A stretch of DNA of 64,000 nt from Dudresnaya verticillata (lineage: Eukaryota): contig OZ374560.1 in assembly GCA_977862235.1 (NCBI GenBank), positions 2,480,001-2,544,000 of the forward strand, written 5' to 3'. This document shows positions 1-64,000 of this stretch, piece by piece (positions within the stretch are counted from its first letter, which is position 1; every line of letters begins with the position of its first letter). The translations under genes were made by a program, and so were the position numbers. The notes beneath the pieces are model-generated. The model worked only from the letters and a program-made list of their open reading frames with translations. It was not told the origin of the DNA and ran no database searches.

Positions 1-4
1 GGGC

Positions 5-187
5 GGGGCTGACCATGCGCCTGAATGCGGCAACTTGATGTGAACGTGTCAGAACGCGGCCGGGCGCGGTGCGCAGGAGCGCGGGGAAGGGTGAGGAGGC
101 GTGTCGGGGGACTGCTGGGAGGGGCTGACCGTGCGCCCGAATGCGGCAACTTGATGTGGACGTGTCAGAATGCGGCCGGGCGCGGTG
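5..187. repeat. Imperfect 67-bp direct repeat (5-71, 121-187) in a GC-rich tract with recurrent GAATGCGG; possibly a subterminal repeat of an element extending left of the window
   Basis: ggggctgaccRtgcgccYgaatgcggcaacttgatgtgRacgtgtcagaaYgcggccgggcgcggtg occurs twice, 116 bp apart; GAATGCGG recurs to ~505. Confidence 0.6.
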
Positions 188-789
188 AGCGGGGAAGGGT
201 GACGGCGAGGTGTGGGTGAACGGCAGGGAGCGTGAGACAGAGTGCGGTCACAGTCCGGACTGGGGCGGGGAGCGGCACTACGGGTCTGGGAGGGGGTGGG
301 GAAGCGCGGCTCATTACGCGCAAGGCAGAAGCAGAGCGCGTGCGCACGCGCCGGAATGCGGAATGTGTGGGCCAGTAGCAGCACCAGGAAGGGTGATGGT
401 GGTAGTGGCTGTCGGACGTGAGGAGGTGGCCGAGCGCGCGTCGGAATGCGGTGGGAAGCCAAGTCCGAGCGCGTCGGAATGCGGCGGGAAGTCGCCAGAA
501 TGCGGTGTGCGGTCGGGGGGCGCGGGCGGCGGGACGGGGCAGAATCAATTTCTGGAGAATTTTTAATTGGAACTTTTCGGAAAAATCACACCTTTCGGGA
601 ACTTTCGACCCCGGGGGGCCCATATGCCGGAGTGCATAACTCCGAAACTATTTGCGTTTGCTCCGATCTGTTTGCACCACCATTCTCAGGGTAGCGCCCC
701 CTTTTCCAACGCGCTATCGAACGCCGGGATTCAAGGACCCTCAAAAAATTCTGTTCTGTTTTGGAAATTCTGTAGCCGGCGAAATTAGT

Positions 790-2724
790 GTTCAAGGTCT
801 GCCGGTCGCCTTCAGTCAAGCGTACCTCGCATTCTGAGCAAGAAAATATTTCACTGGTGAACTCATCATCATCTAAATCAAGTGTTTTCAGAAACAATCT
901 AAATGCTTCATTGACGCGTTCTCTCGCTGCTGAAGCCTCTTCAAACGCACACTTCAAAGGGAAGGGAGGAGCTTCGTCCAACATTCCACGATATAGAGAC
1001 TTCATAATTGAGTAGGAACCGCGCAATGCTACCCCTTGCCGAGCAGTTCCATCCACCATTGTGTAGAGAAATGATGTAGTGAATGCTGAGTCCGGTCGGA
1101 ATGGGAAGATAGCATCCCAGGCACCCGTGTAGTAGTTCCATTTCCTGCAAGCTAGCATGGGACACTTCCAATCTCCGAAGAAAACCACAACCCTTTCCCT
1201 CGCCAAAGTATGAAGGCTGACCTGTCTGTAGACAAAAAACGGATTTGTTACTGTTAGGTCGCAGTGTCTGCAAACGGTATCCTCATCACGCAAACGTATC
1301 TTTTTGGCCAGTCTTTTCGTGGCTTTCCGTTCTCCTTCACGAGGAAGAAGCGGTCGGATTGTATTAGTCCCGGCGTACTTCATGTCATCGGCATTTGTGG
1401 CAGATGGAAGACGACTAGCCGGTGTACCGGAGGTTGCCATTGTAGAAGGATTTTCAGAAACAGTTTCAGAAACACCAGCAGAAGACTTGCAAGTTCTTTC
1501 ATGGTTGCATGAAACTCTTCGCTCCGAGGAACCTCTACACATGAAACAACGGAAATCCTTTCTCCTCTCCTTCAGGATCGGAACAAACAGATGTCGTTTC
1601 GTATCATATGATATCCAGAATGCCCAAGCTAGGGCCCCAAGATTATCACTGCGGCTTCTCAACCAAGGTTGGGCCCTTATCACAAGCTCAATTAAAGGAG
1701 GGCGACCATTCTCACTCAGAACCGTTGTCTTGTACTTGCCTACCTTTTCAGGGTCCTGAAACGTACTGTGAAATATTCTATACAGACCTTCATGGCTCAT
1801 ACAGACTTTTCATCATCGCATTTGAATGCGATAGACGAGCGCATACCTTGAGAGACGTTGGGAACAGAATTGGCATACATAGAATCACAGGAGCACGTCA
1901 CGCTGAGAACTCCGGTCCCCTGCTTGCGAATAGTTACGCAAACAGGTCTAGGGGGCTTCTTCATGACTTGCCATAGAACTGCAATTGCGAGCTCATTAAC
2001 ACCGTTAACCTCGCTCAGAGCAGCCATTGCTGCAACTTGCCGACCTTCGAACTGATTGTGCAGCAAACGCATCTCAATGCCATCTCTCCGGCTATGAGCA
2101 ATCCATAAAAAGCAGCGCATGCACTCGCGCATAGCCCTGCTCATCAACTCTTGCTCGTTCAATCTGCTCGCAGGAACTGACGTTCTACCGTTGGATGTCC
2201 GTTGTATTTTCTGCGCGGGTTCTGTAAATGGTACCGTCTCATGCCATGGCATACTCCGCATAGGCTGGGCATCTGCATCTTCCGCGGAACCTGTTCTTGG
2301 TGCGGATATATCGTTGTTTGCGTCGCTGGGTTCGTCAGCTGACGGAATACACGGAAATGACCCCTCCTCTCCCTGGCCCCCATTTACTGCATGGGGATGA
2401 AAACTTTGCCCAGTCAAGTCTAGCTCGATGACAGGTCTCCCACTTTCTGATATCGTGTGCCTGCAGTTAGAAATGACACCTCTACTGAATGCATTGAATG
2501 AAGCACTGGAGAACTGGACAGTGTTCACAGTAGCAGTGACTTTTCCTCCTTTCAACGTAGTCCTCATGGTTTTTGATTCCCTGAAGGCCGAATCCGGGAA
2601 AGCCCAGATTGCTTTTCGCTTCATTTCCATCGTTTTTGCGATGGACCCTGTTAGCGATACTATCGCTGGCTATTAGCCCTGAGCAGGGATCTATGAAGAG
2701 TTCTTCAAAACCCTGCTCTTCCAA
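790..2724 (-). pseudogene. Fragmented Cys-rich protein resembling the N-terminal (SWIM/CxC-like) part of a KDZ (Kyakuja-Dileera-Zisupton) transposase, truncated near 790
   Basis: ORFs 1797-2630 and 586-1800 contain VTCSC, CFMC..SCNHERTC, CRHC, WKCPMLACRKWNYYTG..AIF and FSCSECE, a Cys-cluster order seen ahead of KDZ catalytic domains. No DDE core is visible, and the sequence changes character below ~790. Confidence 0.4.
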
Positions 2725-3509
2725 ACAAAACGTGTTTCAGAAACTATTTGTACTTCCGAGCTTGCTTATATGAATATGGAATAACTTGTGCGCTCAGATG
2801 TCGAAATGAATTGAACAGAAACACACACCGGTGTCAGAAACTCAGACAAGTCGGGCAAGAGAGATAGGTCAGAGCAGCTGCGGTCCTAGGACAGAGCTGA
2901 GCGGCGCGGGACGGAAACGTTGACACGGTTAACCAGACCAACTGGGCCTGCGAGTGGCACACGCGTGTGTTTGCCGCCGTGGGAAGGGGTTTCAGAAAGC
3001 GAAAGCGATCCCCGGCCCCGCGGGCGTTAGAAGACGCGCAGGCGCTCTCGTATAGTGATTCATGTGGGGGGCCTCACAGGGCCTTGTGAGAGGGATGATG
3101 CACTTTGCGGAACTCTGAGGCCCACCTGTGAGTGACTCGGGAGAAGCAAAAAAATTATTTGATCCGCCTCTTGAATTAGCCACGGTATTACTTTGATCAC
3201 ATGCCAAGTGCCCTGTAGATGTTCGTCACCCTACTTGCAAACCATACTCGAGTATACCTTGGCCAAGGGCTCATGAATCAGTGCGATTGAGGCGGGCATG
3301 CGTGGAGTGCATTCCTTTACGGCTCCCCGCTTTGGCGCACCATCACATACCCACGGGAAGCTGCATTCAGATAGTCTTGTTTCTGAAACACACTCATCTA
3401 CTGACATTTGCTCTACGCGCAAAAGCGCACGCGAGCGAGGCGCGTTTGACTGACTATTATCCAAATGGCACAACCAAACAACACCACGGAAAGGAATGCA
3501 ATATATCTC

Positions 3510-4281
3510 TGTAGTATAGCTGTCAGCACCCTACCAGCAGCGGCTGTAAGGTATGCTGGCAGCCTTGCACTGTAATGGTGCACACGATGACGCCCGCTGG
3601 CGAGTCGTGGTTGGGCAGCGTGCCCTTAGTTTTTTGTTGAATTAGTAGCGGTCGACCGCATTGCTGCCGGCAGCGGCCGCGCGCCGTGCCGCAAACGACG
3701 CGCCCCTGTGACGCTCTCCGGCATCGAGCTGTTGAGAGGGCCGCTGCCCGTTACGCCCCGCGCGCGCCCACGGGTAACCGTTACCCGGACGTGTCGACAC
3801 GTGTATGGGCGCGCGCTCGCACACCTCCCCCGTTGGTATTGTGGGGCGCACCTACTGTAGAAGTAGTCGTAGTGCACATAGTGTAGGGTATTTAAGACCG
3901 TCGGCCATCGACGGCTCAGTAATCCGGGCAAGCAACAGCTCGCGCTGAAGCTTGCCCCCAGACTTTTCGGGTTCGATCCCTTTGCCTTACGCCAGCGGGC
4001 GGTTTCCCTTTTCCCCTTGCCTCGCTAGGCTTTCCCCTTTCCTTTTTCTTTCCGTCGGCTTCGTGCCGCCCTTCGACAGGGACGCTGGGATCCGACCGCT
4101 GCCTACCCGCGTACGGTACGCCCCGTGCGCGCTCCGGCATCGACGCCGTCGATCCGCACCTGCGGGGCGCACGCCGCCGACACCGCTCTACCAACCCCAA
4201 CAGCTACCCATCGACGGGTCTCTGTGGCGGCTTCGGACCAGCAAGTATCAGACGTCGGATCGACCCGACGTCTATACTACA
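3510..4281. mobile_element. Solo LTR (772 bp), family C
   Basis: Perfect 10-bp terminal inverted repeats TGTAGTATAG...CTATACTACA; 5-bp target-site duplication ATCTC at 3505-3509 and 4282-4286. Confidence 0.9.
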
Positions 4282-5923
4282 ATCTCGATTCTGAATCCAG
4301 TTCGATTGTCCTGTTTCCAGGAGCCGAAGAGCTGGTGGATGCTGCAAAGACTGCCGAGGAGAAAAATGAGAATACGCGGATACATATTCTTAAAGAGGTA
4401 TCGTCGGGAAATAGTCGTCATTTCACGGTAGTGTATTCAAGGACCGTCTCTTTCAGAGATGAGCGCAGTCTGGAAAGTCAGTACATCTCAGCTTCTCTCG
4501 CAATGTTTCTGTCAATCCTACAATTCAATCAGCTGAAGACGCAGAGGTAAGTAGTGTTACGCGGGTTTCCATACAAACAGCAAGCGAGAAGTGCACAATC
4601 CCAGACTAGTTTCCTGGTCAAAAGCGAACGGGAGGCGATTCAAAAGGTACGCTTGCGATCCTAGCGTCTGCAGCGACGAAGTTTATCCGTCTGTCCTCGG
4701 AAATTAGGATGTGGCTGTATGAAGTATTCTTCTCACAGGCTTTCAAGAAGGCTAAAGATGAGAGTAGAGTTTCAGACACACAGATGAGATACAGAACGTT
4801 CACACCTCCGTGGATGAGAAGGACATTGATTTTCGGACAAACGTCAAACACTGGCACGGCTGCAGTTACTCCCACCAGACGTGCGAGGAACGCGAAAGAA
4901 GGGGAACGGATTGCATTGATATTGGCAGCTTTCTACGTCATGGAGGAAGCTTTCGCTAAGCATACACTGGACTAGCTCATTGAGAATTCTGAGATGTTGC
5001 CCGCAGGCAGCAGAAGCAACCGACATGACAGTAGGATCGAAACTGCATCCGCACGACGCAACCAGCAGAAAAATACTCGCACGCCTACGAGAACGAGCAG
5101 CATGCCCGAAGTCAGAAATGCGACTGATTCCATGCCTCCTGCTGCTGGTGCTATAAACAAACATCCGATACCACTACGGTCAGATGGTGCCAACGGACTT
5201 GAGCCGTCCCGGTCGCCTTCTAGAATCGAACAACGACCTTCGTTGACGGCCATTGTCAATCGTACTTCGGAAAAACAAAGTACGCCTAGACCAAGGTCGT
5301 ACAGGATATTCCCACCCCGTACACCTTCCATCACCCCATCCAGTGGATCAGAAACACTCTCTCAGTCATTACATCCGGAAGCTTCCCCGCAGCTTAGAGT
5401 TTCAGAAAACACGCATGGTATCGGAATCGCTGCAGCAGCAGCTGCACCCAGTCCAAGAGTAAGAGCACAGGGTCTTCCTCCGACTCAATAACTGGCCTCA
5501 AAAGGAACTCGCGCGAGGTTCCTATCCACAGGGAGAACCACATCACGGCAAACAGTTGTGCAACGCTCCCCAATAATATTAACTCATGAGATACCGCGGC
5601 AACTCCCCATGTCTGAGTCGAACGCCAGCGAAAGCTATTTGCAACTGCTGGGTGCGTACGACCAACACTCCCTGGAACCTACTGATCATACCAAGAAGAG
5701 ACAAAGGGTCGACGGTACTCCAAGCAGAGTTAATCGCAGCAATAGACATATCTTCATGAGAGAAACGAATTGTAAGTACGCAAATGAAGCCCCATCAACA
5801 GGGGACGCGGGATTCGGAGAATGCCCGGAGTGCTTTCAGAAGACTCACTGGGATTGTTCAGAGGTCTTCGGTAGGAAATGTGAGCTCTGCGACGGATACC
5901 TACAGCCAATGTTTAAGCAGTAA
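4282..5923 (+). pseudogene. Fragmented gene (interrupted upstream by the solo LTR) with a Ser/Pro-rich linker and a C-terminal PHD/RING-like Cys-His finger
   Basis: Chain of + strand ORFs 4125-4550, 4709-4975, 4994-5491 and 5558-5923; the last ends CKYA..GECPECFQKTHWDC..KCELC. Confidence 0.35.
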
Positions 5924-8900
5924 AGAAATTAATTTGTTCCAGAGAATAGTTCTGTGCCACTTCCCCCAGTCCACAGCTTTGTAAACCCAGTATGTCCGAA
6001 ACTGCGCGCAGCTGCTCCGAAAACGCTGGAACATGACTGTGCACTCGTCATCGATACCTCGGTTTCGCGAAATGGTTCCTTCCCCTGCGGGCCCACAGGT
6101 TGCTGGATTGTGTGTGTCAGAAACGCACTCTGTTTGTATCAGAAACTGAATTTGTGCGTGTGCGTGCGTCTACTTGAGCGTGTGCCTGCGCCCGCTTCAG
6201 ACGAAATGTGATTGTGTGTGCATGTGCTCGAACATTTGAATGTCCGCCGAGACGGATGCCTACTCGACGAGCTCGTCATGCGTCTGCAGACTAGTCTGCA
6301 GCCGCATGCGTTGCACAGTACTCGGCAGCACGTGATACCTGTATACATTCTTGTCTTTGCCCGTTTGTGTGATAAGTCATCTTTTGCGTGGGTGCTCGTT
6401 TGACTGTGTGTTTCCATGTCTGCTTATGTGTGAGATCGTATGTTTGTTCTGGTGTGTGTTGCAGAAACTCAGATGTTGCAATAGTGTGGACAATGCTCCT
6501 CATTACCGTGTATCGTATTGCCTTGGGCTCGGATCTGCTAGCGGAGTGAGGCAGAGCTCTGGAGGCATTTTACGGGCATTTTGGGCAGCCTAATCTGACG
6601 GCATCATATGAAAATCGGGATCAAATGCCCTAGAATCCGGATCCATGTCTGAAACCACCTGCATAGTGCATGCCGGTCTTTGGTTGTTTGCGCCCTAATA
6701 CTAGTCACCGATGCGTGCTATTTTGGTGTTTCTGAAACCGAGCAAACAAAGGACGGTAATGGAATGGTTTAAAGCTGGAAGTTGTGCAGGACAGGCAGTT
6801 ATTCATTGAGTATCAGAAACACTTTCGAAACGACAACTTTGAACTGTCACTGGGGCTTGAGGAAAGCAATTTCCTTCCGAAAAACTTCAGAAAAGGTCTC
6901 TCCAGCACCCCTAGAATACACAGTGAGCGTCTCAAGAAGTTATGCTGGAAGCTGTGTTTCTGAAAACCTTTTGGTAGAACTGTTGCACTCATCGTCCATG
7001 ATACCTTTGCCTGTTCCTTTCTAACAAATCGAAAAGAGTTTCAGTCAAACACTTTCCAATTGTCTCTAATAGCCCAGAGCATTGTAGTGCAACTGTGAAA
7101 GGGCTGTTTGTATGATGTGAAACCCCCTTACCTCGCTGTAATGTATGTTTATGCAGTCATTTCGGTTGCAAAATTCTACAGACCGGTACTTTAAAGGGAT
7201 TCGTGTTTTCGTTTCTGAAAACCCTTTCAGTAAAACCAGGGAACAATACCAAACCATTGGATATCGTTATATGGGTGTCAGAAGATGTCTGTAAAGCTCC
7301 AGGATGGACAGTACTGCTACTCAGCACTCAGCAGAGTACTAAGGTCAAGACGTAACGAGCATAAAACGTCTTGTGTTACAGAGGTACTACAGGGTGTTTG
7401 TGATGTCTTGAAGTGTTTCAGAAACATATTAAGTGGCTAACTGACATGGGAGGCTGCGTTGGAGTATTGTGACATTTGTCACCATGGCTGTTATACACTC
7501 CCGGTTTAAGGTTCTCATGTTCTCGTGGCCCCACATTACATATATTCATTACCCCTTCTCACGTGAGGTAAGAGTGTCAGGAAACAAAGAGAAGCAGAAG
7601 ATACAGGAGGATTCAAACATCATGTGTTTTGAGACGGGTGGCTCTCTTCTTGCCACGTTGAATGCCCGAGAGTTTTCTTCGACACAACAAACCCCTCTTA
7701 TGCTGGGGCAATGCAGAGAGACTGTTTTTTGGAAACTAAGAGACATGGGCAAGCTGTTCCAGCAGCATTGGAGATAATGTCCTTGGAAACAGCCCGTTTC
7801 AGTCCCCATTTGCACGTTTCCTCTCGTTTTTCTTGAGCAGAGAGATTCATTGCGACCTTACTGAGATGTTTGGGCCCGATTGTCGGAATAAATTTGCCAA
7901 CAAGGTTCATTTTCTGCAGTTGTCCTCACAAGAAGGGTCTCGACGAAGGCGTCTTCGCCAACTATCGATGCCGTCACGAGTCAGGAGGTGTGACATGGAG
8001 GCAGTTCTCAGATGTCGAATGAAACGTGTAACAATAGCCATACAGTGCAATAATGGGCTCTTACACTAACAGAACCTTACAGAATGCTGACAGCACTGGC
8101 TTTCACCATCTGACGCTCCAACGGTACTCTGACATGACTGGCTCATTGTGCCAATTGGCTACTTCGTAATTCCATGTGGTGCCCTGTCTTCGCGAGTTTC
8201 CACTGTGTGGTGAATTCACTTCTAAGTGCAGATTGCACGGACTTTTGATCCGCAGTGATCCGTGATGCCCTCACACGCGCGTGTACAGTGTGCACACACG
8301 CGTATAGCAATGCCATGACAATGCATGTTGCCCTGCCCGAAAGCCCAGGATTTTACCGCGGTAACACGACCTGACTCGGCTCTAGCCGCGGCCGCGCCAA
8401 CTTGGAAGAAAACACCGAAACTCAATCGTCACATCGACTAACGGTCCTGGCCACACCGACTGCCGAGTCCTCTTCAGCGCATGCGCTGCAGTGTTTCGAC
8501 CCTGCAACCCTTTTCCGCCTTCCACACCAACTCACAATTCTCGCGCACGAGTTTTCTGACACTTAGCTTCCTCCTTTCTAGTCTTTCTGCTTTGCTCACT
8601 GTGACACGAGCGTACGCTCGTGATTTCACCACCGACATTGTGGTACAGTCCGCAGTCCGCGCGGTGGCGCGCGGTGGCAACTGAAAATCCTCGTTGAGTT
8701 TCAGACACTCAGAACCCACACGCCCGCAGCTGCGCCTAGGCAAACAGGCCAGTCTGCCCCCCACGTTGCTTTTCGAACACCACGAATTCGCTTAATCTTA
8801 CTGCCTCCACCTCTACACAGACGCTTTGTGCTTGTTTACACGCGTTAGTTCTGCAACAGGAATTTCCCTCGAGGGTGTCGATCGACGGGAAGACCACGGA

Positions 8901-9197
8901 GAGTTTCTGAAACCAGAAGCCCTTCCGGAAAGGTCACTCGCAGCCGCGGCTCATCAGCCCGAGCTACACATAAGGCTGTTCAAGACAACTGTTGGTACGA
9001 TTCTTCCCTTTAACCGGTGCGACACAACCCGGAAACTCCTATCCGTGTATCCGTGTTTCTGAGACTCCTTTCGGCGCATCGCGTGACGGTGGCTCCAATA
9101 CAGATATCTCTGTATCGGTGTTTGAGAAAATCTCATTTGGTGCCCTAGGGCACAACCAAGCTTGGTTGCCCTTGGCTTACAATTCTACTGTGTTTCG

Positions 9198-12100
9198 ATG
9201 GATTCTTTGTGGTCTGCTCTTCAGAAAGTGCAGGAGAAAGTCTCCATTGTGAGCCTCGAGGCTCACTCCGCCCAAGAGAACAGTGCCCTCGTTGACCGTC
9301 TTCTCACTGAGAGAGCTTCCAACTATGACTACGTGGCTGCATTTCCCGCGATCGCTGACGCTATGGGTACTTCTTCAAACGCCGTTCGTGCTGTTCTGTA
9401 CAGCACGCGGCTGTTCCAGGTTCCCAACATCAGGTCGTTCCTAAGTGCGGAAGCAAGTTCCCTTCGTGTGTTTCAGAAACGTGAGATCTACGAGTTGGGG
9501 GAGAGAGGGCACGATATGGCATTGCTCACGGCATTCGCCTCCACGCAAGAGCGGTTGATTTCAAGCAACTCTGATGTTGACAGCTTGGCTAGGAAATTCG
9601 ACCAGGCTTCCAGGGATGCAGTTGCGTTCGCATTCTTGCGCGCCGCAGAGTTTTCCACTTCCATGTGTGGTTACCTCGAGGCCTATGCTGATAAAGCGAC
9701 CTTGAATGATGTTTCAGATACAATACGTTCATATAAAGAGCCCTTCTGGGGTACTGGTGAGATGCGCAAGCAGGAGAAGCCCTTATTCAGTCTAAGGGGT
9801 ATGCGAATTGGCTGGGACATGACAAACAAGGTCATTATGGCGTTTTGTGATGATCTGGTTTGGAATGTCACGCAACAGGACAGATCAGAGCACGTCAAGC
9901 TCCCTGACTGGAAGAAGGAGGCAACGAACTGGTGTAGAGTGGTAATACAGGAAATTATTGTCTGGATGTTCTTGCGTGTCGGCCAATTCACGCTTTCCGG
10001 AATGGATCTGTTGAAGAACCAAGTCGGAAGGGCTTGGGAGCGGCTCGCTGAGACTCTTATTCGCACTTTCGATGAGGATGAAATATTGCCGGACGCCAAC
10101 AGCACACTGCATTGGAACGTTGTCAACTACGCACTACAAGATCGCGTTTCGCAAGAGGACACTACCGTCCTGACAGGTGGGGGGCTTTTCGTTCGGTTCT
10201 CTTTGGACCAGGATACTTTCGCTCGTGTTTTTCGGCGAACGAGAACGCATACATCAACGCCAAGAGTTTCAGAAACTGCTCCAAGGAATTTCCGAAACCA
10301 TATGGCCCCACCACCACCAAGTGATAACGGCAGTCATGCAGGGTCGCCTTGGATGGGGAATCATGAACACGCAGGGCGGGGCACATATTCACATAGAGGA
10401 AGGGTACATTCGGGTGGCCGCGGTATTGGTAGAGGAAGTGATGCGCACTGGGATGCGCATGCGCAGCAGTACAACCCCCGGGGTCAAGGCCGTGGATCCG
10501 GACCGGCCGTGGCCGGCCGCGGTCGCTGGTAATTCCATGACCGGGTCCGTGACTCAGCCTATTCCCAAAGTCCATGGACTGCAGAATATTGGCCGGGGTA
10601 CGCAGGCCCGAATAAGCGGCGCAGGATGGAACCTGAATTTGGCGTTGAAGATCCCAGGCATCCAGGTTACAGATATCATCAGGCCCATTTGAGAGAGCAA
10701 GAAAGGCGTGTGGGAAGGGAAGAGATCATGAAATCTGCTGGACTCCCACCGAGCACACCTCCTGAGGTTTTCGAGAAGAAATATCGTGAGGACATCCAAG
10801 CGCTTCGCAACTTCCTTACCAATCGCCCGTTAGACGCTAAGCGATTCGAGTACGATGTCCCAGATTCGGACAATGAGGACATGCGATTGTACAATGAATT
10901 GTACGGAGACGTTGACAACGACCCGGCCGAAATCAGGCAGAGAGGTCGAGTCATCAGGAGGTCCGCAATTGGTTTTGAGTATGATGTCCAAGTTCTATAC
11001 TCCCAGATAACTTCCTGGGTATTGATGTTTCCGAAACAAACAACCACGTTATAATGGGTAATGACTTTGGTCCCGTGAATCCAGAGGGGGACGGGTTTCT
11101 ATCTCAGCTTCTGCACACAAACATAAACATGTTCTACCGAGGAGCGAGTTGGATTCGCGATTCCGTGTGCTACGCTACGCATTGGAAAGCTCTGCAGTAC
11201 ATGGAAATTCGTACATACCTTAAAATGAGTATCACTCAGAGATACCGAGGCATGATATCATCCCCGCTTGAATTCCGGAGTCGAGCACACGCTGGTGGGA
11301 CAAGTTCACCCTTCGTTGAACTCGAACTTGAAGATGTGTCCCATTCCACATTTGTGACGAACTTTCGCGCTTCTGCGGTGAAGTCCAAGGAGTCTCAGAG
11401 ACTAGTAGATGAATTTCCGGGAATGACAGTTTGCATTGGGTTCTTCCGAGTTTGTGACACGGAAAACCGAAGGAAGGTTGCTGGTCCCGTCAACTCAGCG
11501 CTTTTTCTGTTAATTGTGCGCTCGATCAACCTGTTGAGACTGCCAGAGAGTGATGCAGAGTCTACGGACGTGCAAATTGTTGCTAAGGTCGTAGGAAACA
11601 AGCAGTTGGTGAAATCCTGGAAAGAAGGACCTGAACCAAAAGACATCTGATGTCTCGCGCCGTTGGTTGTTCTAACCCCGCAGCAGCGCATGTTTCGTGC
11701 AGTGCATGAGTCGGAGATGTTACCAAAGTTTCTGAAACAACTCCTATTTTCCCAAACACGCCACAAAAGCCCAGAGACAAGCGATGATACCCCCTTAGAC
11801 TTGCTGGGGGAAGGTGTGGACCCAGGTTGCCTCGAGTATGTATCTAATTTGGGCAGACATGAGGCAAATTATTCACAAAAACGCGCCTTGCTGACCTTTC
11901 TAAGATTGGTAGGAGATGCCGAAGCCCGCTCTAGCTCAGTTTCTGAAGTTATGGACCCCCTGGCACCGGTAAGACAACTGTGATATTGTCGGCCATCGGT
12001 GCCCTTTTGCACCATTCGCGTGTCGGCCACATTAGGGAAGGGGTTGTTGCGGAGAACGCTCTCAAAAGAGAAGATGGAGTCCTGAGATACTCAAAACAAT

Positions 12101-13745
12101 CTACAAATCCATTCGGGATGCGCATCTTGGTTTGCTGCAGCTCAAATCAGGCAGCGGACAATGTTGCGCTGAAGCTCAAGGACGGAGTCCCTGATGGACA
12201 CGGAGGGCGGCGCCATATCAACTTTGTCAGGATCGGCCGCAAAAAGTACGATTATGGAGAGTTGCAGAAACACTCAGCTACCGAACTTGCTCTACCATAT
12301 GACAACGAGTTGTACAACGTACCTGGCCCTGATGATGAGCCCCGCACTAACCCTTCAAGAAAGGCATTGGGCCAGATGATACAAGAGTCAGTTGTTGTGC
12401 TGTGTACCTCTTGAAAATCTGGAAGCAACCTCTTCTCAAACATGAAGCCGTACTTTGGGTCTATGTGTTTCGTAGTGATCATTGACGAGGCTGCCCAGTC
12501 CTGGGAGCCTGAGTCATTGGTTCCCATTACTGCTCTCGGGTGCAAGAGGAATGTTTCTGAAACTCTACACATCTTGCTTGTCGGTGATGATCATCAGCTC
12601 CCACCAGTACTGATGATGGAGAATGATGTCCAAGGAGTCCTGCACACAATGCGCGTCAACTTCTCGTTCCGACACCAAAAGACTTCTTTGTTCGAGCGTC
12701 TGATGAGGCAACAGGCTTGCCCTGTTGCTTGGATAGTTGAGCAGTATCGCTCGCATCCTGGAATTGCTTTCATTCAGACGTATCTGACTTATAGAAATCG
12801 TGTGAAGTCACCGGTAGATGTTTCGAGGTACAACAAAGTGTACAACGACGAGAAAAAGATGCAGTTAGCCCCACTAACGTTTGTGGATACTGTGCGACTG
12901 TCCACTCGTTTCGAGACGAGGAACGCCCTAACTCCGGAAAATATATCAACAAGTGCGAGGCACGGCTCGTTAGACTGGTTCTACAGCGCGTATGGGATCT
13001 TGCACCATCTGAGCTTCGCGGGAAGATTGCAATCCTATCACCCTACAGGAGCCAAGTTGAGTTTCTGAAACACTTTCTCAATATGCCCGGTGGCGTTCTT
13101 GATGGAATTGCAGAAGAAAACCCGGCAGTGCTTATTGACACCGTTGATGCTCTGCAAGGATCGGAGAGACGAGTCGTCATCCTTTCCATGACTCGCAGCA
13201 ACACGCAAAGTAATATTGGCTTCCTCAAGGATCGGAGGAGGATAAATGTTGCATCAAGCAGAGCGATCATTTTGCTCGTTATTGCTGGCGATGGCAGTAC
13301 GCTCAAGGGTGAGAAACAAATCGGAGATTGCGAGCGGGACCCCTCTCTGAACTGTGATCGGATTGGTAACGTGTACCACATCAATCATTTCTGGAGGAGC
13401 TGCCTGGATGGGCTTCACGGCTCCAGGTTGTGGTTTGTTAAACCGCAAACGCCGGAAGAGGTAGATCCACTTACATCTCCCTATGTTGAGCAGAACTATT
13501 TGATCGAAGAAGGTGCTGTGAATGGTTCTGTGGACAACTTAAGTCCATCCAAAGGAAAAGCTGGGCTTACGCCCTCTATATTGCAGGGTGCTGTGGTTAC
13601 TGACACACAAGCAGACAAACTGGAAGCTTCAGGTGCCCCTGTTACATATAGCACGGTGACTGGAGCAGGTGCTGGAAACGGTGCGAATACTCAGACAGTG
13701 CCTGAAAAAGTCCCAGATAGTGACAATAGCAAGGAACGTGAGTAG
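9198..13745 (+). pseudogene. Upf1/Sen1(NAM7)-like superfamily 1 helicase with an N-terminal extension and RGG-rich linker; inactivated
   Basis: Walker A GPPGTGKT (11953-11976), RILVCCSSNQAADN, IIDEAAQ, LVGDDHQLPP, SLFERL, QYRSHP, TVDALQGSE and RRINVASSRA. In-frame stops at 10530, 11648 and 12412; frame breaks near 11054, 11945 and 12930-13070. Confidence 0.88.
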
Positions 13746-13830
13746 CGCGCTGCATGTTTGCACTGGTTGTCATGGTGAGGGTAGTACGGAGTGGTTATGT
13801 GCAGGTCGTGTCTGGTGGCGTACTGCAATG

Positions 13831-14475
13831 TGTGGAAGAATGAGCCGCAGCAGAAGTGCTGGCGCACTGTAAGTCATTTATGCGCATTAAGGTGTAAGAC
13901 GCCCCCGCGCATCAAGCTGTAAGGCGCGCACAAGCGCCGTGCGCTGTAAGGGCGATGCGCCCCGCTGGCGTCCCTGCTGGCACCAACATTGATAGCAAAT
14001 TGCCATTGGCTAATTTATTGTGGCCGCTCACGCGTCCCGACGCGGTACTACCACTAATCCGTATTTATAACTGACAACAGTACAATTAGATTAATAATTA
14101 CATCTAGAATAGGTTAGAATAGCTCATAGGAGGTAAGAGCATTTTCGGCTCTGTATACTTAATAGGCCCCTGAGTAGCAGGGGCCTCCTGAATAGAACCC
14201 ACGGTGGGTTTCGGGTCTTTACCCTTTTTCTGGAATTCACGGACTCACCGTAACCTCCCTTTCAGGTGCTTTACGAGCCTTGCCTCCACAAGACGGTTGC
14301 TCTGTGCGAGCGGGGTGGCACCGCCCCTTTTGCCCCTTTTCCCTTAGGCTCTGTGCCTTTCAAAGTCTCTACCAACCCCTTTTCCCGAGCTACCTAAACT
14401 AGTGTGTTGTGAACCGTCAGGACAGCTGTCCTACCCGGTTGGCGGGTTTCTGCCTTAACGGGCCATACTACTACA
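13831..14475 (+). mobile_element. Solo LTR (645 bp) of Gypsy family A
   Basis: TGTGGAAGAATGAG...CCATACTACTACA, closely similar to the LTRs at 30079 and 42609; TSD CAATG at 13826-13830 and 14476-14480. Confidence 0.95.
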
Positions 14476-15679
14476 CAATGGTTTTCGTTCTCCCGCAAAT
14501 GTTTGATGCTTTCATGAAGTCAAAGGCTTCACTGAAAGCTTTGTTTCTGAACCATTTCTCTGAGCTGTGCACATGAGTCATTACGCGTCTTTTCCGAGAG
14601 TAGATGGGGTTAGAATGTTAGCGGGGGCTTCTCGCAATGGCGCGCAAGGAGTCGTTCCGGGTTCATGCCATAGAGTTAGCGGTAGCTGCGTGGTGTAAGT
14701 GGCTAGTTTGGGTTAGTGACATTACGGTCACATACTTGTAAACATGAATACAGCGGTTACGTAAGAATTGGTTTGCAGAAACGCGAGGTTGCCGTTGGGA
14801 TGTATATCCCCATTTGGGTGCCTCCCTTCTTCGCCATGGAGAACGGTGTTGTGTCCACGGATGGTTGTGTGCGTGCGGGGCAGGAAAGCCGTTTGTAGTA
14901 TTAGCAAGCATGGCGTCGCGGCTTAGCGTGTCGGTAGTTGTGCGTGGGGATGTGTATCATAGTGCGCTGATGGTTGTGCGGGGGCATGCTTGTGTGTGTC
15001 GACTTCGAGAAAAACTGAAGGTAAAAACGTCAACAGAAAAGAGCTCGGTCGCGCATGATGCGTGGTGTGAGCAAGCCACCAGAGAGCCCCTGCCCGCTGC
15101 AATGCAGAAACCTAATTAAAAAGCTCCGTGACAATAACACTATTTTAATTGGCTGAAACAATATTGCAATCAGCCATGTGCCGAATTTTAACTGGTGGCT
15201 GCCAGAAAACCAGCGGTGTACGCTTCCCAATTCGCCCCACCTGCCCACTGCCGACAACCGCGGTCACCGCGGGGGACCGCGGTCCCCTCCTGAAGGCCGC
15301 GGCCCACCCGGTGGCCCGCTGACCCACCCGGACCATGCATGGCAAGTGGAATTACAGTGGTTCCCCGCGTGTCTTTCTGCTTGTCACAGGCCATCACCCT
15401 TTGGTCACTGGAGTGTGACGAGCATTGCTGGTCGCCGCATCAGACAGGCGCGTGTCAGTTGGCTGCCCAATAGTTTCAATCACAGGAAGTTGGAATGATT
15501 GGTACAAAACCCGTACATGCACCCGTTCAGTTTATGAGTTCCCTGCTTTTGTATAATACATATAGATATGCGCGTACGACGTCCTTTAGAGCTGTACAAG
15601 TCTGTCCAACTTGCCTGCCCCCGGTGGCGTGCGCTTCTCAACCGTGGAGTTGCAAATGCTACCACCTAAGCCTCCTTAA

Positions 15680-16408
15680 GAGCATCTCTACCGGTTCGTT
15701 ATTCAGTAAATATATACAATGTTTTAGTATAGATAGAATTTCCCATCTCTACCGCGGCGAATCTATTCTAATCGCGTAAAATTTCAATAGAATACCCAGC
15801 CGAAAATGTCTATTGATCACCCCAATAGCGCACGCGCGTGAGGTATTCTATTGATACACAGTGCCATTCTCTGCTCCATCATTGGTTGCGCAAAGCGCGC
15901 AAAGACTGAGAGAGGTACTGTACACAGTACCGTCCATCTTCCGCCACAACCCATGCTACATCGCACACTTCGTCCCCGCTCGCCCACCTCTACCACTCAC
16001 GCACACACACCGCCAACATGGGCCGCGGGAAGAGCTGGGACATCAGCATGAGAACGAGGTCCTCGCCCGCGCCTGGATCGCTACGTCCGAGGATCCAGTC
16101 GTGGGTGCGGACCAGAAGGCCAAGCGCTTCTCCGAAGCCATGCACCGCCGCTTCATCGAGAAGGGACCACAGCCGCCGGCGGTCCCCGACGGCAAGTACG
16201 GGAACAGGCCGGTGATGCATTGTGTCGAAGTTGCTAGGGCAGGACGAGGAAGGAGCACTGTGGTCCGGATACGGTTAGAAATAAATTCAACCGGTAGAGT
16301 TTACACAGTCGTTGTATACACACCCAAATACCTATCTTCAGACCATTAGATGCACCCAATGAGCGCGGAACATATGGTGAAAAAACGCGCGTACCGGTAG
16401 AGATGCTC
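15680..16408 (+). mobile_element. Non-autonomous PIF/Harbinger DNA transposon carrying a remnant of the Myb/SANT-like ORF1
   Basis: 16-bp TIRs GAGCATCTCTACCGGT / ACCGGTAGAGATGCTC; TAA duplication at 15677-15679 and 16409-16411; internal MGRGKSW..ENEVLARAWIATSEDPVVGADQKAKRF motif typical of Harbinger ORF1. Confidence 0.9.
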
Positions 16409-17808
16409 TAAGGGGCTTCTTGTAAATCTTCTAAAGAAAGGGATATCCTCTTGATCTCCGGGCACTGGGTCGCTGCATCATTCCCGCAGTCGTAGATTGT
16501 CAGCAGATTGGAACGAGTTCGTACAGTACTGTACTACTTTTGTTGCGGCAAAGTCACGAGTGTTCGAGAGATTTCTCCGTGTCGCGCTTGCTGCAGCACG
16601 TCGCTCTGCTGCTTGGGCCCTGTTCGCTTTTCGGCATATCCATTTGCGAGAGCGGCTCGGGAACACCTTATGTTGCATCATCGTGCATACGTTATGCTAT
16701 GTTTTCTTTTTATGTGGCCACCGAGTGATGCTCCCAGAAATATCTCTCACCTGTATTGCAAGGGTAAAGTATTGCAGCCATCGTGATTCTTTGTATGGTT
16801 GTAAGCAGTGCACCGAACAGGTTATCGAAGCCCGCAGCACGGTACCGCACACATTGTAACGCGCTGGTACCAAATTGGTAAAGTACAAAAACTCTGTTGT
16901 CTGGTTAAACGCTCATAACCAACGCTCGTGTCTAACGATATAATTGCTACAGATAGACGAGTCAGAAGTAGCGTCTCTGCTGCACAGTAACTATAAAGCT
17001 GAGCGAACCTCAAAATGCTTTTTGTGAGGATGGATTTGAGGACGCTGCGTCTACCACAGAACAGAAGTTGGCTCTTCGCATGAATATACTTCTTCTTGAT
17101 AATACTGGCAGTCTGATATTCCGTTGTTCACCGGAAAGCATGCGGGGGTCACATTCTGAAGGATTCCGTGAATTCATTCGAGTAGTTACGCGCTAATTGC
17201 AGCCTCAAGCCTCGAAGCCTCGAGGATAGTGTTTATCAATAGTATCTCTTCATCATCCTTATGGCGTGATGCTTGAGGATGATGTTTGTTGATATAGCTA
17301 GCTTTACCGAGCCTGAAAGACTTTATAGTCTATAACGTTACCTCGCAGGAACAGGAGTTTGTTGCTGTATACGTGAGATGGAGACCTTTATGCATAGGAA
17401 AGACTACAGCCCCCTAAGGGGCTTACCTAAAACTCATCTGAAAGGCGACGGTGGAAGAGAAAACAGCGGTTAACAATCACCGCGACAGATTGACGTACAA
17501 GAGAGGTGAGGTGGGTGAGAAGAGATAGTTTTTCAGATATCGGCGAAGTACCCTTCATACGTGTATTCCCCCTTTTTCATCAGAAATCTTCAAGCTCATT
17601 ATGGGGCTTAGCAAGGGCTGGGCTCTAGAGGCGACGGTCTACCGGCTTACGCCAGATACCAGCCTCTGCGAACGCATTTTAGAACTAAAGAAGTGAGACC
17701 AGTAAGATGGCACAGTATGTACCCATAGCTAGCACCTGAAACAACAATAAACAATAGACATGAACTGTAGCAACTCAAAGTTAGACATTCCTCCTCCTTC
17801 GAGTGAAC

Positions 17809-20800
17809 CTATCCAAGGAAAGCATCAGATTCACGAGACTCGTGCATCGCGAGATCACAGGGTAGCTTGCCATCAAACATGAGTAGTTGTAAACTGTCTG
17901 ATACAGCAGAATCAATCTTAGTTAGAGGGTCTGCGAAGTTAAGAGTCCCTGGAATCCATGTCACCTGATTGAGCGCATGTGTTTCGAAATTGTACCTTAG
18001 TAGTGCAACATCAGCTGCAATTGACTTATCATCAGGCACTCTGCAGGTCGACATTGATGAAAATAAATCCTTAGAATCAACTGCTAGTCCCAAATGCACT
18101 GAACCTCCCAGAAGCAATGTGTATGTAGCTGCGATGACTTTTCCAGCATCAAGTGCCTCCCCTGCAGCCATAACTTCTGCAGAAGCATTAGTTTTAGCTG
18201 GGCGTCTTGATAAGTGGGATTGCCAGCTAAGTACATGAAACACAGACCCTTTTTTCAATGGGCCAATGCAAAGGCCAGCAACATATCCAAGTTGACCAAA
18301 CTCGTTAGGTCTGGCAGCATCAGAAAACATAAAAACACTTACATCATATGACCCCTTTTCTGGAGTTCTGAACTTGGTAGTAGACCCAATTCTCTGAAGT
18401 TTTCTTACTAAACTTGCTTGTCGCTGCAAATCATGTACAGTTGTGGACGACCGTCGCTGTTGCATAAAACTTGTGTACAGAGATGCAAAGGGAGAGATAT
18501 TTTGACCCAAGAATCCAAAAGACCCATTCATAGATGAGAAGGAGAAATCCTCAATTGCGTTCAATGAATCATCAACCTGCTTTCGTCTTGTTCTTGTTAA
18601 CCTGTACGGGGTGAGAGCTTCAACTTTGTCTTCAGCAGATATATGAATAACTCCATCTTCATCTTGAGTAATAGTTAGCCCAAAGAATACGAACTCTCCT
18701 GGTAAATGAACGATTGTTCCGAGCTTATATCGTTTCGATAATGCATCTATGAACGAAGACTTAGCATTTTCTTCGCCAACAATCAGAAGGTCATCGACAA
18801 CTTTGGCCACTAGTAGTACTAAAACACCATCCCTGCACATATAAAACAACTGGGGTATGTGAACGACAGATGAAAGTCCCAGATCAAGAAGTGTGGAGTC
18901 AGAGTGGTATTGCCATTTTGCATTAGCATTAACCAACCCATAACTTGCGGTCAGTAGGAGCCAGTAGAACAATCGATTGACACACTCGCGTGGTGGTATG
19001 ACATACACATCTCTTTGCGCTCTTCCAGGCTGTAGAAATGCGCTCTTAATGTCAATTTTGCTGATAAACCGAATATAACTGCAATGGACAATAATATTCT
19101 AAATCCCAACGGTGGGCATGCAGCAGAATCAGTCTTGAGTGATTTTCGCTCTCTGTCCTTATTGCCATGTGGTGCAATCCTAGCCTTGCACCTTTTCGAA
19201 CCATCATCTAGACGCTTGACCTTGTACAAGACGTGACTTGAAATTATATTCGCTCCATGCGGAACCTTAGAGATGTGAATGCATTCACAGGTTTGCAAGA
19301 AGCTTTCTTCTTCACTTCGGTATGCATTTTGTACTACAGAAGGCGGTAGACCTTTCGCATCCTTCAATAAGAACTCCTTGGTCCCAAAGCGTTCATAATA
19401 GCTGTCCAACAGAATTTTGTCTGAAGGTGTTAGCATCTGTCCTGGTTGCAGAACAATATCAGCGGCATTAGCATTTCGAGCTTGTGAGCGTGTAACCATT
19501 TGGCGTCCATCGTCATTAGCATCACCAAGGGAATTTAGTTCACGTGTGCCAACAGGACCTGGAGGTGGGTGGTATGTAAGTGCATCTGCACCAAACTGTC
19601 CATTGGGAGACATTGAGTCAGGGCTAGGGTGCACACCTTCACCTATATCCATGTAATTTCCATCTTGTACATTATTTATAGTTTTCTCATCAGCATCTAC
19701 ATCACCATTATTTGTTACATCAGTAACATTGGTCCATCCATTGTCTTCTACATCATCATTATTTCCAATACAATTTCCATCATCATCGTTTCCATCATCA
19801 TCATTTCCATCTTCTACAATCACATCAATAGCTGAATATACTGCTGAGTTACATTGATCGATAGCGGCTTGAACCATGTGGGAAAAATCAGCCTGACTGG
19901 GCAATGCGAACCGAACATCCTCGACTGCTGCTTGAACGACACGACCAGCCTTGCCAGGTACAGTAACAGTTTGAGATTTTTTTTCAAAGGAAAGAACAGG
20001 TCTTGGTAGAGTCCATTTGCCTCTTTTCTCATTGGGTTGCTTGATATAAAGTTCAACAAGAGTACCGACATCAATTGCTGCATCTTGTGAAGACTTAGAG
20101 CGTAATATTGCCGTAAGCTTGCGGCGTGCATATAAATCATCGTGTGCTTTGATTATCTCATCTGGTATAGTAATTGGAGAGTCAGTGGGAATGATAGGAC
20201 GAGTAAACCCTTTCGCTAGCTCATATGCGGAAGCTATATCATTACCATAGAGGTCATTTGATATCCTCATTGCCTGAATCACGAGTAGTCGTGCATTGGC
20301 ATTTGGGTTGGCGTGACGCAATCGCATAAATATCGACTTAATAACTCTGTGCTTGGATTCCAATGCATTTTTGCTTGGACGGCGTGGGGGAGCTGGACGA
20401 AACATAGTTCCAATAGAATTCAAATGGTTTTTGAACTCAGCCACATTGAAGGCAGGGTCTCCCTGTACAGCAGCTGGATTCCAGAACTGTGATATCCAAT
20501 TTGATTCAAGCACATTAATAGCGTTGGTCATTCCCTTAGTTTGCACGCAATCCCCAGCAGAGTACCTTGATGCAGAATCCATAATGTGGTAAACTGATTC
20601 CTGCTCAGGAAAAAATGATCAATATATACGAGCTCGTTAAATCCCCTAGAGAAATTATTCAGGGAAACAGTACGGGAGTTGACTGGAAGATCCGTCTCGT
20701 GGCAACTTCTGCAGGACTCAAGTGTCTTGGATAAATATGATGCACACTCATCTGTCCAAAGGTTGTTTCTCTGAAGCAGTGTCTTGATGTTGAAGTAGTT

Positions 20801-22319
20801 TGAATGTCCACATACATGTTTGTGGACTTTATCAATAATGGACTTCAAATCCCTCCATGACAGTGAGTGCGAATTTTCTGATGCTTCAGTAGCAGCACGC
20901 AAACTGGAGCAAACAACATTATCCTTTGCCGCCGTAAACCTTGAAAACGGCAAATAGTCCAGGAAGTCATGCTTCAATAGTGACACAGTGTCATATTGTC
21001 CGTTGCTTAACTCAGTAGGCAATTGGAGAAAACGGCCATCGATGTGTTGAACGTTGCAGTGGTTGGTAACATTTTTTCCAACAATCCATTGTGAGGACCC
21101 TTCAATAACAACATGTCGTGCCTCTAAGACAGAACCAGAGTCACTCAACAACCGTAGAACAACGGAACCAATAATTTTTCTAGTGCTGCTCGCATGAGAG
21201 CCTTGACCGTACTGCCAATAAGGTCTATCGGCAATTGATTCAGGAATCTGTTCGAGGCATTCATCCCACGAACTTAGGACGAAGGGAGCAATTTTCCTTA
21301 GTTCAACAAGCTTAATGCCAGAGTAGGGTGCACCATCGTCAAGTAATGGGCCTGGAGCACGAAGTGGAGAGGCAGTAGCACTATGAATATTGACATTGTT
21401 GAATTTCAAGGTCTTTGTCTTACCCTTGTTATCACTTTCATTGTTCCCATTCGTGCCTTTCTGCGACACAAAACATTCAGCATCACCGGCCCAATGGCCT
21501 TTCTCCTTGCACGCACGGCATTTGGAGTTCTTCTTGAAAGCAGCAAGTTCTTCAGCTGTCATATCCTTGAATGCCTTGCGTTTGACAGGGCGAGTTCTAA
21601 ATGGGCGATGGGTAGCACTATTACCCGACAATGGGGTAGTTTGTCGCAGAGAAAGCTCAGCAGGCTTGTCACATGCCCGCAAGATCGAAGAGACTTCTTC
21701 ATATTTGATCTCATTTAACATTCCATGGATCTTGTTTTGACCGTCCATGGATCTTGTTTTGACCGGGTCTCTGACGAATTTCAGAAGGTCTGGGGGCAGC
21801 AGCAGCTAGAACAGATACGCGCTGGTGAGATTCCACATTTGCATTTGCAAGCAACAGAAAGGAGGTAATAGATTCAGGCAGTCTTGCATCACCAGCTGCA
21901 GCATTGAATCTACTCAGTTTGGCATCAAACCGAGTCTCAAAGTTCTTAAATCCTTCAGAATCACCTCTCGTAGTCCCTAGCACAGACATAAATTTCTGGG
22001 ATACGTCATTGACCACTGCAAGAGGGTCGTCTTTGTGAAGAGCACGTGCTATTTCATTCGCACCATCATCCGACAGCAGCGTGTCTTCTGATATATTCTT
22101 CACAATGTCTTGAGCACGCCCAAAAAGTTGAGCTTGCAACACAATCCCTTGAAGTCCTGGAGCAATCTTATTGCTGTTGGATTCCGGTAGCTTGTCATGG
22201 AACGATTTCCACAGCCGTACAGCACGTACAAACTCTTCTTGTGGACCACGACCGTCCGTCCAAGGAGCATCCTTGAGGGACCAAGAGAACTTGGGGCGAG
22301 ATGGCAGATCTGGGCCCAT
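17809..22319 (-). pseudogene. Copia gag-pol polyprotein, frameshifted
   Basis: Zn knuckle CRACKEKGHWAGDAEC; protease LLDDGAPYS; HHCC (HKHVCGH..CRSC); integrase IDHF/MDSASRYS/QGDPAF/LESKH; RT KARIAPHG, YGL and VVDDLL; RNase H FSDA..SAEVMA..VDSKD..NFADPLTK. Frameshifts near 21740, 20590 and 19000-19070. Confidence 0.92.
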
Positions 22320-22323
22320 AACT
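22310..22323 (-). promoter_or_regulatory. Copia primer-binding site of the half-tRNA-iMet type, overlapping the gag start codon
   Basis: AGTTATGGGCCCAG lies directly after the LTR-terminal CA and resembles the GGTTATGGGCCCAG PBS of Drosophila copia; its ATG begins gag (MGPD). Confidence 0.7.
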
Positions 22324-25300
22324 TGATAATTGGTGGAAAAGGGTCTGTAGCATGCAGATCAGTAGTGAGAGGGAAAGCGTGGTACTACAGTTGAAGTGTC
22401 AAAGTAGTTTTGATTGTGGTAGTAGATGGATACCTCAGAAAGCAGAGGAGTACTTGTCGAGTCAATACTTACAGACTACAGTCCGCCACACAGAATCTAT
22501 CGGACATGATAAAGTGATGAGTATCGTCATCAACGGTATAGTCGTTCTAGTAACAACTAAAATACAATCGTAACAGTAAACTAGCAACGACTACAGTGCA
22601 AAAGATATTCGTGCCATCTAAAACGATCACAAGTAGTTCTTCAAGCCATGAACGATTCCAAATACAGAAAGCATTTCCAAGCTGTTCAAGCTTGTAGCAA
22701 CTCAAAGTTAGACAGAGGTACTCTCCAGATCACGTTGGTTCCCATTTTTACGTCAAGCCGAATGCCATACGCCTTGGAATTCAAGGTTGCCGGAAGAACA
22801 CCAGATTCATCTACAAAGATAACGACGTTGTTCTTAAGCCAGGAATAGAAGATGGCTTCGCGAGGAACCGTGTTACTTTTCAACGTGAGTTTTTTAACAA
22901 TAGTGCCCATGCTGGTCTGATTATGGCCAGGAAATCTGAAAAAGTCAGCGAACTCATGTCTCTGTGGCAAGCCGGTGTTGGTCTTGCTGAAAACATAGAG
23001 CAGGATCAAACCGTTTTCCGAGCCATCCAATTTGGAAGAAAGAGAATTTTCTCCTTAGCTCCGGCCGACTGGTACGGTATTCATGTCTACTCCGACATTT
23101 CCAACAGAAATATAGCTCTTCAATTCCTTCAAATCAAGTATTCCTCTGCCATCTACTACATATATCTCTTCTGGGTAATTATTTTCTTGACCCTCGGAGT
23201 GCGGCATACTATTTTTCTAGTGAGTTTCAATAGATTTGAGAGTATTCAGTGTGTTTCAATGCTTGGAAGACTTGTCTCAAAGATCGGTTCTGGCAACACA
23301 ATACTACTGGCAACCCTACTCACCGTTTTTGGACTGCTTTCTTCGGATCCCTTCATGTTCAGTTGTTTCGTGGGAAAGAAAAGCAATACTCAGTCTCTAG
23401 ATTACAATGCGGGATATCACTTGGTAATGGGATTGTACACTCGCTTGTGGATTGTCGGGGCAGACGTAGCCATAGGAAATGAAGAGATAGCGTGCAAAAC
23501 AAGAAACGTTCTCAACTTGCCCCCTATTGTATTAGGAGCAGTGCTGGACACATTTCATCTTCTGTCAACAGGATTCCCAGTGTTTCTACCGCTACAGTTT
23601 TTAATAGTTGGGAAGATATTGTCAATGTTTGTCAAATCTCTTCGACTACTTGACACAGATGCTCTTCACGTCAAGTTGTTAGAGCGGTACGCAAATCCTA
23701 CTTCTAGCAAGGTTATGGTATAGCATATTTCCAGGCTTGTTTCTCCTTCCTTGTCAATAACAACAGATGATCATGGCGGGCCCTTCGCCAATCAGGAACC
23801 TCACAAGCGGGAAGCTACATCACATAATCCATCGCCATGAAGTCGAACTGAGAACACATATTGACTCCAAAGTCTATTCAAAATGTGGCATTATTCTTGC
23901 CTTAGCGCTTCGTTCGAAATAGCTGCCTAACATTTCAAAGGCTGTATGAGGGATTGAGACTAAAAGCAGTGCCATAACAAGAATTCTGAACTTGACACTC
24001 CAGTATTACGTTCTATTTCTACCATGGGCATTCCGATTGACGAAACTTGCCGCTTGGGCTTCAGTGCTTTCCAAGACCCTCTGCTATCCCCGACTCAAAC
24101 ACAGCCGCATAGTACTAGTCCAGTATTAAATTTAGAGTTGATCCCGTAGTTCAATCTCTTTGTTGCTTTTTGGTCTACTTTGCTCGTCGGAACATTCATC
24201 TACCAATAGGCGCATTCCCCTGGGCCCGCAATCGCAACCATGGCGAACCCTTTAAGACGTAAAGGCAAAGCCCTCCTCTTATCTTTCCTCAGACCTTCGC
24301 GTTCGTCCTCGACCACAGGCAATATAACGGTCTGGTAATAGATCTTGCCTATAGGCCATCTCAGCCGATGCAAATGCCCCCTCAAGCTGGTCTCTTTAAA
24401 AGCTAGACAACACGTTCCGTTTCTCATCGATTCTTTTCCATGTCTTGCTCTACCACCCAGGCTCGCGAAGAAAACTAGGTTCGCGTAAGAGTCATTATCC
24501 TCGTTTTCGTGAACGCGACCGTATGAGTCCTACTCAATCGTGATGGATATTTTCCTGACGATTGGTTGTGACAGTGGTCCAGGGTTTGATTGCGTTCTCG
24601 AGTGTATTGGCAGCTTCCTCGCTATTGTAAATGGGCAAGGATCTTTACCGAGAGTTGGAAAGGATCTCTTTCCTACTGCTGAGAAAATCATCCTCTGACT
24701 TGGCTGACTTCACTGGTTGTTCAAAGTGGTCCAATATTAGCCATTCAGCGTAGACTACTTGATATCAGTACTGCATACTAATGTTCTTCATAGTCATTCT
24801 TATTCCCAGCTACAGACCTCATCTTTTACGAGCGCAACAATCCGGCCCTGTTATGTTGTTCACAGGGTCCGGACTCCCCTTGTTCTGCAGAGTCACTGGC
24901 CAGTCGCCCCCCCCCCATTCAGCCCCGACAACCACATCGCAACGACTATTTCTCCTTTGCGCAGCACTCCTAGTTAAAAGACCCCTGCCCCCATGGGCCA
25001 TGGGCCATGGGACGCAGTACACTTTTGCACTCTCGGACGGTGTGCGAGCGAGCGTACGGGCCTTCGCCTGCCCGCGCGCGGCAGCTTTGAGCAATAAAGA
25101 AATAGCCATCGGCTTTTGACACACAGTGAAGCTGGCGACTGTAATCGCGCTTCTGGTCGCGCTTCTGGTCGCGCTTCTGGGATCCTGTCATTTTGAGTAT
25201 GGGTACACTGTGTGTATGCTCATGAAGAGTGACAAGGGGAGTAGCGAGCATTTGTCGTGTGACAGACAATGACCGAGCGTCACAAACAAATACATAATGC

Positions 25301-25522
25301 AAGACATAGAACAGCACTTAGGATTATGCATTATGTAGAGAGAAGCGAAGCATTCACAACTATGCATTCTGGTTACTGAGCTCAGGACGCGGCTACATAA
25401 GGCCACTTCACAGACGATTGCCGGAGTCTCAGGCATGTCTATTTCTCGTGCTCCCACGAGAAATTCCCCCTCGACGCAGGGCGGTGGCACCTTCTAGGCA
25501 GTACGAACGAAGTACTGTGAGG

Positions 25523-26979
25523 ATGACAGAGCAAAACGACACAGGAGCAGCAGCCGCTGCTTTGCAGACGGCCTGGGCCATTGCAACACGTGAACGTCGA
25601 GATTTCGGGGCAGTGGTAACGGAGCTCAACTCCTCAAAGTTGGTAGGAGAAGGAAGCGTCTTCGAACGGGGGCCGCACGTTCCCGTTACGCATATGGGGT
25701 GTTTTAAGCCACCCACAGATGCTTTTCTATCCGAGTTGAAGGCGAAGGACCGACGGTCTGCTAAAGAATGGGAATATGTAAATGCCGCCGGAGTATGGAC
25801 TGAGCTTGGGCTTTCAGCGCTTGAGGTTGCGAAGACACACAACGGAAATGTCCAGGACCTGTCTCGGCGCTTGGCTTTAGCTGAAAAGTCTTTTATGGCC
25901 GCATTGGAAGTCCTTTCGATGCGTGCGCAGTACTTTAGGGACATTACTGAACAAGGAATGGAGACTGCGAGGCAAATGTCGTTCCTTGTTGAACAAGGTA
26001 ACGATTCAGTCTTCTTTAATTCGTACAGGAGCGCAAGAGAAGCGCTAACGTCCAAGATGGAGATATAAGCGGCTAAGCAACTAGCCAAAGCCAGGCTTGA
26101 GAAAGCCGGCACCCGACGAGGCACCGCTAGTGGACGAGGCGGGGCCGGAGATGAATAATGGGATCAAGGAAGAAGGACACAAAGGCGTTCGGGGGAGCGC
26201 CTTTGTGGAGAGGAACGTCCCTAAAAGCCGACGCGTGGCGAGCACGTCTAGGGGCGTCCGAGTACCTGGTGCGGGCTATACGGTACGGCATTCGAGATAT
26301 GCCATCAGTTCCGTTTACCACTGGGTTGGTGCTCGGGGACCTCCCCCAAACAAAGGAAGACAAGGCATTTGCCAGCAACGACCTCAACCAGGGCTGCCAG
26401 GATGGCATATACGAAGAGATATCGCCACAAGTAGCCTACATGAAGAACAAAGCAGGAAACATGATATCCTCAGCTTTCGTTATATGGCAGGGAGACGGCA
26501 CCGACCGGAAGGGCCGTTTTGTTATCACCTTCCACAGGCAAAGTCAGCATTGGCCTCGTGGAAGTATCAAGATGGAAACAGTGTCATCTTTCGCAACAGA
26601 GCTGGAAGCCGGGGACACCTTGATGTCTTGGGAAATAAAGAGTGGGTATCGACACTTCTACCTACACCCCGACATTCGGGATTATTTCATTTTCAGATAC
26701 CATGGCCGCTACTTTCGCTGTGTCGCCCTACCGTTCGGCTGGGGACGGTCCGTTCTGTGGTTCACAAAACTACTACGCCCTCTCGTCCAATACCTTCGAC
26801 AGAAGCTGCGGTATCGTATCTTAGCATACATAGACGACTTTCTCGCTGCACCGTCACCGCCTGGAAGACCAGCGACGGCCGAAGATTGTTCAAAGGCTCG
26901 CGTTGCCCTCTTAAGGCTTTTCAGAGATCTCGGCATTGTAAGGCATCCCGAAAAGGGGTGCTGGGAGGGGAGTCAGAGT
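25523..26979 (+). mobile_element. Truncated DIRS-like (tyrosine-recombinase) retrotransposon: gag-like ORF1 and 5' part of the reverse transcriptase
   Basis: ORF 26158-27045 has SSAFVIW..KGRFVI, IKMET, EIKSGYRHFYLHP, ALPFGWGRS and AYIDDFL; the upstream ORF1 has a premature TAA at 26066; the sequence switches to Gypsy family A at 26980. Confidence 0.75.
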
Positions 26980-28200
26980 CGGCTACCACCCCGGCTTGTT
27001 AAGCCTGGGCGGGCGGTTTTACCGTTAGATGTCGGCATCTTCTAAACGGGGTTGTTATCGACAACTTTAAAACGTAGGATTCGGTCCTGTGGTTGCACTA
27101 ATCGGGGAACTTCTCCCTAGGATGGCAAACTTCTCAGAACCGTAGTTCTCGGGGTTACGGGCGATTCTGTCCGCGTGGAACTCCCAACGCGCGCGCCCGT
27201 ACAGCCCGTATACAGACGTATTTTTTTGATGACAGGTATTACGATAACCTGCAGGAAGAGTTCCTTGAAGGGGCGTCACTCCACGACAAGGATCTTGTTC
27301 CTTGTACACGATTAAAAACCGCAGAAGCGGTGGCCGTTGCTTGCCTCGAATTTGACGCAACTTCGAAGCTTGATGTGAAGCTGAGAAACCGTCGACACTT
27401 GGCCGACTAGGATTTCATCCTCAGGAAGTAGTTCCTTGAATTCTTACACGGGGAATTCTCGTCCCGTGGGAAGGTCCGAACGACGACTTGCGGATAAGGT
27501 AGTAAAAAGGGGCCGACCCTGAAAACGATTCTAGGTCGGGAGACCACTGTAGTAGTATGGCCCGTCAAGGCAGAAACCCGCCAACCGGCAATGACAGCTG
27601 TCCTGACGGTGCACAACACACTAGCTTAGGTAGCTCGGGGAAAAGGGTTTGGTAGAGACTTTGAAAGGCAAAGAGCCTAAGGGAAAAGGGGAAAAGGGGC
27701 GGCGCCACCCAGCTAGCACAGAGCAACCGTCGTGTGGAGGCAAGGCTCGTAAAGCACCTGAAAGGGAGGTTGGGGGGTTACGGTGAGTCCGTGAATTCCA
27801 GAAAAATGGTAAAGACCCGAAACCCACCGTGGGTTCTATTCAGGAGGCCCCTGCTATTCGGGGGCCTATTAAGTATACAGAGCCGAAAATGCTCTTACCT
27901 CCTATGAACTATTCTAAGCTATTCTAACTGTCATTATTAATCTAATTATACTGTTGTCAGTTATAAATACGGATTAGTGGTAGTACCGCGTCGGGCCGCG
28001 TGGGCGGCCACAATTAATTACCCAATGGCAATTTGCCATCCGATTTGGTGCCAGCAGGGACGCCAGCGAGGCGCATCACCCTTACAGCGCACGGTGCTTG
28101 TACGCGCCTTACAGCTTGATGCGCGTGGGCGTCTTACACCTTGATGCGCAAAAATACCTTACAGTGCGCCAGCACTTCTGCTACGGCTCATTCTTCCACA
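26980..28200 (-). mobile_element. 5'-terminal fragment of a Gypsy family A element (5' LTR 27548-28200, PBS, leader, gag start)
   Basis: Reverse complement of 30079-31290; PBS TGGTCTCCCGACCTAG at 27531-27546; truncated about 20 codons into gag. Confidence 0.92.
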
Positions 28201-30078
28201 CCAAGGTCCTCTTGTCGGCCATGCGGCGTTCCGGGTCGCGACCGATAATCTCGTGACGGGGAGCCGTCCCGGTATCCACTTCGACTTCGTCCCATACATG
28301 GGTTGTCGCCATGCCTGGCACTGCAGAGGCACTGACTGTGCGTGTCTGGCTGTCTAGGAGGATACCTCTCCTCGCGATGGTACGGGTCGTCACCCCTTCT
28401 TCCATCCCGATGTGGCGAAAGTCGGCGTCGGTCGCGTGTTCCTCGCGGAACAGGAGACCGACGTCTCTGGATTTCAGGGGATTCATCTCGTTCACGCATC
28501 AGTCGCCTGACGCGAGCATCCAGAGTCGCGACTCTTAGCCTTTCTTCATCGAGTTCCTTACGGAGGAGCTCGATGGCTTCATTCTGTTATGATCCACGCC
28601 TGCTATTGCCCCAAGGGCGTCGTTCCTCGACTGGTCAACTTCTCAGGAAAGCGTTCCCACGGTATCGTGGACTTTCTCGACACGCTCGACCAGCGAATTA
28701 ACTCGAACGCGAAGCGTCGCGAGTCGTTCTTCTTGTGGGACGCCGGGGTTTCCAAGACGAAGTCGGGACGTTATCTCCTCTTGACATCTGGTCAGCACTT
28801 CATCATTCTGGCGAACGGACGACTCATCGATATATCGTTTGATTCTCGAGAGGGACTCGTCCACCTGGACTTCTAAAGCTGCTGCCAGCTCGAGACCGAC
28901 TGTCCGTTCTATTCCATCTTGGATCATCCTTCCGATTTCTCGTTCAGTGAAGCACCGTTCGGCGGAAGAATTGGCCATCGCCCGGATAGGCATCCCAATG
29001 TCCGGGGTAAGGCTTGACTCGGTCGGAGTGAACCCGCGGGTGTTTACCGAAGGTGGCAACATGCCCGTAGACTCACGCGTTCTGGGATTGCGATCATTAC
29101 TTTCACTTGAGACTTTCGTACTTGCTCCTACTCTAGGTGTAAGGGTTGCAACCCGTTCTTCTTCGTTCAAGGCCCGGCTCCGGCGGCGGAGACCGGAGCC
29201 GGGCAATTCTTCTTGAGCTATTTGAGCCCATAGCTCCTTTCCTTCAGGGACGCTTCCCGCTTGGTCACGGGGAGGACGTCCCAGGGTACCCGCTGAGGGG
29301 CTGCGAACTAAAGCGGTAGCTGCCGTAGTTGCACGGGTGGTCACCCCAGTCAGTCGGACGGAAGACAAGCTCGCCGTTCGGCTGGTGGTGCGACGGCCGG
29401 TGAGGCCAGGTCGCGTGGTTTCACCATTTGATGTAGGCATGGCGCCTGAGTACACTTACTCGCCCGTTGTCGGCTTGATAGCTGCCCGTGGGAGTATACT
29501 GTTCCGGACGGACAGCTGAACGAGCCGTAGCTTTCGGAAGTGCCGATGAGGGCGGGGGACAGTTTTCCCCAGGCTTTCACCGGACAATCCGTACTTCTCT
29601 TGTTTTTCCGTCTTGAACTTGACGCTTCTTGGGAATCGTCCCGTGGTTGAAGTGCTTGTAACCAGAACATTTCGAAAAGATTGTAGCAACAATGGAAGGG
29701 AACCGACCTAGGAAACAATTCTAGGTCGGGAGACCACTGTAGCAGTATGGCAGCGGCCAGAAACAGCAAAGAACAAGAAAAGACAGCTGTCCGTCGTCAC
29801 ACGCTAATTGGTGGTAGCTCGAGGGAGGATTGGTAGAGGTTTGGAGAAGGCGGGCCCTGATGACCTGAAAGGGGGGGTGCGGAAGCACGGTAAAGACTCG
29901 GCGCGACCGACTGAAGGAAGGTATAGAGGTTGCGACCCGGTGTTTCGTAGAGTACTTGTCGTACGATGTCCGGGCCTGTACTGGGCGACCCCTGCAGGCG
30001 CGGAGCGTCCGAGCGACCAAAAGGTGGAAACTTCCCGAACAACTCCGCTGAGTGTTTATTCTGAGGGCGCCGGCTATT

Positions 30079-30721
30079 TGTGGAAGAATGAGCCGCAGCA
30101 GGAGTGCTGGCGCACTGTAAGTCATTTGTGCGCATCAAGGTGTAAGACGCCCACGCGCATCAAGCTGTAAGGCGCGCGCAAGCACCGTGCGCTGTAAGGG
30201 CGATGCGCCTCGCTGGCGTCCCGGCTGGCACCAAATCTGATGGCAAATTGCCATTGGGTAATTAATTGTGGCCGCTCACGCGGCCTGACGTGGTACTACC
30301 AATAATCCGTATTTATAACTGACAACAGTATAATTAGATTAATAATGACAGTTAGAATAGCTTAGAATAGCTCATAGGAGGTAAGAGCATTTTCGGCTCT
30401 GTATACTTAATAGGCCCCTGAGTAGCAGGGGCCTCCTGAATAGAACCTATGGTGGGTTTCGGGTCTTTACCCTGTTTCTGGAATTCACGGACTCACCGTA
30501 ACCTCCCTTTCAGGTGCTTTACGAGCCTTGCCTCCACACGACGGTTGCTCTGTGCGAGCTGGGTGGCGCCGCCCCTTTTCCCCCTTTTCCCTTAGGCTCT
30601 GTGCCTTTCAAAGTCTCTACCAACCTTTTCCCGAGCTACCCAAGCTAGTGTGTTGTACACCGTCAGGACAGCTGTCCTTGCCGGTTGGCGGGTTTCTGCC
30701 TTGACGGGCCATACTACTACA
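30079..30721 (+). repeat. 5' LTR of the family A element
   Basis: Direct repeat of 42609-43258 with scattered substitutions and a 7-bp indel. Confidence 0.95.
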
Positions 30722-30722
30722 G

Positions 30723-30740
30723 TGGTCTCCCGACCTAGAA
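30723..30740 (+). promoter_or_regulatory. Primer-binding site, probably tRNA-Tyr
   Basis: TGGTCTCCCGACCTAGAA is complementary to a tRNA 3' end ...UUCUAGGUCGGGAGA-CCA; G72/A73 fits eukaryotic tRNA-Tyr identity (inference). Confidence 0.7.
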
Positions 30741-31232
30741 TCGTTTTCAGGGTCGGCCCCTTTTTACTACCTCATCCGCAAGTCGTCGTTCGGACCTTCC
30801 CACGGGACGAGAATTCCCCGTGTAAGAATCCAAGGAACTACTTCCTGAGGGTGAAATCCTAGTCGGCCAAGTGTCGACGGTTTCTCAGCTTCATATCAAG
30901 CTTCGAAGTTGCGTCAAATTCGAGGCAAGCAACGGCCACCGCTTCGGCGGTTTTTAATCGTGTACAAGGAACAAGATCCGGGTCGTGGAGTGACGCCCCT
31001 TCAAGGAACTCTTCCTGCAGGTTATCGTAATACCTGTCATCAAAAAAAATACGTCTGTATACGGGCTGTGCGGGCGCGCGCGCTGGGAGTTCCACGCGGA
31101 CAGAATCGCCCGTAACCCCGAGAACTACGGTTCTGAGAAGTTTGCCATCCTAGGGAGAAGTTCCCCGATTAGTGCAACCACAGGACCGAATCCTACGTTT
31201 TAAAGGTTGTCGATAACAACCTCTTTTAGAAG

Positions 31233-33919
31233 ATGCCGACATCTAACGGTGAAACCACCCGCCCAGGCTTAACAAGCCGGGGTGGTAGCCGTACCGGCAG
31301 CTTATCCTCCGTGAGGACCACGGGAGCAAGAACCCGTGCTGTAATAGCCGCTTTGGCTCGAGGTCCTACAGTAGGAGAAGTGGAACGCCCGCCACGAATG
31401 GCGGGCGCACCAGGAGACGAAGACCCGTCTGCCCATGGAAAGGGACAGATCCCTGAAGGAGAAAATACGGCCCGGACTGCAGCCGCAAGCACCGCCAACA
31501 TTGGTTCGAATGAGGGTCCGGACCCTAGTATGCCGCCACCGCAGATGTTTCGAGCTGGTTACAGCCAGCACGACACAGGCGGATTGGCCTTAGAAGAAGA
31601 AACGACTTCATCGCTTCCACCCGATATCGGAATGCCGATGAGAACGAAGGCAAACTCAAGCGACCAACGGTGCTTCACGGAGCGTGAAATTGGTCACTTG
31701 GTTGAGACCGGCATCGAGAATGCTCTCGGAACTAGCGTATTGGCGCTGCTTGAAAGCCAGGCGGACGAAACCCTCACACGGGTGAAACGCTATTTCGACG
31801 ACGCCACCGCTCGTCGAGACGACCAGCTACTGGCTAAGTGCCAAGAAATGGTCATTTCTCGTTGCCAACAACGCCCCTTGAGGGTTTTAGAAGAGGAAAG
31901 GGTCGAGACCCTACAAGCCCAAGTGGACTCCATGGGTGACCAGTTGGAATCGGTTCATCTTGAATTAGATGAAGCCACGAAGGCTGCCGACCTTTCCAGG
32001 ACAGAAGCCGCAATGGCTATCGCGGACATTCAATATAACGTAGACAACGCACGGTGCGTTGAACAGGATAGAGCCATCGAGGTCCTAAGGACAGAACTCG
32101 ATGAGGAGAAGCGTCGTGTCGCTTTTCTGGAATTACAGATGCGGCGCGTAACCCGCGAGAGGGATAATATCCCTGAAGTCATGAGACGACGCTCACCAGT
32201 GCCTCGCGGCACGCGCGACAGGCGTAGGAGGCTACCCCATAGGGGGTCGGACAGTGGGTCCCAAGGTGAAGGGGATGGAGGCCGCTTCCAACAGGGTTGT
32301 CAGTTCAAAAGACCAAGTGGGTCTTCTGCGCACCGCGACCAAGTGGATTCTCATCGTGACCGATATACGAGTCATCGTCACGAAGAGAATCCTCGGTCAG
32401 GGTCTCATCCTAATCCAGGTCCATCGGATGAAGACGGACCGGGCTCCCGTTCGCATTCCAGACCGTCATGGTCTTCGTGGAGGGGTCCCCGACGCTCCGG
32501 TGTGAAGGAGCTGACTCCTAGGAACCCTGCTTTCATACAGGTTTTGTCCTATAGAAGGTATAGGTTATTGAACCTGGATGATTACCGCGGGCCCGAGGTG
32601 ACCGAGGCAACCACGAAAAAATCAAACGGGTTAAGTCCGTTATGCGGAGTCGCCGGTTTGACGGGAGTGACCCAGTGTCAATCATTGGCTTCTTAGCCAC
32701 GCTGAAGAGGCAGCTCGATCAAGCCCACATCAGCGAAGGTGCCGCTATCCTCGTCATCCCCGATTTCCTCGAGAAGGATGCGAAGGATATGTTTGAAGCG
32801 AATTTTGACGCTGCGGGTGACGACAATGGTGGTTTCACCGAATGGCCCGAAGCCGTGAATTACCTTCTTCGGACATATGCCAAGGACGTCTATATTGAGA
32901 GGATTGCCTCTGAGATGGACACCATGGCGCAGGAGCCAGATGAGGACGAAGTAACCTTTTCGAGAAGGTTGCAGAACAAAGCGCGTCGAGTCGCTGGTGT
33001 GTACACCGAACAAGACTTGATAACCAGGTTTATTCGGGGGTTGTTACCAGCGGTGAAGCCGCTTTTAAGTACATCTTCCTTGGACCCAAGGACTGCCAGA
33101 CTGGCGGATCACGTCGAGCTTGCGACTGCACAGGGAGATTCCCATCGGGCGCTAGTGGGTGGCGGACGAACGCCAAAAGCGAATAGGACGCTACCAAGGA
33201 AGACCTTAAAGAAGGTTCGTACCCACAAGTCAGGGCGGGCGCTCCTAATTCGCCAGGCGAAGGATGCATCCGCCTCCGATTCGGATACTCCAAAGAGCAG
33301 CGGCTCTGATGCGGAAAGTGAAGACGCAGTCGTAGCTGCCATCGCTAACGAAGCGCCGCCATCAACGGCGACCCAATTGGATTCGTGGTCGACACAGTAT
33401 TACTACGACCAACCGTATCACGGTGAAGTTGACGCGGTACTGCAGAACTACAATAATAGGCTCCCAGCCTGGGCACAGCCAACCAGGACTCAACGCCCTG
33501 GGTGGGTGACGGTTGAAGACCAACCCAATGATATCTGCTTCGAATGCAATGGCATTGGCCATAAAAAGCCCAACTGTCCGCATTTGGCTCGAACCGATGA
33601 GCAGTCTTTTGAGACTTTAAAAAGAAGGCAGTTTCATCAACTATCACACGAGCAAAAAGCGTGGCTGGCGACCGTTGGCCGACTGCCGGAGTTCGCTAAC
33701 GAGCGAGGGCCCGCCGGGCCGCCCATAGGGCAACGGATGGATCCCCGTCAAAATTTGGGTGCAAGCCAAGGGGGAAATCGACAGGTTCAATTTCAACCTC
33801 GACTGAACCACCCCATCGACGCTCCGAGGCAAACGCCCAGGTCAACACGCCAAGGGACTCGTCCCTTCCCACCACCTCCACCGCTACCGCGGTCGCCCGC
33901 AACTAAGGCGAAAAACTAG
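31233..33919 (+). pseudogene. gag: Gypsy gag (ORFs 31233-32696 and 32642-33919, one frameshift)
   Basis: Coiled-coil N-terminus, retrotransposon-gag-like FDGSDP..QEPDEDEVTFSRRL..RFIRGL and Zn knuckle CFECNGIGHKKPNC. Confidence 0.85.
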
Positions 33920-36900
33920 CGAGGGGGGAACCGGGTTCGGTACACCACATAACGCAGGTGACACCGGAACCCCCCGATCGGTACGTTGAACCCAGCTCCT
34001 CGAGCTACGGCTTCGAAAGCTTCTCATCAACGGATCGACCGGTTGTCAGTGAATCTGTCACTTCTCTTCCCAAGAAGATCTTAGCGCGTCCCGTGGGCTT
34101 ACCCCCTGGACGAAAGTATCACGAGTATTGTAAGGATCCCGTTTGCTCCTTGTCGCGCTACAATTATAAAGTAGCTGCGTCCATCGGGACTTCTGTTGAC
34201 GATCTTACTCGTGTGCTCTCCGTACTGGATACAGGGGCGGGCCCTAATCTCATCCGCGCGGATGTTCTATCACCGAAAGACAAGAAACGGATTTCTACAA
34301 CGCGGTCAATTGTGAACTTGACCTCCGCGTCAAGTCACCGACTAACTACACTGGGAACAGTCTCCCTGATAATCAGGATCGGGTCCTACACGTTTCGGCA
34401 ACCTTTTGTTGTCGTAAGGGCATTGGCAGTAGACGCCATATTGGGTTGCACGTTTATCGATACCCACGTGGAAGGGTTACGCGTCCGCCAACAGAACATG
34501 GTGCTTCGCGACGGGTCCATTCACCCAATTCTACGCCGCCGATGCGGTATACCCCGTGAGGGCAGGTCTGACGAACCAATGGACGTTCCCCCGTTACCTA
34601 CCTCGCGACTCATTCGCGTCACACAAACTACTAATTTACTGCCCGGCAGTGAGTCATGGGTTCCGGTTACCTGTTCCGCCAAAGGAACACATTTCCTGGA
34701 ATCCCTTCCACGCTTATACGAACGCCGTCAAGTCGTCTTGACGAATGGTATCGTCAACATTCAAGAGAACCGTCTCTTCCACGTCAAGGTCGCGAACTTC
34801 TCTTCACGTCCTCAACGGCTTTCCAAGAATCAAAGCCTTGGAAATGCTGTAACGGCGCCCACGCAGACGCCGGTCTACACTATCTCCATCGAGGATAATG
34901 TTCCTGACCGTGACTCGCTTCCCTCGTCCGAAACATTCTCCGATGTAGGGGGGGCGGGGCTTGCTGCTGCTCTGAAAACGGATATAGACTCTAAGCCTGG
35001 AATCAAAATCGCGACATCAGCGTCAAACGCTATTACGGTCGATGACATCGCGCTGGAACACCTGTCCACTTCGGATCGGCGTCGCGTGCGCAAGATGCTT
35101 AAACCGTTCGCCGGTATGTGGGATGGACAACTCGGAACCATTAAGGTGACCGAACACCGTATTGAGCTTCAAGAAGGTTCGAAACCTGTGTTTACGCAAC
35201 CGTATCGGTCGGGCCCTAAAGCCCGTCAAGCAGAACAGGATGAGGTCGACAAAATGCTCAAAGAAGGCGTTATAGAGCCTGCACGCTCTGAGTTTGCGAG
35301 CCCCGTCGTCTTGGTTAAGAAGCCCGACGGGTTCCTCCGCTTTTGCGTTGACTATCGCAAACTGAACGCGATTACAGTGAAGGATACGTATCCTCTGCCG
35401 CGCATGGACGAGTGTTTGGACTCCCTGGGCGAGGCCCAATATTTTACAACCTTGGACTGCAACTCAGGCTACTGGCAGGTTCCGGTTTCCCCGGAGGATA
35501 AGCATAAGACTGCTTTTACATGCCACGCGGGCTGCTTCCAATTCTGCAGGATGCCCTTTGGGCTATGCAACGCTCCGGCGACCTTTCAACGAACGGTCGA
35601 CATCCTCTTATCAGGATTTCGATGGAAATCGTGCCTCGTATACCTCGACGATATTATCGTATTCTCTGCGACTGTCGACGAGCATGTCACGCACGTAAGA
35701 GAGATCCTCTCTGTATTACAAGAAGCAGGGGTCTCCTTGAAACTCAAGAAGTGTAACTTCTTCACAAAGAGTGTCGACTACCTAGGGCACGTCATCCGTC
35801 CGGGTTTATTAGAAGTGGCGACTAAAAATACTCAAGCCATCGAAGGCTTCAAGGAGCCGACCACCCAGACCCAGTTGCGGTCTTTCATCGGTCTATGCAA
35901 CGTCTACAGGCGATTCGTGCCTAACTTCGCTCGCGTGGCAGCTCCGCTCAATGCCCTCCTTCAGAAGGAAGTGGGCTTTGAACTGCCACAGTTCAATGAA
36001 CGTCAGCGCGAGGCGTTCGGCTTGCTGAAGACAGCGCTAATAGCACCTCCTATTCTTAGGTTGCCACAAGAGGGTAAGGCCCTATCGGTGGATACCGACG
36101 CGTGCGACTACCAAATTGGTTGCGCGCTGATGCAAGCCGAAGAAGACGGGACTCGACACCCGATAGGCTTCTGGAGCCGAGGACTGACGAAGGCAGAGAA
36201 GAATGATTCCGTAGGCGAAAAGGAGTGCCTCGCAGTGGTCTGGGCGGCACAATTGCTCAGGCCATATCTAGAAAGGTCCCACTTTGACCTGTATACAGAT
36301 CATCAAGCGCTGAAATGGATGATGAGCATGACAGATGCTTCTGGACGGTTGGCCCGGTGGAGATTACGCCTCCTGGAATACGACTTCACGGTCCAGTACC
36401 GAAAAGGCAAAAAGAATCAGATTGCTGATGCCGTATCTCGGTTGCCCACGTATGGCTTCACGCCATGGGAACCGGACTTGGAGATCCCGTGTCTAGTCCT
36501 CGAGACTGATCCGAGGGAAGAACCCTGCGAAAGGTCGCGACCGGAGCCCAACACGCTACCGTTGGAAGTATGGGAAGTCGAACCCGTCGATGAGTCCGAT
36601 TCGGATGACGAAGCGGTCATCGCCCAAGTGGCCGAGAAGGCCATCCCTCATCATCACAGAAGAGTTGCTCCATGAGCAGAAAACAGATGAATTCTGTATC
36701 TGGGTTCGAAGGAACCTCGAGGCCGGAAAGCCTGGTTGCTATCTCGAGGACGAACAAGGACTCCTAGTCCGGAAGTCGTATATCGACAAGGCGATACAGA
36801 TTCTCATACCTCGCTCTCTTAAGGAAAGGGCGTTACACCTAGCCCACTACCCCGAGATGGCGGGACACCCAGGTGGAACCCGGATGTATCATAACCTGCG

Positions 36901-38431
36901 AAGAAAGGTCTATTGGCCTGAGATGGCATTGGATGTGTACGCCACAGTGCGTAATTGTGTCAAGTGCGCGCAAGAACGGGTGAAGTTGCGGAAACATGCT
37001 TCGCATATGAAACTATTTCCGGCGACCATGCCGTTGGAGTTTGTAGGAATCGATATCCTGGGTCCGCTACCCCGCTCTGGGAAAGGAAACGAGTTCCTGT
37101 TGGTTATGACGGACCGATTCTCAAAGCTGACGCGAGCAATACCGATGAGAACGGTAACCGCCTATACAGTGGCGAAGGCGTTTTGTGACCATTGGGTCTT
37201 TATCTATCGACCGCCCCGTTACGTCCTTTCAGATAATGGATCTCAATTTGCCTCTAAGTTCTTCCTCGCCGTGTGCGATATCATACGGATTCGTAATATG
37301 TTCACGTCGACATACCATCCCCAAACTAATGGGCAAACCGAGAGGTTCAACCGGACCATCCTAGCGGGCCTTCGCCACTTCATAGCGGAAGACCAGAGGG
37401 ACTGGGACGAGTTCACCTCAGCGCTCACGTACGCTTACAATACGACAGTGCATCGCGCTACAGGGTTAGCCCCTTTTGACTTGGTTTTGTCAAATCCGCC
37501 GACTTCCCTACTATTGGAACAAGCGGAAACGGTAGACATTGACGGGATACCCGCTACGAACGTCAAGAAGAGCCTAACCGCTCGGCTGGAAAAGCTCATG
37601 GATACGGCTCTGCCGAGGATGCAACTAGCGCAAAAGCGCTATGAAACCAACTTTAATAACCGCATTCGACCGGCTAACCAAAGGGTACGTTCTGGGTCGT
37701 GGGTATTCCTCGAACGAGAAACCAAAGTGAAGGACGCTGCAGGCGTGGCGAGGGAAGGGAAACTGCTCCCGAAAGCCCTTGGGCCATATAAGGTTCTCGA
37801 GAGAGGAACCCATGTGGTGGTGGTGCTCGACATCAAGGGCGACAGAGAAACAATCTCTTTGGACCGAGTCACTTTGGCTCCGTCGCCACACGAAGCGCCA
37901 CCGGCACTAGACGTGAGCCCCACGGTAGTGGAAATACCACCGGAAACAGGTGTGGCACCTTCAAGTAGCCCAACTGGGCCAACCGACGGGCCCAACACAA
38001 ATGGCACTGGGCCCCCGATGAACACCGCATCAGGCGGTAATGAACTGGCACATCCCGAAGCACCTGGTGCTGAAGGCGAGACACCGGCCGGCACACTTGG
38101 GGATGGGCAACCTAGCGGTGCCCATGCGACGCCTGTTGTGCCACAAACCCAGGAGAACGCTCCTATGGACGATGAAGTGGACGCGCCACCGTCTGCACCG
38201 ACAGTGGCGGAAGGGGCGTCAAGCCGCAAATTTTCGCGCTTCAAGAAGGCGCCACCACACGAACATGTGTACGAAAGGATCGTTTCCTACGACCCCGATA
38301 CACACCTCTATCGGGTGTGTTGGTTCCAGAGCCCGGCTTCAAAGGACACCTGGGAGCCAAAGGGGCATCTCCCTCACAATTTGGTTGTAAGGTATCACCG
38401 CCAAAAAGGGATACCTTTCCCTGACAATTAG
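33907..38431 (+). pseudogene. pol: Gypsy pol (protease, RT, RNase H, integrase, chromodomain) with one frameshift near 36640-36670
   Basis: LDTGAG; LRFCVDYRKLN, MPFGLCNAPATFQR and YLDDII; DTDACD..EKECLA..TDHQAL; HHCC, IDILGP, SDNGSQF and NGQTERFN; C-terminal YERIVSY..YRVCW..DTWEP chromodomain. Confidence 0.95.
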
Positions 38432-39743
38432 CGTGGCGAGCACGTGCGCTAAGTAAGGCATCGGGCCTACAAGTGGTCTCGATCGGGCGCGCCCGACCAG
38501 AACAGCAGTTGGGCTGTAGGGAGTCGGATCTCCCGACTGTTAGATTCACCTCATATGAGTGGAGGTAGAACTTTGGTTCTGGGTTACGAAGCCGACGCCC
38601 TCGCACAAATACGAATGAAGCCTACGGGCTATGAGTGGGATTCGCCCAGGACCGGGCGCACTGAAGCAGTGGCTAGCCTCTCAAAAGATGAGACAATATA
38701 GATGGCTACGGAAGAATCAAGACTCTGGATAGATGCTGGAAGGATTGGATCCTGGATAGATGTATGAAAATGGATAGATGAGAACAAGAGGTGAACTCTG
38801 TAAGATAATGTCGCTAAGGCGAAGTGTAAGCTGGGATTTAGGAGTCGATGCCTCATCGGAGGGGCAACTAACGCTAGCATCAGGCCAATGCCTTAATGGG
38901 TAGGGCGGTCAAAACCTGGCTACCTCAAGGAATCACTCCTGAAAGGCAAAAGCTATGGAGGCCTCGCTAGGGCCTATGCGGGTGATTCTACAGTCTCGCT
39001 GACTAACTTATAATTTAGTATGACCCTAACTCATAAGCGTTACGACGCTTCCTGGCGGCTGAACTGCCCAGAAGCAACGCTACCGCTACCAACACGATGG
39101 GATTGAACCCAGTAAGGGCGTAAGGCAAAAAGGCGCCTAACCCCAGACTCATGAGTCTCTTTACGAACCCCCACCCTTGGGTTGGGACAACTGCGGGGAG
39201 ACGCGTGAGAACCCATTTCATCTGGGAAAAGCAAGCGAATGGACGCTGAGAATTCGATAGGCACGTTAAACGGTGACGGCGTCCCAGGAGGCTGCGTAAG
39301 CCAAAGGGGCTCATGGCGCTAGCACCCGAATGGTACTTGTAGCGAGAACCCACAAGTCCCCGGAAAGGCTACAGCAAGGTGGCGGATGGGTGTGGCCAAT
39401 TAGCAGCCATACGGGCTTTCGCGCCAAAATACGCTACAGTGCGTCGCACTGCACTGTAGAGCGACTGTGGACATTGCTGGCACGTTCTCAGGCAGCGACA
39501 GACGCTAGGGAGGCGTATTGGTCAACAAATAATAGGTTGTCCCACGGTGCTTGAACAAGCAAAGGCACCACTGTCTCACTAGAAAGAAAAGTGGCATCGG
39601 ATGTGAAGGCTCGAAGCCTACCAAAGCAGTGGGTTACGCATAAGGCGAAGTTTATTGCTAAGCGGTTAAGCCGCTGGAGGGGGTCCTAGCACCTATCAGG
39701 CTCGATGTCTCGAGGCATGCCTCAAGACGAGGGCTCGACTCGG

Positions 39744-42062
39744 CTAATCCGAAAGGAGGTCAATGACCTCGTCATCGCCAAGGGGCGGGTTAGGTACAGA
39801 AGGCGCCCGCGTCGTCACGATGCGGCGCACCTCGCGGAAGATCCGCTGACCCTGGCCACGACGCGGTCCACGGCCCCGGCGAGTACCCTCCATTGTCGTT
39901 CCTTGAGCCTCGTTGGCTGTCGTCGGGTCCACCTCCATCGGCGCAACATCACCCTCCACAGGAGCCAACTCCTCCTCTTCCTTGAGCACCAACTCGGTTT
40001 TCACGAGCACTTCGTCGGTAGGCTGCAAAGCCTCATCGGCTTGACCGGGAGCCAGCGGCGTAGATGCCCTCTCCTCCACTTGGGGAGAGTCACCAGTCAA
40101 AGACTTCGCAGGCGTCTCGAGTGACGCAGGTGCTGTGACCGATGCAGCCGAAGGGGGCGGCCCTGAGGGGGCCCCAACAGCCACCTCGGCTGTGGGGCGG
40201 TTAGCCGACGCGGACCCCGACTGTGGGTTATTCCCAGCGGGCGCGCCGCTAACGGTAGGAATCTGATGTGGAACCACTGAGCGGAGTGGGACTCCAACTC
40301 GAGAAGCCGATGGCTGGGAAGGAGGTGCCACGACTCGCGGAGCGATGTTGGACGCGCTAGCTCCAGCTGTGGCAAGGGGCTCCTCACGCGGAACCTTTGA
40401 CACATCAGCCGCGGTGGCTTCCCTCGCGTCGATAAGCGGAAGGGGCGCAGAAGAGCCTTGAGCTGAAGAACCCGGCTTACCGTAGCCGATGCCGCGGCGA
40501 ACCTTAGAGCCAGGCTCTTTCTTGATTTCCACTCCAGGCTCACCTTCAGCCTTGATTCCGCCCAGCGGGGGCAACTTATTCAGGTGAGTCAAAAGGCGGT
40601 CAACCGGACCTGGAGTTCCTATCCAATGAGCCTCATACTCGGCTAACACATCCTCAACCCAGTCAGCTAGACTGTTAAGGTTGAGGGAGTAGATGCCCCA
40701 ATGTGCAGCAAGGCGAATAGCCAACCCACGGCGGCCAAATAGATCGCGGATCTCGGCATCAGCCCGGTGGTGGTGCGTCAGCACCGGGGCGTATGGCCCC
40801 TGCGGCTCCCCATCGACAGTGTTGTCGAAGGGGGGCACCTCAGCAGGGTGCTTAGGCCCTTCATCGCGCCAACGCACACTCACCCAACCTTTGGTATAAC
40901 CAGTGCGGCGCTCGCCCTCATCCAGCTGGATGGGTTCACCCTCGGTGGGTAGCGGAGCCATCAAATAGTCCGGAAGGACTGGGTGCCACTTGACGGCGTC
41001 GAAGTCAACCCAATCGCCACGGTCGTACACCGGCGTCAGGTGGCCAGTGTTCTCAGGCAGATGCCTATTGCGTTTCGAAACGCCGCTCCAGCGAATACGC
41101 TCCACAAAGACCAAGAGTTGGTCCAAGTCTGAGGCGTCGGCCGAAGTGGCGGTGAAGGCAGCAGCGCTTATAGAACGGATGGCCCCACGAAGCTGGGCGC
41201 TGATGAAGTATAACAAGCCCTGACGGGCTTCGTAGACGAATACTTGCGTCACTAGCACGATCCACTCATGGCGAAAGATGGACCATAAGACGCTATCGTC
41301 TGCGTTGACATCCATCATCTCCAATCCGAGATACGCAATGATGGTGGGCGTGCCGACGGGCATGGAGTAAGACACCTCCATCTCGGCATGGTCCCCTGCG
41401 ACTTGAGGGTACTTCACCCTATAGAACTCCGGACGGATAGAGGTCACCTCTTGACAGTGGGCCGGGACATAACACCCCGTGCGATGTCGGTTGCGACGCT
41501 CGAAGCGTATCAGGTCGGGCGGCAAGGCCGTTTGTGGGTTGTCCAGAGCAAACTTGAAATTGGACGAATCGTCCCACCGGACCACCCGAGCCGTGGTATA
41601 AGGGTAGTTGTCCCTACCACTGCGGATCAGCGGGCGCCCGTGGGCCACCATGCCCAGGTCGAACTCACCGACGTTATGGACGTGTTGCATTTGCTCCAGC
41701 TCATAATTGAGCTTGTTACACAAGGTGGCTGTGTAGCGCACCTCGTGGCGGAAGCGCGGGTGCGCTAAGTCCCACTGCCACGGACCCGTAAGGGCGGGCA
41801 GACGACGGGTCATGCCGGTCAGTAGCGCCAAACGCGCCCGAGCATGGGAATTCCAAGTGCGGCGTTGTGCCTGCCGAGCTCCATGCCGACGGATGTCGGT
41901 GCGATCAGCGCCAGCACGTGCTTTGAGATGCGCGAGGTCGGTGCGCACCCGCCAGTCGCGGCTCTCCTTGACCGTGAAAGGCACTCCTGCCTCATCCACT
42001 TCGATGCCCAGCACACCGGTGCTTGAGCCAACGGCCCCATAAGCCATGTGGCTATGGCTCAT
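39744..42062 (-). CDS. Antisense accessory ORF (772 aa) of the Gypsy element, unknown function
   Basis: Uninterrupted ATG-initiated ORF between pol and the 3' LTR; Trp/Tyr/His-rich, globular-looking first ~500 aa and an Ala/Pro/Glu-rich tail. Confidence 0.75.
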   Translation of the reverse strand: MSHSHMAYGAVGSSTGVLGIEVDEAGVPFTVKESRDWRVRTDLAHLKARAGADRTDIRRHGARQAQRRTWNSHARARLALLTGMTRRLPALTGPWQWDLAHPRFRHEVRYTATLCNKLNYELEQMQHVHNVGEFDLGMVAHGRPLIRSGRDNYPYTTARVVRWDDSSNFKFALDNPQTALPPDLIRFERRNRHRTGCYVPAHCQEVTSIRPEFYRVKYPQVAGDHAEMEVSYSMPVGTPTIIAYLGLEMMDVNADDSVLWSIFRHEWIVLVTQVFVYEARQGLLYFISAQLRGAIRSISAAAFTATSADASDLDQLLVFVERIRWSGVSKRNRHLPENTGHLTPVYDRGDWVDFDAVKWHPVLPDYLMAPLPTEGEPIQLDEGERRTGYTKGWVSVRWRDEGPKHPAEVPPFDNTVDGEPQGPYAPVLTHHHRADAEIRDLFGRRGLAIRLAAHWGIYSLNLNSLADWVEDVLAEYEAHWIGTPGPVDRLLTHLNKLPPLGGIKAEGEPGVEIKKEPGSKVRRGIGYGKPGSSAQGSSAPLPLIDAREATAADVSKVPREEPLATAGASASNIAPRVVAPPSQPSASRVGVPLRSVVPHQIPTVSGAPAGNNPQSGSASANRPTAEVAVGAPSGPPPSAASVTAPASLETPAKSLTGDSPQVEERASTPLAPGQADEALQPTDEVLVKTELVLKEEEELAPVEGDVAPMEVDPTTANEAQGTTMEGTRRGRGPRRGQGQRIFREVRRIVTTRAPSVPNPPLGDDEVIDLLSD

Positions 42063-42608
42063 CTTGGTGCCACGGGGTGAACAGGTCTCCTATCCAGCCA
42101 CAATGGCTATTCTTGGCTATTTGGCTATCGTGCACGTGACGGCCCGGCCGTAGGAAGAGGTGCACGGGTGGCGACAGGGTACTGCGGGTCCCGCTACTGC
42201 GATGTGCACAGACCGCCGCAACGGCAGGGGGATGCGAAACCTGGATTGGTCGTAGCCGGGCGCAAGGCGCGGACGATCAGCTGAAGATGGTGGTGCGAAG
42301 TGGGGATGTGCACCGGGTACTGTAGCGGAAGCCGCTGTGAAGTCGCTGAAGTATGCAGCCGGTTCGGGCTTTCCGCGCAAAAGCGCAAACTGGTCGTCGG
42401 AATAGTCAAACGGTCGCCGTCGAGACTGGAACGGCGAAATCAGTGATTTGTCACTACTGCGAACGGGTCCACAACGGCTGCCAGTGGCGGAGGTTACAAG
42501 TGAGCCGTCGGCCCAATACACCACTGGGATTTCAAGCTCGCCCAAGACAGGGCCAATAGAAACAGCCTTGCAGGCTTCGCGGGTCTCTCAGCCTTAACGA
42601 GGGGACCG

Positions 42609-43258
42609 TGTGGAAGAATGAGCCGCAGCAGGAGTGCTGGCGCACTGTAAGTCATTTGTGCGCATCAAGGTGTAAGACGCCCACGCGCATCAAGCTGTAA
42701 GGCGCGCGCAAGCACCGTGCGCTATACGAGCGATGGGCCTCGCTGGCGTCCCGGCTGGCACCAAACCTGATGGAAAATTGCCATTGGGTAATTAGTTGTG
42801 GCCGCTCACGCGGCCTGACGTGGTACTACCAATAATCCGTATTGATAACTGACAACAGTAAACAGTATAATTAGATTAATAATGACAGTTAGAATAGCTT
42901 AGAATAGCTCATAGGAGGTAAGAGAATTTTCAGCTCTGTATACTTAATAGGCCCCTGAGTAGCAGGGGTCTCCTGAATAGAACCTACGGTGGGTTTCGCG
43001 TCTTTACCCTGTTTCTGGAATTCACGGAATTACCGTAACCTCCCTTTCAGGTTTTTTACGAGCCTTGCCTCCACACGACGGTTGCTCTGTGCGAGCTGGG
43101 TGGCGCCGCCCCTTTTCCCCCTTTTCCCTTAGGCTCTGTGCCTTTCAAAGTCTCTACGAACCTTTTCCCGAGCTACCCAAGCTAGTGTGTTGTACACCGT
43201 CAGGACAGCTGTCCTTGCCGGTTGGCGGGTTTCTGCCTTGACGGGCCATACTACTACA
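42609..43258 (+). repeat. 3' LTR of the family A element
   Basis: Direct repeat of 30079-30721, followed by TSD CTATT. Confidence 0.95.
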
Positions 43259-44560
43259 CTATTCCGGCGCCCACAAGTAGGGCTTGACAGCCGAAAAGTC
43301 TATCAGCCCGAAAGGGGGTCTAAGTTAGTCTGTGATTATAGATACAAGGGTTAGCAATGTCATTACAAGTCAAAAGTGGGAATGCATTCCAGTTAGGGGA
43401 CTTGGCGGCGGATGCGCTGGTGCGCCCGCCGAGGTCCCGGCTGCACTGTCGATACCCTGAGCGTAGAGGATCTCCTCGTCCGTGAGTAGGAGCGCAGCGG
43501 CGCGTCATAAATCAACCAATACGCGGTGTCCAACTGGCGTCATTACAAGGCCACGTGTATGCCACGTGTATAGCTGTAAGTCCACATGTACACCTATAAG
43601 TCCACGTGTACAGCGATGAAAGGACAGCTGTCCTGATTAAGGGACAGCCTGTCCCGCGAAAAGAAGTGCGCTTCTGTAAGCCCTCCTGCTGACAGCGTCC
43701 ATACTGCCACACTGTGAAATGAAATTCAGGGACGTCCTCCCCAGCCTTTGAAAACATTTTCGAGGACAGAATGGCTGAGAAAGTAATTTTACAGGCGACA
43801 TGCCTGGCAAATGTAGTATGCGGGTTCTTCGTTTTGCATTGGTCACGCTGCGTGACCACGATGCAGAGTACTGCTGTAATGCACTTTGATCATGGCGCGC
43901 GCGTGCCGGTGGCGGCTGTGCGCGCGCCTTCGCCAGCCATCTAGGCACCTCTCGTCAGTGAGCGGAGAGGGGGGGGGGGGCCGGTCCATTTCGTAAAATG
44001 CTTTTTCGAATACTTCTAGGCCACACGTCCCGAAAGACCACCCGCCATTGCGCGCTGCTAAGGCCGCCGAACCAAGTATGATAAATGCTGTACGTGCCTA
44101 ATGTTTCGTCCCCTCCGAATTCCAGTATTGTGGCTGTCCTTGCGACTCGGCTGGAGAAGTGTGCAAGCAGATGAAGTCATACAGCTTCCAGTGACCCGCT
44201 TTGTTGCGCCCCGCAGGCGAGTCTGTGACTGAGAATAATCTGAGCTTTGTGACCACCAACGGCGGTGTCGACATCACAACCGATATTCAGAAAAACCGCG
44301 GAGAACTCACAGACTCGTACGCACCCGACCCGGGCGCACTACCCTTGGTGGATACTGGCGTGAACGGCGCGAGCCCACAAGCGTTTTCTGCTTCACAAGA
44401 ACTTTCCAAGTACGAAACAGCAACGGTCTGTTCCCCGTCAACCGCCGCCCAAACTCCGGCTTTTGAGTCGTTTCCACTATCGTCAAGCTCGCCAACTGCC
44501 GATTCATCACAAGACCAAATCCAGTTGCTTCTTTCTGTTGGCATTTTTTGCCTTCACACG

Positions 44561-47500
44561 ATGGTGGACTCTGTGATTTCTCTCGTCGAGACCACTATCA
44601 AGGTTGTTCAGCACATTCGTAATAGTCTTGAAGCTCGCAAACAAAACGCAACATCCTTCGTGACGATAGCCAATGGCATTCAACGTATTCGCGTGGCTTA
44701 TCAAGACTTTCGCAACAACCACCACCTCTCCGCCATCCACGACGACATCAGCAGCCACATTAGAGCAGAGTTGGAAATGGTCCAGCGCCATTTGAAGGCA
44801 CTTTCGCAGCAGGTAGACAAACGAAAGCCTTTACGCTCGTTGCTAGGCGGCATCGAAGCTCGTGAGGCGATCATAAAGGTACAATCCCTTGTGACAGGGC
44901 TAGAAAGACACTTGGATGCTTGTCGGCTCATGGTGAAACACTTTCAGATCCATGACTCCCGCCTCAGTGAAATATATGAACTGTTGCACAAGCATGTCAT
45001 CAAAGACGTTCCGGGCTCTTCCTCTGCGGGAGACATGACGGCACAAGATGAGGTGGTCCTAATCGATGCCACTTCTGCGCGACTTCAAGGAACAGATCCG
45101 AGCAGCCCGAGTAGTCCCAGTCAGACCTCGCCCCACTCCCCAGGCCCGACAATGAGTATACAATCTGAACAGCTTGATAAGGAGGAGGAGGACGAGATCC
45201 AATTCATATCATCGCTGCCCATGGCGATGAAGTTGATAGCGAAAAGCGATGTCCCGGAAGATGTGAAACGGAAGCTACAGCAGAAGATAGACGACTTCCA
45301 GACTCGGTGGGAGTTGAAGTTTGACGACTTGGTGTTTGAGAAAGGCAGAAGGGGAGGATGGGTCGAGTTGGGTGAAGGCGGTTTCAGCAGGGTGTACAAA
45401 GCGAAGCTCCGCCAAGGTGAAACATTCCTGGAAGTGGCAGTCAAAGAGCTAAAGGTAAAGAAGCCGGAACTGGAGAAGTTCAAGCCAAAGTTTTTGCGTG
45501 AGGTGCACGGCCTGATTCAGTACCGGCATCGCTGTATCTTGGAGGCACATGGGGCCATCTGGGCGAAGAGCGATGAGACAGAAGACGGTCACAACCCGAT
45601 GATTGTTCTAGAACGCATGACCTGCAGCCTCCACGAAGCGATTCAAGAATGCTGGGCAGCGGTGGAGGACATGGCTGTGAGAAAGGGTATCGCGCTGGAT
45701 GTGGCTGCTGCGCTCGCACATCTGCACGAGAAGAGCGTTGTTCACAGGGACGTGAAGCCTGAAAACGTGTTGTTGCGTGTTAGGGACGGTGAGGTTGTGA
45801 GGCCTGCCAAGCTGTGCGACTTTGGCGTATCGCGAGAAGTGCAGGTGACAAAGCAGATGGAAACGTATACGCTGAGGAGTAGTAGAGGAGCTGCGTCAGG
45901 GACGGTTGTTTTCATGCCACCAGAGGTGCTCAAGGACCAAAGAAAGGCACCGACGCGTCCGTCGTGGGATGTGTGGAGCTTTGGACTACTTTTATGTTTC
46001 CTGGGGGGTGGGGCGACGTCCTTTTCGGAACTGGATTTCATTAACGCCCTGGGTCTAGCAAGAGAAGATCAGCTTGGAGCAGTCGCACGAGGGTGGGCGG
46101 ACTCCATTGGGGATGAGGCGATGAGGACGGCTGCGTTGCGTTGTTTACGGTCGAAGTGGAAGGAGCGTTGCACTATGGCTGATGTGGTGGCGATTATTTC
46201 GCAGGGTATACCAGGGGTCGGGAATGATGCTCCTAGTGACGCTGAATCAGCCATGGCAGATGTGGTGGGGACGATCTCGCAGGATGTACCAGAGCTCAGG
46301 GTTGATACTCCGAGTGACGCAGAATTTGCCATGGCGGATGTGGTGGGGATAGTCTCGCGGAATGTACCAGGGGTCGGGGTTGATGCTCCGAGTGACACGG
46401 AATTTGCCAGCCTTCTTCTCGACCCACGATGGATGACCATAGATAGCAGTCCTTTGGACATCTCTGGGTGGAAGGAGAATGTGAATGAGTTGCGGTGGGC
46501 GTGCTTGACAAATGGGTTGGTTGGTGAAGAAGATTTCGATGCGGGCATGAAGTTGCTGCGGGCAGCAGCGCGAGAGAGCTGGCCGTTCATTTTTCGAAAC
46601 CCGAGGGAGCTGATGTTCCAGATGCAGTCGCGGTTGGTGGACTCATGCGATGAGGCATGGCTCGTGCGGCGGTACCTTGAGACGGCCAGCAAGGTGTCCC
46701 CCACACCTCGAGTTCGATCATTAACTCGGTGCTGGAACATTCCTGGTGGTCGACAAGAGATGGAAATCCCATGTGCGGATAGTGTAGACTGCTTCGCTGT
46801 GACAGGGGATGAAGGAAAAGTTGTGGCAGGAATTGGATACAAAGTAGTGCTCATCGACTTGGAAAGCAGTGTTGTCATCCGCGAGTACGTCGGCCACGAC
46901 AGTACGGTGGATTGCGTGGCGGTGACGCCAGACGGGCGGCACGTCGTGTCCGGGTCGCGGGACGAGACGTTGCGGGTGTGGGAGTTGGGGAGCGGCAAGC
47001 CCGTGGGGGAGCCGTTGCGCGGTCACACGAATTGGGTGGAGTGCGTGGCGGTGACGCCAGACGGGCGGCACGTCGTGTCCGGGTCGTGGGACGAGACGTT
47101 GCGGGTGTGGGAGTTGGGGAGCGGCAAGCCCGTGGGGGAGCCGCTGCGCGGTCACACGCGTAAGGTCGTGTGCGTGGCGGTGACGCCAGACGGGCGGCAC
47201 GTCGTGTCCGGGTCGCGGGACGAGACGTTGCGGGTGTGGGAGTTGGGGAGCGGCAAGCCCGTGGGGGAGCCGTTGCGCGGTCACACGAATTGGGTGGAGT
47301 GCGTGGCGGTGACGCCAGACGGGCGGCACGTCGTGTCCGGGTCGTGGGACGAGACGTTGCGGGTGTGGGAGTTGGGGAGCGGCAAGCCCGTGGGGGAGCC
47401 GTTGCGCGGTCACACGGATGGGGTGCGGTGCGTGGCAGTGACGCCAGACGGGCGGCACGTCGTGTCCGGGTCGTGGGACAAGACGTTGCGGGTGTGGGAG

Positions 47501-48418
47501 TTGGGGAGCGGCAAGCCCGTGGGGGAGCCGTTGCGCGGTCACACGCGTTGGGTGTGGTGCGTGGCGGTGACGCCAGACGGGCGGCACGTCGTGTCCGGGT
47601 CGTGGGACAAGACGTTGCGGGTGTGGGAGTTGGGGAGCGGCAAGCCCGTGGGGGAGCCGTTGCGCGGCCACGAGAATAGGGTAAATTGCGTGGCGGTGAC
47701 GCCAGACGGGCGGCACGTCGTGTCCGGGTCGCGGGACGAGACGTTGCGGGTGTGGGAGTTGGGGAGCGGCAAGCCCGTGGGGGAGCCGTTGCGCGGTCAC
47801 ACGAGTTCGATGCACTGCGTGGCGGTGACCCCAGACGGGCGGCACGTCGTGTCCGGGTCGCGGGACAAGACGTTGCGGGTGTGGGAGTTGGGGAGCGGCA
47901 AGCCCGTGGGGGAGCCGTTGCGCGGTCACACGGATTGGGTGCGGTGCGTGGCGGTGACGCCAGACGGGCGGCACGTCGTGTCCGGGTCGGGGGACAAGAC
48001 GTTGCGGGTGTGGGAGTTGGGGAGCGGCAAGCCCGTGGGCGAACCGAAAGCGTTTTCGCCATCTGTTGCGAGAATTGGATGTTTTGGGGCGAGTACTGTG
48101 AAGGCTCGTGATTGGAATGGGAATGAGCGTTACTTTGAGGTGAGTGGAAATGGTCTGCGGGAGATTGATGCGGCTGTTGGAAGAGTTCGTGAGAGTGAAG
48201 TGCTGCGCGGGAGTGGAAGCCATCGGAGCGGGTCTGCAGCGGAGGCTGTCGTACGGGTCTCGGGCCGGTCAGTGCGCCTCGGGCAGGACGGGCCGATTCT
48301 CGCGACCCTTCCGGCAGCTTTGGCCGAGCCTGGGACGTGGGACTACAATGCTGCGGAAGGTCGAGTGGTCGTCGGGCTCCAAGACGGACAGGTGTTGGTG
48401 TTGGAGGTGGAGACGTAA
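44561..48418 (+). CDS. Paralogue 1: MLKL/HeLo-like four-helix bundle + Ser/Thr (TKL-like) kinase + APAF-1-like helical segment + 9 near-identical WD40 repeats (1285 aa)
   Basis: ATG (MVDSV) is conserved in all three copies; GEGGFSRVY, VAVKEL, HRDVKPEN, DFG, MPPE and DVWSFG; 43-aa GH...WE repeats. Confidence 0.92.
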   Translation: MVDSVISLVETTIKVVQHIRNSLEARKQNATSFVTIANGIQRIRVAYQDFRNNHHLSAIHDDISSHIRAELEMVQRHLKALSQQVDKRKPLRSLLGGIEAREAIIKVQSLVTGLERHLDACRLMVKHFQIHDSRLSEIYELLHKHVIKDVPGSSSAGDMTAQDEVVLIDATSARLQGTDPSSPSSPSQTSPHSPGPTMSIQSEQLDKEEEDEIQFISSLPMAMKLIAKSDVPEDVKRKLQQKIDDFQTRWELKFDDLVFEKGRRGGWVELGEGGFSRVYKAKLRQGETFLEVAVKELKVKKPELEKFKPKFLREVHGLIQYRHRCILEAHGAIWAKSDETEDGHNPMIVLERMTCSLHEAIQECWAAVEDMAVRKGIALDVAAALAHLHEKSVVHRDVKPENVLLRVRDGEVVRPAKLCDFGVSREVQVTKQMETYTLRSSRGAASGTVVFMPPEVLKDQRKAPTRPSWDVWSFGLLLCFLGGGATSFSELDFINALGLAREDQLGAVARGWADSIGDEAMRTAALRCLRSKWKERCTMADVVAIISQGIPGVGNDAPSDAESAMADVVGTISQDVPELRVDTPSDAEFAMADVVGIVSRNVPGVGVDAPSDTEFASLLLDPRWMTIDSSPLDISGWKENVNELRWACLTNGLVGEEDFDAGMKLLRAAARESWPFIFRNPRELMFQMQSRLVDSCDEAWLVRRYLETASKVSPTPRVRSLTRCWNIPGGRQEMEIPCADSVDCFAVTGDEGKVVAGIGYKVVLIDLESSVVIREYVGHDSTVDCVAVTPDGRHVVSGSRDETLRVWELGSGKPVGEPLRGHTNWVECVAVTPDGRHVVSGSWDETLRVWELGSGKPVGEPLRGHTRKVVCVAVTPDGRHVVSGSRDETLRVWELGSGKPVGEPLRGHTNWVECVAVTPDGRHVVSGSWDETLRVWELGSGKPVGEPLRGHTDGVRCVAVTPDGRHVVSGSWDKTLRVWELGSGKPVGEPLRGHTRWVWCVAVTPDGRHVVSGSWDKTLRVWELGSGKPVGEPLRGHENRVNCVAVTPDGRHVVSGSRDETLRVWELGSGKPVGEPLRGHTSSMHCVAVTPDGRHVVSGSRDKTLRVWELGSGKPVGEPLRGHTDWVRCVAVTPDGRHVVSGSGDKTLRVWELGSGKPVGEPKAFSPSVARIGCFGASTVKARDWNGNERYFEVSGNGLREIDAAVGRVRESEVLRGSGSHRSGSAAEAVVRVSGRSVRLGQDGPILATLPAALAEPGTWDYNAAEGRVVVGLQDGQVLVLEVET
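46175..46408 (+). repeat. 3 x 78-bp (26-aa) coding tandem repeat MADVV..PSDAE(S/F)A directly after the kinase (also at 53333-53566 and 60959-61192)
   Basis: Units start at 46175, 46253 and 46331. Confidence 0.9.
46892..48046 (+). repeat. WD40 array, 9 x 129 bp
   Basis: Invariant framework CVAVTPDGRHVVSGSxDxTLRVWELGSGKPVGEPLRGH with variable residues after GH and around SxDx. Confidence 0.97.
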
Positions 48419-51400
48419 AGGAAAGCAAAGGCGATGTCGAGTGCGGAGAAAGTGTGTTGCGCCATTGCAGAGAAGAGGAAGAAACTCAGCGACGGGGAGC
48501 GCGGCGCTCTAAGAAGTGGCAGACGATGCGTTCCGCGTTCTGCGCGCTGATTGGGCGTGCAGCGCGCGTCTGGACACGTGCGTCGTTTTGTGTGGGCCGT
48601 TGCGCGTCCCTCGTCAGAGCGCACGCGACCGCCCTTCGGCGCCACGCCTCAAGTGGGAACGGTTTAGACATTGTGACGCACAAAGGAGTTGATCCACAAC
48701 ACCGCTGCTGTTGCAGTTTCGATCAAGAGACTTGGTCTGTCGGACAACTATGCACAATGGCTTCGCTCTCGGTATGGATTGTTCATTGATGACTGGGCGA
48801 GTAGTGAGAATCGGTGCGCATTGGTCATACTCGACCAAGTCATTCACTGCCTATGGAAGGATTTGGGAAGCTGCCCACATACTGGAAACCGAATAAGCGA
48901 CCAGACGTGTTGTACACAAATGAGCTCCATTGTGTTTGATAGCATGTGGAAAGAGCGAGGACACAGCAACTAGCACACCCACAAAGTATGCAATACTACC
49001 AGTCGGCATTATATTGTGATGCTTGATTTTAATGGTTGTTTAGGGTGGTCTTGTGCGGGCGACGATGGCCCATGGGCAAGCACACCGGCAAGCTACAGTT
49101 GTTAAGGTTATTCTTGATGACATCCATTAAAAGTATCCTATGACCGGTAAAGGGGGTGAAGCTATCCTTCGGAAAGGGATTAGTTACGTGGGGACCGACT
49201 GGGTTGTGGGTGGGAAGTAGACAGGGGAAACGCGTGGCTGCAGGCGTCCCGGATAGATGAGATTGTGTCAGAGATGGCGCAGATATCAGCGGCGAGTGGT
49301 TCTGGGAGCGACAGGGCTTGGAGAGATTGGGCGAGGGGCTGGACCTTCTGTGTTGAATTGGATTGCTTTATTATGGTAAGGTTAGCACGATTCTGGGACT
49401 CATTGTAATTCTTGTCCGTGCTATATGCGCATTTAGCTTAAATGAATGACAAATAGGGAAGCGTTGAGTATATAACATGGTCTCCAATGGATCCCGACCT
49501 GCAGGCCTCTCAAAACAATGGGCTTTCCCTATCTTGGCTGCGCTTATCTCAAGACCAGTAGCACAGCTGTAGCACAGTACAGTTACCCATCGCACCCAAA
49601 GGCACGGGCAATCGCAAAGAGCTGATTTCAGAACCTCGATTCACATTGCAGTAGCAAAAGCCTTTGTCCCCAATCTGGCGTAGCTTATAAAACACCACAG
49701 TTACGAAGCCGTTAAGAAGGATTCCAAAGTTGCTTGTTTCATGCATTTGGCCGGAGTATCACAGGTGCCAGAATAAAGCGAGCAAACCATGCTTTGAATC
49801 GTAATTAACAAACAAAGCGCAACGCACAGTCGTCGGAGATTCACAGTTGCAATGCTCCCTCGGAATGTAATCGGGTCTCCGATACTGAAAATCTCGACAT
49901 CCAAGCACGGCGGGCGAGGCGGTGGCCGAAATACGTGATGTTGTTACTGTTTTGTATTTGCGTCATGAGGAGTCTCGCAACATCGCTTACTGATGCAATG
50001 TAAAGTGTTGAGTTACGTAAGTGTCGTGTGCTACGGAAGCATGGGGCGCGCAAGAGACACCGCACGTACAGGGAACAGACGCGTTTGCTTTGCTATAATG
50101 GCTCTTAACGAAGAAATTAATGGAAAATTCTATCGAATGCTCTTTATTGCGAGATGATGCCTTAGACAAAAACCCGATCATCAGACTCACTGCTGTGCCT
50201 CGGTTATCAGCAAGTAAGTGTTCAGGTCTATTCTGACCTACTGGGAGATGCGAGAGACGACCACCTCGCTGATCTTAACTCAGCTTGATCCCTCCATGGC
50301 AAGCCCAACATGCACAGGGACGCTTCTGCGCTCGATTGTATGTGTCAACCCATCTCGGATAACCCTGGAGCACACCTGGACTCCAATCTTTCTCGCAGCA
50401 GCTTCAAGATGCTTAGTCTCTAGTCCGTATGATGTTGCCTCTTGCATTTAATCGCTGCGGGAAGCATACTCTCCTGACCCGTCCAAACTCACTCGTAAAT
50501 GAATGCGTTGCATTGCTGCCAAGAGGCATAGGTTGGATAGCCGGCGTCCGCCCCGTTGTACAACACGGACAGAACGTCTTGCACACGTCAATTACAAACG
50601 CGTCAAAACAGTTACCGATTTTCCAAATTACGCTCTGCCGCCGGTCGCCGAAACGAAAGTGCGCACGCAGGTCTGTGTCTTTCGTTTCTCCGCAGCTGCC
50701 GTATGTGTGTCGAGAGCACCATGGCGCTCTCAAGGCTGCGTCAACACCAACCGCCACCCACCCGCGCCGAACGCCGTCCGTCGTCCGCACCAACATCTGC
50801 CACGCTGCTGCTCGTGGAGCTCAGCGGCGCCGCCTGTCGACAGCGCCCGCTAGCGGCGGACAAGTTGCGCGCGAAAGCCGCGCCTCCGGGACGCTTACTG
50901 TGGGAACCACAAGCATGCGCAAGAAGTGTCTGCCGCAGCGTCGGGCACAACTTGTGCCTGCCTCGCGAGAACGAGATTTGCCGGCGCGTAGTGTATTGCG
51001 CGATGGTGGACGGGGAGATGTGTGTGCATTCAACGCAGTTGGTCCGGTTGGGTACCGTATGAAGTGCTTGCGCGAGCAATTGTTTGGTGATGCCAACAGT
51101 GCAGAACCGTCCCTGGCAATGTCCCACCGTCAAGCGCAGAACGCCAATGGCTGACTGATTCTGCTGTGCTTGTTGTCGCTCAAGGGCTGCTTCCGCACTT
51201 ATGTACTGTACAACAAGTTTGCCCGTTTGTGCTGATTCGGAGCAGTTCCGACCAATCCCGACAACCCTTTCGACCGCATTTCTTGGCTGTCCTTGCGACT
51301 CGGCGGGAGAAGTGTGCAAGCAGATGAAGTCATACAGCTTCCACTGACCCGCTTTGTTGCCCCCCGCAGGCGAGTCTGTGACTGAGAATACATCTGAGCT

Positions 51401-51715
51401 GTGTGACCACCAACGGCGGTGTCGACATCACAACCGATTATCAGAAAAACCGCGGAGAACTCACAGACTCGTACGCACCCGACCCGGGCGCAATACCCTT
51501 GGTGGATACTGGCGTGAACGACGCGAGCCCACAAGCGTTTTCTGCTTCACAAGAACTTTCCAAGTACGAAACAGCAACGGTCTGTTCCCCGTCAACCGCC
51601 GCCCAAACTCCGGCTTTTGAGTCGTTTCCATTATCACCAAGCTCCCCAACTGCCCGATCGAGTACAAGACCAAATTCCGTTGCTTCTTTCTGTTGACTTT
51701 TTTTGCCTTCACACG

Positions 51716-54700
51716 ATGGTGGACTCTGTGGTTTCTCTCCTCGAGACCAGTATCAAGGTTGTTCAGCACATTCGTAATAGTCTTGAAGCTCGCAAACAAA
51801 ACGCAACATCCTTCGTGACGATAGCCGATGGCATTGAACGTATTCGCTTGGGTTATCAAGACTTTCGCAAGAACCACTACCTCTCCGCCATCCATGACGA
51901 TGTCAGCAGGCACATCAGCGCAGAGTTGGAAATGGTTCAGCGCCTTTTGGAGGGACTTTCGCAGCAGATAGACAATCGAAGGCCTTTCCGCTCGTTGCTA
52001 GGCAGCATCGAAGCTCGTGAGGCGATCATACAGGTAAAATCCTTTGTGACAGGGCTAGAAAGACACTTGGATGCTTGTCGGCTCATGGTGAAACACTTTC
52101 AGATCCATGACTCCCGCCTCAGTGAAATATATGAACTGTTGCGCAAGCATGTCATCAAAGACGTTCCGAGCTCTTCCTCTGCGGGAGGGGTTACGGTACA
52201 AGAAGAGGTGACGGTAATCGACGCTACCTCTGCGCGACTTCAAGGAACAAATCCAAGCAGCTCGAGTAGTCCCAGTCAGACCTCGCCCCACTCCCCAGGC
52301 CCGACAATGAGTATACAATCTGAACAGCTTGATAAGGAGGAGGAGGACGAGATCCAGTTCATATCATCGCTGCCCATGGCGATGAAGTTGATAGCGAAAA
52401 GCGATGTCCCGGAAGATGTGAAACGGACGCTACAGCAGAAGATAGACGACTTCCAGACTCGGTGGGAGTTGAAGTTTGACGACTTGGTGTTTGAGAAAGA
52501 CAGAAGGGGGTGGGTCGAGTTGGGTGAAGGTGGTTTCAGCAGGGTGTACAAAGCGAAGCTCCGCCAAGGTGAAACATTCCTGGAAGTGGCAGTCAAAGAG
52601 CTAAAGGTAGAGGAGTCGGAACTGGAGAAGTTCAAGCCAAATTTTTTGCGTGAGATGCACGGCCTGATTCAGTACCGGCATCGTTGTATCTTGGAGGCAC
52701 ATGGGGCCATCTGGGCGAGGATCGGTGGGACTGAAGACGGTATCGTGCACAACCCGATGATTGTTCTAGAACGTATGACATGCAGCCTCCACAAAGCGAT
52801 TCAAAAGCACTGGGCAGCGGTGGAGGACATGGGTGTGAGAAAGGGTATCGCGCTGGATGTGGCTGCCGCGCTCGCTCATCTGCACGAGAAGAGCGTTGTT
52901 CACCGGGACGTGAAGCCTGAAAACGTGTTGTTGCGTGTTAGGGACGGTGAGGTTGTGAGGCCTGCCAAGCTGTGCGACTTTGGCGTATCGCGAGAAGTGC
53001 AGGTGACAAAGCAGATGGAGACGTATACGCTGAGGAGTAGTAGAGGAGCTGCGTCAGGGACGGTTGTTTTCATGCCACCAGAGGTGCTCAAGGACCAAAG
53101 AAAGGCACCGACGCGTCCGTCGTGGGATGTGTGGAGCTTTGGACTACTTTTATGTTTCCTGGGGGGTGGGGAGACGCCCTTTTCGGAACTGGATTTCATT
53201 AACGCCCCGAGTCTAGCAAGAGAGGGTCGGCTTGGAGCAGTCGCACGAGAATGGGCGGACTCCATTGGGGATGAGGCGATGAGGACGGCTGCGTTGCGTT
53301 GTTTACGGTCGAAGTGGAAGGAGCGTTGCACTATGGCTGATGTGGTGGCGATTATTTCGCAGGGTATACCAGGGGTCGGGAATGATGCTCCTAGTGACGC
53401 TGAATCAGCCATGGCAGATGTGGTGGGGACGATCTCGCAGGATGTACCAGAGCTCAGGGTTGATACTCCGAGTGACGCAGAATTTGCCATGGCGGATGTG
53501 GTGGGGATAGTCTCGCGGAATGTACCAGGGGTCGGGGTTGATGCTCCGAAAGATGTGGAATTTGCCAACGTTCTTCTTGACCCACGATGGATGACTATAG
53601 ATACCAGTCCTTTGGACATCCCTGGGTGGAAGGAGAATGTGAATGAGTTGCGGTGGGCGTGCTTGGCAAATGGGTTGGTTGGTGAAGAAGATTTCGATGC
53701 GGGCATGAAGTTGCTGCGGTCAGCAGCGCGAGAGAGCTGGCCGTTCATTTTTCGAAACCCGAGGGAGCTGATGTTCCAGATGCAGTCGCGATTGGTGGAC
53801 TCAAGCGATGAGTCATGGCTCGTACGGCGGTACCTTGAGACGGCTAGCAAGGTGTCCCCCACACCCCGAGTTCGATCATTATCTCGGTGCTGGAACATTC
53901 CTGGTGGTCGACAAGAGATGGAAATCCCATGTGCGGACATTGTAAACAGCTTGGCTGTGACAGGGGATGAAGGAAAAGTTGTGGCAGGCATTGGGAACAA
54001 AGTAGTGCTCATGGACTTGGAAAGCAGTGTTGTCATCCGCGAGTACATCGGCCACGAGAATAGGGTGAATTGCGTGGCGGTGACGCCAGACGGGCGGCAC
54101 GTCGTGTCCGGGTCGTGGGACAAGACGTTGCGGGTGTGGGAGTTGGGGAGCGGCAAGCCCGTGGGGGAGCCGTTGCGCGGTCACACGTATCGGGTGCATT
54201 GCGTGGCGGTGACGCCAGACGGGCGGCACGTCGTGTCCGGGTCATGGGACAAGACGTTGCGGGTGTGGGAGTTGGGGAGCGGCAAGGCCGTGGGGGAGCC
54301 GTTGCGCGGTCACAAGAATTTTGTGTGGTGCGTGGCGGTGACGCCAGACGGGCGGCACGTCGTGTCCGGGTCGGGGGACAAGACGTTACGGGTGTGGGAG
54401 TTGGGGAGCGGCAAGCCCGTGGGGGAGCCGTTGCGCGGTCACACGAATTGGGTGGAGTGCGTGGCGGTGACGCCAGACGGGCGGCACGTCGTGTCCGGGT
54501 CGCGGGACGAGACGTTGCGGGTGTGGGAGTTGGGGAGCGGCAAGCCCGTGGGGGAGCCGTTGCGCGGTCACACGGATGGGGTGCGGTGCGTGGCAGTGAC
54601 GCCAGACGGGCGGCACGTCGTGTCCGGGTCGTGGGACAAGACGTTGCGGGTGTGGGAGTTGGGGAGCGGCAAGCCCGTGGGGGAGCCGTTGCGCGGTCAC

Positions 54701-55705
54701 ACGCGTTGGGTGTGGTGCGTGGCGGTGACGCCAGACGGGCGGCACGTCGTGTCCGGGTCGTGGGACAAGACGTTGCGGGTGTGGGAGTTGGGGAGCGGCA
54801 AGCCCGTGGGGGAGCCGTTGCGCGGCCACGAGAATAGGGTAAATTGCGTGGCGGTGACGCCAGACGGGCGGCACGTCGTGTCCGGGTCGCGGGACGAGAC
54901 GTTGCGGGTGTGGGAGTTGGGGAGCGGCAAGCCCGTGGGGGAGCCGTTGCGCGGTCACAAGAATTTTGTGTGGTGCGTGGCGGTGACGCCAGACGGGCGG
55001 CACGTCGTGTCCGGGTCGGGGGACAAGACGTTACGGGTGTGGGAGTTGGGGAGCGGCAAGCCCGTGGGGGAGCCGTTGCGCGGTCACACGAATTTTGTGT
55101 GGTGCGTGGCGGTGACGCCAGACGGGCGGCACGTCGTGTCCGGGTCGGGGGACAAGACGTTACGGGTGTGGGAGTTGGGGAGCGGCAAGCCCGTGGGGGA
55201 GCCGTTGCGCGGTCACACGAATTGGGTGGAGTGCGTGGCGGTGACGCCAGACGGGCGGCACGTCGTGTCCGGGTCGGAAGATAAGACGTTGCGGGTGTGG
55301 GAGTTGGGGAGCGGCAAGCCCGTGGGCGAACCGAAGGCGTTTTCGTCATGGGTTGTGAGTGTTAGATGTTTTGGGGCGAGTACTGTGAAGGCTCGTGATG
55401 AGGATGGGAATGAGCGTTACTTTGAGGTTAGTGGAAATGGTCTGCGGGAGATTGAGGCGGCTGTTGGAAGAGTTCGTGAGAGTGAAGTGCTGCGCGGGAG
55501 TGGAAGCCATCGGAGCGGGTCTGCAGCGGAGGCTGTCGTACGGGTCTCGGGGCGGTCAGTGCGCCTCGGGCAGGACGGGCCGATTCTCGCGACCCTTCCG
55601 GCAGCTTTGGCCGAGCCTGGGACGTGGGACTACAATGCTGCGGAAGGTCGACTGGTCGTCGGGCTGAAAAGCGGACGTGTGTTGGTGTTGGAGGTGGAGA
55701 CGTAA
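51716..55705 (+). CDS. Paralogue 2: same architecture, 10 WD40 repeats (1329 aa)
   Basis: Intact ORF, highly similar to paralogue 1, with all kinase motifs intact. Confidence 0.92.
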   Translation: MVDSVVSLLETSIKVVQHIRNSLEARKQNATSFVTIADGIERIRLGYQDFRKNHYLSAIHDDVSRHISAELEMVQRLLEGLSQQIDNRRPFRSLLGSIEAREAIIQVKSFVTGLERHLDACRLMVKHFQIHDSRLSEIYELLRKHVIKDVPSSSSAGGVTVQEEVTVIDATSARLQGTNPSSSSSPSQTSPHSPGPTMSIQSEQLDKEEEDEIQFISSLPMAMKLIAKSDVPEDVKRTLQQKIDDFQTRWELKFDDLVFEKDRRGWVELGEGGFSRVYKAKLRQGETFLEVAVKELKVEESELEKFKPNFLREMHGLIQYRHRCILEAHGAIWARIGGTEDGIVHNPMIVLERMTCSLHKAIQKHWAAVEDMGVRKGIALDVAAALAHLHEKSVVHRDVKPENVLLRVRDGEVVRPAKLCDFGVSREVQVTKQMETYTLRSSRGAASGTVVFMPPEVLKDQRKAPTRPSWDVWSFGLLLCFLGGGETPFSELDFINAPSLAREGRLGAVAREWADSIGDEAMRTAALRCLRSKWKERCTMADVVAIISQGIPGVGNDAPSDAESAMADVVGTISQDVPELRVDTPSDAEFAMADVVGIVSRNVPGVGVDAPKDVEFANVLLDPRWMTIDTSPLDIPGWKENVNELRWACLANGLVGEEDFDAGMKLLRSAARESWPFIFRNPRELMFQMQSRLVDSSDESWLVRRYLETASKVSPTPRVRSLSRCWNIPGGRQEMEIPCADIVNSLAVTGDEGKVVAGIGNKVVLMDLESSVVIREYIGHENRVNCVAVTPDGRHVVSGSWDKTLRVWELGSGKPVGEPLRGHTYRVHCVAVTPDGRHVVSGSWDKTLRVWELGSGKAVGEPLRGHKNFVWCVAVTPDGRHVVSGSGDKTLRVWELGSGKPVGEPLRGHTNWVECVAVTPDGRHVVSGSRDETLRVWELGSGKPVGEPLRGHTDGVRCVAVTPDGRHVVSGSWDKTLRVWELGSGKPVGEPLRGHTRWVWCVAVTPDGRHVVSGSWDKTLRVWELGSGKPVGEPLRGHENRVNCVAVTPDGRHVVSGSRDETLRVWELGSGKPVGEPLRGHKNFVWCVAVTPDGRHVVSGSGDKTLRVWELGSGKPVGEPLRGHTNFVWCVAVTPDGRHVVSGSGDKTLRVWELGSGKPVGEPLRGHTNWVECVAVTPDGRHVVSGSEDKTLRVWELGSGKPVGEPKAFSSWVVSVRCFGASTVKARDEDGNERYFEVSGNGLREIEAAVGRVRESEVLRGSGSHRSGSAAEAVVRVSGRSVRLGQDGPILATLPAALAEPGTWDYNAAEGRLVVGLKSGRVLVLEVET
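54050..55333 (+). repeat. WD40 array, 10 x 129 bp
   Basis: Same framework as 46892-48046. Confidence 0.97.
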
Positions 55706-57383
55706 AGGAAAGCAAAGGCGATGTCGAGTGCGGAGAAAGTGTGTTGCGCCATTGCAGAGAAGAGGAAGAAACTCAGCGACGGGGAGCGCGGCGCTCTAAG
55801 AAGTGGCAGACGATGCGTTCCGCGTTCTGCGCGCTGATTGGGCTTGCAGCGCTTGTGTGGACACGTGCGTCGTTTTGTGTGGGTAGTTGCGCGTCCCTCG
55901 TCAGAGCGCACGCGACCGCCCTTCGGCGCCACGCCTCAAGTGGGAACGGTTTAGACATTGTGACGCACAAAGGAGTTGGTCCACAACACCGCTGCTGTTG
56001 CAGGTTGGATCAAAAGACTAGCTCTGTCTGACAACTCTGCGCAATGGCTTCGCAGCCGGTTTACTGTCCTCATGCTTCCACATACTGGAAACCGAGAAGG
56101 GCCCAGACGTGTTGCACACAGATGAGCTCCATTGCGTTTGATAGCATATGGAAAGAGCCAGGCAAGCCACAGCAACTAGCGACGCCATCTCAGACCAAGC
56201 TCAGGACTAGCCTTGTTGATCGCATAAGTGAAATCATGACGCTGAGACGTGCGCCTTATGGATCGTCACCCAACTCGTCGGTTATTCGGGTGCAACACAA
56301 CAAGGGCACACGGACCGAACATCGTCTACCCGTTTGTCCACTTGTCGCTCTTTCCGTGATTCCGCGAGACGTAAAGACGAACGTGGACGGAAAGACGCGC
56401 TTCGCGATCGGCGAGACTGTGAAATGAGGGACTAACTTGGTAAGCCGAGTGAGGAGAGAATTTCTCAGTGACACGGGAGGTGTGCCACCTCTTCTTAAGA
56501 GGTGGATTCGATTGCGCACTCAAGAAAGTTGGAGAACAACTGCTTGACGCCGTTGCAACTTGCAAGTTGCAATGAATACATCGTGTAGTTGACGCACGAC
56601 AACTACGTGGCCTAAACGTGTTATTGAAATTGACGGCATTGCGAACGAGTTGACTCCCGGAAATGAACAAACCGCTCTTGAGAGAAGATCGAAGAGCCTC
56701 TGCCGAGTGCAACCAAAAACAAGCCGCGCAGCCATTTCCATCACTTCAGAGCTGAGGTGTCTATGAATGCTTACTTTTATTTTACCTATACACGTAACTT
56801 GACCTCGTCGTTTAAAATGGAAAGGAAGTCTGAGGGTTTCTAAATGAAAAGGTTTATCAGACTCGACAAAAGAGCTGGTCAATTAAGCCATCGCTTCCAC
56901 TCTCAACTTCGCAGCGGGTCTAAACATGCCACACTTCCGCGGGGCTCTCGGCTCGGCTCATTATCCTCGACCATTTTCCATATGTCATTCACAACAACGG
57001 AGAAATTATGTTGAACAACTCCTTCCCGTATTGAAACAGTACCAGATCCCGTAGCCCATGTCTTCACAGCACACGTCGACCTTTCAGCACGCCTGTCTTT
57101 AGCTATACAACCGTGGCAGCAGTACGTACCAGAACAAAGCTATTCAAATCTACAACTCGAGTATGTATGGAAAATATGGAAGCGTTCTTAAAGTACCAAT
57201 TCATTCGTAAGAGCCTACGCAAGATAATGAAAATGTGCAGCAAGAAGCTGATAAGCGAGAACTTATTGCTCAACTACGGAGTGCCACTTCCCTTCCGAGT
57301 AGATTCTAGACAAGTACAAAAGAAGCTTAAATGATAATCCAGGATCTCGGACGACCCCTCGAAACCTATTTTCCTTTCAGAGC

Positions 57384-57424
57384 CAACAACAACAACAACA
57401 ACATCATCATCATCATCATCATCA
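57384..57424. repeat. Compound microsatellite (CAA)n(CAT)n
   Basis: caacaacaacaacaacaacatcatcatcatcatcatcatca. Confidence 0.9.
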
Positions 57425-59344
57425 GAACCGCCTGGTAACGGGAAGATAGATAAGGATGTTAGAAGTTTGTACCCGCATTGCTGGTTTTCTTTGTGGTTGC
57501 AGCGACCCATTCGTTTTTCTGCTTCTTCATACCATTTTTCCGCTCGGGTAGGACCTTATAAGATAACATGATGAAGAGATTCTTTTGCATCCGATCACGG
57601 CGTTTGGCAACATAGGGTAGGCTGGCAAGCTAGTTGCTCGACACAGTCGATGACGTGCCGCCACTGGCCAGACATATACACATATATATACTGGCCGCCG
57701 GCAACTATACGTATGTACAAGTACGTGGAGAACAACTAAACCATTCCAATCGGCTGCAATTTCAGAACTGAGTGCGGGCGTTGACTCCTTCAGAGTAACG
57801 CGATTGATTCAAACCGTTTGCATTACTGCACAGCAACGAAAAGGCCCAGTCCTTCTGCGAGACTTCTTGTGACTACCCTTCTTTATCACAGAACGAAAGG
57901 GGTAAAATCGTTCTGTCGAGAGGCCCCGCCATTCTCGAGCGTCACGCGGCACCTTGCTCAGCCAACGGCGGAACAACAAGGGAACAAAAACGGACAGAAC
58001 AAACGGCTTGTAAACGTCGTCGAGCTCTCTCATTCCCGTCAGTGCCTTGTTAAGCTCGCAAAGGGTGTGTACTGGAAAAGACCGGACTGGATGGTGCGAC
58101 GCTCGAGCTCTTTCGGAGCTGTGCAGAACTATAGCGCGGCGGAGAGAAGCGGAGGAACGCCGGTGCGACTGTGCAAGTGAGTCGAGAACAACTTAATTGT
58201 CCGCGCAGCCGGTCGGCAGCGGCAATTACAAATGCGTCAGAACAATTACCGATTTACCAAATTACGCTCTGCCGCAGCTCGGCGAAACGAAGCGGCGCAT
58301 CTCTGCATTTCGTTTCCTTCGGAGCTGCTGCGTGTGGCCTGAGCTTGCACCTTGGCGCTCAAGCTGGCGTCAACGCCTTAACCGCCAACGCCGAACGCCG
58401 TTCCTCGTCCGGACCAAAACCTTTGTATCTGCTGCGCTGCTGCTCGTGGATCTCAGCGGCGGCGCCTGTCGACATCGCCCGCTAGCGTCGGACAAGTCGT
58501 TAACATCGTGCGCAAAGCCGGAGGCTTTCTGCGGAACCACGAGCAAGCGCAAGAAGTGGCTGCCACAGCGTAGGGCACAAGTTGTGCCCGCCTCGCGAGA
58601 ACGAGTTTCGCCGGCGTGTAGTATTTTGCGCGATGGTGGACGGGGAGATGTGTGTGCAACGCAGTTGGTACAAGTATCTACCGGTGGGTTCCGTTTGAAG
58701 TGCTTGCGCGTGCAATTTGTTTGGTGATGGCAACAGAGCCGGAACGACCCCTGACAATGCCCCGTCAAGCGTGTTGCGGCAAGCCAATGGTTGACTGCTT
58801 CGTTCTTTCTGCTCTTCTTGTTGCCGCACAAGGGCTGCTTCCGCACTTGCAACAAGTTTGCCCGATTGTCCTGATTCGGAGCAATTCCGACCAATCCCGA
58901 CAACCCTTTCGACCGCAATTCTTGGCAGTCCTTGCGACTTGACGGGAGAGCTGTGCAAGCAGATGAAGTCATACAGCTGCCTTAGTGACCCGCTTTGGTG
59001 CGGGGCGAGTGGGTATCTGAGAATTCTGTGCTGTGTGGCCGCCAACGGCGGTGCCGACATCACAGCCGAATTTCAGAAGAACCGCGGACAACTCAAGACT
59101 CGAAAGCACCCGACCCGGGCACACTGCCCGTGCTAGATACTGGCGTGAACGACGCAAACCCGCAAGCGCTTTCTGGTTGAGCAAAAACGTGCAAGTACGA
59201 AACAGTAGCGGTCTGTTCCCCGTCAACCGCCGTCCAAACTCGGCTTTTGAGCCGTTTCCACTATCGCTAAGCTCATCAACTGCCCAATCGAACATAAGAC
59301 CAAATCCTGTTGCTTCTTTCTGTTGACTTTGCTACCTTCGCACG

Positions 59345-62300
59345 ATGGTGGACTCTGTGATTTCTCTCCTCGAGACCAGTATCAAGGTTGTTCAGTACAT
59401 TCGTAATAGTCTTGAAGCTCGGAAACAAAACGCAGCATCCTTCGAGACGATAGGCAAGGGCATTGAACGTATTCGGTCCGGTTATCAAGTCTTTCGCAAG
59501 AACGACTACCTCTCTGCCATCCACGACGATGTCAGCAGGCACATCAGCGCAGAGTTGGAAACAGTGCAGCGCCATTTGAAGGGGCTTGCGGAGCGGGTAG
59601 ACAAACGAAAACCTTTCCGCTCCTTGCTAGGCAGCATCGATGCTCTGGAGGCGATCATTCGAGTGGAATCCCATGTGGCGACGCTCGAAAGACACTTGGA
59701 TACTTGTGGGCTCATGGTGAAACACTTCCAGATCCAGGACACTCATCTCAGAGAAATATACCATCTTTTGCACAAGCATGTTATCAAGGACGTTCCGAGT
59801 TCTTCCTCTCCGGGAGGCGTGACGGCACAAGATGAGGTGGTCGTAATCGATGCCACTTCTGCGCGACTACGAGGAACAGGTCCGAGCAGCCCGAGTAGTC
59901 CCAGTCAGGAACCACCCCACTCTCCAGGCTCGGCAAGGAATTTGCGATCTGAACAGCTTGATAAGGAGGAGGACGATGAGATCCAATTCATATCATCGCT
60001 GCCCATGGCGATGAAGTTGATAGCGAAAAGTGATGTCCCGGAATCTGTAAGACGAGAACTACAGCAGAAGATAAAGGATTTCCAGACTCGATGGGAATTG
60101 AAGTTTGATGACCTGATGTTTGAGAAAGGTAGAAGAGGAGGATGGGTTGAGTTGGGCGAAGGTGGTTTCAGTAGGGTATACAAGGCGAAGCTCCGCCAAG
60201 GTGAAACATTCTTGGAAGTGGCAGTCAAAGAGCTGAAGGTAGAGGAGTCGGAACTGGAGAAGTTCAAGCCAAGGTTCTTGCGTGAGGTGCACGCCCTTAT
60301 TCAGTACCGGCATCGCTGTATCTTGAAGACACATGGGGCTATCTGGGCGAGGATCGATGGGACAGAAGACGGTCACAACCCGATGATTGTTCTAGAACGC
60401 ATGACATGCAGCCTCCACGAAGCGATTCAAAAGCGCTGGGCAGCTGTGGAGGACATGGGTGTGAGAAAGGGTATCGCGCTGGAGGTGGCAACTGCGCTAG
60501 CTCATCTGCACGAGAAGAGCGTTGTTCACAGGGACGTGAAGCCTGAAAACGTGTTGTTGCGTGTTAGGGACGGTGAGGTTGTGAGGCCTGCCAAGCTGTG
60601 CGACTTTGGTGTGTCACGGGAAGTGCAGGTAACGAAGCAGATGGGGACATATGCGCTGAGGAGTAGTAGAGGAACTGCGTCTGGGACGGTTGTTTACATG
60701 CCACCGGAGGTCTTCAAGGATCAAAGAAGGGCGCCGACTCGTCCGTCGTGGGATGTGTGGAGCTTTGGACTTCTTTTATGCTTCCTGGGGGGTGGGGCGA
60801 CGCCCTTTTCGGAACTGGATTTCATTAACGCTCCGAGTCTAGCAAGAGAAGATCAGCACGGAGCGGTCGCACGAGGGTGGGCGGACTCTATTGGGGATGA
60901 GGAGATGAGGACGGCAGCGCTGCGTTGTTTACGGACGCATTGGGAGGAACGTTGTACTATGGCGGATATGGTGCGGATTTTTGCACAGTATGTACCAGGG
61001 GTCGGGAATGATGCTCCTAGTGACGCTGAATCAGCCATGGCAGATGTGGTGGGGACGATCTCGCAGGATGTACCAGAGCTCACGGTTGATACTCCGAGTG
61101 ACGCAGAATTTGCCATGGCGGATGTGGTGGGGATAGTCTCGCGGAATGTACCAGGGGTCGGGGTTGATGCTCCGAAAGATGTGGAATTTGCCAACTTTCT
61201 TCTTGACCCACGATGGATGACCATAGATACCAGTCCTTTGAACATCCCTGGGTGGAAGGAGAATGTGAACGAGTTGCGCAGGGCGTGCTTGGCAAATGGG
61301 TTAGTTGGTGAAGAAGGTTTCGATGCGGGTATGAAGTTGCTGCGGTCAGCAGCGCAAGAGAGCTGGCCGTTCATTGTTCGAAACCCGAGGGAGCTGATGT
61401 TCCAGATGCAGTCGCGGTTGGTGGACTCATGCGATGAGTCATGGCTCGTGCGGCGGTACCTTGAGACGGCTAGCAAGGTGTCCCCCACACCTCGAGTTAG
61501 ATCATTGACTCGGTGCTGGAACATTCCTGGTGGTCGACAAGAGATGGAAATCCCATGTGCGGACAGTGCACGCAGCATTGCTTTAACAGCGGATGGAGGT
61601 AAAGTTGTGGCAGGCATTGGGAAGAAAGTAGTGCTCATCGACTTGGAAAGCAGTGTTGTCATCCGCGAGTACGTCGGCCACGAGGATCAGGTGCAGTGCG
61701 TGGCGGTGACCGCAGATGGGCGGCACGTCGTGTCCGGGTCGTCGGACGATACGTTGCGGGTGTGGGAGTTGGGGAGCGGCAAGCCCGTGGGGGAGCCGTG
61801 GCGCGGCCACACGGGGTGGGTGTGGTGCGTGGCGGTGAGTCCAGACGGGCGACACGTCGTGTCCGGATCTGTGGACGAGACGTTGCGGGTGTGGGAGTTG
61901 GGGAGCGGCAAGCCCGTGGGTGAGCCGTTACTCGGTCACACAAATTGGGTGTGGTGTGTGGCGGTGACGCCAGACGGGCGGCACATCGTGTCAGGTTCGG
62001 AAGACAAGACGTTGCGGGTGTGGAAGTTGGAGAGCGGCAAGCCCGTGGGGGAGCCGTTGCGCGGCCACAAGGATCATGTGCAGTGCGTGGCGGTGACCTC
62101 AGACGGGCAGCACGTCGTGTCCGGGTCGCGAGACAAGTCATTGCAGGTGTGGGAGTTGGGGAGCGGAAAGCCGGTGGGTGAGCCGTTGCGCGGTCACACG
62201 GGGTGGGTGGAGTGCGTGACGGTGAGTCCAGACGGGCGGCACGTTGTGTCCGGATCTGCGGACGAGACGTTGCGCGTGTGGGAGCTGGGGAGCGGCAAGC

Positions 62301-62959
62301 CCATGGGGGAGCCGTTGCGTGGTCACACAGATTGGGTGTGGTGCGTAGCAGTGACCCCAAATGGGCGGCACGTCTTATCCGGATCTGTGGACGAGACGTT
62401 GCGGGTGTGGGAGTTGGAGAGCGGCAAGGCTGTGGGTGAGCCGTTCCGCAGTCACATGGATTATGTGCAGTGCGTGGCAGTGAGCCCAGACGGGCGGCAC
62501 GTCATGTCCGGTTCGCGGGACAAGACGTTGCGGGTGTGGGAGTTGGGGAGCGGCAAGGCCGTGGGAGAACCGAAAGCGTTCTCGTCACCTGTTCTGAGTG
62601 TTGGATGTTTTGGGGCAAGTACTGTGAAGGCTCGTGATCAGGATGGGAATGAGCGTTACTTTGAGATGAGAGGAAATGGTCTGCGGAAGATACATGCGGC
62701 TGTTGGAAGAACTCGTGAGAGGAAAGCGCGGCGCGGGAGGACCGGGAGCGGAATGCATCGGAGTGAGTCTGAAGCGGAGGATGACATACGGGTCTCGGGC
62801 CGGTCTGTGCGCCTCGGTCAGGACGGACCGATTCTCGCAACCCTTCCGGCAGCTTTGGGCTCGTCCTGGCAACAGGCGTGGGACTACAACGCTGTAGAGG
62901 GTCGACTGGTCGTCGGGCTGCAAAGCGGACAGGTGTTGGTGTTGGAGGTGGAGACGTAA
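59345..62959 (+). CDS. Paralogue 3: same architecture, 7 more diverged WD40 repeats (1204 aa)
   Basis: Intact ORF with kinase motifs intact; the repeats carry framework substitutions. Confidence 0.92.
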   Translation: MVDSVISLLETSIKVVQYIRNSLEARKQNAASFETIGKGIERIRSGYQVFRKNDYLSAIHDDVSRHISAELETVQRHLKGLAERVDKRKPFRSLLGSIDALEAIIRVESHVATLERHLDTCGLMVKHFQIQDTHLREIYHLLHKHVIKDVPSSSSPGGVTAQDEVVVIDATSARLRGTGPSSPSSPSQEPPHSPGSARNLRSEQLDKEEDDEIQFISSLPMAMKLIAKSDVPESVRRELQQKIKDFQTRWELKFDDLMFEKGRRGGWVELGEGGFSRVYKAKLRQGETFLEVAVKELKVEESELEKFKPRFLREVHALIQYRHRCILKTHGAIWARIDGTEDGHNPMIVLERMTCSLHEAIQKRWAAVEDMGVRKGIALEVATALAHLHEKSVVHRDVKPENVLLRVRDGEVVRPAKLCDFGVSREVQVTKQMGTYALRSSRGTASGTVVYMPPEVFKDQRRAPTRPSWDVWSFGLLLCFLGGGATPFSELDFINAPSLAREDQHGAVARGWADSIGDEEMRTAALRCLRTHWEERCTMADMVRIFAQYVPGVGNDAPSDAESAMADVVGTISQDVPELTVDTPSDAEFAMADVVGIVSRNVPGVGVDAPKDVEFANFLLDPRWMTIDTSPLNIPGWKENVNELRRACLANGLVGEEGFDAGMKLLRSAAQESWPFIVRNPRELMFQMQSRLVDSCDESWLVRRYLETASKVSPTPRVRSLTRCWNIPGGRQEMEIPCADSARSIALTADGGKVVAGIGKKVVLIDLESSVVIREYVGHEDQVQCVAVTADGRHVVSGSSDDTLRVWELGSGKPVGEPWRGHTGWVWCVAVSPDGRHVVSGSVDETLRVWELGSGKPVGEPLLGHTNWVWCVAVTPDGRHIVSGSEDKTLRVWKLESGKPVGEPLRGHKDHVQCVAVTSDGQHVVSGSRDKSLQVWELGSGKPVGEPLRGHTGWVECVTVSPDGRHVVSGSADETLRVWELGSGKPMGEPLRGHTDWVWCVAVTPNGRHVLSGSVDETLRVWELESGKAVGEPFRSHMDYVQCVAVSPDGRHVMSGSRDKTLRVWELGSGKAVGEPKAFSSPVLSVGCFGASTVKARDQDGNERYFEMRGNGLRKIHAAVGRTRERKARRGRTGSGMHRSESEAEDDIRVSGRSVRLGQDGPILATLPAALGSSWQQAWDYNAVEGRLVVGLQSGQVLVLEVET
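61676..62572 (+). repeat. WD40 array, 7 x 129 bp, less homogenised
   Basis: 129-bp period with synonymous and framework changes in most units. Confidence 0.95.
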
Positions 62960-64000
62960 AGGAAAGCAAAGGCAACGGCGGGCGCGGAGAATGTGTGTCG
63001 CGCCGTTGCAGAGAAGAGGAAATGACTCACGGACAAAGAGCGCGGCGCTCTATGAGAAAGGAAGTGGGAGACGGGGCGTTCCACGTTTTGGGGGCTGATT
63101 GGGCGTGCAGCGAGTGTCGGGACACGTGCGTCGTTCTGAGTGGCCGTTGCTTATCTCTCGTCAGAGCGCACGAGACCGCCGGAAGGCGTTCTCATGCGCT
63201 CAAGTGGAAATGGCTTAGGCATTGTGAGCACAAAAGAGTTGACAACACCGCTGCTGTTACAGTTTCGATCAAACGACTAGGTCTATTGATGCATCACAGC
63301 ACTGGTGTGAGATAATCAGCGTGCTTCCAGTCCATTCCTCAGTTCAGGGAGGGTGAGATTTAGCTGGACAACCCGAGCGGAATTGTAAATGGCGGCAGCA
63401 GGTCGGACAATTCCATGGGGAGAACGGTTGCTAATGCGATTATGGTCTGAGTAGTCTAGTCCGATACTGGCGGGCTACTCACTAGCACTCCATTTCAGGG
63501 TGCGCAGACCAAAAGTTTACAACGGGAGTATTTGACTATAAAGCTCTTTATGGTCTTTCTCTTTTCGATCCATCCTTTTGCAGTCTCTGCTACTGTAGGA
63601 GTTCTCTGCATGCGCGTTGGCCCGGCAATGCTGTTTGAAGAAGAAAGTTATGTGGTTGGCAGCCCAACGCGACTGAAGAGCCGGTCTCTAAGAATACTGC
63701 AGTAGTCAATGAATAGTATGAAGCACGGCCATGGCCCATGCTAAGTCTTGTTCATGTCAGTTCAGACATGGGCCCATGACCTATGATGTGCATGGGGACA
63801 ACCCGTTCAGTACACCTTTGTATTGCGCATGTCTACTGTATGTGTCGATGACACTATGCGCATCTCCTCTTTCTGGCTTTGGGCATCCTTTTCAATCGTA
63901 CTTCATTGCTATTTGCTGAGGCCACACATACACCTAATGGTGCAACTGGATATTGACATTGGCGTCATGTTCTAGATATCAAAATTGGTCACCTTCCTCT

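Follow-up and report, generated by a model that had tools for sequence, protein, structure and literature searches.

The locus raises the question of why a single short palindrome, GTTTCWGAAAC, recurs throughout one gene block of the window (the whole 64-kb stretch of Dudresnaya verticillata DNA analysed here), within genes as well as between them, and what might read it. An initial annotation had reported 11 perfect copies and many near-copies and had likened them to the VANC motifs of Arabidopsis transposons. All observations below stem from one decayed, left-truncated copy in this one 64-kb window.

Distribution and form of the palindrome

A search of the whole window returned exactly the 11 perfect copies listed in that annotation, each at the position given there and with no further copy in the 64 kb, and the near-copies turned out to include 18 with one mismatch (Table 1). 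Allowing up to one mismatch, 29 sites fall within 885-14553, all in the 13.4 kb of element DNA outside the LTRs, versus 0 in the remaining 50.6 kb of the window, and the half-site TCWGAAAC occurs 40 times within the first 16 kb and not once across the other 48 kb. The window's other elements have no copy of the motif, no site lies near its three host kinase-WD40 genes, and no tandem array contains it. The absence of the motif from solo LTR sequence was confirmed for both LTRs together (0 copies in 1,417 bp), a result that is weak alone (P 0.054 if sites were uniform). The field had been placed at 885..13071; there is indeed no perfect copy after 13.1 kb, but the field passes the second LTR and reaches ~14,783.

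The number of perfect copies expected in 622-13829 is 0.0062 at order 0, in agreement with the ~0.006 estimated earlier at equal base frequencies, 0.023 at order 2 and 0.20 at order 4; an order-5 model, already trained on the motif, expects 1.08 (P 2e-8). Markov resamples (300 each) contained at most 1 perfect copy at order 1 and 2 at order 3, and in a blind scan of the block the motif was the top gapped palindrome (log10 P -25.8). To call the block saturated was nevertheless an overstatement, as the density is ~1 site per 370-460 bp (~2 per kb) with random spacing, and no periodicity was present at 3, 10, 10.5, 11, 147, 165, 180 or 200 bp. Sites are about twice as dense in non-coding as in coding DNA (15 in 4.4 kb versus 13 in 8.1 kb; P 0.034).

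Table 1 Positions of the motif sites and of the features of the block within the window
Feature	Position	Strand	Remarks
Motif-bearing gene block	622..14790	.	From motif distribution and ORFs
Likely transposase, N-terminal half	622..2630	-	Two frames, break near 1800
Solo LTR 1	3510..4281	+	TG...CA; target duplication ATCTC; motif-free
Gene B (broken)	4302..5923	+	Likely 63-bp GT-AG intron 4547-4609; long low-complexity middle
Densest motif cluster	6112..7427	.	9 sites (matrix score >=12) in 1.3 kb, within the 5.9-9.2 kb stretch without recognisable gene (six-frame translation)
Broken helicase gene	9198..13745	+	~1,500 codons; Upf1/Sen1-like SF1B helicase
Solo LTR 2	13831..14475	+	Target duplication CAATG; Gypsy family of 27.5-43.3 kb; motif-free
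Perfect site	1463..1473	.	VSET in transposase ORF; one-mismatch partner at 1451, 12 bp away
Perfect site	2734..2744	.	Intergenic
Perfect site	3379..3389	.	Intergenic
Perfect site	6728..6738	.	No recognisable gene there
Perfect site	7415..7425	.	No recognisable gene there
Perfect site	8903..8913	.	Upstream of helicase gene
Perfect site	9470..9480	.	Reads VFQKR
Perfect site	10266..10276	.	Reads VSET
Perfect site	11728..11738	.	Reads KFLKQ; homologues RILDT, AFLCI
Perfect site	12553..12563	.	Reads VSET; homologues WTSGDR, SARRR region
Perfect site	13061..13071	.	Reads EFLKH; homologues DALRD, DAILD; sole perfect 15-mer
One-mismatch sites, first nine of 18	885, 1451, 2831, 2989, 4769, 5399, 6114, 6136, 6458		
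One-mismatch sites, last nine of 18	6810, 6956, 7211, 8698, 9055, 9711, 11027, 12261, 14543		

The 11-bp core stands, but the consensus is longer, 15 bp (GWGTTTCWGAAACWC), with W preferred at +-6 (46 of 58 arms) and C at +7 (32 of 58); pairing of these flanking bases between the arms is not above chance. In the 18 near-copies, 8 mismatches fall at +-3 and 6 at +-5, whereas +-1, at which decay should have left 4.9, has none (P 0.003). Transitions account for a single one of the 17 off-centre changes although 49% would be expected (P 1.6e-4), the decay spectrum comprising just 56 substitutions in four LTR copies. Inner positions are invariant and outer ones tolerant, and the arms do not covary: 18 single mismatches are uncompensated, versus 2 double ones that are compensated in the 13 two-mismatch words. 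A hairpin would have a 1-nt spacer, and the mean RNA folding energy is -0.24 kcal/mol. Since the near-copies are unlike mutational decay and neither arm follows the other, it is probably the duplex sequence of the site that is recognised, and its tolerance pattern behaves like that of a protein-binding site. A keto-group read-out, considered from G/T swaps, was not retained, as most local transversions (23 of 32) are G-T/A-C changes too.

Related-locus scans of metagenomes and viral contigs yielded no second copy, and none of 10 ORFs of the window is represented in an exact-sequence collection. The sole genome match, L121, was rejected as a coincidental agreement of 9 residues within a long ORF of bacterial origin, which we read as resembling an outer-membrane receptor. 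Viral contigs scanned for the exact 15-mer gave at least 120 loci; among the matches listed, only L047 had more than two near-copies, and it was discarded as a motif-bearing relative, its 6 near-copies being explained by a Ser/Thr-rich protein repeat (VSET codons) in a viral gene.

Imprint on the coding sequence

Nearly half of the sites (13 of 28) are coding. In the 2,731 codons of the element ORFs we observed 6 perfect copies, 14 near-copies and 19 half-sites, versus 0.38, 2.6 and 3.5 expected upon synonymous shuffling, and none of 2,000 shuffles matched the observed counts. Seven peptide positions of these ORFs are able to encode the motif (0.29 expected) and all seven use it, six perfectly and one with a central C; the other ORFs of the window (5,524 aa) offer 0 such positions. 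The coding copies had been said to lie in different frames, and two of the three codon offsets are in fact occupied (VSET-type and xF[QL]Kx-type), but the third is unused at up to one mismatch.

The helicase gene holds 5 perfect and 3 one-mismatch sites. Its product consists of a novel helical N-terminal domain, a disordered linker and an SF1B helicase with Walker A and B motifs (Pfam AAA_11 and AAA_12, E 2e-15 to 8e-30), whose best solved relatives are Sen1 and Upf1; the reading frame is broken by in-frame stops at 10530, 11648 and 12412 and by frame changes at ~11.0, 11.95 and 12.92 kb. A helix-turn-helix-like stretch at ~residues 50-68 of the N-terminal domain was a pattern reading that Pfam, PDB and Atlas did not support, and it was set aside. 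In a word-based protein search, the N-terminal ORF had no match and the C-terminal piece matched 4 generic helicases. Two of three homologue matches are full-length, P0005 (1506 aa, E 2e-109) and P0007 (1381 aa, E 2e-89); the third, P0006, was repetitive sequence and was dropped.

When the helicase peptide alone was scanned blind against 7 x 1,024 palindromes, GTTTCNGAAAC came out on top (log10 P -6.5). Both homologues contain 0 motif-encoding peptide positions, and a palindrome imprint of their own was not above noise, at limited power. Alignment of the sites with the homologues needs no gaps, and the sites are placed at poorly conserved codons: identity at motif codons is 14% (4/28) and 5% (1/19), versus 39% and 38% elsewhere (P 0.005 and 0.002, in mutually dependent tests). 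Judged from these alignments, the motif has replaced amino acids within the element's own genes. The action at the DNA level proposed in the initial annotation is thereby upheld, as a strong excess survives synonymous-codon shuffling and amino acids were changed. Because the motif is dispersed through coding DNA and recoverable from protein alone, selection would have acted site by site over the full length of the element.

Nature of the block and known systems

The right end of the block is ill-defined (14.8-15.4 kb), and its left end is cut or lies beyond the window. The likely transposase half carries C-x-C / C-x2-C / C-x-H clusters and a CxC4-like region. In Atlas it best matched CxC4 clusters, at 0.94 and with 184 shared features, but weakly given a recognition of 1595; a KDZ+CxC4 cluster followed at 0.86. 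There were no Pfam matches up to E 10 and zero matches in the word-based protein search. A KDZ catalytic domain was not found in this ORF, which stops after ~680 codons in a GC-rich stretch at ~622; as KDZ transposases may exceed 1,300 aa (PMC12477816), its truncation is likely. A comparison of 1-1000 with 14476-16500 for terminal inverted repeats gave just 11-bp chance words in a block whose left end is probably missing; repeats of this kind are described as lacking from some KDZ elements (PMC11343200, PMC12730594). A search for an 8-bp target-site duplication, with the ends undefined, gave no convincing pair. The block is likely a decayed, left-truncated giant DNA transposon of the KDZ/Zisupton type, an assignment based on one Atlas feature match of low recognition.

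Gene B, for which Pfam, NCBIfam and PHROG scans gave no family match, ends in a C-terminal finger (C-x2-C-x4-H-x2-C-x7-C-x2-C) that we take to be PHD-like. Decay of the stretch at 5.9-9.2 kb is so advanced that a gene may have been lost from it, and the Pfam scan excluded four short frames at 6.8-7.4 kb. A neighbouring element of the Gypsy class carries a tiling of 85 AG-closed mini-hairpins.

Short motifs that are dispersed through coding DNA in several frames and bias the encoded peptides are known from bacterial DNA uptake sequences and cyanobacterial HIP1, which are genome-wide; unlike these bacterial motifs, the palindrome is confined to one likely mobile eukaryotic block in the window. 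VANC of the Arabidopsis VANDAL elements (Mutator-like) resembles it in having a short motif in many copies within one transposon family and a proposed kilobase-scale self-recognition (PMC5735166). The analogy drawn earlier thus holds in concept, but the VANC21 and VANC6 motifs, as far as the available text describes them, are 8-9 bp, non-palindromic and arranged in tandem repeats outside coding DNA, and the exon probes assayed there were without the motif (PMC5735166), whereas the 11-15 bp palindrome is dispersed singly, is often coding, changes amino acids and belongs to a KDZ-like element. No VANC-like gene and no Mutator or plant-transposon Pfam match was found in the block ORFs. TnpA (Spm/CACTA) and the AtMu1 transposase likewise have dense, family-specific motifs of 8-10 bp with an element-encoded reader, which can be the transposase itself (10.64898/2026.08.24.746577). 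In the available text of that source, binding and effect of TnpA are limited to the termini and 4 sites per kb are termed a high density, whereas the sites of the block cover its interior at about half that density (~2 per kb).

Plavaka of the red alga Bostrychia is likewise a giant DNA transposon that carries accessory genes, and its inverted repeats are proposed as self-binding sites; PAG genes accompany Zisupton elements as well (10.1101/2025.02.11.637652). In the same source, Plavaka repeats form tandem arrays beside the ParB-like PAG3, whereas those of the block are dispersed through all genes, and a tandem inverted-repeat array of the PAG3 type is absent from the block. Genes for ParB, methylase-SET and 2OG-oxygenase were not recognised among its scanned ORFs (Pfam, NCBIfam, PHROG), the cargo being the Upf1/Sen1-like helicase. 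With KDZ/Zisupton elements the block shares a length of >10 kb, extra ORFs, nested insertions and, to judge from the weak Atlas match, probably a CxC4-like zinc region; it differs from those described in having an internal palindrome field and a helicase cargo, both unmentioned in the available text, and in that neither a catalytic domain nor ends were seen (PMC11343200, PMC12730594, PMC12477816). The known motifs of transposon self-recognition, those of VANC and TnpA, are located in plant elements, either in non-coding termini or in tandem repeats, and the palindrome is no member of these. A self-recognition motif within coding DNA is not described for KDZ/Zisupton or for this lineage in the available text of the literature compared.

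Candidate readers and competing explanations

As the best explanation, to which we give about an even chance, the palindrome is an element-wide signature bound by an element-encoded, two-fold symmetric protein that marks the element's own copies against silencing. The sites would have arisen singly by point mutation during the active period of the family, since their flanks are unrelated and tandem units are absent, and copies richer in sites may have propagated better, offsetting amino-acid changes at tolerant positions. The putative reader, presumably encoded by the element family and predicted to bind GAGTTTCTGAAACAC, would mark element copies along their length and keep them open or active. 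Candidates are gene B with its PHD-like finger, the zinc-binding N-terminal half of the transposase and the novel N-terminal domain of the helicase. Pfam, NCBIfam, PHROG, PDB and Atlas recognised no DNA-binding domain in the element proteins, and single-sequence AlphaFold models were unusable (pLDDT 35 and 34). Precedents for element-encoded readers of family-specific motifs exist (PMC5735166, 10.64898/2026.08.24.746577).

Among the alternatives, a role in movement survives best, though we consider it unlikely: the transposase or a helper would load along the element and compact it, so that ends >14 kb apart pair, as with ParB on parS. The sites are spread evenly over the full length, coding DNA included, and the GTTTC...GAAAC arms resemble those of bacterial parS, with a different spacer. 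However, cut-and-paste transposases usually need just terminal or subterminal sites, and the density peaks mid-element (6.1-7.4 kb), not toward the visible right end. Giant algal transposons can bear ParB-like genes and inverted-repeat arrays (10.1101/2025.02.11.637652, PMC12477816), but a ParB-like ORF is absent from the window ORFs scanned.

Less probable still is a host transcription or chromatin factor as the reader, for which the element would have gathered sites to obtain open chromatin or germ-line expression. The failure of domain searches to find an element-encoded binder and the higher site density in non-coding DNA would suit such a factor, whereas the site-free host kinase-WD40 genes and other elements, and the helicase homologues without motif peptides, speak against it; among the 20 listed of 76 papers that contain these strings, none describes such a factor, as judged by the listing.

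We regard it as improbable that the motif arose neutrally, through a bias of mutation or repair toward particular sequences in the element, for example by a site-specific methylase with strand-biased repair, comparable with cyanobacterial HIP1 and with what drives bacterial uptake sequences. The random spacing, the near-total use of available peptide positions and the poorly conserved codons fit such a bias, and red-algal giant transposons can bear DNA methylase genes (10.1101/2025.02.11.637652), but no methylase ORF was recognised in the window, and a bias should also affect the neighbouring DNA and the inserted LTRs, both motif-free. A hairpin or cruciform signal, a by-product of tandem repeats or excision footprints, a codon artefact or chance is largely refuted and very improbable, for although the motif is palindromic and VSET codons alone yielded the near-copies of L047, the short spacer, negligible folding energy, uncompensated mismatches and lack of flank covariation oppose a hairpin, and the missing array, the gap-free homologue alignment and shuffles that never approach the counts oppose the others.

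The signature bound by the element's own protein may be part of a wider scheme, which we find possible but rather doubtful: giant eukaryotic transposons would carry a private, uptake-sequence-like barcode from end to end of their genes that is costly to their proteins, and the element's reader would coat the element and recruit the Upf1/Sen1-like helicase to strip silencing RNA. The Gypsy class, unrelated, would have a structural barcode of its own, so that barcoding would be a general strategy in the lineage. The 15-bp site could be used as a precise probe in the search for a new sequence-specific DNA-binding protein, and to approach silencing escape or end-pairing of 10-30 kb algal transposons; if the reader opens chromatin, it may serve as a targeting tool in algae. 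CpG hypermutability was not evident in the four LTR copies (C>T at 4 of 70 CpG versus 16 of 262 other G/C sites), so that a demethylation target of the VANC type is not evident, and the opposed mark is more likely to be histone- or RNA-based than CG methylation.

The palindrome field

The initial annotation placed eleven perfect copies of the 11-bp palindrome GTTTCWGAAAC, plus near-copies, in one gene block, where about 0.006 would be expected by chance. All eleven were recovered with their coordinates exact, the window contains no further perfect copy, and Markov models of orders 0 to 4 predict 0.006 to 0.2. They are accompanied by 18 one-mismatch copies between 885 and 14543, beyond which a scan of the 64-kb window found none, and of the half-site TCWGAAAC, the first 16 kb has 40 occurrences and the remaining 48 kb none. 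A blind scan ranked the motif as the top gapped palindrome of the block (log10 P -25.8), and its flank-extended consensus, GWGTTTCWGAAACWC, has 23 matches with ≤2 mismatches (0.46 expected), 22 of them inside the block. Sites are randomly spaced, ~370 bp apart on average, and no period was detected; none of the tandem arrays of the window contains the motif, and both solo LTRs of the block are free of sites, extending what had been claimed for one. The motif field is a real and strong feature.

Anatomy of the block

From its single copy, we infer that the block is a dead, left-truncated giant KDZ-type transposon; searches for terminal repeats or a target duplication of its own found none, and scans of metagenomes, viral contigs and genomes yielded no related locus. 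The host resembles a red seaweed. The ESM Atlas puts the second minus-strand frame near CxC4 clusters, at 0.94 with 184 shared features, and near a KDZ+CxC4 cluster, at 0.86. This placement serves as a lead only, because the recognition value of the frame is low and neither cysteine-cluster frame matches Pfam. The Zisupton architecture consists of SWIM, CxC4 and KDZ (PMC11343200), and KDZ transposases can be longer than 1,300 aa (PMC12477816). The catalytic half was therefore likely lost where the transposase-like frame stops, at the start of a GC-rich stretch in which GAAYGCGG is repeated eight times. That stretch (1-621) also carries a 116-bp tandem duplication and two GTGTCAGAA words resembling a motif variant, and is probably where a different element ends, one that truncated the transposase gene.

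Features of the window
Feature	Position	Strand	Basis
Motif field	622 to ~14,790	genes of both strands	motif distribution
Two frames with cysteine clusters	2630 to 622	minus	ORFs, Cys patterns
Solo LTR, 5-bp target duplication, motif-free	3510-4281		
Gene B, family not recognised	4302-5923	plus	
One broken gene joining several ORFs (Upf1/Sen1-like helicase)	9198 to 13745		
Solo LTR, 5-bp target duplication, motif-free	13831-14475		
Copia-like element, frameshifted	~16.5-22.5 kb	minus	reading of translations
Fragment resembling DIRS-type retroelement	25.3-27.0 kb	plus	reading of translations
Gypsy LTR retrotransposon	30079-43258 (interior 30722-42608; partial second copy 26980-28200)		
Intact antisense accessory ORF, 772 codons, between pol and 3' LTR of Gypsy	39747-42062	minus	

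Gene B ends C-terminally in what we take, by its pattern, to be a PHD-like finger. With the N-terminal piece of the helicase gene, a full HMMER search recovered P0005 (1,506 aa, E 2e-109) and P0007 (1,381 aa, E 2e-89), both of which can be aligned with the gene along the Upf1/Sen1-like helicase. This helicase family has ~1,400-1,500 aa and a novel 350-aa helical N-terminal domain, and is likely transposon cargo here.

Probable selection on the motif and its possible reader

There is good evidence for the proposed selection at the DNA level, coding sequence included: across 2,731 codons of the element frames, six perfect and 14 near copies were counted versus 0.38 and 2.6 after synonymous shuffling, and none of 2,000 shuffles reached either count. 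Where 0.29 peptide positions able to encode the perfect motif would be expected, there are seven, and every one of them uses it, six perfectly; the remaining ORFs of the window have none in 5,524 aa. When palindromes were ranked blindly from the helicase peptide alone, GTTTCNGAAAC came first of 7,168, and P0005 and P0007 gave neither a motif-capable position nor a clear palindrome of their own. Identity to these homologues is 14% and 5% in motif codons versus 39% and 38% outside; EFLKH in the block helicase, for example, faces DALRD and DAILD. The sites therefore occupy tolerant positions and likely displaced the original residues, a direction suggested by two homologues.

Mismatches in the 18 near-copies cluster at ±3 (8) and ±5 (6), with none at ±1, and transitions account for only one of the 17 changes away from the centre. 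Under the local substitution spectrum, drawn from 56 changes in four LTR copies, 4.9 changes at ±1 (P 0.003) and 49% transitions (P 1.6e-4) would be expected, so that most near-copies are tolerated variants rather than decayed perfect copies. The arms lack covariation (compensated in 2 of 13 two-mismatch words), flank pairing is no higher than shuffled and RNA folding energy is about zero, which favours recognition as duplex sequence by a putative symmetric protein over a hairpin.

We give an even chance to a mechanism in which sites would have arisen one by one, under selection while the element family moved, and in which an element-encoded reader would occupy them over the full length of the element and hold its own copies in an open or active state. 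Three candidates for this reader are gene B, the zinc-binding half of the transposase and the helicase N-terminal domain; Pfam, NCBIfam, PHROG, PDB and Atlas gave no recognised DNA-binding fold in them. CpG sites show no surplus of C>T changes over other sites, which makes CG demethylation unlikely as the output; for red algae, PMC8566409 reports H3K27me3 and small-RNA-linked non-CG methylation. It is unlikely that the sites instead serve loading or compaction for moving a long element, and a little less likely again that they belong to a host factor. A neutral repair bias is improbable, and that structure or artefact underlies the motif is highly improbable.

The analogy drawn with VANC motifs would hold for the way of working and fails for membership, since VANC motifs are non-palindromic, non-coding and tandem (PMC5735166), whereas those of the block are palindromic, partly coding and outside tandem arrays. 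TnpA motifs would likewise be similar in working only: TnpA acts at termini (10.64898/2026.08.24.746577), whereas the block sites span the whole element. Bostrychia Plavaka elements (10.1101/2025.02.11.637652) have tandem inverted-repeat arrays adjoining a ParB-like gene, which was not seen in the block. The literature searched, mostly outside subscription journals and Repbase, contained no description of a dispersed palindrome or Upf1-like helicase in KDZ elements. If the putative reader exists, the dispersed palindrome would be a new form of transposon self-recognition motif.

Mini-hairpins and other elements

The 11.9-kb Gypsy interior has paired inner bases in 46 of 73 AG-N9-CT words and 39 of 72 AG-N10-CT words (~4.5 expected in each case), and loops of 7 and 8 are likewise in excess. 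Coding and non-coding DNA of this element together carry 85 mini-hairpins of the form AG-xy-N5/6-y'x'-CT, one per 140 bp, and three specific forms remain in excess after synonymous shuffling. Their inner pairs differ yet pair, and G-T pairs show no consistent strand bias; the mini-hairpins covary, whereas GTTTCWGAAAC, of which the Gypsy element has no copy, does not. Neither the Copia-like element nor the host genes of the window showed the hairpin signal, and the Copia-like element also has no palindrome signal. The 772-codon antisense ORF, which has no Pfam match, is a candidate reader of the mini-hairpins.

A small element at 15674-16414, presumably Harbinger-like, has 25-bp inverted ends and TAA/TTA-like flanking bases. 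Three tandem intronless genes, each combining a protein kinase with WD40 repeats, lie at 44195-62959, each with 7-10 copies of a near-identical 129-bp repeat unit.

Follow-up and report, generated by a model that had tools for sequence, protein, structure and literature searches.

A tandem cluster of candidate non-self receptors in a red alga combines an MLKL-type bundle, a predicted active kinase, and a hypervariable WD40 sensor

INTRODUCTION

MLKL is the executioner of necroptosis in animals, and its helical bundle is the domain that breaches membranes. Immune cell death has been shown for two wheat proteins that join a four-helix bundle to a kinase, Pm13 and R3AK (PMC11297308; bioRxiv 10.64898/2026.08.07.743466, both available in part). 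According to the available text on Pm13, the bundle did not kill while the brace-kinase part did; the same text describes such MLKL-Ks as confined to Poaceae and lists separate MLKL_NTD-WD40 fusions (PMC11297308). For R3AK, mutants in the kinase lysines are described as auto-active and helix 1 as required for death (bioRxiv 10.64898/2026.08.07.743466). In fungi, excerpts report HELL-kinase proteins, together with proteases fused directly to WD40, TPR, or ANK repeats (PMC12881547), and MLKL-family proteins with Sel1 repeats are mentioned in passing, without a function, for Glomeromycotina (PMC8778642, in excerpt).

NBS-LRR receptors are reported to be missing from red algae (PMC6928737, in excerpt). 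Partial texts report rhodophyte proteins of the type NB-ARC/WH/APAF1_C/WD40 and green-algal versions without NB-ARC (PMC8891106), NB-ARC+WD40 genes of Pyropia that are induced by infection (PMC6928737), and WD40 and Sel1 proteins of Asparagopsis listed as potential pathogen receptors (PMC12115072). The available portions of PMC9815663, PMC11476962, and PMC11218826 contain nothing on red algae, and no cell-death executioner is named for red algae among the literature matches listed. Here, we describe three paralogues, A, B, and C, whose products probably act as some form of non-self or immune receptor.

RESULTS

Three tandem paralogues share one architecture

The window, i.e., the whole 64-kb stretch of DNA that was analyzed, contains three paralogues in tandem (Table 1). 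They had been described as intact in an initial annotation, and their stop-free frames agree with this. Identity to A is 91% for B and 83% for C. Judging from the open frames, the genes appear to be intronless, and the near-invariance of M1 across a 42-row family alignment backs the start codon call. A 5′ flank of ~430 nt, the gene, and a 3′ flank of ~330 nt, which is also common to the three copies, form a tandem duplication unit. Upstream of A, B, and C, every assignable feature in the window is transposon-derived.

Pfam Pkinase and WD40 were matched in all three paralogues. The domain order in A is four-helix bundle (4HB), helix, linker, pre-kinase helices, kinase, three 26-aa repeats, APAF1_C-like domain, and WD40. 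The order of bundle, kinase, and WD40 given initially thus stands, but that description overlooked the 3 × 26-aa repeat, the APAF1_C-like domain, and a wider family of at least 37 bundle-and-kinase relatives.

Table 1 Features of the three paralogues and their surroundings, with positions counted from the first nucleotide of the window
Feature	Position (nt)	Strand	Remarks
Paralogue A	44561-48418	+	1285 aa, stop-free ORF
Paralogue B	51716-55705	+	1329 aa, stop-free ORF; architecture as in A
Paralogue C	59345-62959	+	1204 aa, stop-free ORF; architecture as in A
5′ flank common to A, B, and C	44131-44560	+	95% with 51284-51715, 83% with 58923-59344
MLKL-type four-helix bundle of A, aa 1-120	44561-44920	+	AlphaFold and family profile
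Brace-like region of A	44936-45310	+	Helix aa 126-147, Ser/Pro-rich linker, helical segment aa ~206-250
Ser/Thr-type protein kinase of A	45326-46204	+	Pfam Pkinase, catalytic motifs complete
Three 78-nt (26-aa) repeats at the kinase/sensor junction of A	46175-46409	+	Start in the last helix of the kinase
26-aa repeats in B	53333-53567		
26-aa repeats in C	61009-61193		
Truncated APAF1_C (HD2)-like helical domain of A, aa 612-735	46394-46765	+	hhalign profile-profile
Homogenized WD40 array of A, 9 units	46889-48049	+	43-aa (129-nt) units
WD40 array of B, 10 units	54047-55336	+	43-aa (129-nt) units
WD40 array of C, 7 more diverged units	61673-62575	+	43-aa (129-nt) units
Three cryptic C-terminal blades of A	48050-48415	+	Close the propellers; end common to P0138 and P0171

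The N-terminus resembles the MLKL four-helix bundle

AF2 modeled the N-terminus of A as four helices (residues 2-25, 31-52, 60-87, and 98-120; pLDDT 85), followed by a fifth at aa 126-147. The helical N-terminus of ~140 aa proposed initially is thereby refined to a bundle of aa ~1-120 plus this additional helix. A profile built from 25 family members was compared with PDB sequences, and its seven best matches were all MLKL (E 1.4e-6 to 1.7e-5); a leave-out control of this match was supportive. Searches started from a single sequence or from the three sequences returned nothing significant. The family profile supports homology of the paralogues' N-terminus to the MLKL N-terminal four-helix bundle (MLKL_NTD), as had been suggested from its residue pattern. 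In the structural comparison proposed along with that suggestion, AlphaFold yielded the four-helix bundle, and Foldseek with the bundle model gave 0 matches at E<=0.001; the fold searches are compatible with an MLKL-type bundle but not specific for it.

Helix 1 of A is amphipathic, with a hydrophobic moment of 0.51, and lies at the free N-terminus. The pre-kinase helical segment (aa ~206-250) is conserved in the family and ends with a conserved Trp. By analogy, the brace-like region of A may serve as an oligomerization brace.

The kinase retains its catalytic motifs

The Pkinase match spans aa ~269-543 in the three proteins, with E values of 1e-35 to 1e-38. The motifs of A are G271-E-G-G-F, VAVK (K295), the alphaC glutamate E314, H395-R-D397-V-K-P-E-N, D420-F-G, MPPE, and DVWSFG. 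The Gly loop, VAVK, alphaC Glu, HRD, and DFG are intact in A, B, and C, in line with the initial annotation, and the kinase is predicted to be active. Its dN/dS ratios, 0.21 for A versus C, 0.18 for B versus C, and 0.51 for the close copies A and B, indicate purifying selection.

The paralogues belong to a family with exchangeable tails

The bundle profile was run on 153 proteins (150 matches plus the three window proteins), 40 of which scored at least 20 bits, including 15 outside the profile-building set. Of these 40, 39 retain the catalytic loop and 31 satisfy a strict pattern of three motifs. In a quick tree with 12 outgroup kinases, the family kinases, those of the window among them, fell within a 55-row clade of their own (SH-aLRT 98). 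One named member comes from the red alga Hildenbrandia rubra.

The C-terminal part varies: Sel1 repeats are found in 23 of 42 aligned rows, HSP70 and VHL in one each, and several tails have no Pfam match. The tail of this family is thus exchangeable, as judged from its sequences. Among the WD40-tailed relatives, P0138 is one further full bundle-kinase-helical-WD40 protein, P0129 is a fragment, and P0171 consists of the tail only. A careful kinase tree groups the window proteins with P0138 (92/87, unstarred, on a long branch), adjoining three Sel1-tailed proteins (90/93). Multiple independent WD40 fusions, suggested by the quick tree, were dropped given the placement of P0138 with the window proteins; one common origin for the WD40 tails was not rejected (AU p 0.125).

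A putative truncated APAF1_C-like domain precedes the propellers

Between the 26-aa repeats and the WD40 array lie ~120 helical residues (pLDDT 50-70 in the model of B). A profile of this domain matched the segment directly before WD40 in a bacterial TIR-NB-ARC-WHD-APAF1_C-WD40 protein. Alignment with hhalign against 13 bacterial APAF1_C segments gave a probability of 92% (E 6e-7, 109 columns), which dropped to 74% when two loci first reached by the window's own query were removed; none of the controls (reversed, shuffled in 30 versions, or unrelated but helical) reached 1%. With hmmsearch, the profile was clear among bacterial APAF1_C proteins only for L013/L006 (16 bits, 1/13). The Atlas lead for APAF1_C in this domain was 0.84. 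Pfam assigned no family (0/6 members) and gave no direct match in the window proteins, the profile had no match among PDB sequences, and a word-based search found only the domain's own three relatives. Fold searches with the tail model are uninformative on the helical domain because they were dominated by WD40: in Foldseek, Apaf-1 ranked second but with a TM of 0.29, and VIA-align placed residues ~246-586 onto 8-bladed rings with an rmsd of ~7.

The domain of A appears to cover the C-terminal two thirds of APAF1_C and the linker into WD40. The first ~45 residues of the bacterial APAF1_C segments, the winged helix, and NB-ARC are absent from the window proteins. Consistent with their initial description as NTPase-less, the proteins contain no Walker A motif, and the kinase-to-WD40 segment has no Pfam family and no room for an NTPase. 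Given the truncated APAF1_C-like domain between kinase and WD40, the sensor probably derives from the tail end of an NB-ARC/WD40 receptor that has lost its NTPase. The profile alignments suggest that this rear half, i.e., truncated HD2 plus double propeller, was probably grafted behind the kinase of a bundle-kinase gene, where it may have taken the place of the Sel1 tail found in the nearest relatives.

WD40 variation is concentrated at HET-E-type sites

The model of B has 14 blades, 1 divergent, 10 homogenized, and 3 cryptic, which divide into propellers of 7+7 or 8+6; carrying this count over gives 1 divergent, 9 homogenized, and 3 cryptic blades for A. The homogenized array claimed initially holds for A and B, but homogenization is far weaker in C (pS 0.30 versus 0.07). 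As 129-nt tandem repeats, the arrays were detected at 46906-48046 in A, 54058-55333 in B, and 61690-62572 in C. The antisense frames that overlie them, such as 46721-48223, arise as a by-product of this repetition.

Across the A and B units, the amino acid never varies at 33 of the 41 core positions that they share, and unit positions 4, 5, 6, 8, 24, and 26 account for 23 of the 25 extra states. Replacement diversity is 0.417 at these six codons versus 0.003 at the other 35 (~140-fold), with a synonymous diversity of 0.069 overall. The 26 units of A, B, and C carry 21 signatures.

As these six sites had been picked from the data, concentration was tested on four HET-E sites (pairs 7/9 and 25/27), defined beforehand in the partially available PMC1805685 and located in the units from their spacing and their place in the loops. 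These four sites account for 16 of the 25 extra states in A and B (P 5e-4) and for 11 of the 32 in C (P 4e-4). When the set is slid along the unit with its spacing kept, no other placement exceeds 12 states in A and B or 10 in C, which makes the margin in C small. In the model of B, the four sites lie at the d-a loop/start of strand a and at the b-c turn. By these sequence comparisons, the amino-acid variation is concentrated on HET-E-type top-face sites in A and B and in C, and the hypervariability of HNWD type reported initially is upheld.

DISCUSSION

We propose, with an even chance of being right, that A, B, and C encode NTPase-less, single-chain non-self sensors in which the propeller tops bind the ligand, the HD2 remnant relays this to the kinase, which acts as the switch, and the bundle is released, oligomerizes, and damages the membrane. 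The ligand would be a foreign or modified-self protein. As HD2 couples propellers to NTPase in Apaf-1, its remnant might hold the propellers against the kinase or brace. The ligand would cluster or open the protein, allowing kinase domains to pair and to trans-phosphorylate their Ser/Thr-rich activation loop; the pre-kinase and post-bundle helices would then oligomerize and helix 1 enter the membrane, leading to ion influx and local cell death. The kinase step could also have the opposite sign, with its activity holding the bundle off and disturbance firing the receptor. New specificities would arise by tandem duplication, repeat shuffling, and selection at the six codons.

The bundle need not permeabilize membranes. 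In an immune or non-self receptor, it could be an auto-inhibitory lid or effector decoy, with an output through kinase signaling as in Pm13 or through a helper NLR as in Lr41. Death by Pm13 is reported to require a functional kinase and the adjoining brace helices, not the bundle (PMC11297308, in excerpt), and conserved helices also directly precede the kinase in the present family. The bundle also diverges faster than the kinase. The MSP-WD40 tail of Lr41 is described as contacting helper NLRs (bioRxiv 10.64898/2026.02.17.706082, in excerpt), but no partner NLR is evident within the window, nor any partner gene in the spacers between A, B, and C, whose ORFs were judged by reading. Moreover, in most relatives the bundle stays at the very N-terminus and its amphipathic helix 1 is conserved. 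We regard an output of this kind as the main alternative, though less likely than our proposal.

The proteins might instead be non-immune signaling kinases with a protein-binding WD40 scaffold, homogeneous through recent duplication and varying neutrally. Homogenization is indeed local and recent, since the repeats of P0138 and P0171, the close relatives with a WD40 tail, are divergent in the ordinary way, and an Ulva APAF1_C/WD40 null mutant is reported to have no phenotype (PMC8891106, in excerpt). However, neutral variation is at odds with a replacement excess concentrated at six interface codons while synonymous variation is low, and with its position at HET-E-predicted sites, in A+B as well as in C. 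In addition, conflict genes are marked by such features as an MLKL-type bundle and the swapping of tails between lineages. We find a non-immune role improbable.

Units 4-7 of A and B differ at 1 of 516 nt versus 111 of 2325 nt upstream, which reflects either recent exchange or an assembly effect. That the triplet or its repeat numbers are partly an assembly artefact, such arrays being reported as mis-assembled from short reads (PMC12222747, in excerpt), or that some copies are unexpressed young pseudogenes in surroundings made up mostly of transposons, deserves little credence, as the three copies differ across coding sequence and flanks, their frames of 3.6-4.0 kb are open, their kinase appears to be under purifying selection, and repeat exchange among paralogues is documented for fungal NWD genes.

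Our proposal of a single-chain sensor and executioner extends to a broader reading, which we hold tentatively, at somewhat less than even chances. Red algae would have their own necroptosis-like receptor family, made of an MLKL bundle, an active kinase, and plug-in sensors (Sel1, HSP70 decoy, VHL, or WD40). At this locus, the kinase would have taken over from the NB-ARC switch of an Apaf-1-type NLR whose HD2-propeller sensor was kept, yielding a one-chain receptor, kinase, and executioner that diversifies by HET-E-like six-codon repeat shuffling for recognition of pathogens or of self and non-self (coalescence, parasites).

As a member of an MLKL-homologous family with exchangeable sensors, the locus is a concrete candidate for a red-algal death executioner. 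If the mechanism holds, the sensor half of an NLR can be uncoupled from its NTPase switch and connected to a kinase switch instead, and the HET-E mode of recognition diversity arose again outside fungi. MLKL-type death would then extend to another eukaryotic lineage, and such genes might serve seaweed farming as markers of tissue compatibility and of resistance to disease.

The initial annotation, which took the architecture to be undescribed, overstated its novelty: grass MLKL-kinases with bundle and active kinase, MLKL_NTD-WD40 fusions, MLKL-family proteins with Sel1 (Glomeromycotina, PMC8778642), and fungal HELL-kinase proteins are already in print, as far as the available excerpts describe them. 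What appears new among the literature matches listed is the combination of bundle, kinase, APAF1_C-like domain, and WD40, and an MLKL-type family in red algae; no paper among these full-text matches, mostly open-access, deals with MLKL-like proteins in red algae or with a bundle-kinase-APAF1_C-WD40 protein.

In animal MLKL and in the window proteins alike, homologous four-helix bundles stand at the N-terminus, with helices and a kinase fold behind them. However, animal MLKL is a pseudokinase without a long C-terminal sensor, whereas the window kinases keep all motifs and carry such a sensor; no RHIM core is found in the window protein. As described in part, Pm13 and R3AK of Poaceae have the same succession of 4HB, brace (by analogy in the window proteins), and kinase with catalytic motifs, but lack a C-terminal repeat sensor, and R3AK depends on a paired NLR. 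By description only, and in excerpt, the MLKL-Sel1 proteins of Glomeromycotina and the fungal HELL-kinase proteins resemble the commonest architecture of the window's family, an MLKL-like protein with a repeat tail and lineage-specific expansion; the tail is Sel1 in Glomeromycotina and APAF1_C-WD40 in the window.

On the sensor side, the Podospora HNWD proteins (HET-E, HET-D, and HET-R) have a homogenized WD40 array with the same hypervariable sites, repeat exchange among paralogues as may also have occurred between A and B, and three cryptic C-terminal blades, the partial text giving 11+3 for HET-E (PMC12222747) versus 1+10+3 in B. They have NACHT and a HET domain where the window proteins have 4HB and kinase and no NACHT. 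The Apaf-1-type receptors of rhodophytes, cyanobacteria, and bacteria, and the green-algal APAF1_C/WD40-only proteins, have, as far as excerpts describe them, APAF1_C helices directly before a double propeller, as the window proteins probably do. The Apaf-1-type receptors have a full APAF1_C, NB-ARC, and a winged helix, whereas only the C-terminal two thirds of APAF1_C appears to be present here, behind kinase and 4HB. The wheat tandem kinase-MSP-WD40 protein Lr41/Lr39 is likewise described, in excerpt, as an NTPase-less kinase receptor that ends in a WD40 tail, but it has no 4HB, its kinase binds the effector, and it requires a helper NLR. The window proteins are thus not members of animal MLKL, because their kinase is intact, nor of the HNWD or Apaf-1-type STANDs, because they have no NTPase; by analogy, they would work like an all-in-one NLR or an MLKL-kinase receptor.

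Divergence and domain variation in the candidate receptor family

Comparison of the tandem paralogues A and B over the region coding for the N-terminal MLKL-type four-helix bundle (44561-44935 and 51716-52090, respectively) revealed 23 replacement and 4 silent changes (point estimate of dN/dS, 1.8). The two genes have diverged more in the bundle than in the kinase.

Several relatives that share the bundle and kinase carry other domains. P0137 has a near-complete HSP70 domain (E 1e-170), which is a candidate integrated decoy. A VHL beta domain is present in P0130, and a cyclin domain precedes the kinase in P0142. P0135, P0146, P0150, P0157, P0201, P0202 and their kin form one subclade of 12 rows; the C-terminal regions of the members scanned had no Pfam match and possibly represent another undescribed sensor domain.

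Transposable elements in the window

Paralogue A is preceded, at a distance of 1.3 kb, by the end of a Ty3/gypsy element with gag, RT, RNase H and integrase frames. The element's LTRs are of the TG...CA type and 96% identical to each other, and its 772-aa antisense ORF had no match in Pfam. The helicase and reverse-transcriptase fragments are probably transposon debris. The low-GC ORFs, which had no Pfam match at E<=0.01, resemble a broken-up copia-type polyprotein.

Transposon-related features (window coordinates)
Feature	Position	Strand	Source
Split AAA_11/AAA_12 helicase pieces and reverse-transcriptase fragment	12442-13745 and 26158-27045	+	Pfam
Additional LTR copies	13830-14479 and 27548-28215		
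Four consecutive low-GC ORFs	17809-22319	-	
Ty3/gypsy element	30079-43258		LTRs and coding frames
LTRs of the element	30079-30721 and 42608-43258		
Antisense ORF in the element	39744-42062		

An additional N-terminal region in P0153

The family member P0153 has a helical domain, a kinase and Sel1 repeats and, ahead of these, an additional N-terminal region of ~270 aa. By eye, this region has a TIR-like appearance; a Pfam scan of P0153 detected no TIR at E<=0.05. In Pyropia, TIR+Pkinase genes are induced upon infection, according to a published study (PMC6928737).

Follow-up and report, generated by a model that had tools for sequence, protein, structure and literature searches.

Tandem kinase-WD40 genes in a red seaweed as candidate fast-diversifying non-self receptors

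We describe three neighbouring tandem genes of the red seaweed Dudresnaya verticillata, all intact open reading frames on the + strand and all of one architecture, with a kinase joined to a WD40 array. Their near-identical repeats vary almost exclusively at the predicted binding face, a pattern known from fungal self/non-self receptors, so these genes likely encode fast-diversifying immune sensors. We hypothesize that they act inside the cell as non-self receptors, with an Apaf-1/NLR-type sensor that would control a kinase and an MLKL/HeLo-like bundle without an NTPase, and we put the probability of this reading at roughly 0.6. A recognition role in defence or allorecognition is reasonably probable. 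The architecture comprises a helical N-terminus, a kinase with intact motifs, a helical arm and a WD40 array, with no NACHT or NB-ARC domain.

The genes lie on contig OZ374560.1 of assembly GCA_977862235.1 (2,480,001-2,544,000, forward strand), and coordinates are positions in this analysed stretch of 64,000 nt, here called the window. Long genes in the window are intron-free and its GC content is about 52%; it is rich in Gypsy/Copia/DIRS-like elements, with a Gypsy pol as a neighbour.

44561..48418, + strand: gene 1, intact open reading frame of 1285 aa
51716..55705, + strand: gene 2, intact open reading frame of 1329 aa, with the architecture of gene 1
59345..62959, + strand: gene 3, intact open reading frame of 1204 aa, with the architecture of gene 1

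DNA identity to gene 1 is about 95% for gene 2 and about 88% for gene 3. The start of gene 1 is the ATG common to all three copies, upstream of which frame-changing indels separate them. Gene 1 runs from a four-helix bundle through a linker, the kinase, 26-aa repeats and an APAF1_C-like arm to the WD40 region, and its parts outside the array are as follows.

44561..45001, + strand: predicted N-terminal four-helix bundle (aa 1-147) with an amphipathic first helix
45356..46204, + strand: protein kinase domain (Pfam Pkinase, E = 3e-35)
46175..46409, + strand: three 78-bp (26-aa) linker repeats, homogenised across the three genes
46382..46732, + strand: arm of divergent APAF1_C-like (helical domain 2) type, aa 608-724, immediately ahead of the propeller
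48047..48415, + strand: C-terminal tail, about three cryptic propeller blades

All three copies keep the G-loop, VAVK, alphaC Glu, HRD, DFG, PPE and DVWSFG intact, and pN/pS between copies is 0.2-0.5 across the kinase; judging by these comparisons, the catalytic motifs are under purifying selection. Animal and plant MLKL is a pseudokinase, whereas the kinase motifs here (VAVK, HRD, DFG) are intact. Counted for gene 3 in bins of 150 bp, differences number 0-1 in the linker repeats and 9-29 in most bins elsewhere. NACHT and NB-ARC were absent among the best 25 of 48-51 Pfam rows per protein and in separate Pfam scans of the N-terminal 250 aa and the post-kinase region, and no GxxxxGK[ST] motif occurs in any of the three copies, the remaining part being taken up by the kinase.

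Based on profile comparison, we predict that the arm is homologous to APAF1_C. An HMM of 10 bacterial regions scored it at a weak 10.7-11.9 bits, with 1000 shuffles reaching at most 3.7, and HHalign gave 86.7% (E = 4.4e-6) against a bacterial set that had itself been fetched with a query containing the arm. The reverse search gave E = 0.07, Pfam PF17908 did not match the arm, and none of the 568 candidates from a homologue search with aa 612-776 was real. A pattern search of the bacterial loci, with a pattern that was probably too strict, found no homogenised arrays. For gene 2, AF2 predicts a double propeller like that of Apaf-1, the first built from one divergent blade plus units 1-6 and the second from units 7-10 plus about three cryptic blades; by the same count, 13 blades would be expected in gene 1 and 11 in gene 3. 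Apaf-1 took ranks 2-4 in the Foldseek list for this model with the highest query TM-scores in it (0.52-0.58 over about 820 columns). Because bacterial APAF1_C-WD40 proteins were part of the AF2 alignment, the model may be biased toward Apaf-1.

The bundle somewhat more probably belongs to the HeLo/MLKL superfamily than to another group. A single-sequence AF2 model of aa 1-780, poor outside the bundle (mean pLDDT 42.5), places helices at 2-25, 31-52, 56-87 and 97-147 with pLDDT of about 50-80. In the ESM Atlas the HeLo-like/MLKL superfamily scored 0.91-0.92, where shuffled proteins reach 0.9 in 4-10 of 100 cases; Pfam SesA matched gene 1 below the cut-off (E = 0.072) and did not match genes 2 and 3. 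The closest relative, P0001, was the sole real one among 439 matches in a search with aa 1-740. Its kinase is 35% alike, the pre-kinase helices are in common, and 14 Sel1 repeats form its C-terminus, while its N-terminus leans to MLKL_N/MCAfunc/RPW8 (0.83-0.88, a lead only). No significant local alignment was found between the N-termini of gene 1 and P0001. A search of 1.84 billion representatives with aa 1-250 returned a single match, a spurious tandem-repeat protein, and a metagenome scan gave 80 loci with generic kinases at 23-40% identity.

These data also bear on a possible, if rather less probable, alternative that keeps the same sensor and kinase and takes the bundle as an oligomerisation or adaptor coiled coil, with phosphorylation as a signal that does not kill the cell. 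Fold searches with the bundle yielded generic four-helix bundles only: the best 50 of 169 VIA matches (Z at least 8) included no MLKL, HeLo or plant CC domains, and Foldseek returned no match at E 0.001. Solved MLKL and HeLo structures gave no sequence match, and the intact catalytic motifs under apparent purifying selection would suit such a signalling role. On the other hand, the N-termini of gene 1 and P0001, though different, both lean to HeLo-like/MLKL in the Atlas, the first helix is amphipathic (hydrophobic moment 1.6-1.7), and the model has a short helix between helices 3 and 4, a low-confidence feature that excerpts of PMC9815663 give as a trait of MLKL/HeLo-like proteins. We favor an MLKL/HeLo-like bundle; that it kills cells is doubtful.

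The evidence for diversification comes from the WD40 arrays.

46892..48046, + strand: gene 1 WD40 array with 9 near-identical units whose variation lies at codons 3, 4, 5, 7, 23 and 25
54050..55333, + strand: gene 2 WD40 array, 10 units
61676..62572, + strand: gene 3 WD40 array, 7 more diverged (older) units, most variable at the same codons

The original prediction had assigned 26 units to 46892..55333. That range does enclose the arrays of genes 1 and 2, with 19 units and about 6 kb of non-repeat DNA (gene 1 tail, spacer and gene 2 front), but the remaining 7 units belong to gene 3 and lie outside it. All 19 residue codes it listed agree with the sequence. The framework it called invariant is near-invariant: units of genes 1 and 2 share 98.1-98.5% of their framework DNA, with a minimal count of 8 synonymous and 2 non-synonymous changes, and are spaced at exactly 129 bp without an indel. 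Gene 3 is far less homogenised, with a framework identity of 87.5%. Whole-unit DNA identity is 93% in genes 1 and 2 and 82% in gene 3; internal WD40 conservation over 85% is one mark of the HNWD/NWD group, and genes 1 and 2 lie above this level, while gene 3 falls short of it.

When codons are numbered within the unit from GH (1, 2), 24 of the 26 minimal amino-acid changes in genes 1 and 2 fall in codons 3, 4, 5, 7, 23 and 25, in agreement with the claim of about six variable positions; in 20,000 random placements, the six richest codons never received more than 19. At these codons pN is 0.416, compared to a pS of 0.110 there and 0.062 over the whole unit, and framework pN is 0.003. The contrast between the six codons (24 non-synonymous, 4 synonymous) and the framework (2 and 8) gives a Fisher p of 0.0004, with the caveats that the codons were chosen from the data, though they equal positions published beforehand, and that units are not independent. 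The changes had been described as multi-nucleotide, which is true of codons 3, 4, 5 and 7; codon 23 mostly changes at its first base, and codon 25 is instead a single-base E/K dimorphism. The reported richness in W, R, Y, N and D stands for W and R (27 and 15 of 78 residues at positions 5, 7 and 23 in 26 units) and for N and D at position 4, where both are frequent, but Y and D occur only once each at the former positions.

In spacing (2/16) and context, codons 5, 7 and 23 match R1-2, R1 and D-1, the predicted top-face hotspots of WD40 units (rule of PMC3419727). With 7 added, the six codons become positions 10, 11, 12, 14, 30 and 32 of HET-E/HET-D, and excerpts of PMC12222747 show that they match six of the seven variable positions in these Podospora proteins. 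In the AF2 model the variable codons occupy the d-a loop, the start of strand a and the b-c turn, which agrees with the hotspots in placing them on one propeller face, as had been proposed. Outside the repeats, 12 of the 13 amino-acid differences between the tails of genes 1 and 2 (126 aa) fall in three short stretches plus one neighbour, clustered in loops equivalent to the variable repeat positions. Together, these findings support diversifying selection on the predicted top face in genes 1 and 2; in gene 3 the non-synonymous excess is not significant (ratio 1.7, p = 0.074).

That result for gene 3 would fit a very unlikely alternative in which a young tandem repeat turns over neutrally, constraint on surface loops is relaxed and diversity is not selected for, as would the frequent birth of highly repetitive WD40 proteins by recent duplication (excerpts of PMC5587647). 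However, relaxation predicts pN no higher than pS, yet pN is 3.8 times pS in the same codons, the other surface loops (TPDG, GSGK, GEP) are invariant across units, and variation sits at published hotspot positions.

Repeat blocks are common to the paralogues.

47346..47801 (gene 1) = 54504-54959 (gene 2), + strand: identical block of 456 bp, end of unit 4 to unit 7

A second block of 298 bp is also identical between genes 1 and 2, and framework identity between the genes equals that within a gene (98.3%), compared to about 95% for non-repeat parts. With their homogenised frameworks, these blocks support concerted evolution. The prediction that one first cluster pairs with different second clusters held up: TNWVE, identical in DNA, occurs with three of them, and of 10 unit pairs with an identical first cluster, 5 have unlike second clusters. 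These sequence patterns support recombination inside repeats, also predicted, and recombination between them. Four-gamete violations can be caused by both recombination and recurrent change, and the shared repeats might, less probably, be inherited from recent duplication. We consider concerted evolution plus diversifying selection very probable as the evolutionary mechanism, on the strength of genes 1 and 2.

The identical blocks could also point to an assembly artefact, with repeats collapsed or cross-polished or with genes 1 and 2 as two haplotypes in tandem, which we judge a remote prospect. The arrays are not spanned by independent reads: among the runs listed, the low-coverage X1 (7% of words) alone contains this DNA, no RNA run does, and X1 contigs cover short pieces. 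Moreover, such arrays are misassembled in short-read assemblies (excerpts of PMC12222747). Against this, none of the 26 units has an indel or breaks the frame, the 19 units of genes 1 and 2 include 14 distinct ones, the intergenic spacers are unlike each other, and an artefact would not focus change on functional codons or non-repeated blades; it could change unit number and order, not the variant code. One X1 contig carries a unit whose only differences lie at codons 4, 6, 7 and 23 (weak, at depth 3). Finally, the restriction of change to two short, sharply bounded clusters and the retroelements nearby might suggest programmed diversification, by somatic shuffling or targeted mutagenesis of the diversity-generating-retroelement type, but this is extremely unlikely, as the majority bases at 24 polymorphic sites (13 G, 5 A, 3 T, 3 C) are not adenine-directed, the nearby reverse transcriptases belong to LTR-type elements and no template copy was found outside the three genes.

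On our preferred reading as non-self receptors, unequal crossing-over and gene conversion would add, drop and reshuffle units, and selection would keep a wide range of variants at the top face. The propeller face or faces might bind a foreign or allo-specific protein, and this would relieve inhibition or cluster the kinase. The kinase would then autophosphorylate and send a defence signal; in the manner of MLKL and HeLo proteins, the bundle could possibly be freed to reach the membrane. The strongest version, an all-in-one necroptosis-like seaweed receptor with an Apaf-1-type NLR sensor on an MLKL-like bundle and active kinase, also accepting Sel1 sensors, in which ligand would, without any NTPase switch, lead to phosphorylation and rupture of the membrane, is unlikely. 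If the receptor reading is true, the genes would make pathogen defence or self/non-self recognition in seaweeds testable on a defined receptor, and they would provide a natural WD40 library with its variable positions already mapped. In the literature on red algal immunity we found candidate receptor lists and no diversification mechanism for WD40 receptors; supplements on Chondrus crispus and Porphyra umbilicalis may already cover the family.

The repeat evolution itself is an already known mechanism, and the less ordinary part is the domain architecture; the original prediction mentioned neither the published precedent nor this architecture. Concerted evolution with diversifying selection of WD40 repeats was published in 2007 for fungal HNWD genes (excerpts of PMC1805685), and the seaweed genes extend it, with the same codons involved, to a different lineage of eukaryotes. 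As excerpts of PMC1805685, PMC12222747 and PMC13449251 describe them, the HNWD/NWD genes of Podospora anserina (HET-E, HET-D, HET-R) likewise have highly conserved WD40 units that evolve in concert, both inside a gene and from one paralogue to another. Their variable codons share the register, their unit number varies, and their predicted double propeller of 7 + (4 + 3 cryptic) blades corresponds to the one predicted for gene 2. They differ in a 126-bp rather than 129-bp unit and in carrying a HET (TIR-like) effector and a NACHT NTPase, where the seaweed proteins lack an NTPase and combine a helical bundle and a kinase with an APAF1_C-like arm.

Apaf-1-type NB-ARC/WH/APAF1_C/WD40 proteins, known from cyanobacteria, red algae and animals, share the helical arm followed by a double WD40 propeller, which in the seaweed genes is a prediction for gene 2, and NB-ARC-less APAF1_C/WD40 proteins of Ulva and other chlorophytes are a precedent for NB-ARC loss; a kinase and four-helix bundle in front and hypervariable homogenised repeats go unmentioned for them in the excerpts of PMC8891106. 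Bacterial PkwA-type proteins also combine a kinase and highly repetitive WD40 in one chain, but the kinases are only about 30% alike, and excerpts of PMC5587647 do not mention a bundle, an APAF1_C arm or top-face selection. In animals, plants and fungi, MLKL and HeLo-like-kinase proteins have the order of N-terminal four-helix bundle, connecting helices and kinase fold that is predicted here, and homology of the bundles is weakly supported; in excerpts of PMC12881547 and PMC9815663, MLKL is activated by RIPK3 and has no sensor of its own, whereas here a diversifying sensor is fused C-terminally. Read from its sequence, the protein looks like an NLR sensor grafted onto an MLKL-like kinase, and the genes suggest that an NLR sensor can connect to a kinase and MLKL-like bundle without a nucleotide switch.

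The window is eukaryotic and, judging by gene structure, composition and its complement of elements, probably comes from a red seaweed. All three tandem genes sit in its final 20 kb, and Gypsy-, Copia- and DIRS-like retroelements together with a broken helicase occupy the first 43 kb of the window.

Features of the window (window coordinates)
11947-13745, + strand: Upf1/Sen1-type helicase (AAA_11, AAA_12), broken across three frames
17809-22358, - strand: interrupted Copia-type element (RVT_2)
25322-27045, + strand: DIRS-like RT fragment
27548-28215 and 42597-43258: inverted repeat, 676 bp, 90% identity
31230-38431: nearly intact Gypsy element (gag-like, RT, RNase H, integrase, weak chromodomain match)
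39744-42089, - strand: 781-aa ORF, no Pfam match
44561-48418, + strand: gene 1, intact, intron-free
51716-55705, + strand: gene 2, intact, intron-free
59345-62959, + strand: gene 3, intact, intron-free
46175-46409, 53333-53567 and 60959-61193: three-fold 78-bp linker repeat, between kinase and arm

The three-frame split of the helicase may reflect an intron, a pseudogene or transposon cargo. The 676-bp inverted repeat flanks 14 kb containing the 781-aa ORF and the Gypsy element, whose relatives in other assemblies are 60-77% identical. At the DNA level, genes 1 and 2 are ~95% identical, and gene 3 is about 86-88% identical to them. Since frame-changing indels separate the three copies 5' of their common ATG, this ATG is the likely start. 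Upstream, the similarity of gene 1 to genes 2 and 3 ends at about 44130, while genes 2 and 3 share 700 bp more; the promoter of gene 1 may be different.

Genes 1 and 2 show an excess of amino-acid change at six codons of their WD40 units. Every unit is exactly 129 bp (nine in gene 1, 10 in gene 2 and seven in gene 3), and the 26 units carry 21 distinct codes, that is, combinations of residues at the variable codons. The original prediction, which proposed an invariant framework and a hypervariable code under diversifying selection, listed 19 codes for genes 1 and 2, all of which proved correct; variation in these genes is almost totally confined to codons 3, 4, 5, 7, 23 and 25, numbered with GH as 1 and 2. 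Minimum changes in the 19 units were counted for codons 1-38, excluding codons 39-43 because the last unit departs from the repeat there. With sites picked from the data and units that are non-independent, we found 24 non-synonymous and 4 synonymous changes at the six codons versus 2 and 8 at the other 32 (Fisher p = 0.0004), and a pairwise pN of 0.416 versus a pS of 0.110 at the six codons (the framework gave a pN of 0.003 and a pS of 0.056; overall pS was 0.062). When 26 changes were placed at random in 20,000 trials, the six richest codons gathered at most 19. In gene 3 the hot codons are the same (concentration p = 0.005) and the background is older, with a framework identity of 87.5%; its rate ratio of 1.7 was not significant (p = 0.074).

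Units are also homogenised and exchanged. The predicted recombination within repeats was supported by four units that have identical TNWVE DNA in the first cluster, after GH, and three different second clusters (codons 23/25); half of the unit pairs that match in cluster 1 (5/10) are unlike in cluster 2. Genes 1 and 2 have 456 identical bases in common, spanning three whole units, and their framework identity of 98.3% equals that within genes and exceeds their non-repeat identity. Judging from sequence identity, conversion appears to extend beyond the WD40 arrays: a 298-bp tract identical in genes 1 and 2 spans the linker repeats, which show 0-1 differences in 150 bp across all three genes, gene 3 being otherwise ~12% different, and this region is likely a conversion tract. 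A 159-base contig from an unrelated run, at a depth of 3, hints at an extra unit variant that is absent from the window and whose listed differences are restricted to codons 4, 6, 7 and 23. Polymorphic sites of the arrays gave no sign of adenine-directed mutagenesis.

To place these codons on a propeller, we modelled gene 2 (aa 605-1329) with AlphaFold2 (20 sequences, mean pLDDT 76.5). In agreement with the predicted top-face location, the secondary structure of the model puts codons 3-5 into the d-a loop and codons 23-25 into the b-c turn, with strand a starting at codon 7. The top-face hotspots R1-2, R1 and D-1 (spacing 2 and 16) in the sequence rule of Wu et al. (PMC3419727) fall on codons 5, 7 and 23, which vary more than any others in these units. 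Aligned by spacing and the conserved V and D, the selected codon pairs 7/9 and 25/27 of HET-E/HET-D, at the same propeller location according to Paoletti et al. (PMC1805685), correspond to codons 5/7 and 23/25, and with an offset of 7 our six codons match 6/7 of the variable positions (10, 11, 12, 14, 30, 32, 39) in PMC12222747. The model predicts a double propeller, the layout modelled for HET-E: one of seven blades, formed by a divergent blade and units 1-6 (model residues 126-422), and a second, at lower confidence, formed by units 7-10 and about three cryptic blades. Between genes 1 and 2, the 126-aa tail has 13 amino-acid differences versus 4 synonymous changes. The first loop and strand account for six of the 13, the turn that follows for two and the last turn for four. 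Non-repeated blades thus appear, in the predicted fold, to vary on the same face as the units, which favours selection over a repeat-specific mutator.

All three proteins join a helical bundle, kinase, linker repeats, APAF1_C-like arm and WD40 array. The kinase (residues 266-548) retains every catalytic motif and is under purifying selection, and Pfam and motif searches of the proteins found no NACHT, NB-ARC or Walker A motif. Residues 608-724 are predicted to form an APAF1_C-like, HD2-like arm. For comparison, we chose by eye 10 pre-repeat regions from 115 ORFs at 79 bacterial WD40 loci; among nine of these 10, Pfam PF17908 scored six above and two below cut-off and left one without a match. 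An HMM of the 10 regions, from loci retrieved with a query containing the arm itself, gave 10.7-11.9 bits for the three genes over nearly its full length (1000 shuffles reached at most 3.7 bits, and the 162 other frames of the window at most 2.2), and HHalign gave 86.7% (E = 4.4e-6, 111 columns). PF17908 itself had no match in the three genes, and the reverse search reached E = 0.07 at best. For the gene 2 model, which was built from an alignment that included APAF1_C proteins, Foldseek placed Apaf-1 at ranks 2-4, and these matches had the best query TM-scores. Four bacterial loci (L095, L096, L103, L106) have two tandem WD40 ORFs apiece, and in L095 and L103 both open with an APAF1_C-like region; several such ORFs (also at L107 and L116) start at this region with no NTPase in the same frame.

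Residues 1-147 are predicted to form a four-helix bundle whose first helix is amphipathic. ESM Atlas places them beside fungal SesA and PigL_N clusters (0.91-0.92), in which 13-95% of members carry these families; PigL_N we take to be Helo_like_N. Pfam SesA was the top match for the gene 1 N-terminus (E = 0.072) and had no match in genes 2 and 3; among the fold matches listed for this region there were generic bundles only. P0001, the closest and sole real relative found, shares the kinase and preceding helices (35%) but finishes with 14 non-homogenised Sel1 repeats, which suggests a single front module with exchangeable sensors; its helical N-terminus tends towards MLKL_N, MCAfunc and RPW8 (0.83-0.88, a lead only).

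We propose, with a probability of about 0.6, that these genes encode a diversifying non-self receptor. Unequal crossing-over and conversion would shuffle the available unit variants, with selection retaining many top-face codes. A foreign or allo-specific ligand on the propellers would then activate the kinase, which would trigger defence signalling and might also free the bundle to move to the membrane. According to PMC4986451, PMC9815663 and PMC12881547, the MLKL four-helix superfamily includes the SesA/HeLo-like domains, some of which are fused to fungal kinases. An all-in-one death receptor is the less likely reading.

Diversification here works as in HNWD receptors, but their NTPase is missing, so these proteins are not NLRs. 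PMC13449251 gives the share with homogenised repeats as 5.6% for repeat proteins that lack an ATPase versus 22% for those that have one. PMC8891106 describes APAF1_C/WD40 modules without NB-ARC in green algae and with it in red algae, and the red algal candidate lists of PMC12115072 and PMC6928737 include WD40, Sel1, NB-ARC+WD40 and TIR+kinase. A full-text literature search, which did not extend to the possibly relevant genome papers (with supplements) of Chondrus and Porphyra, found no paper with a bundle-kinase-APAF1_C-WD40 fusion in the text it covered. The diversification is real and selected; its mechanism is already known, and the wiring appears to be new.
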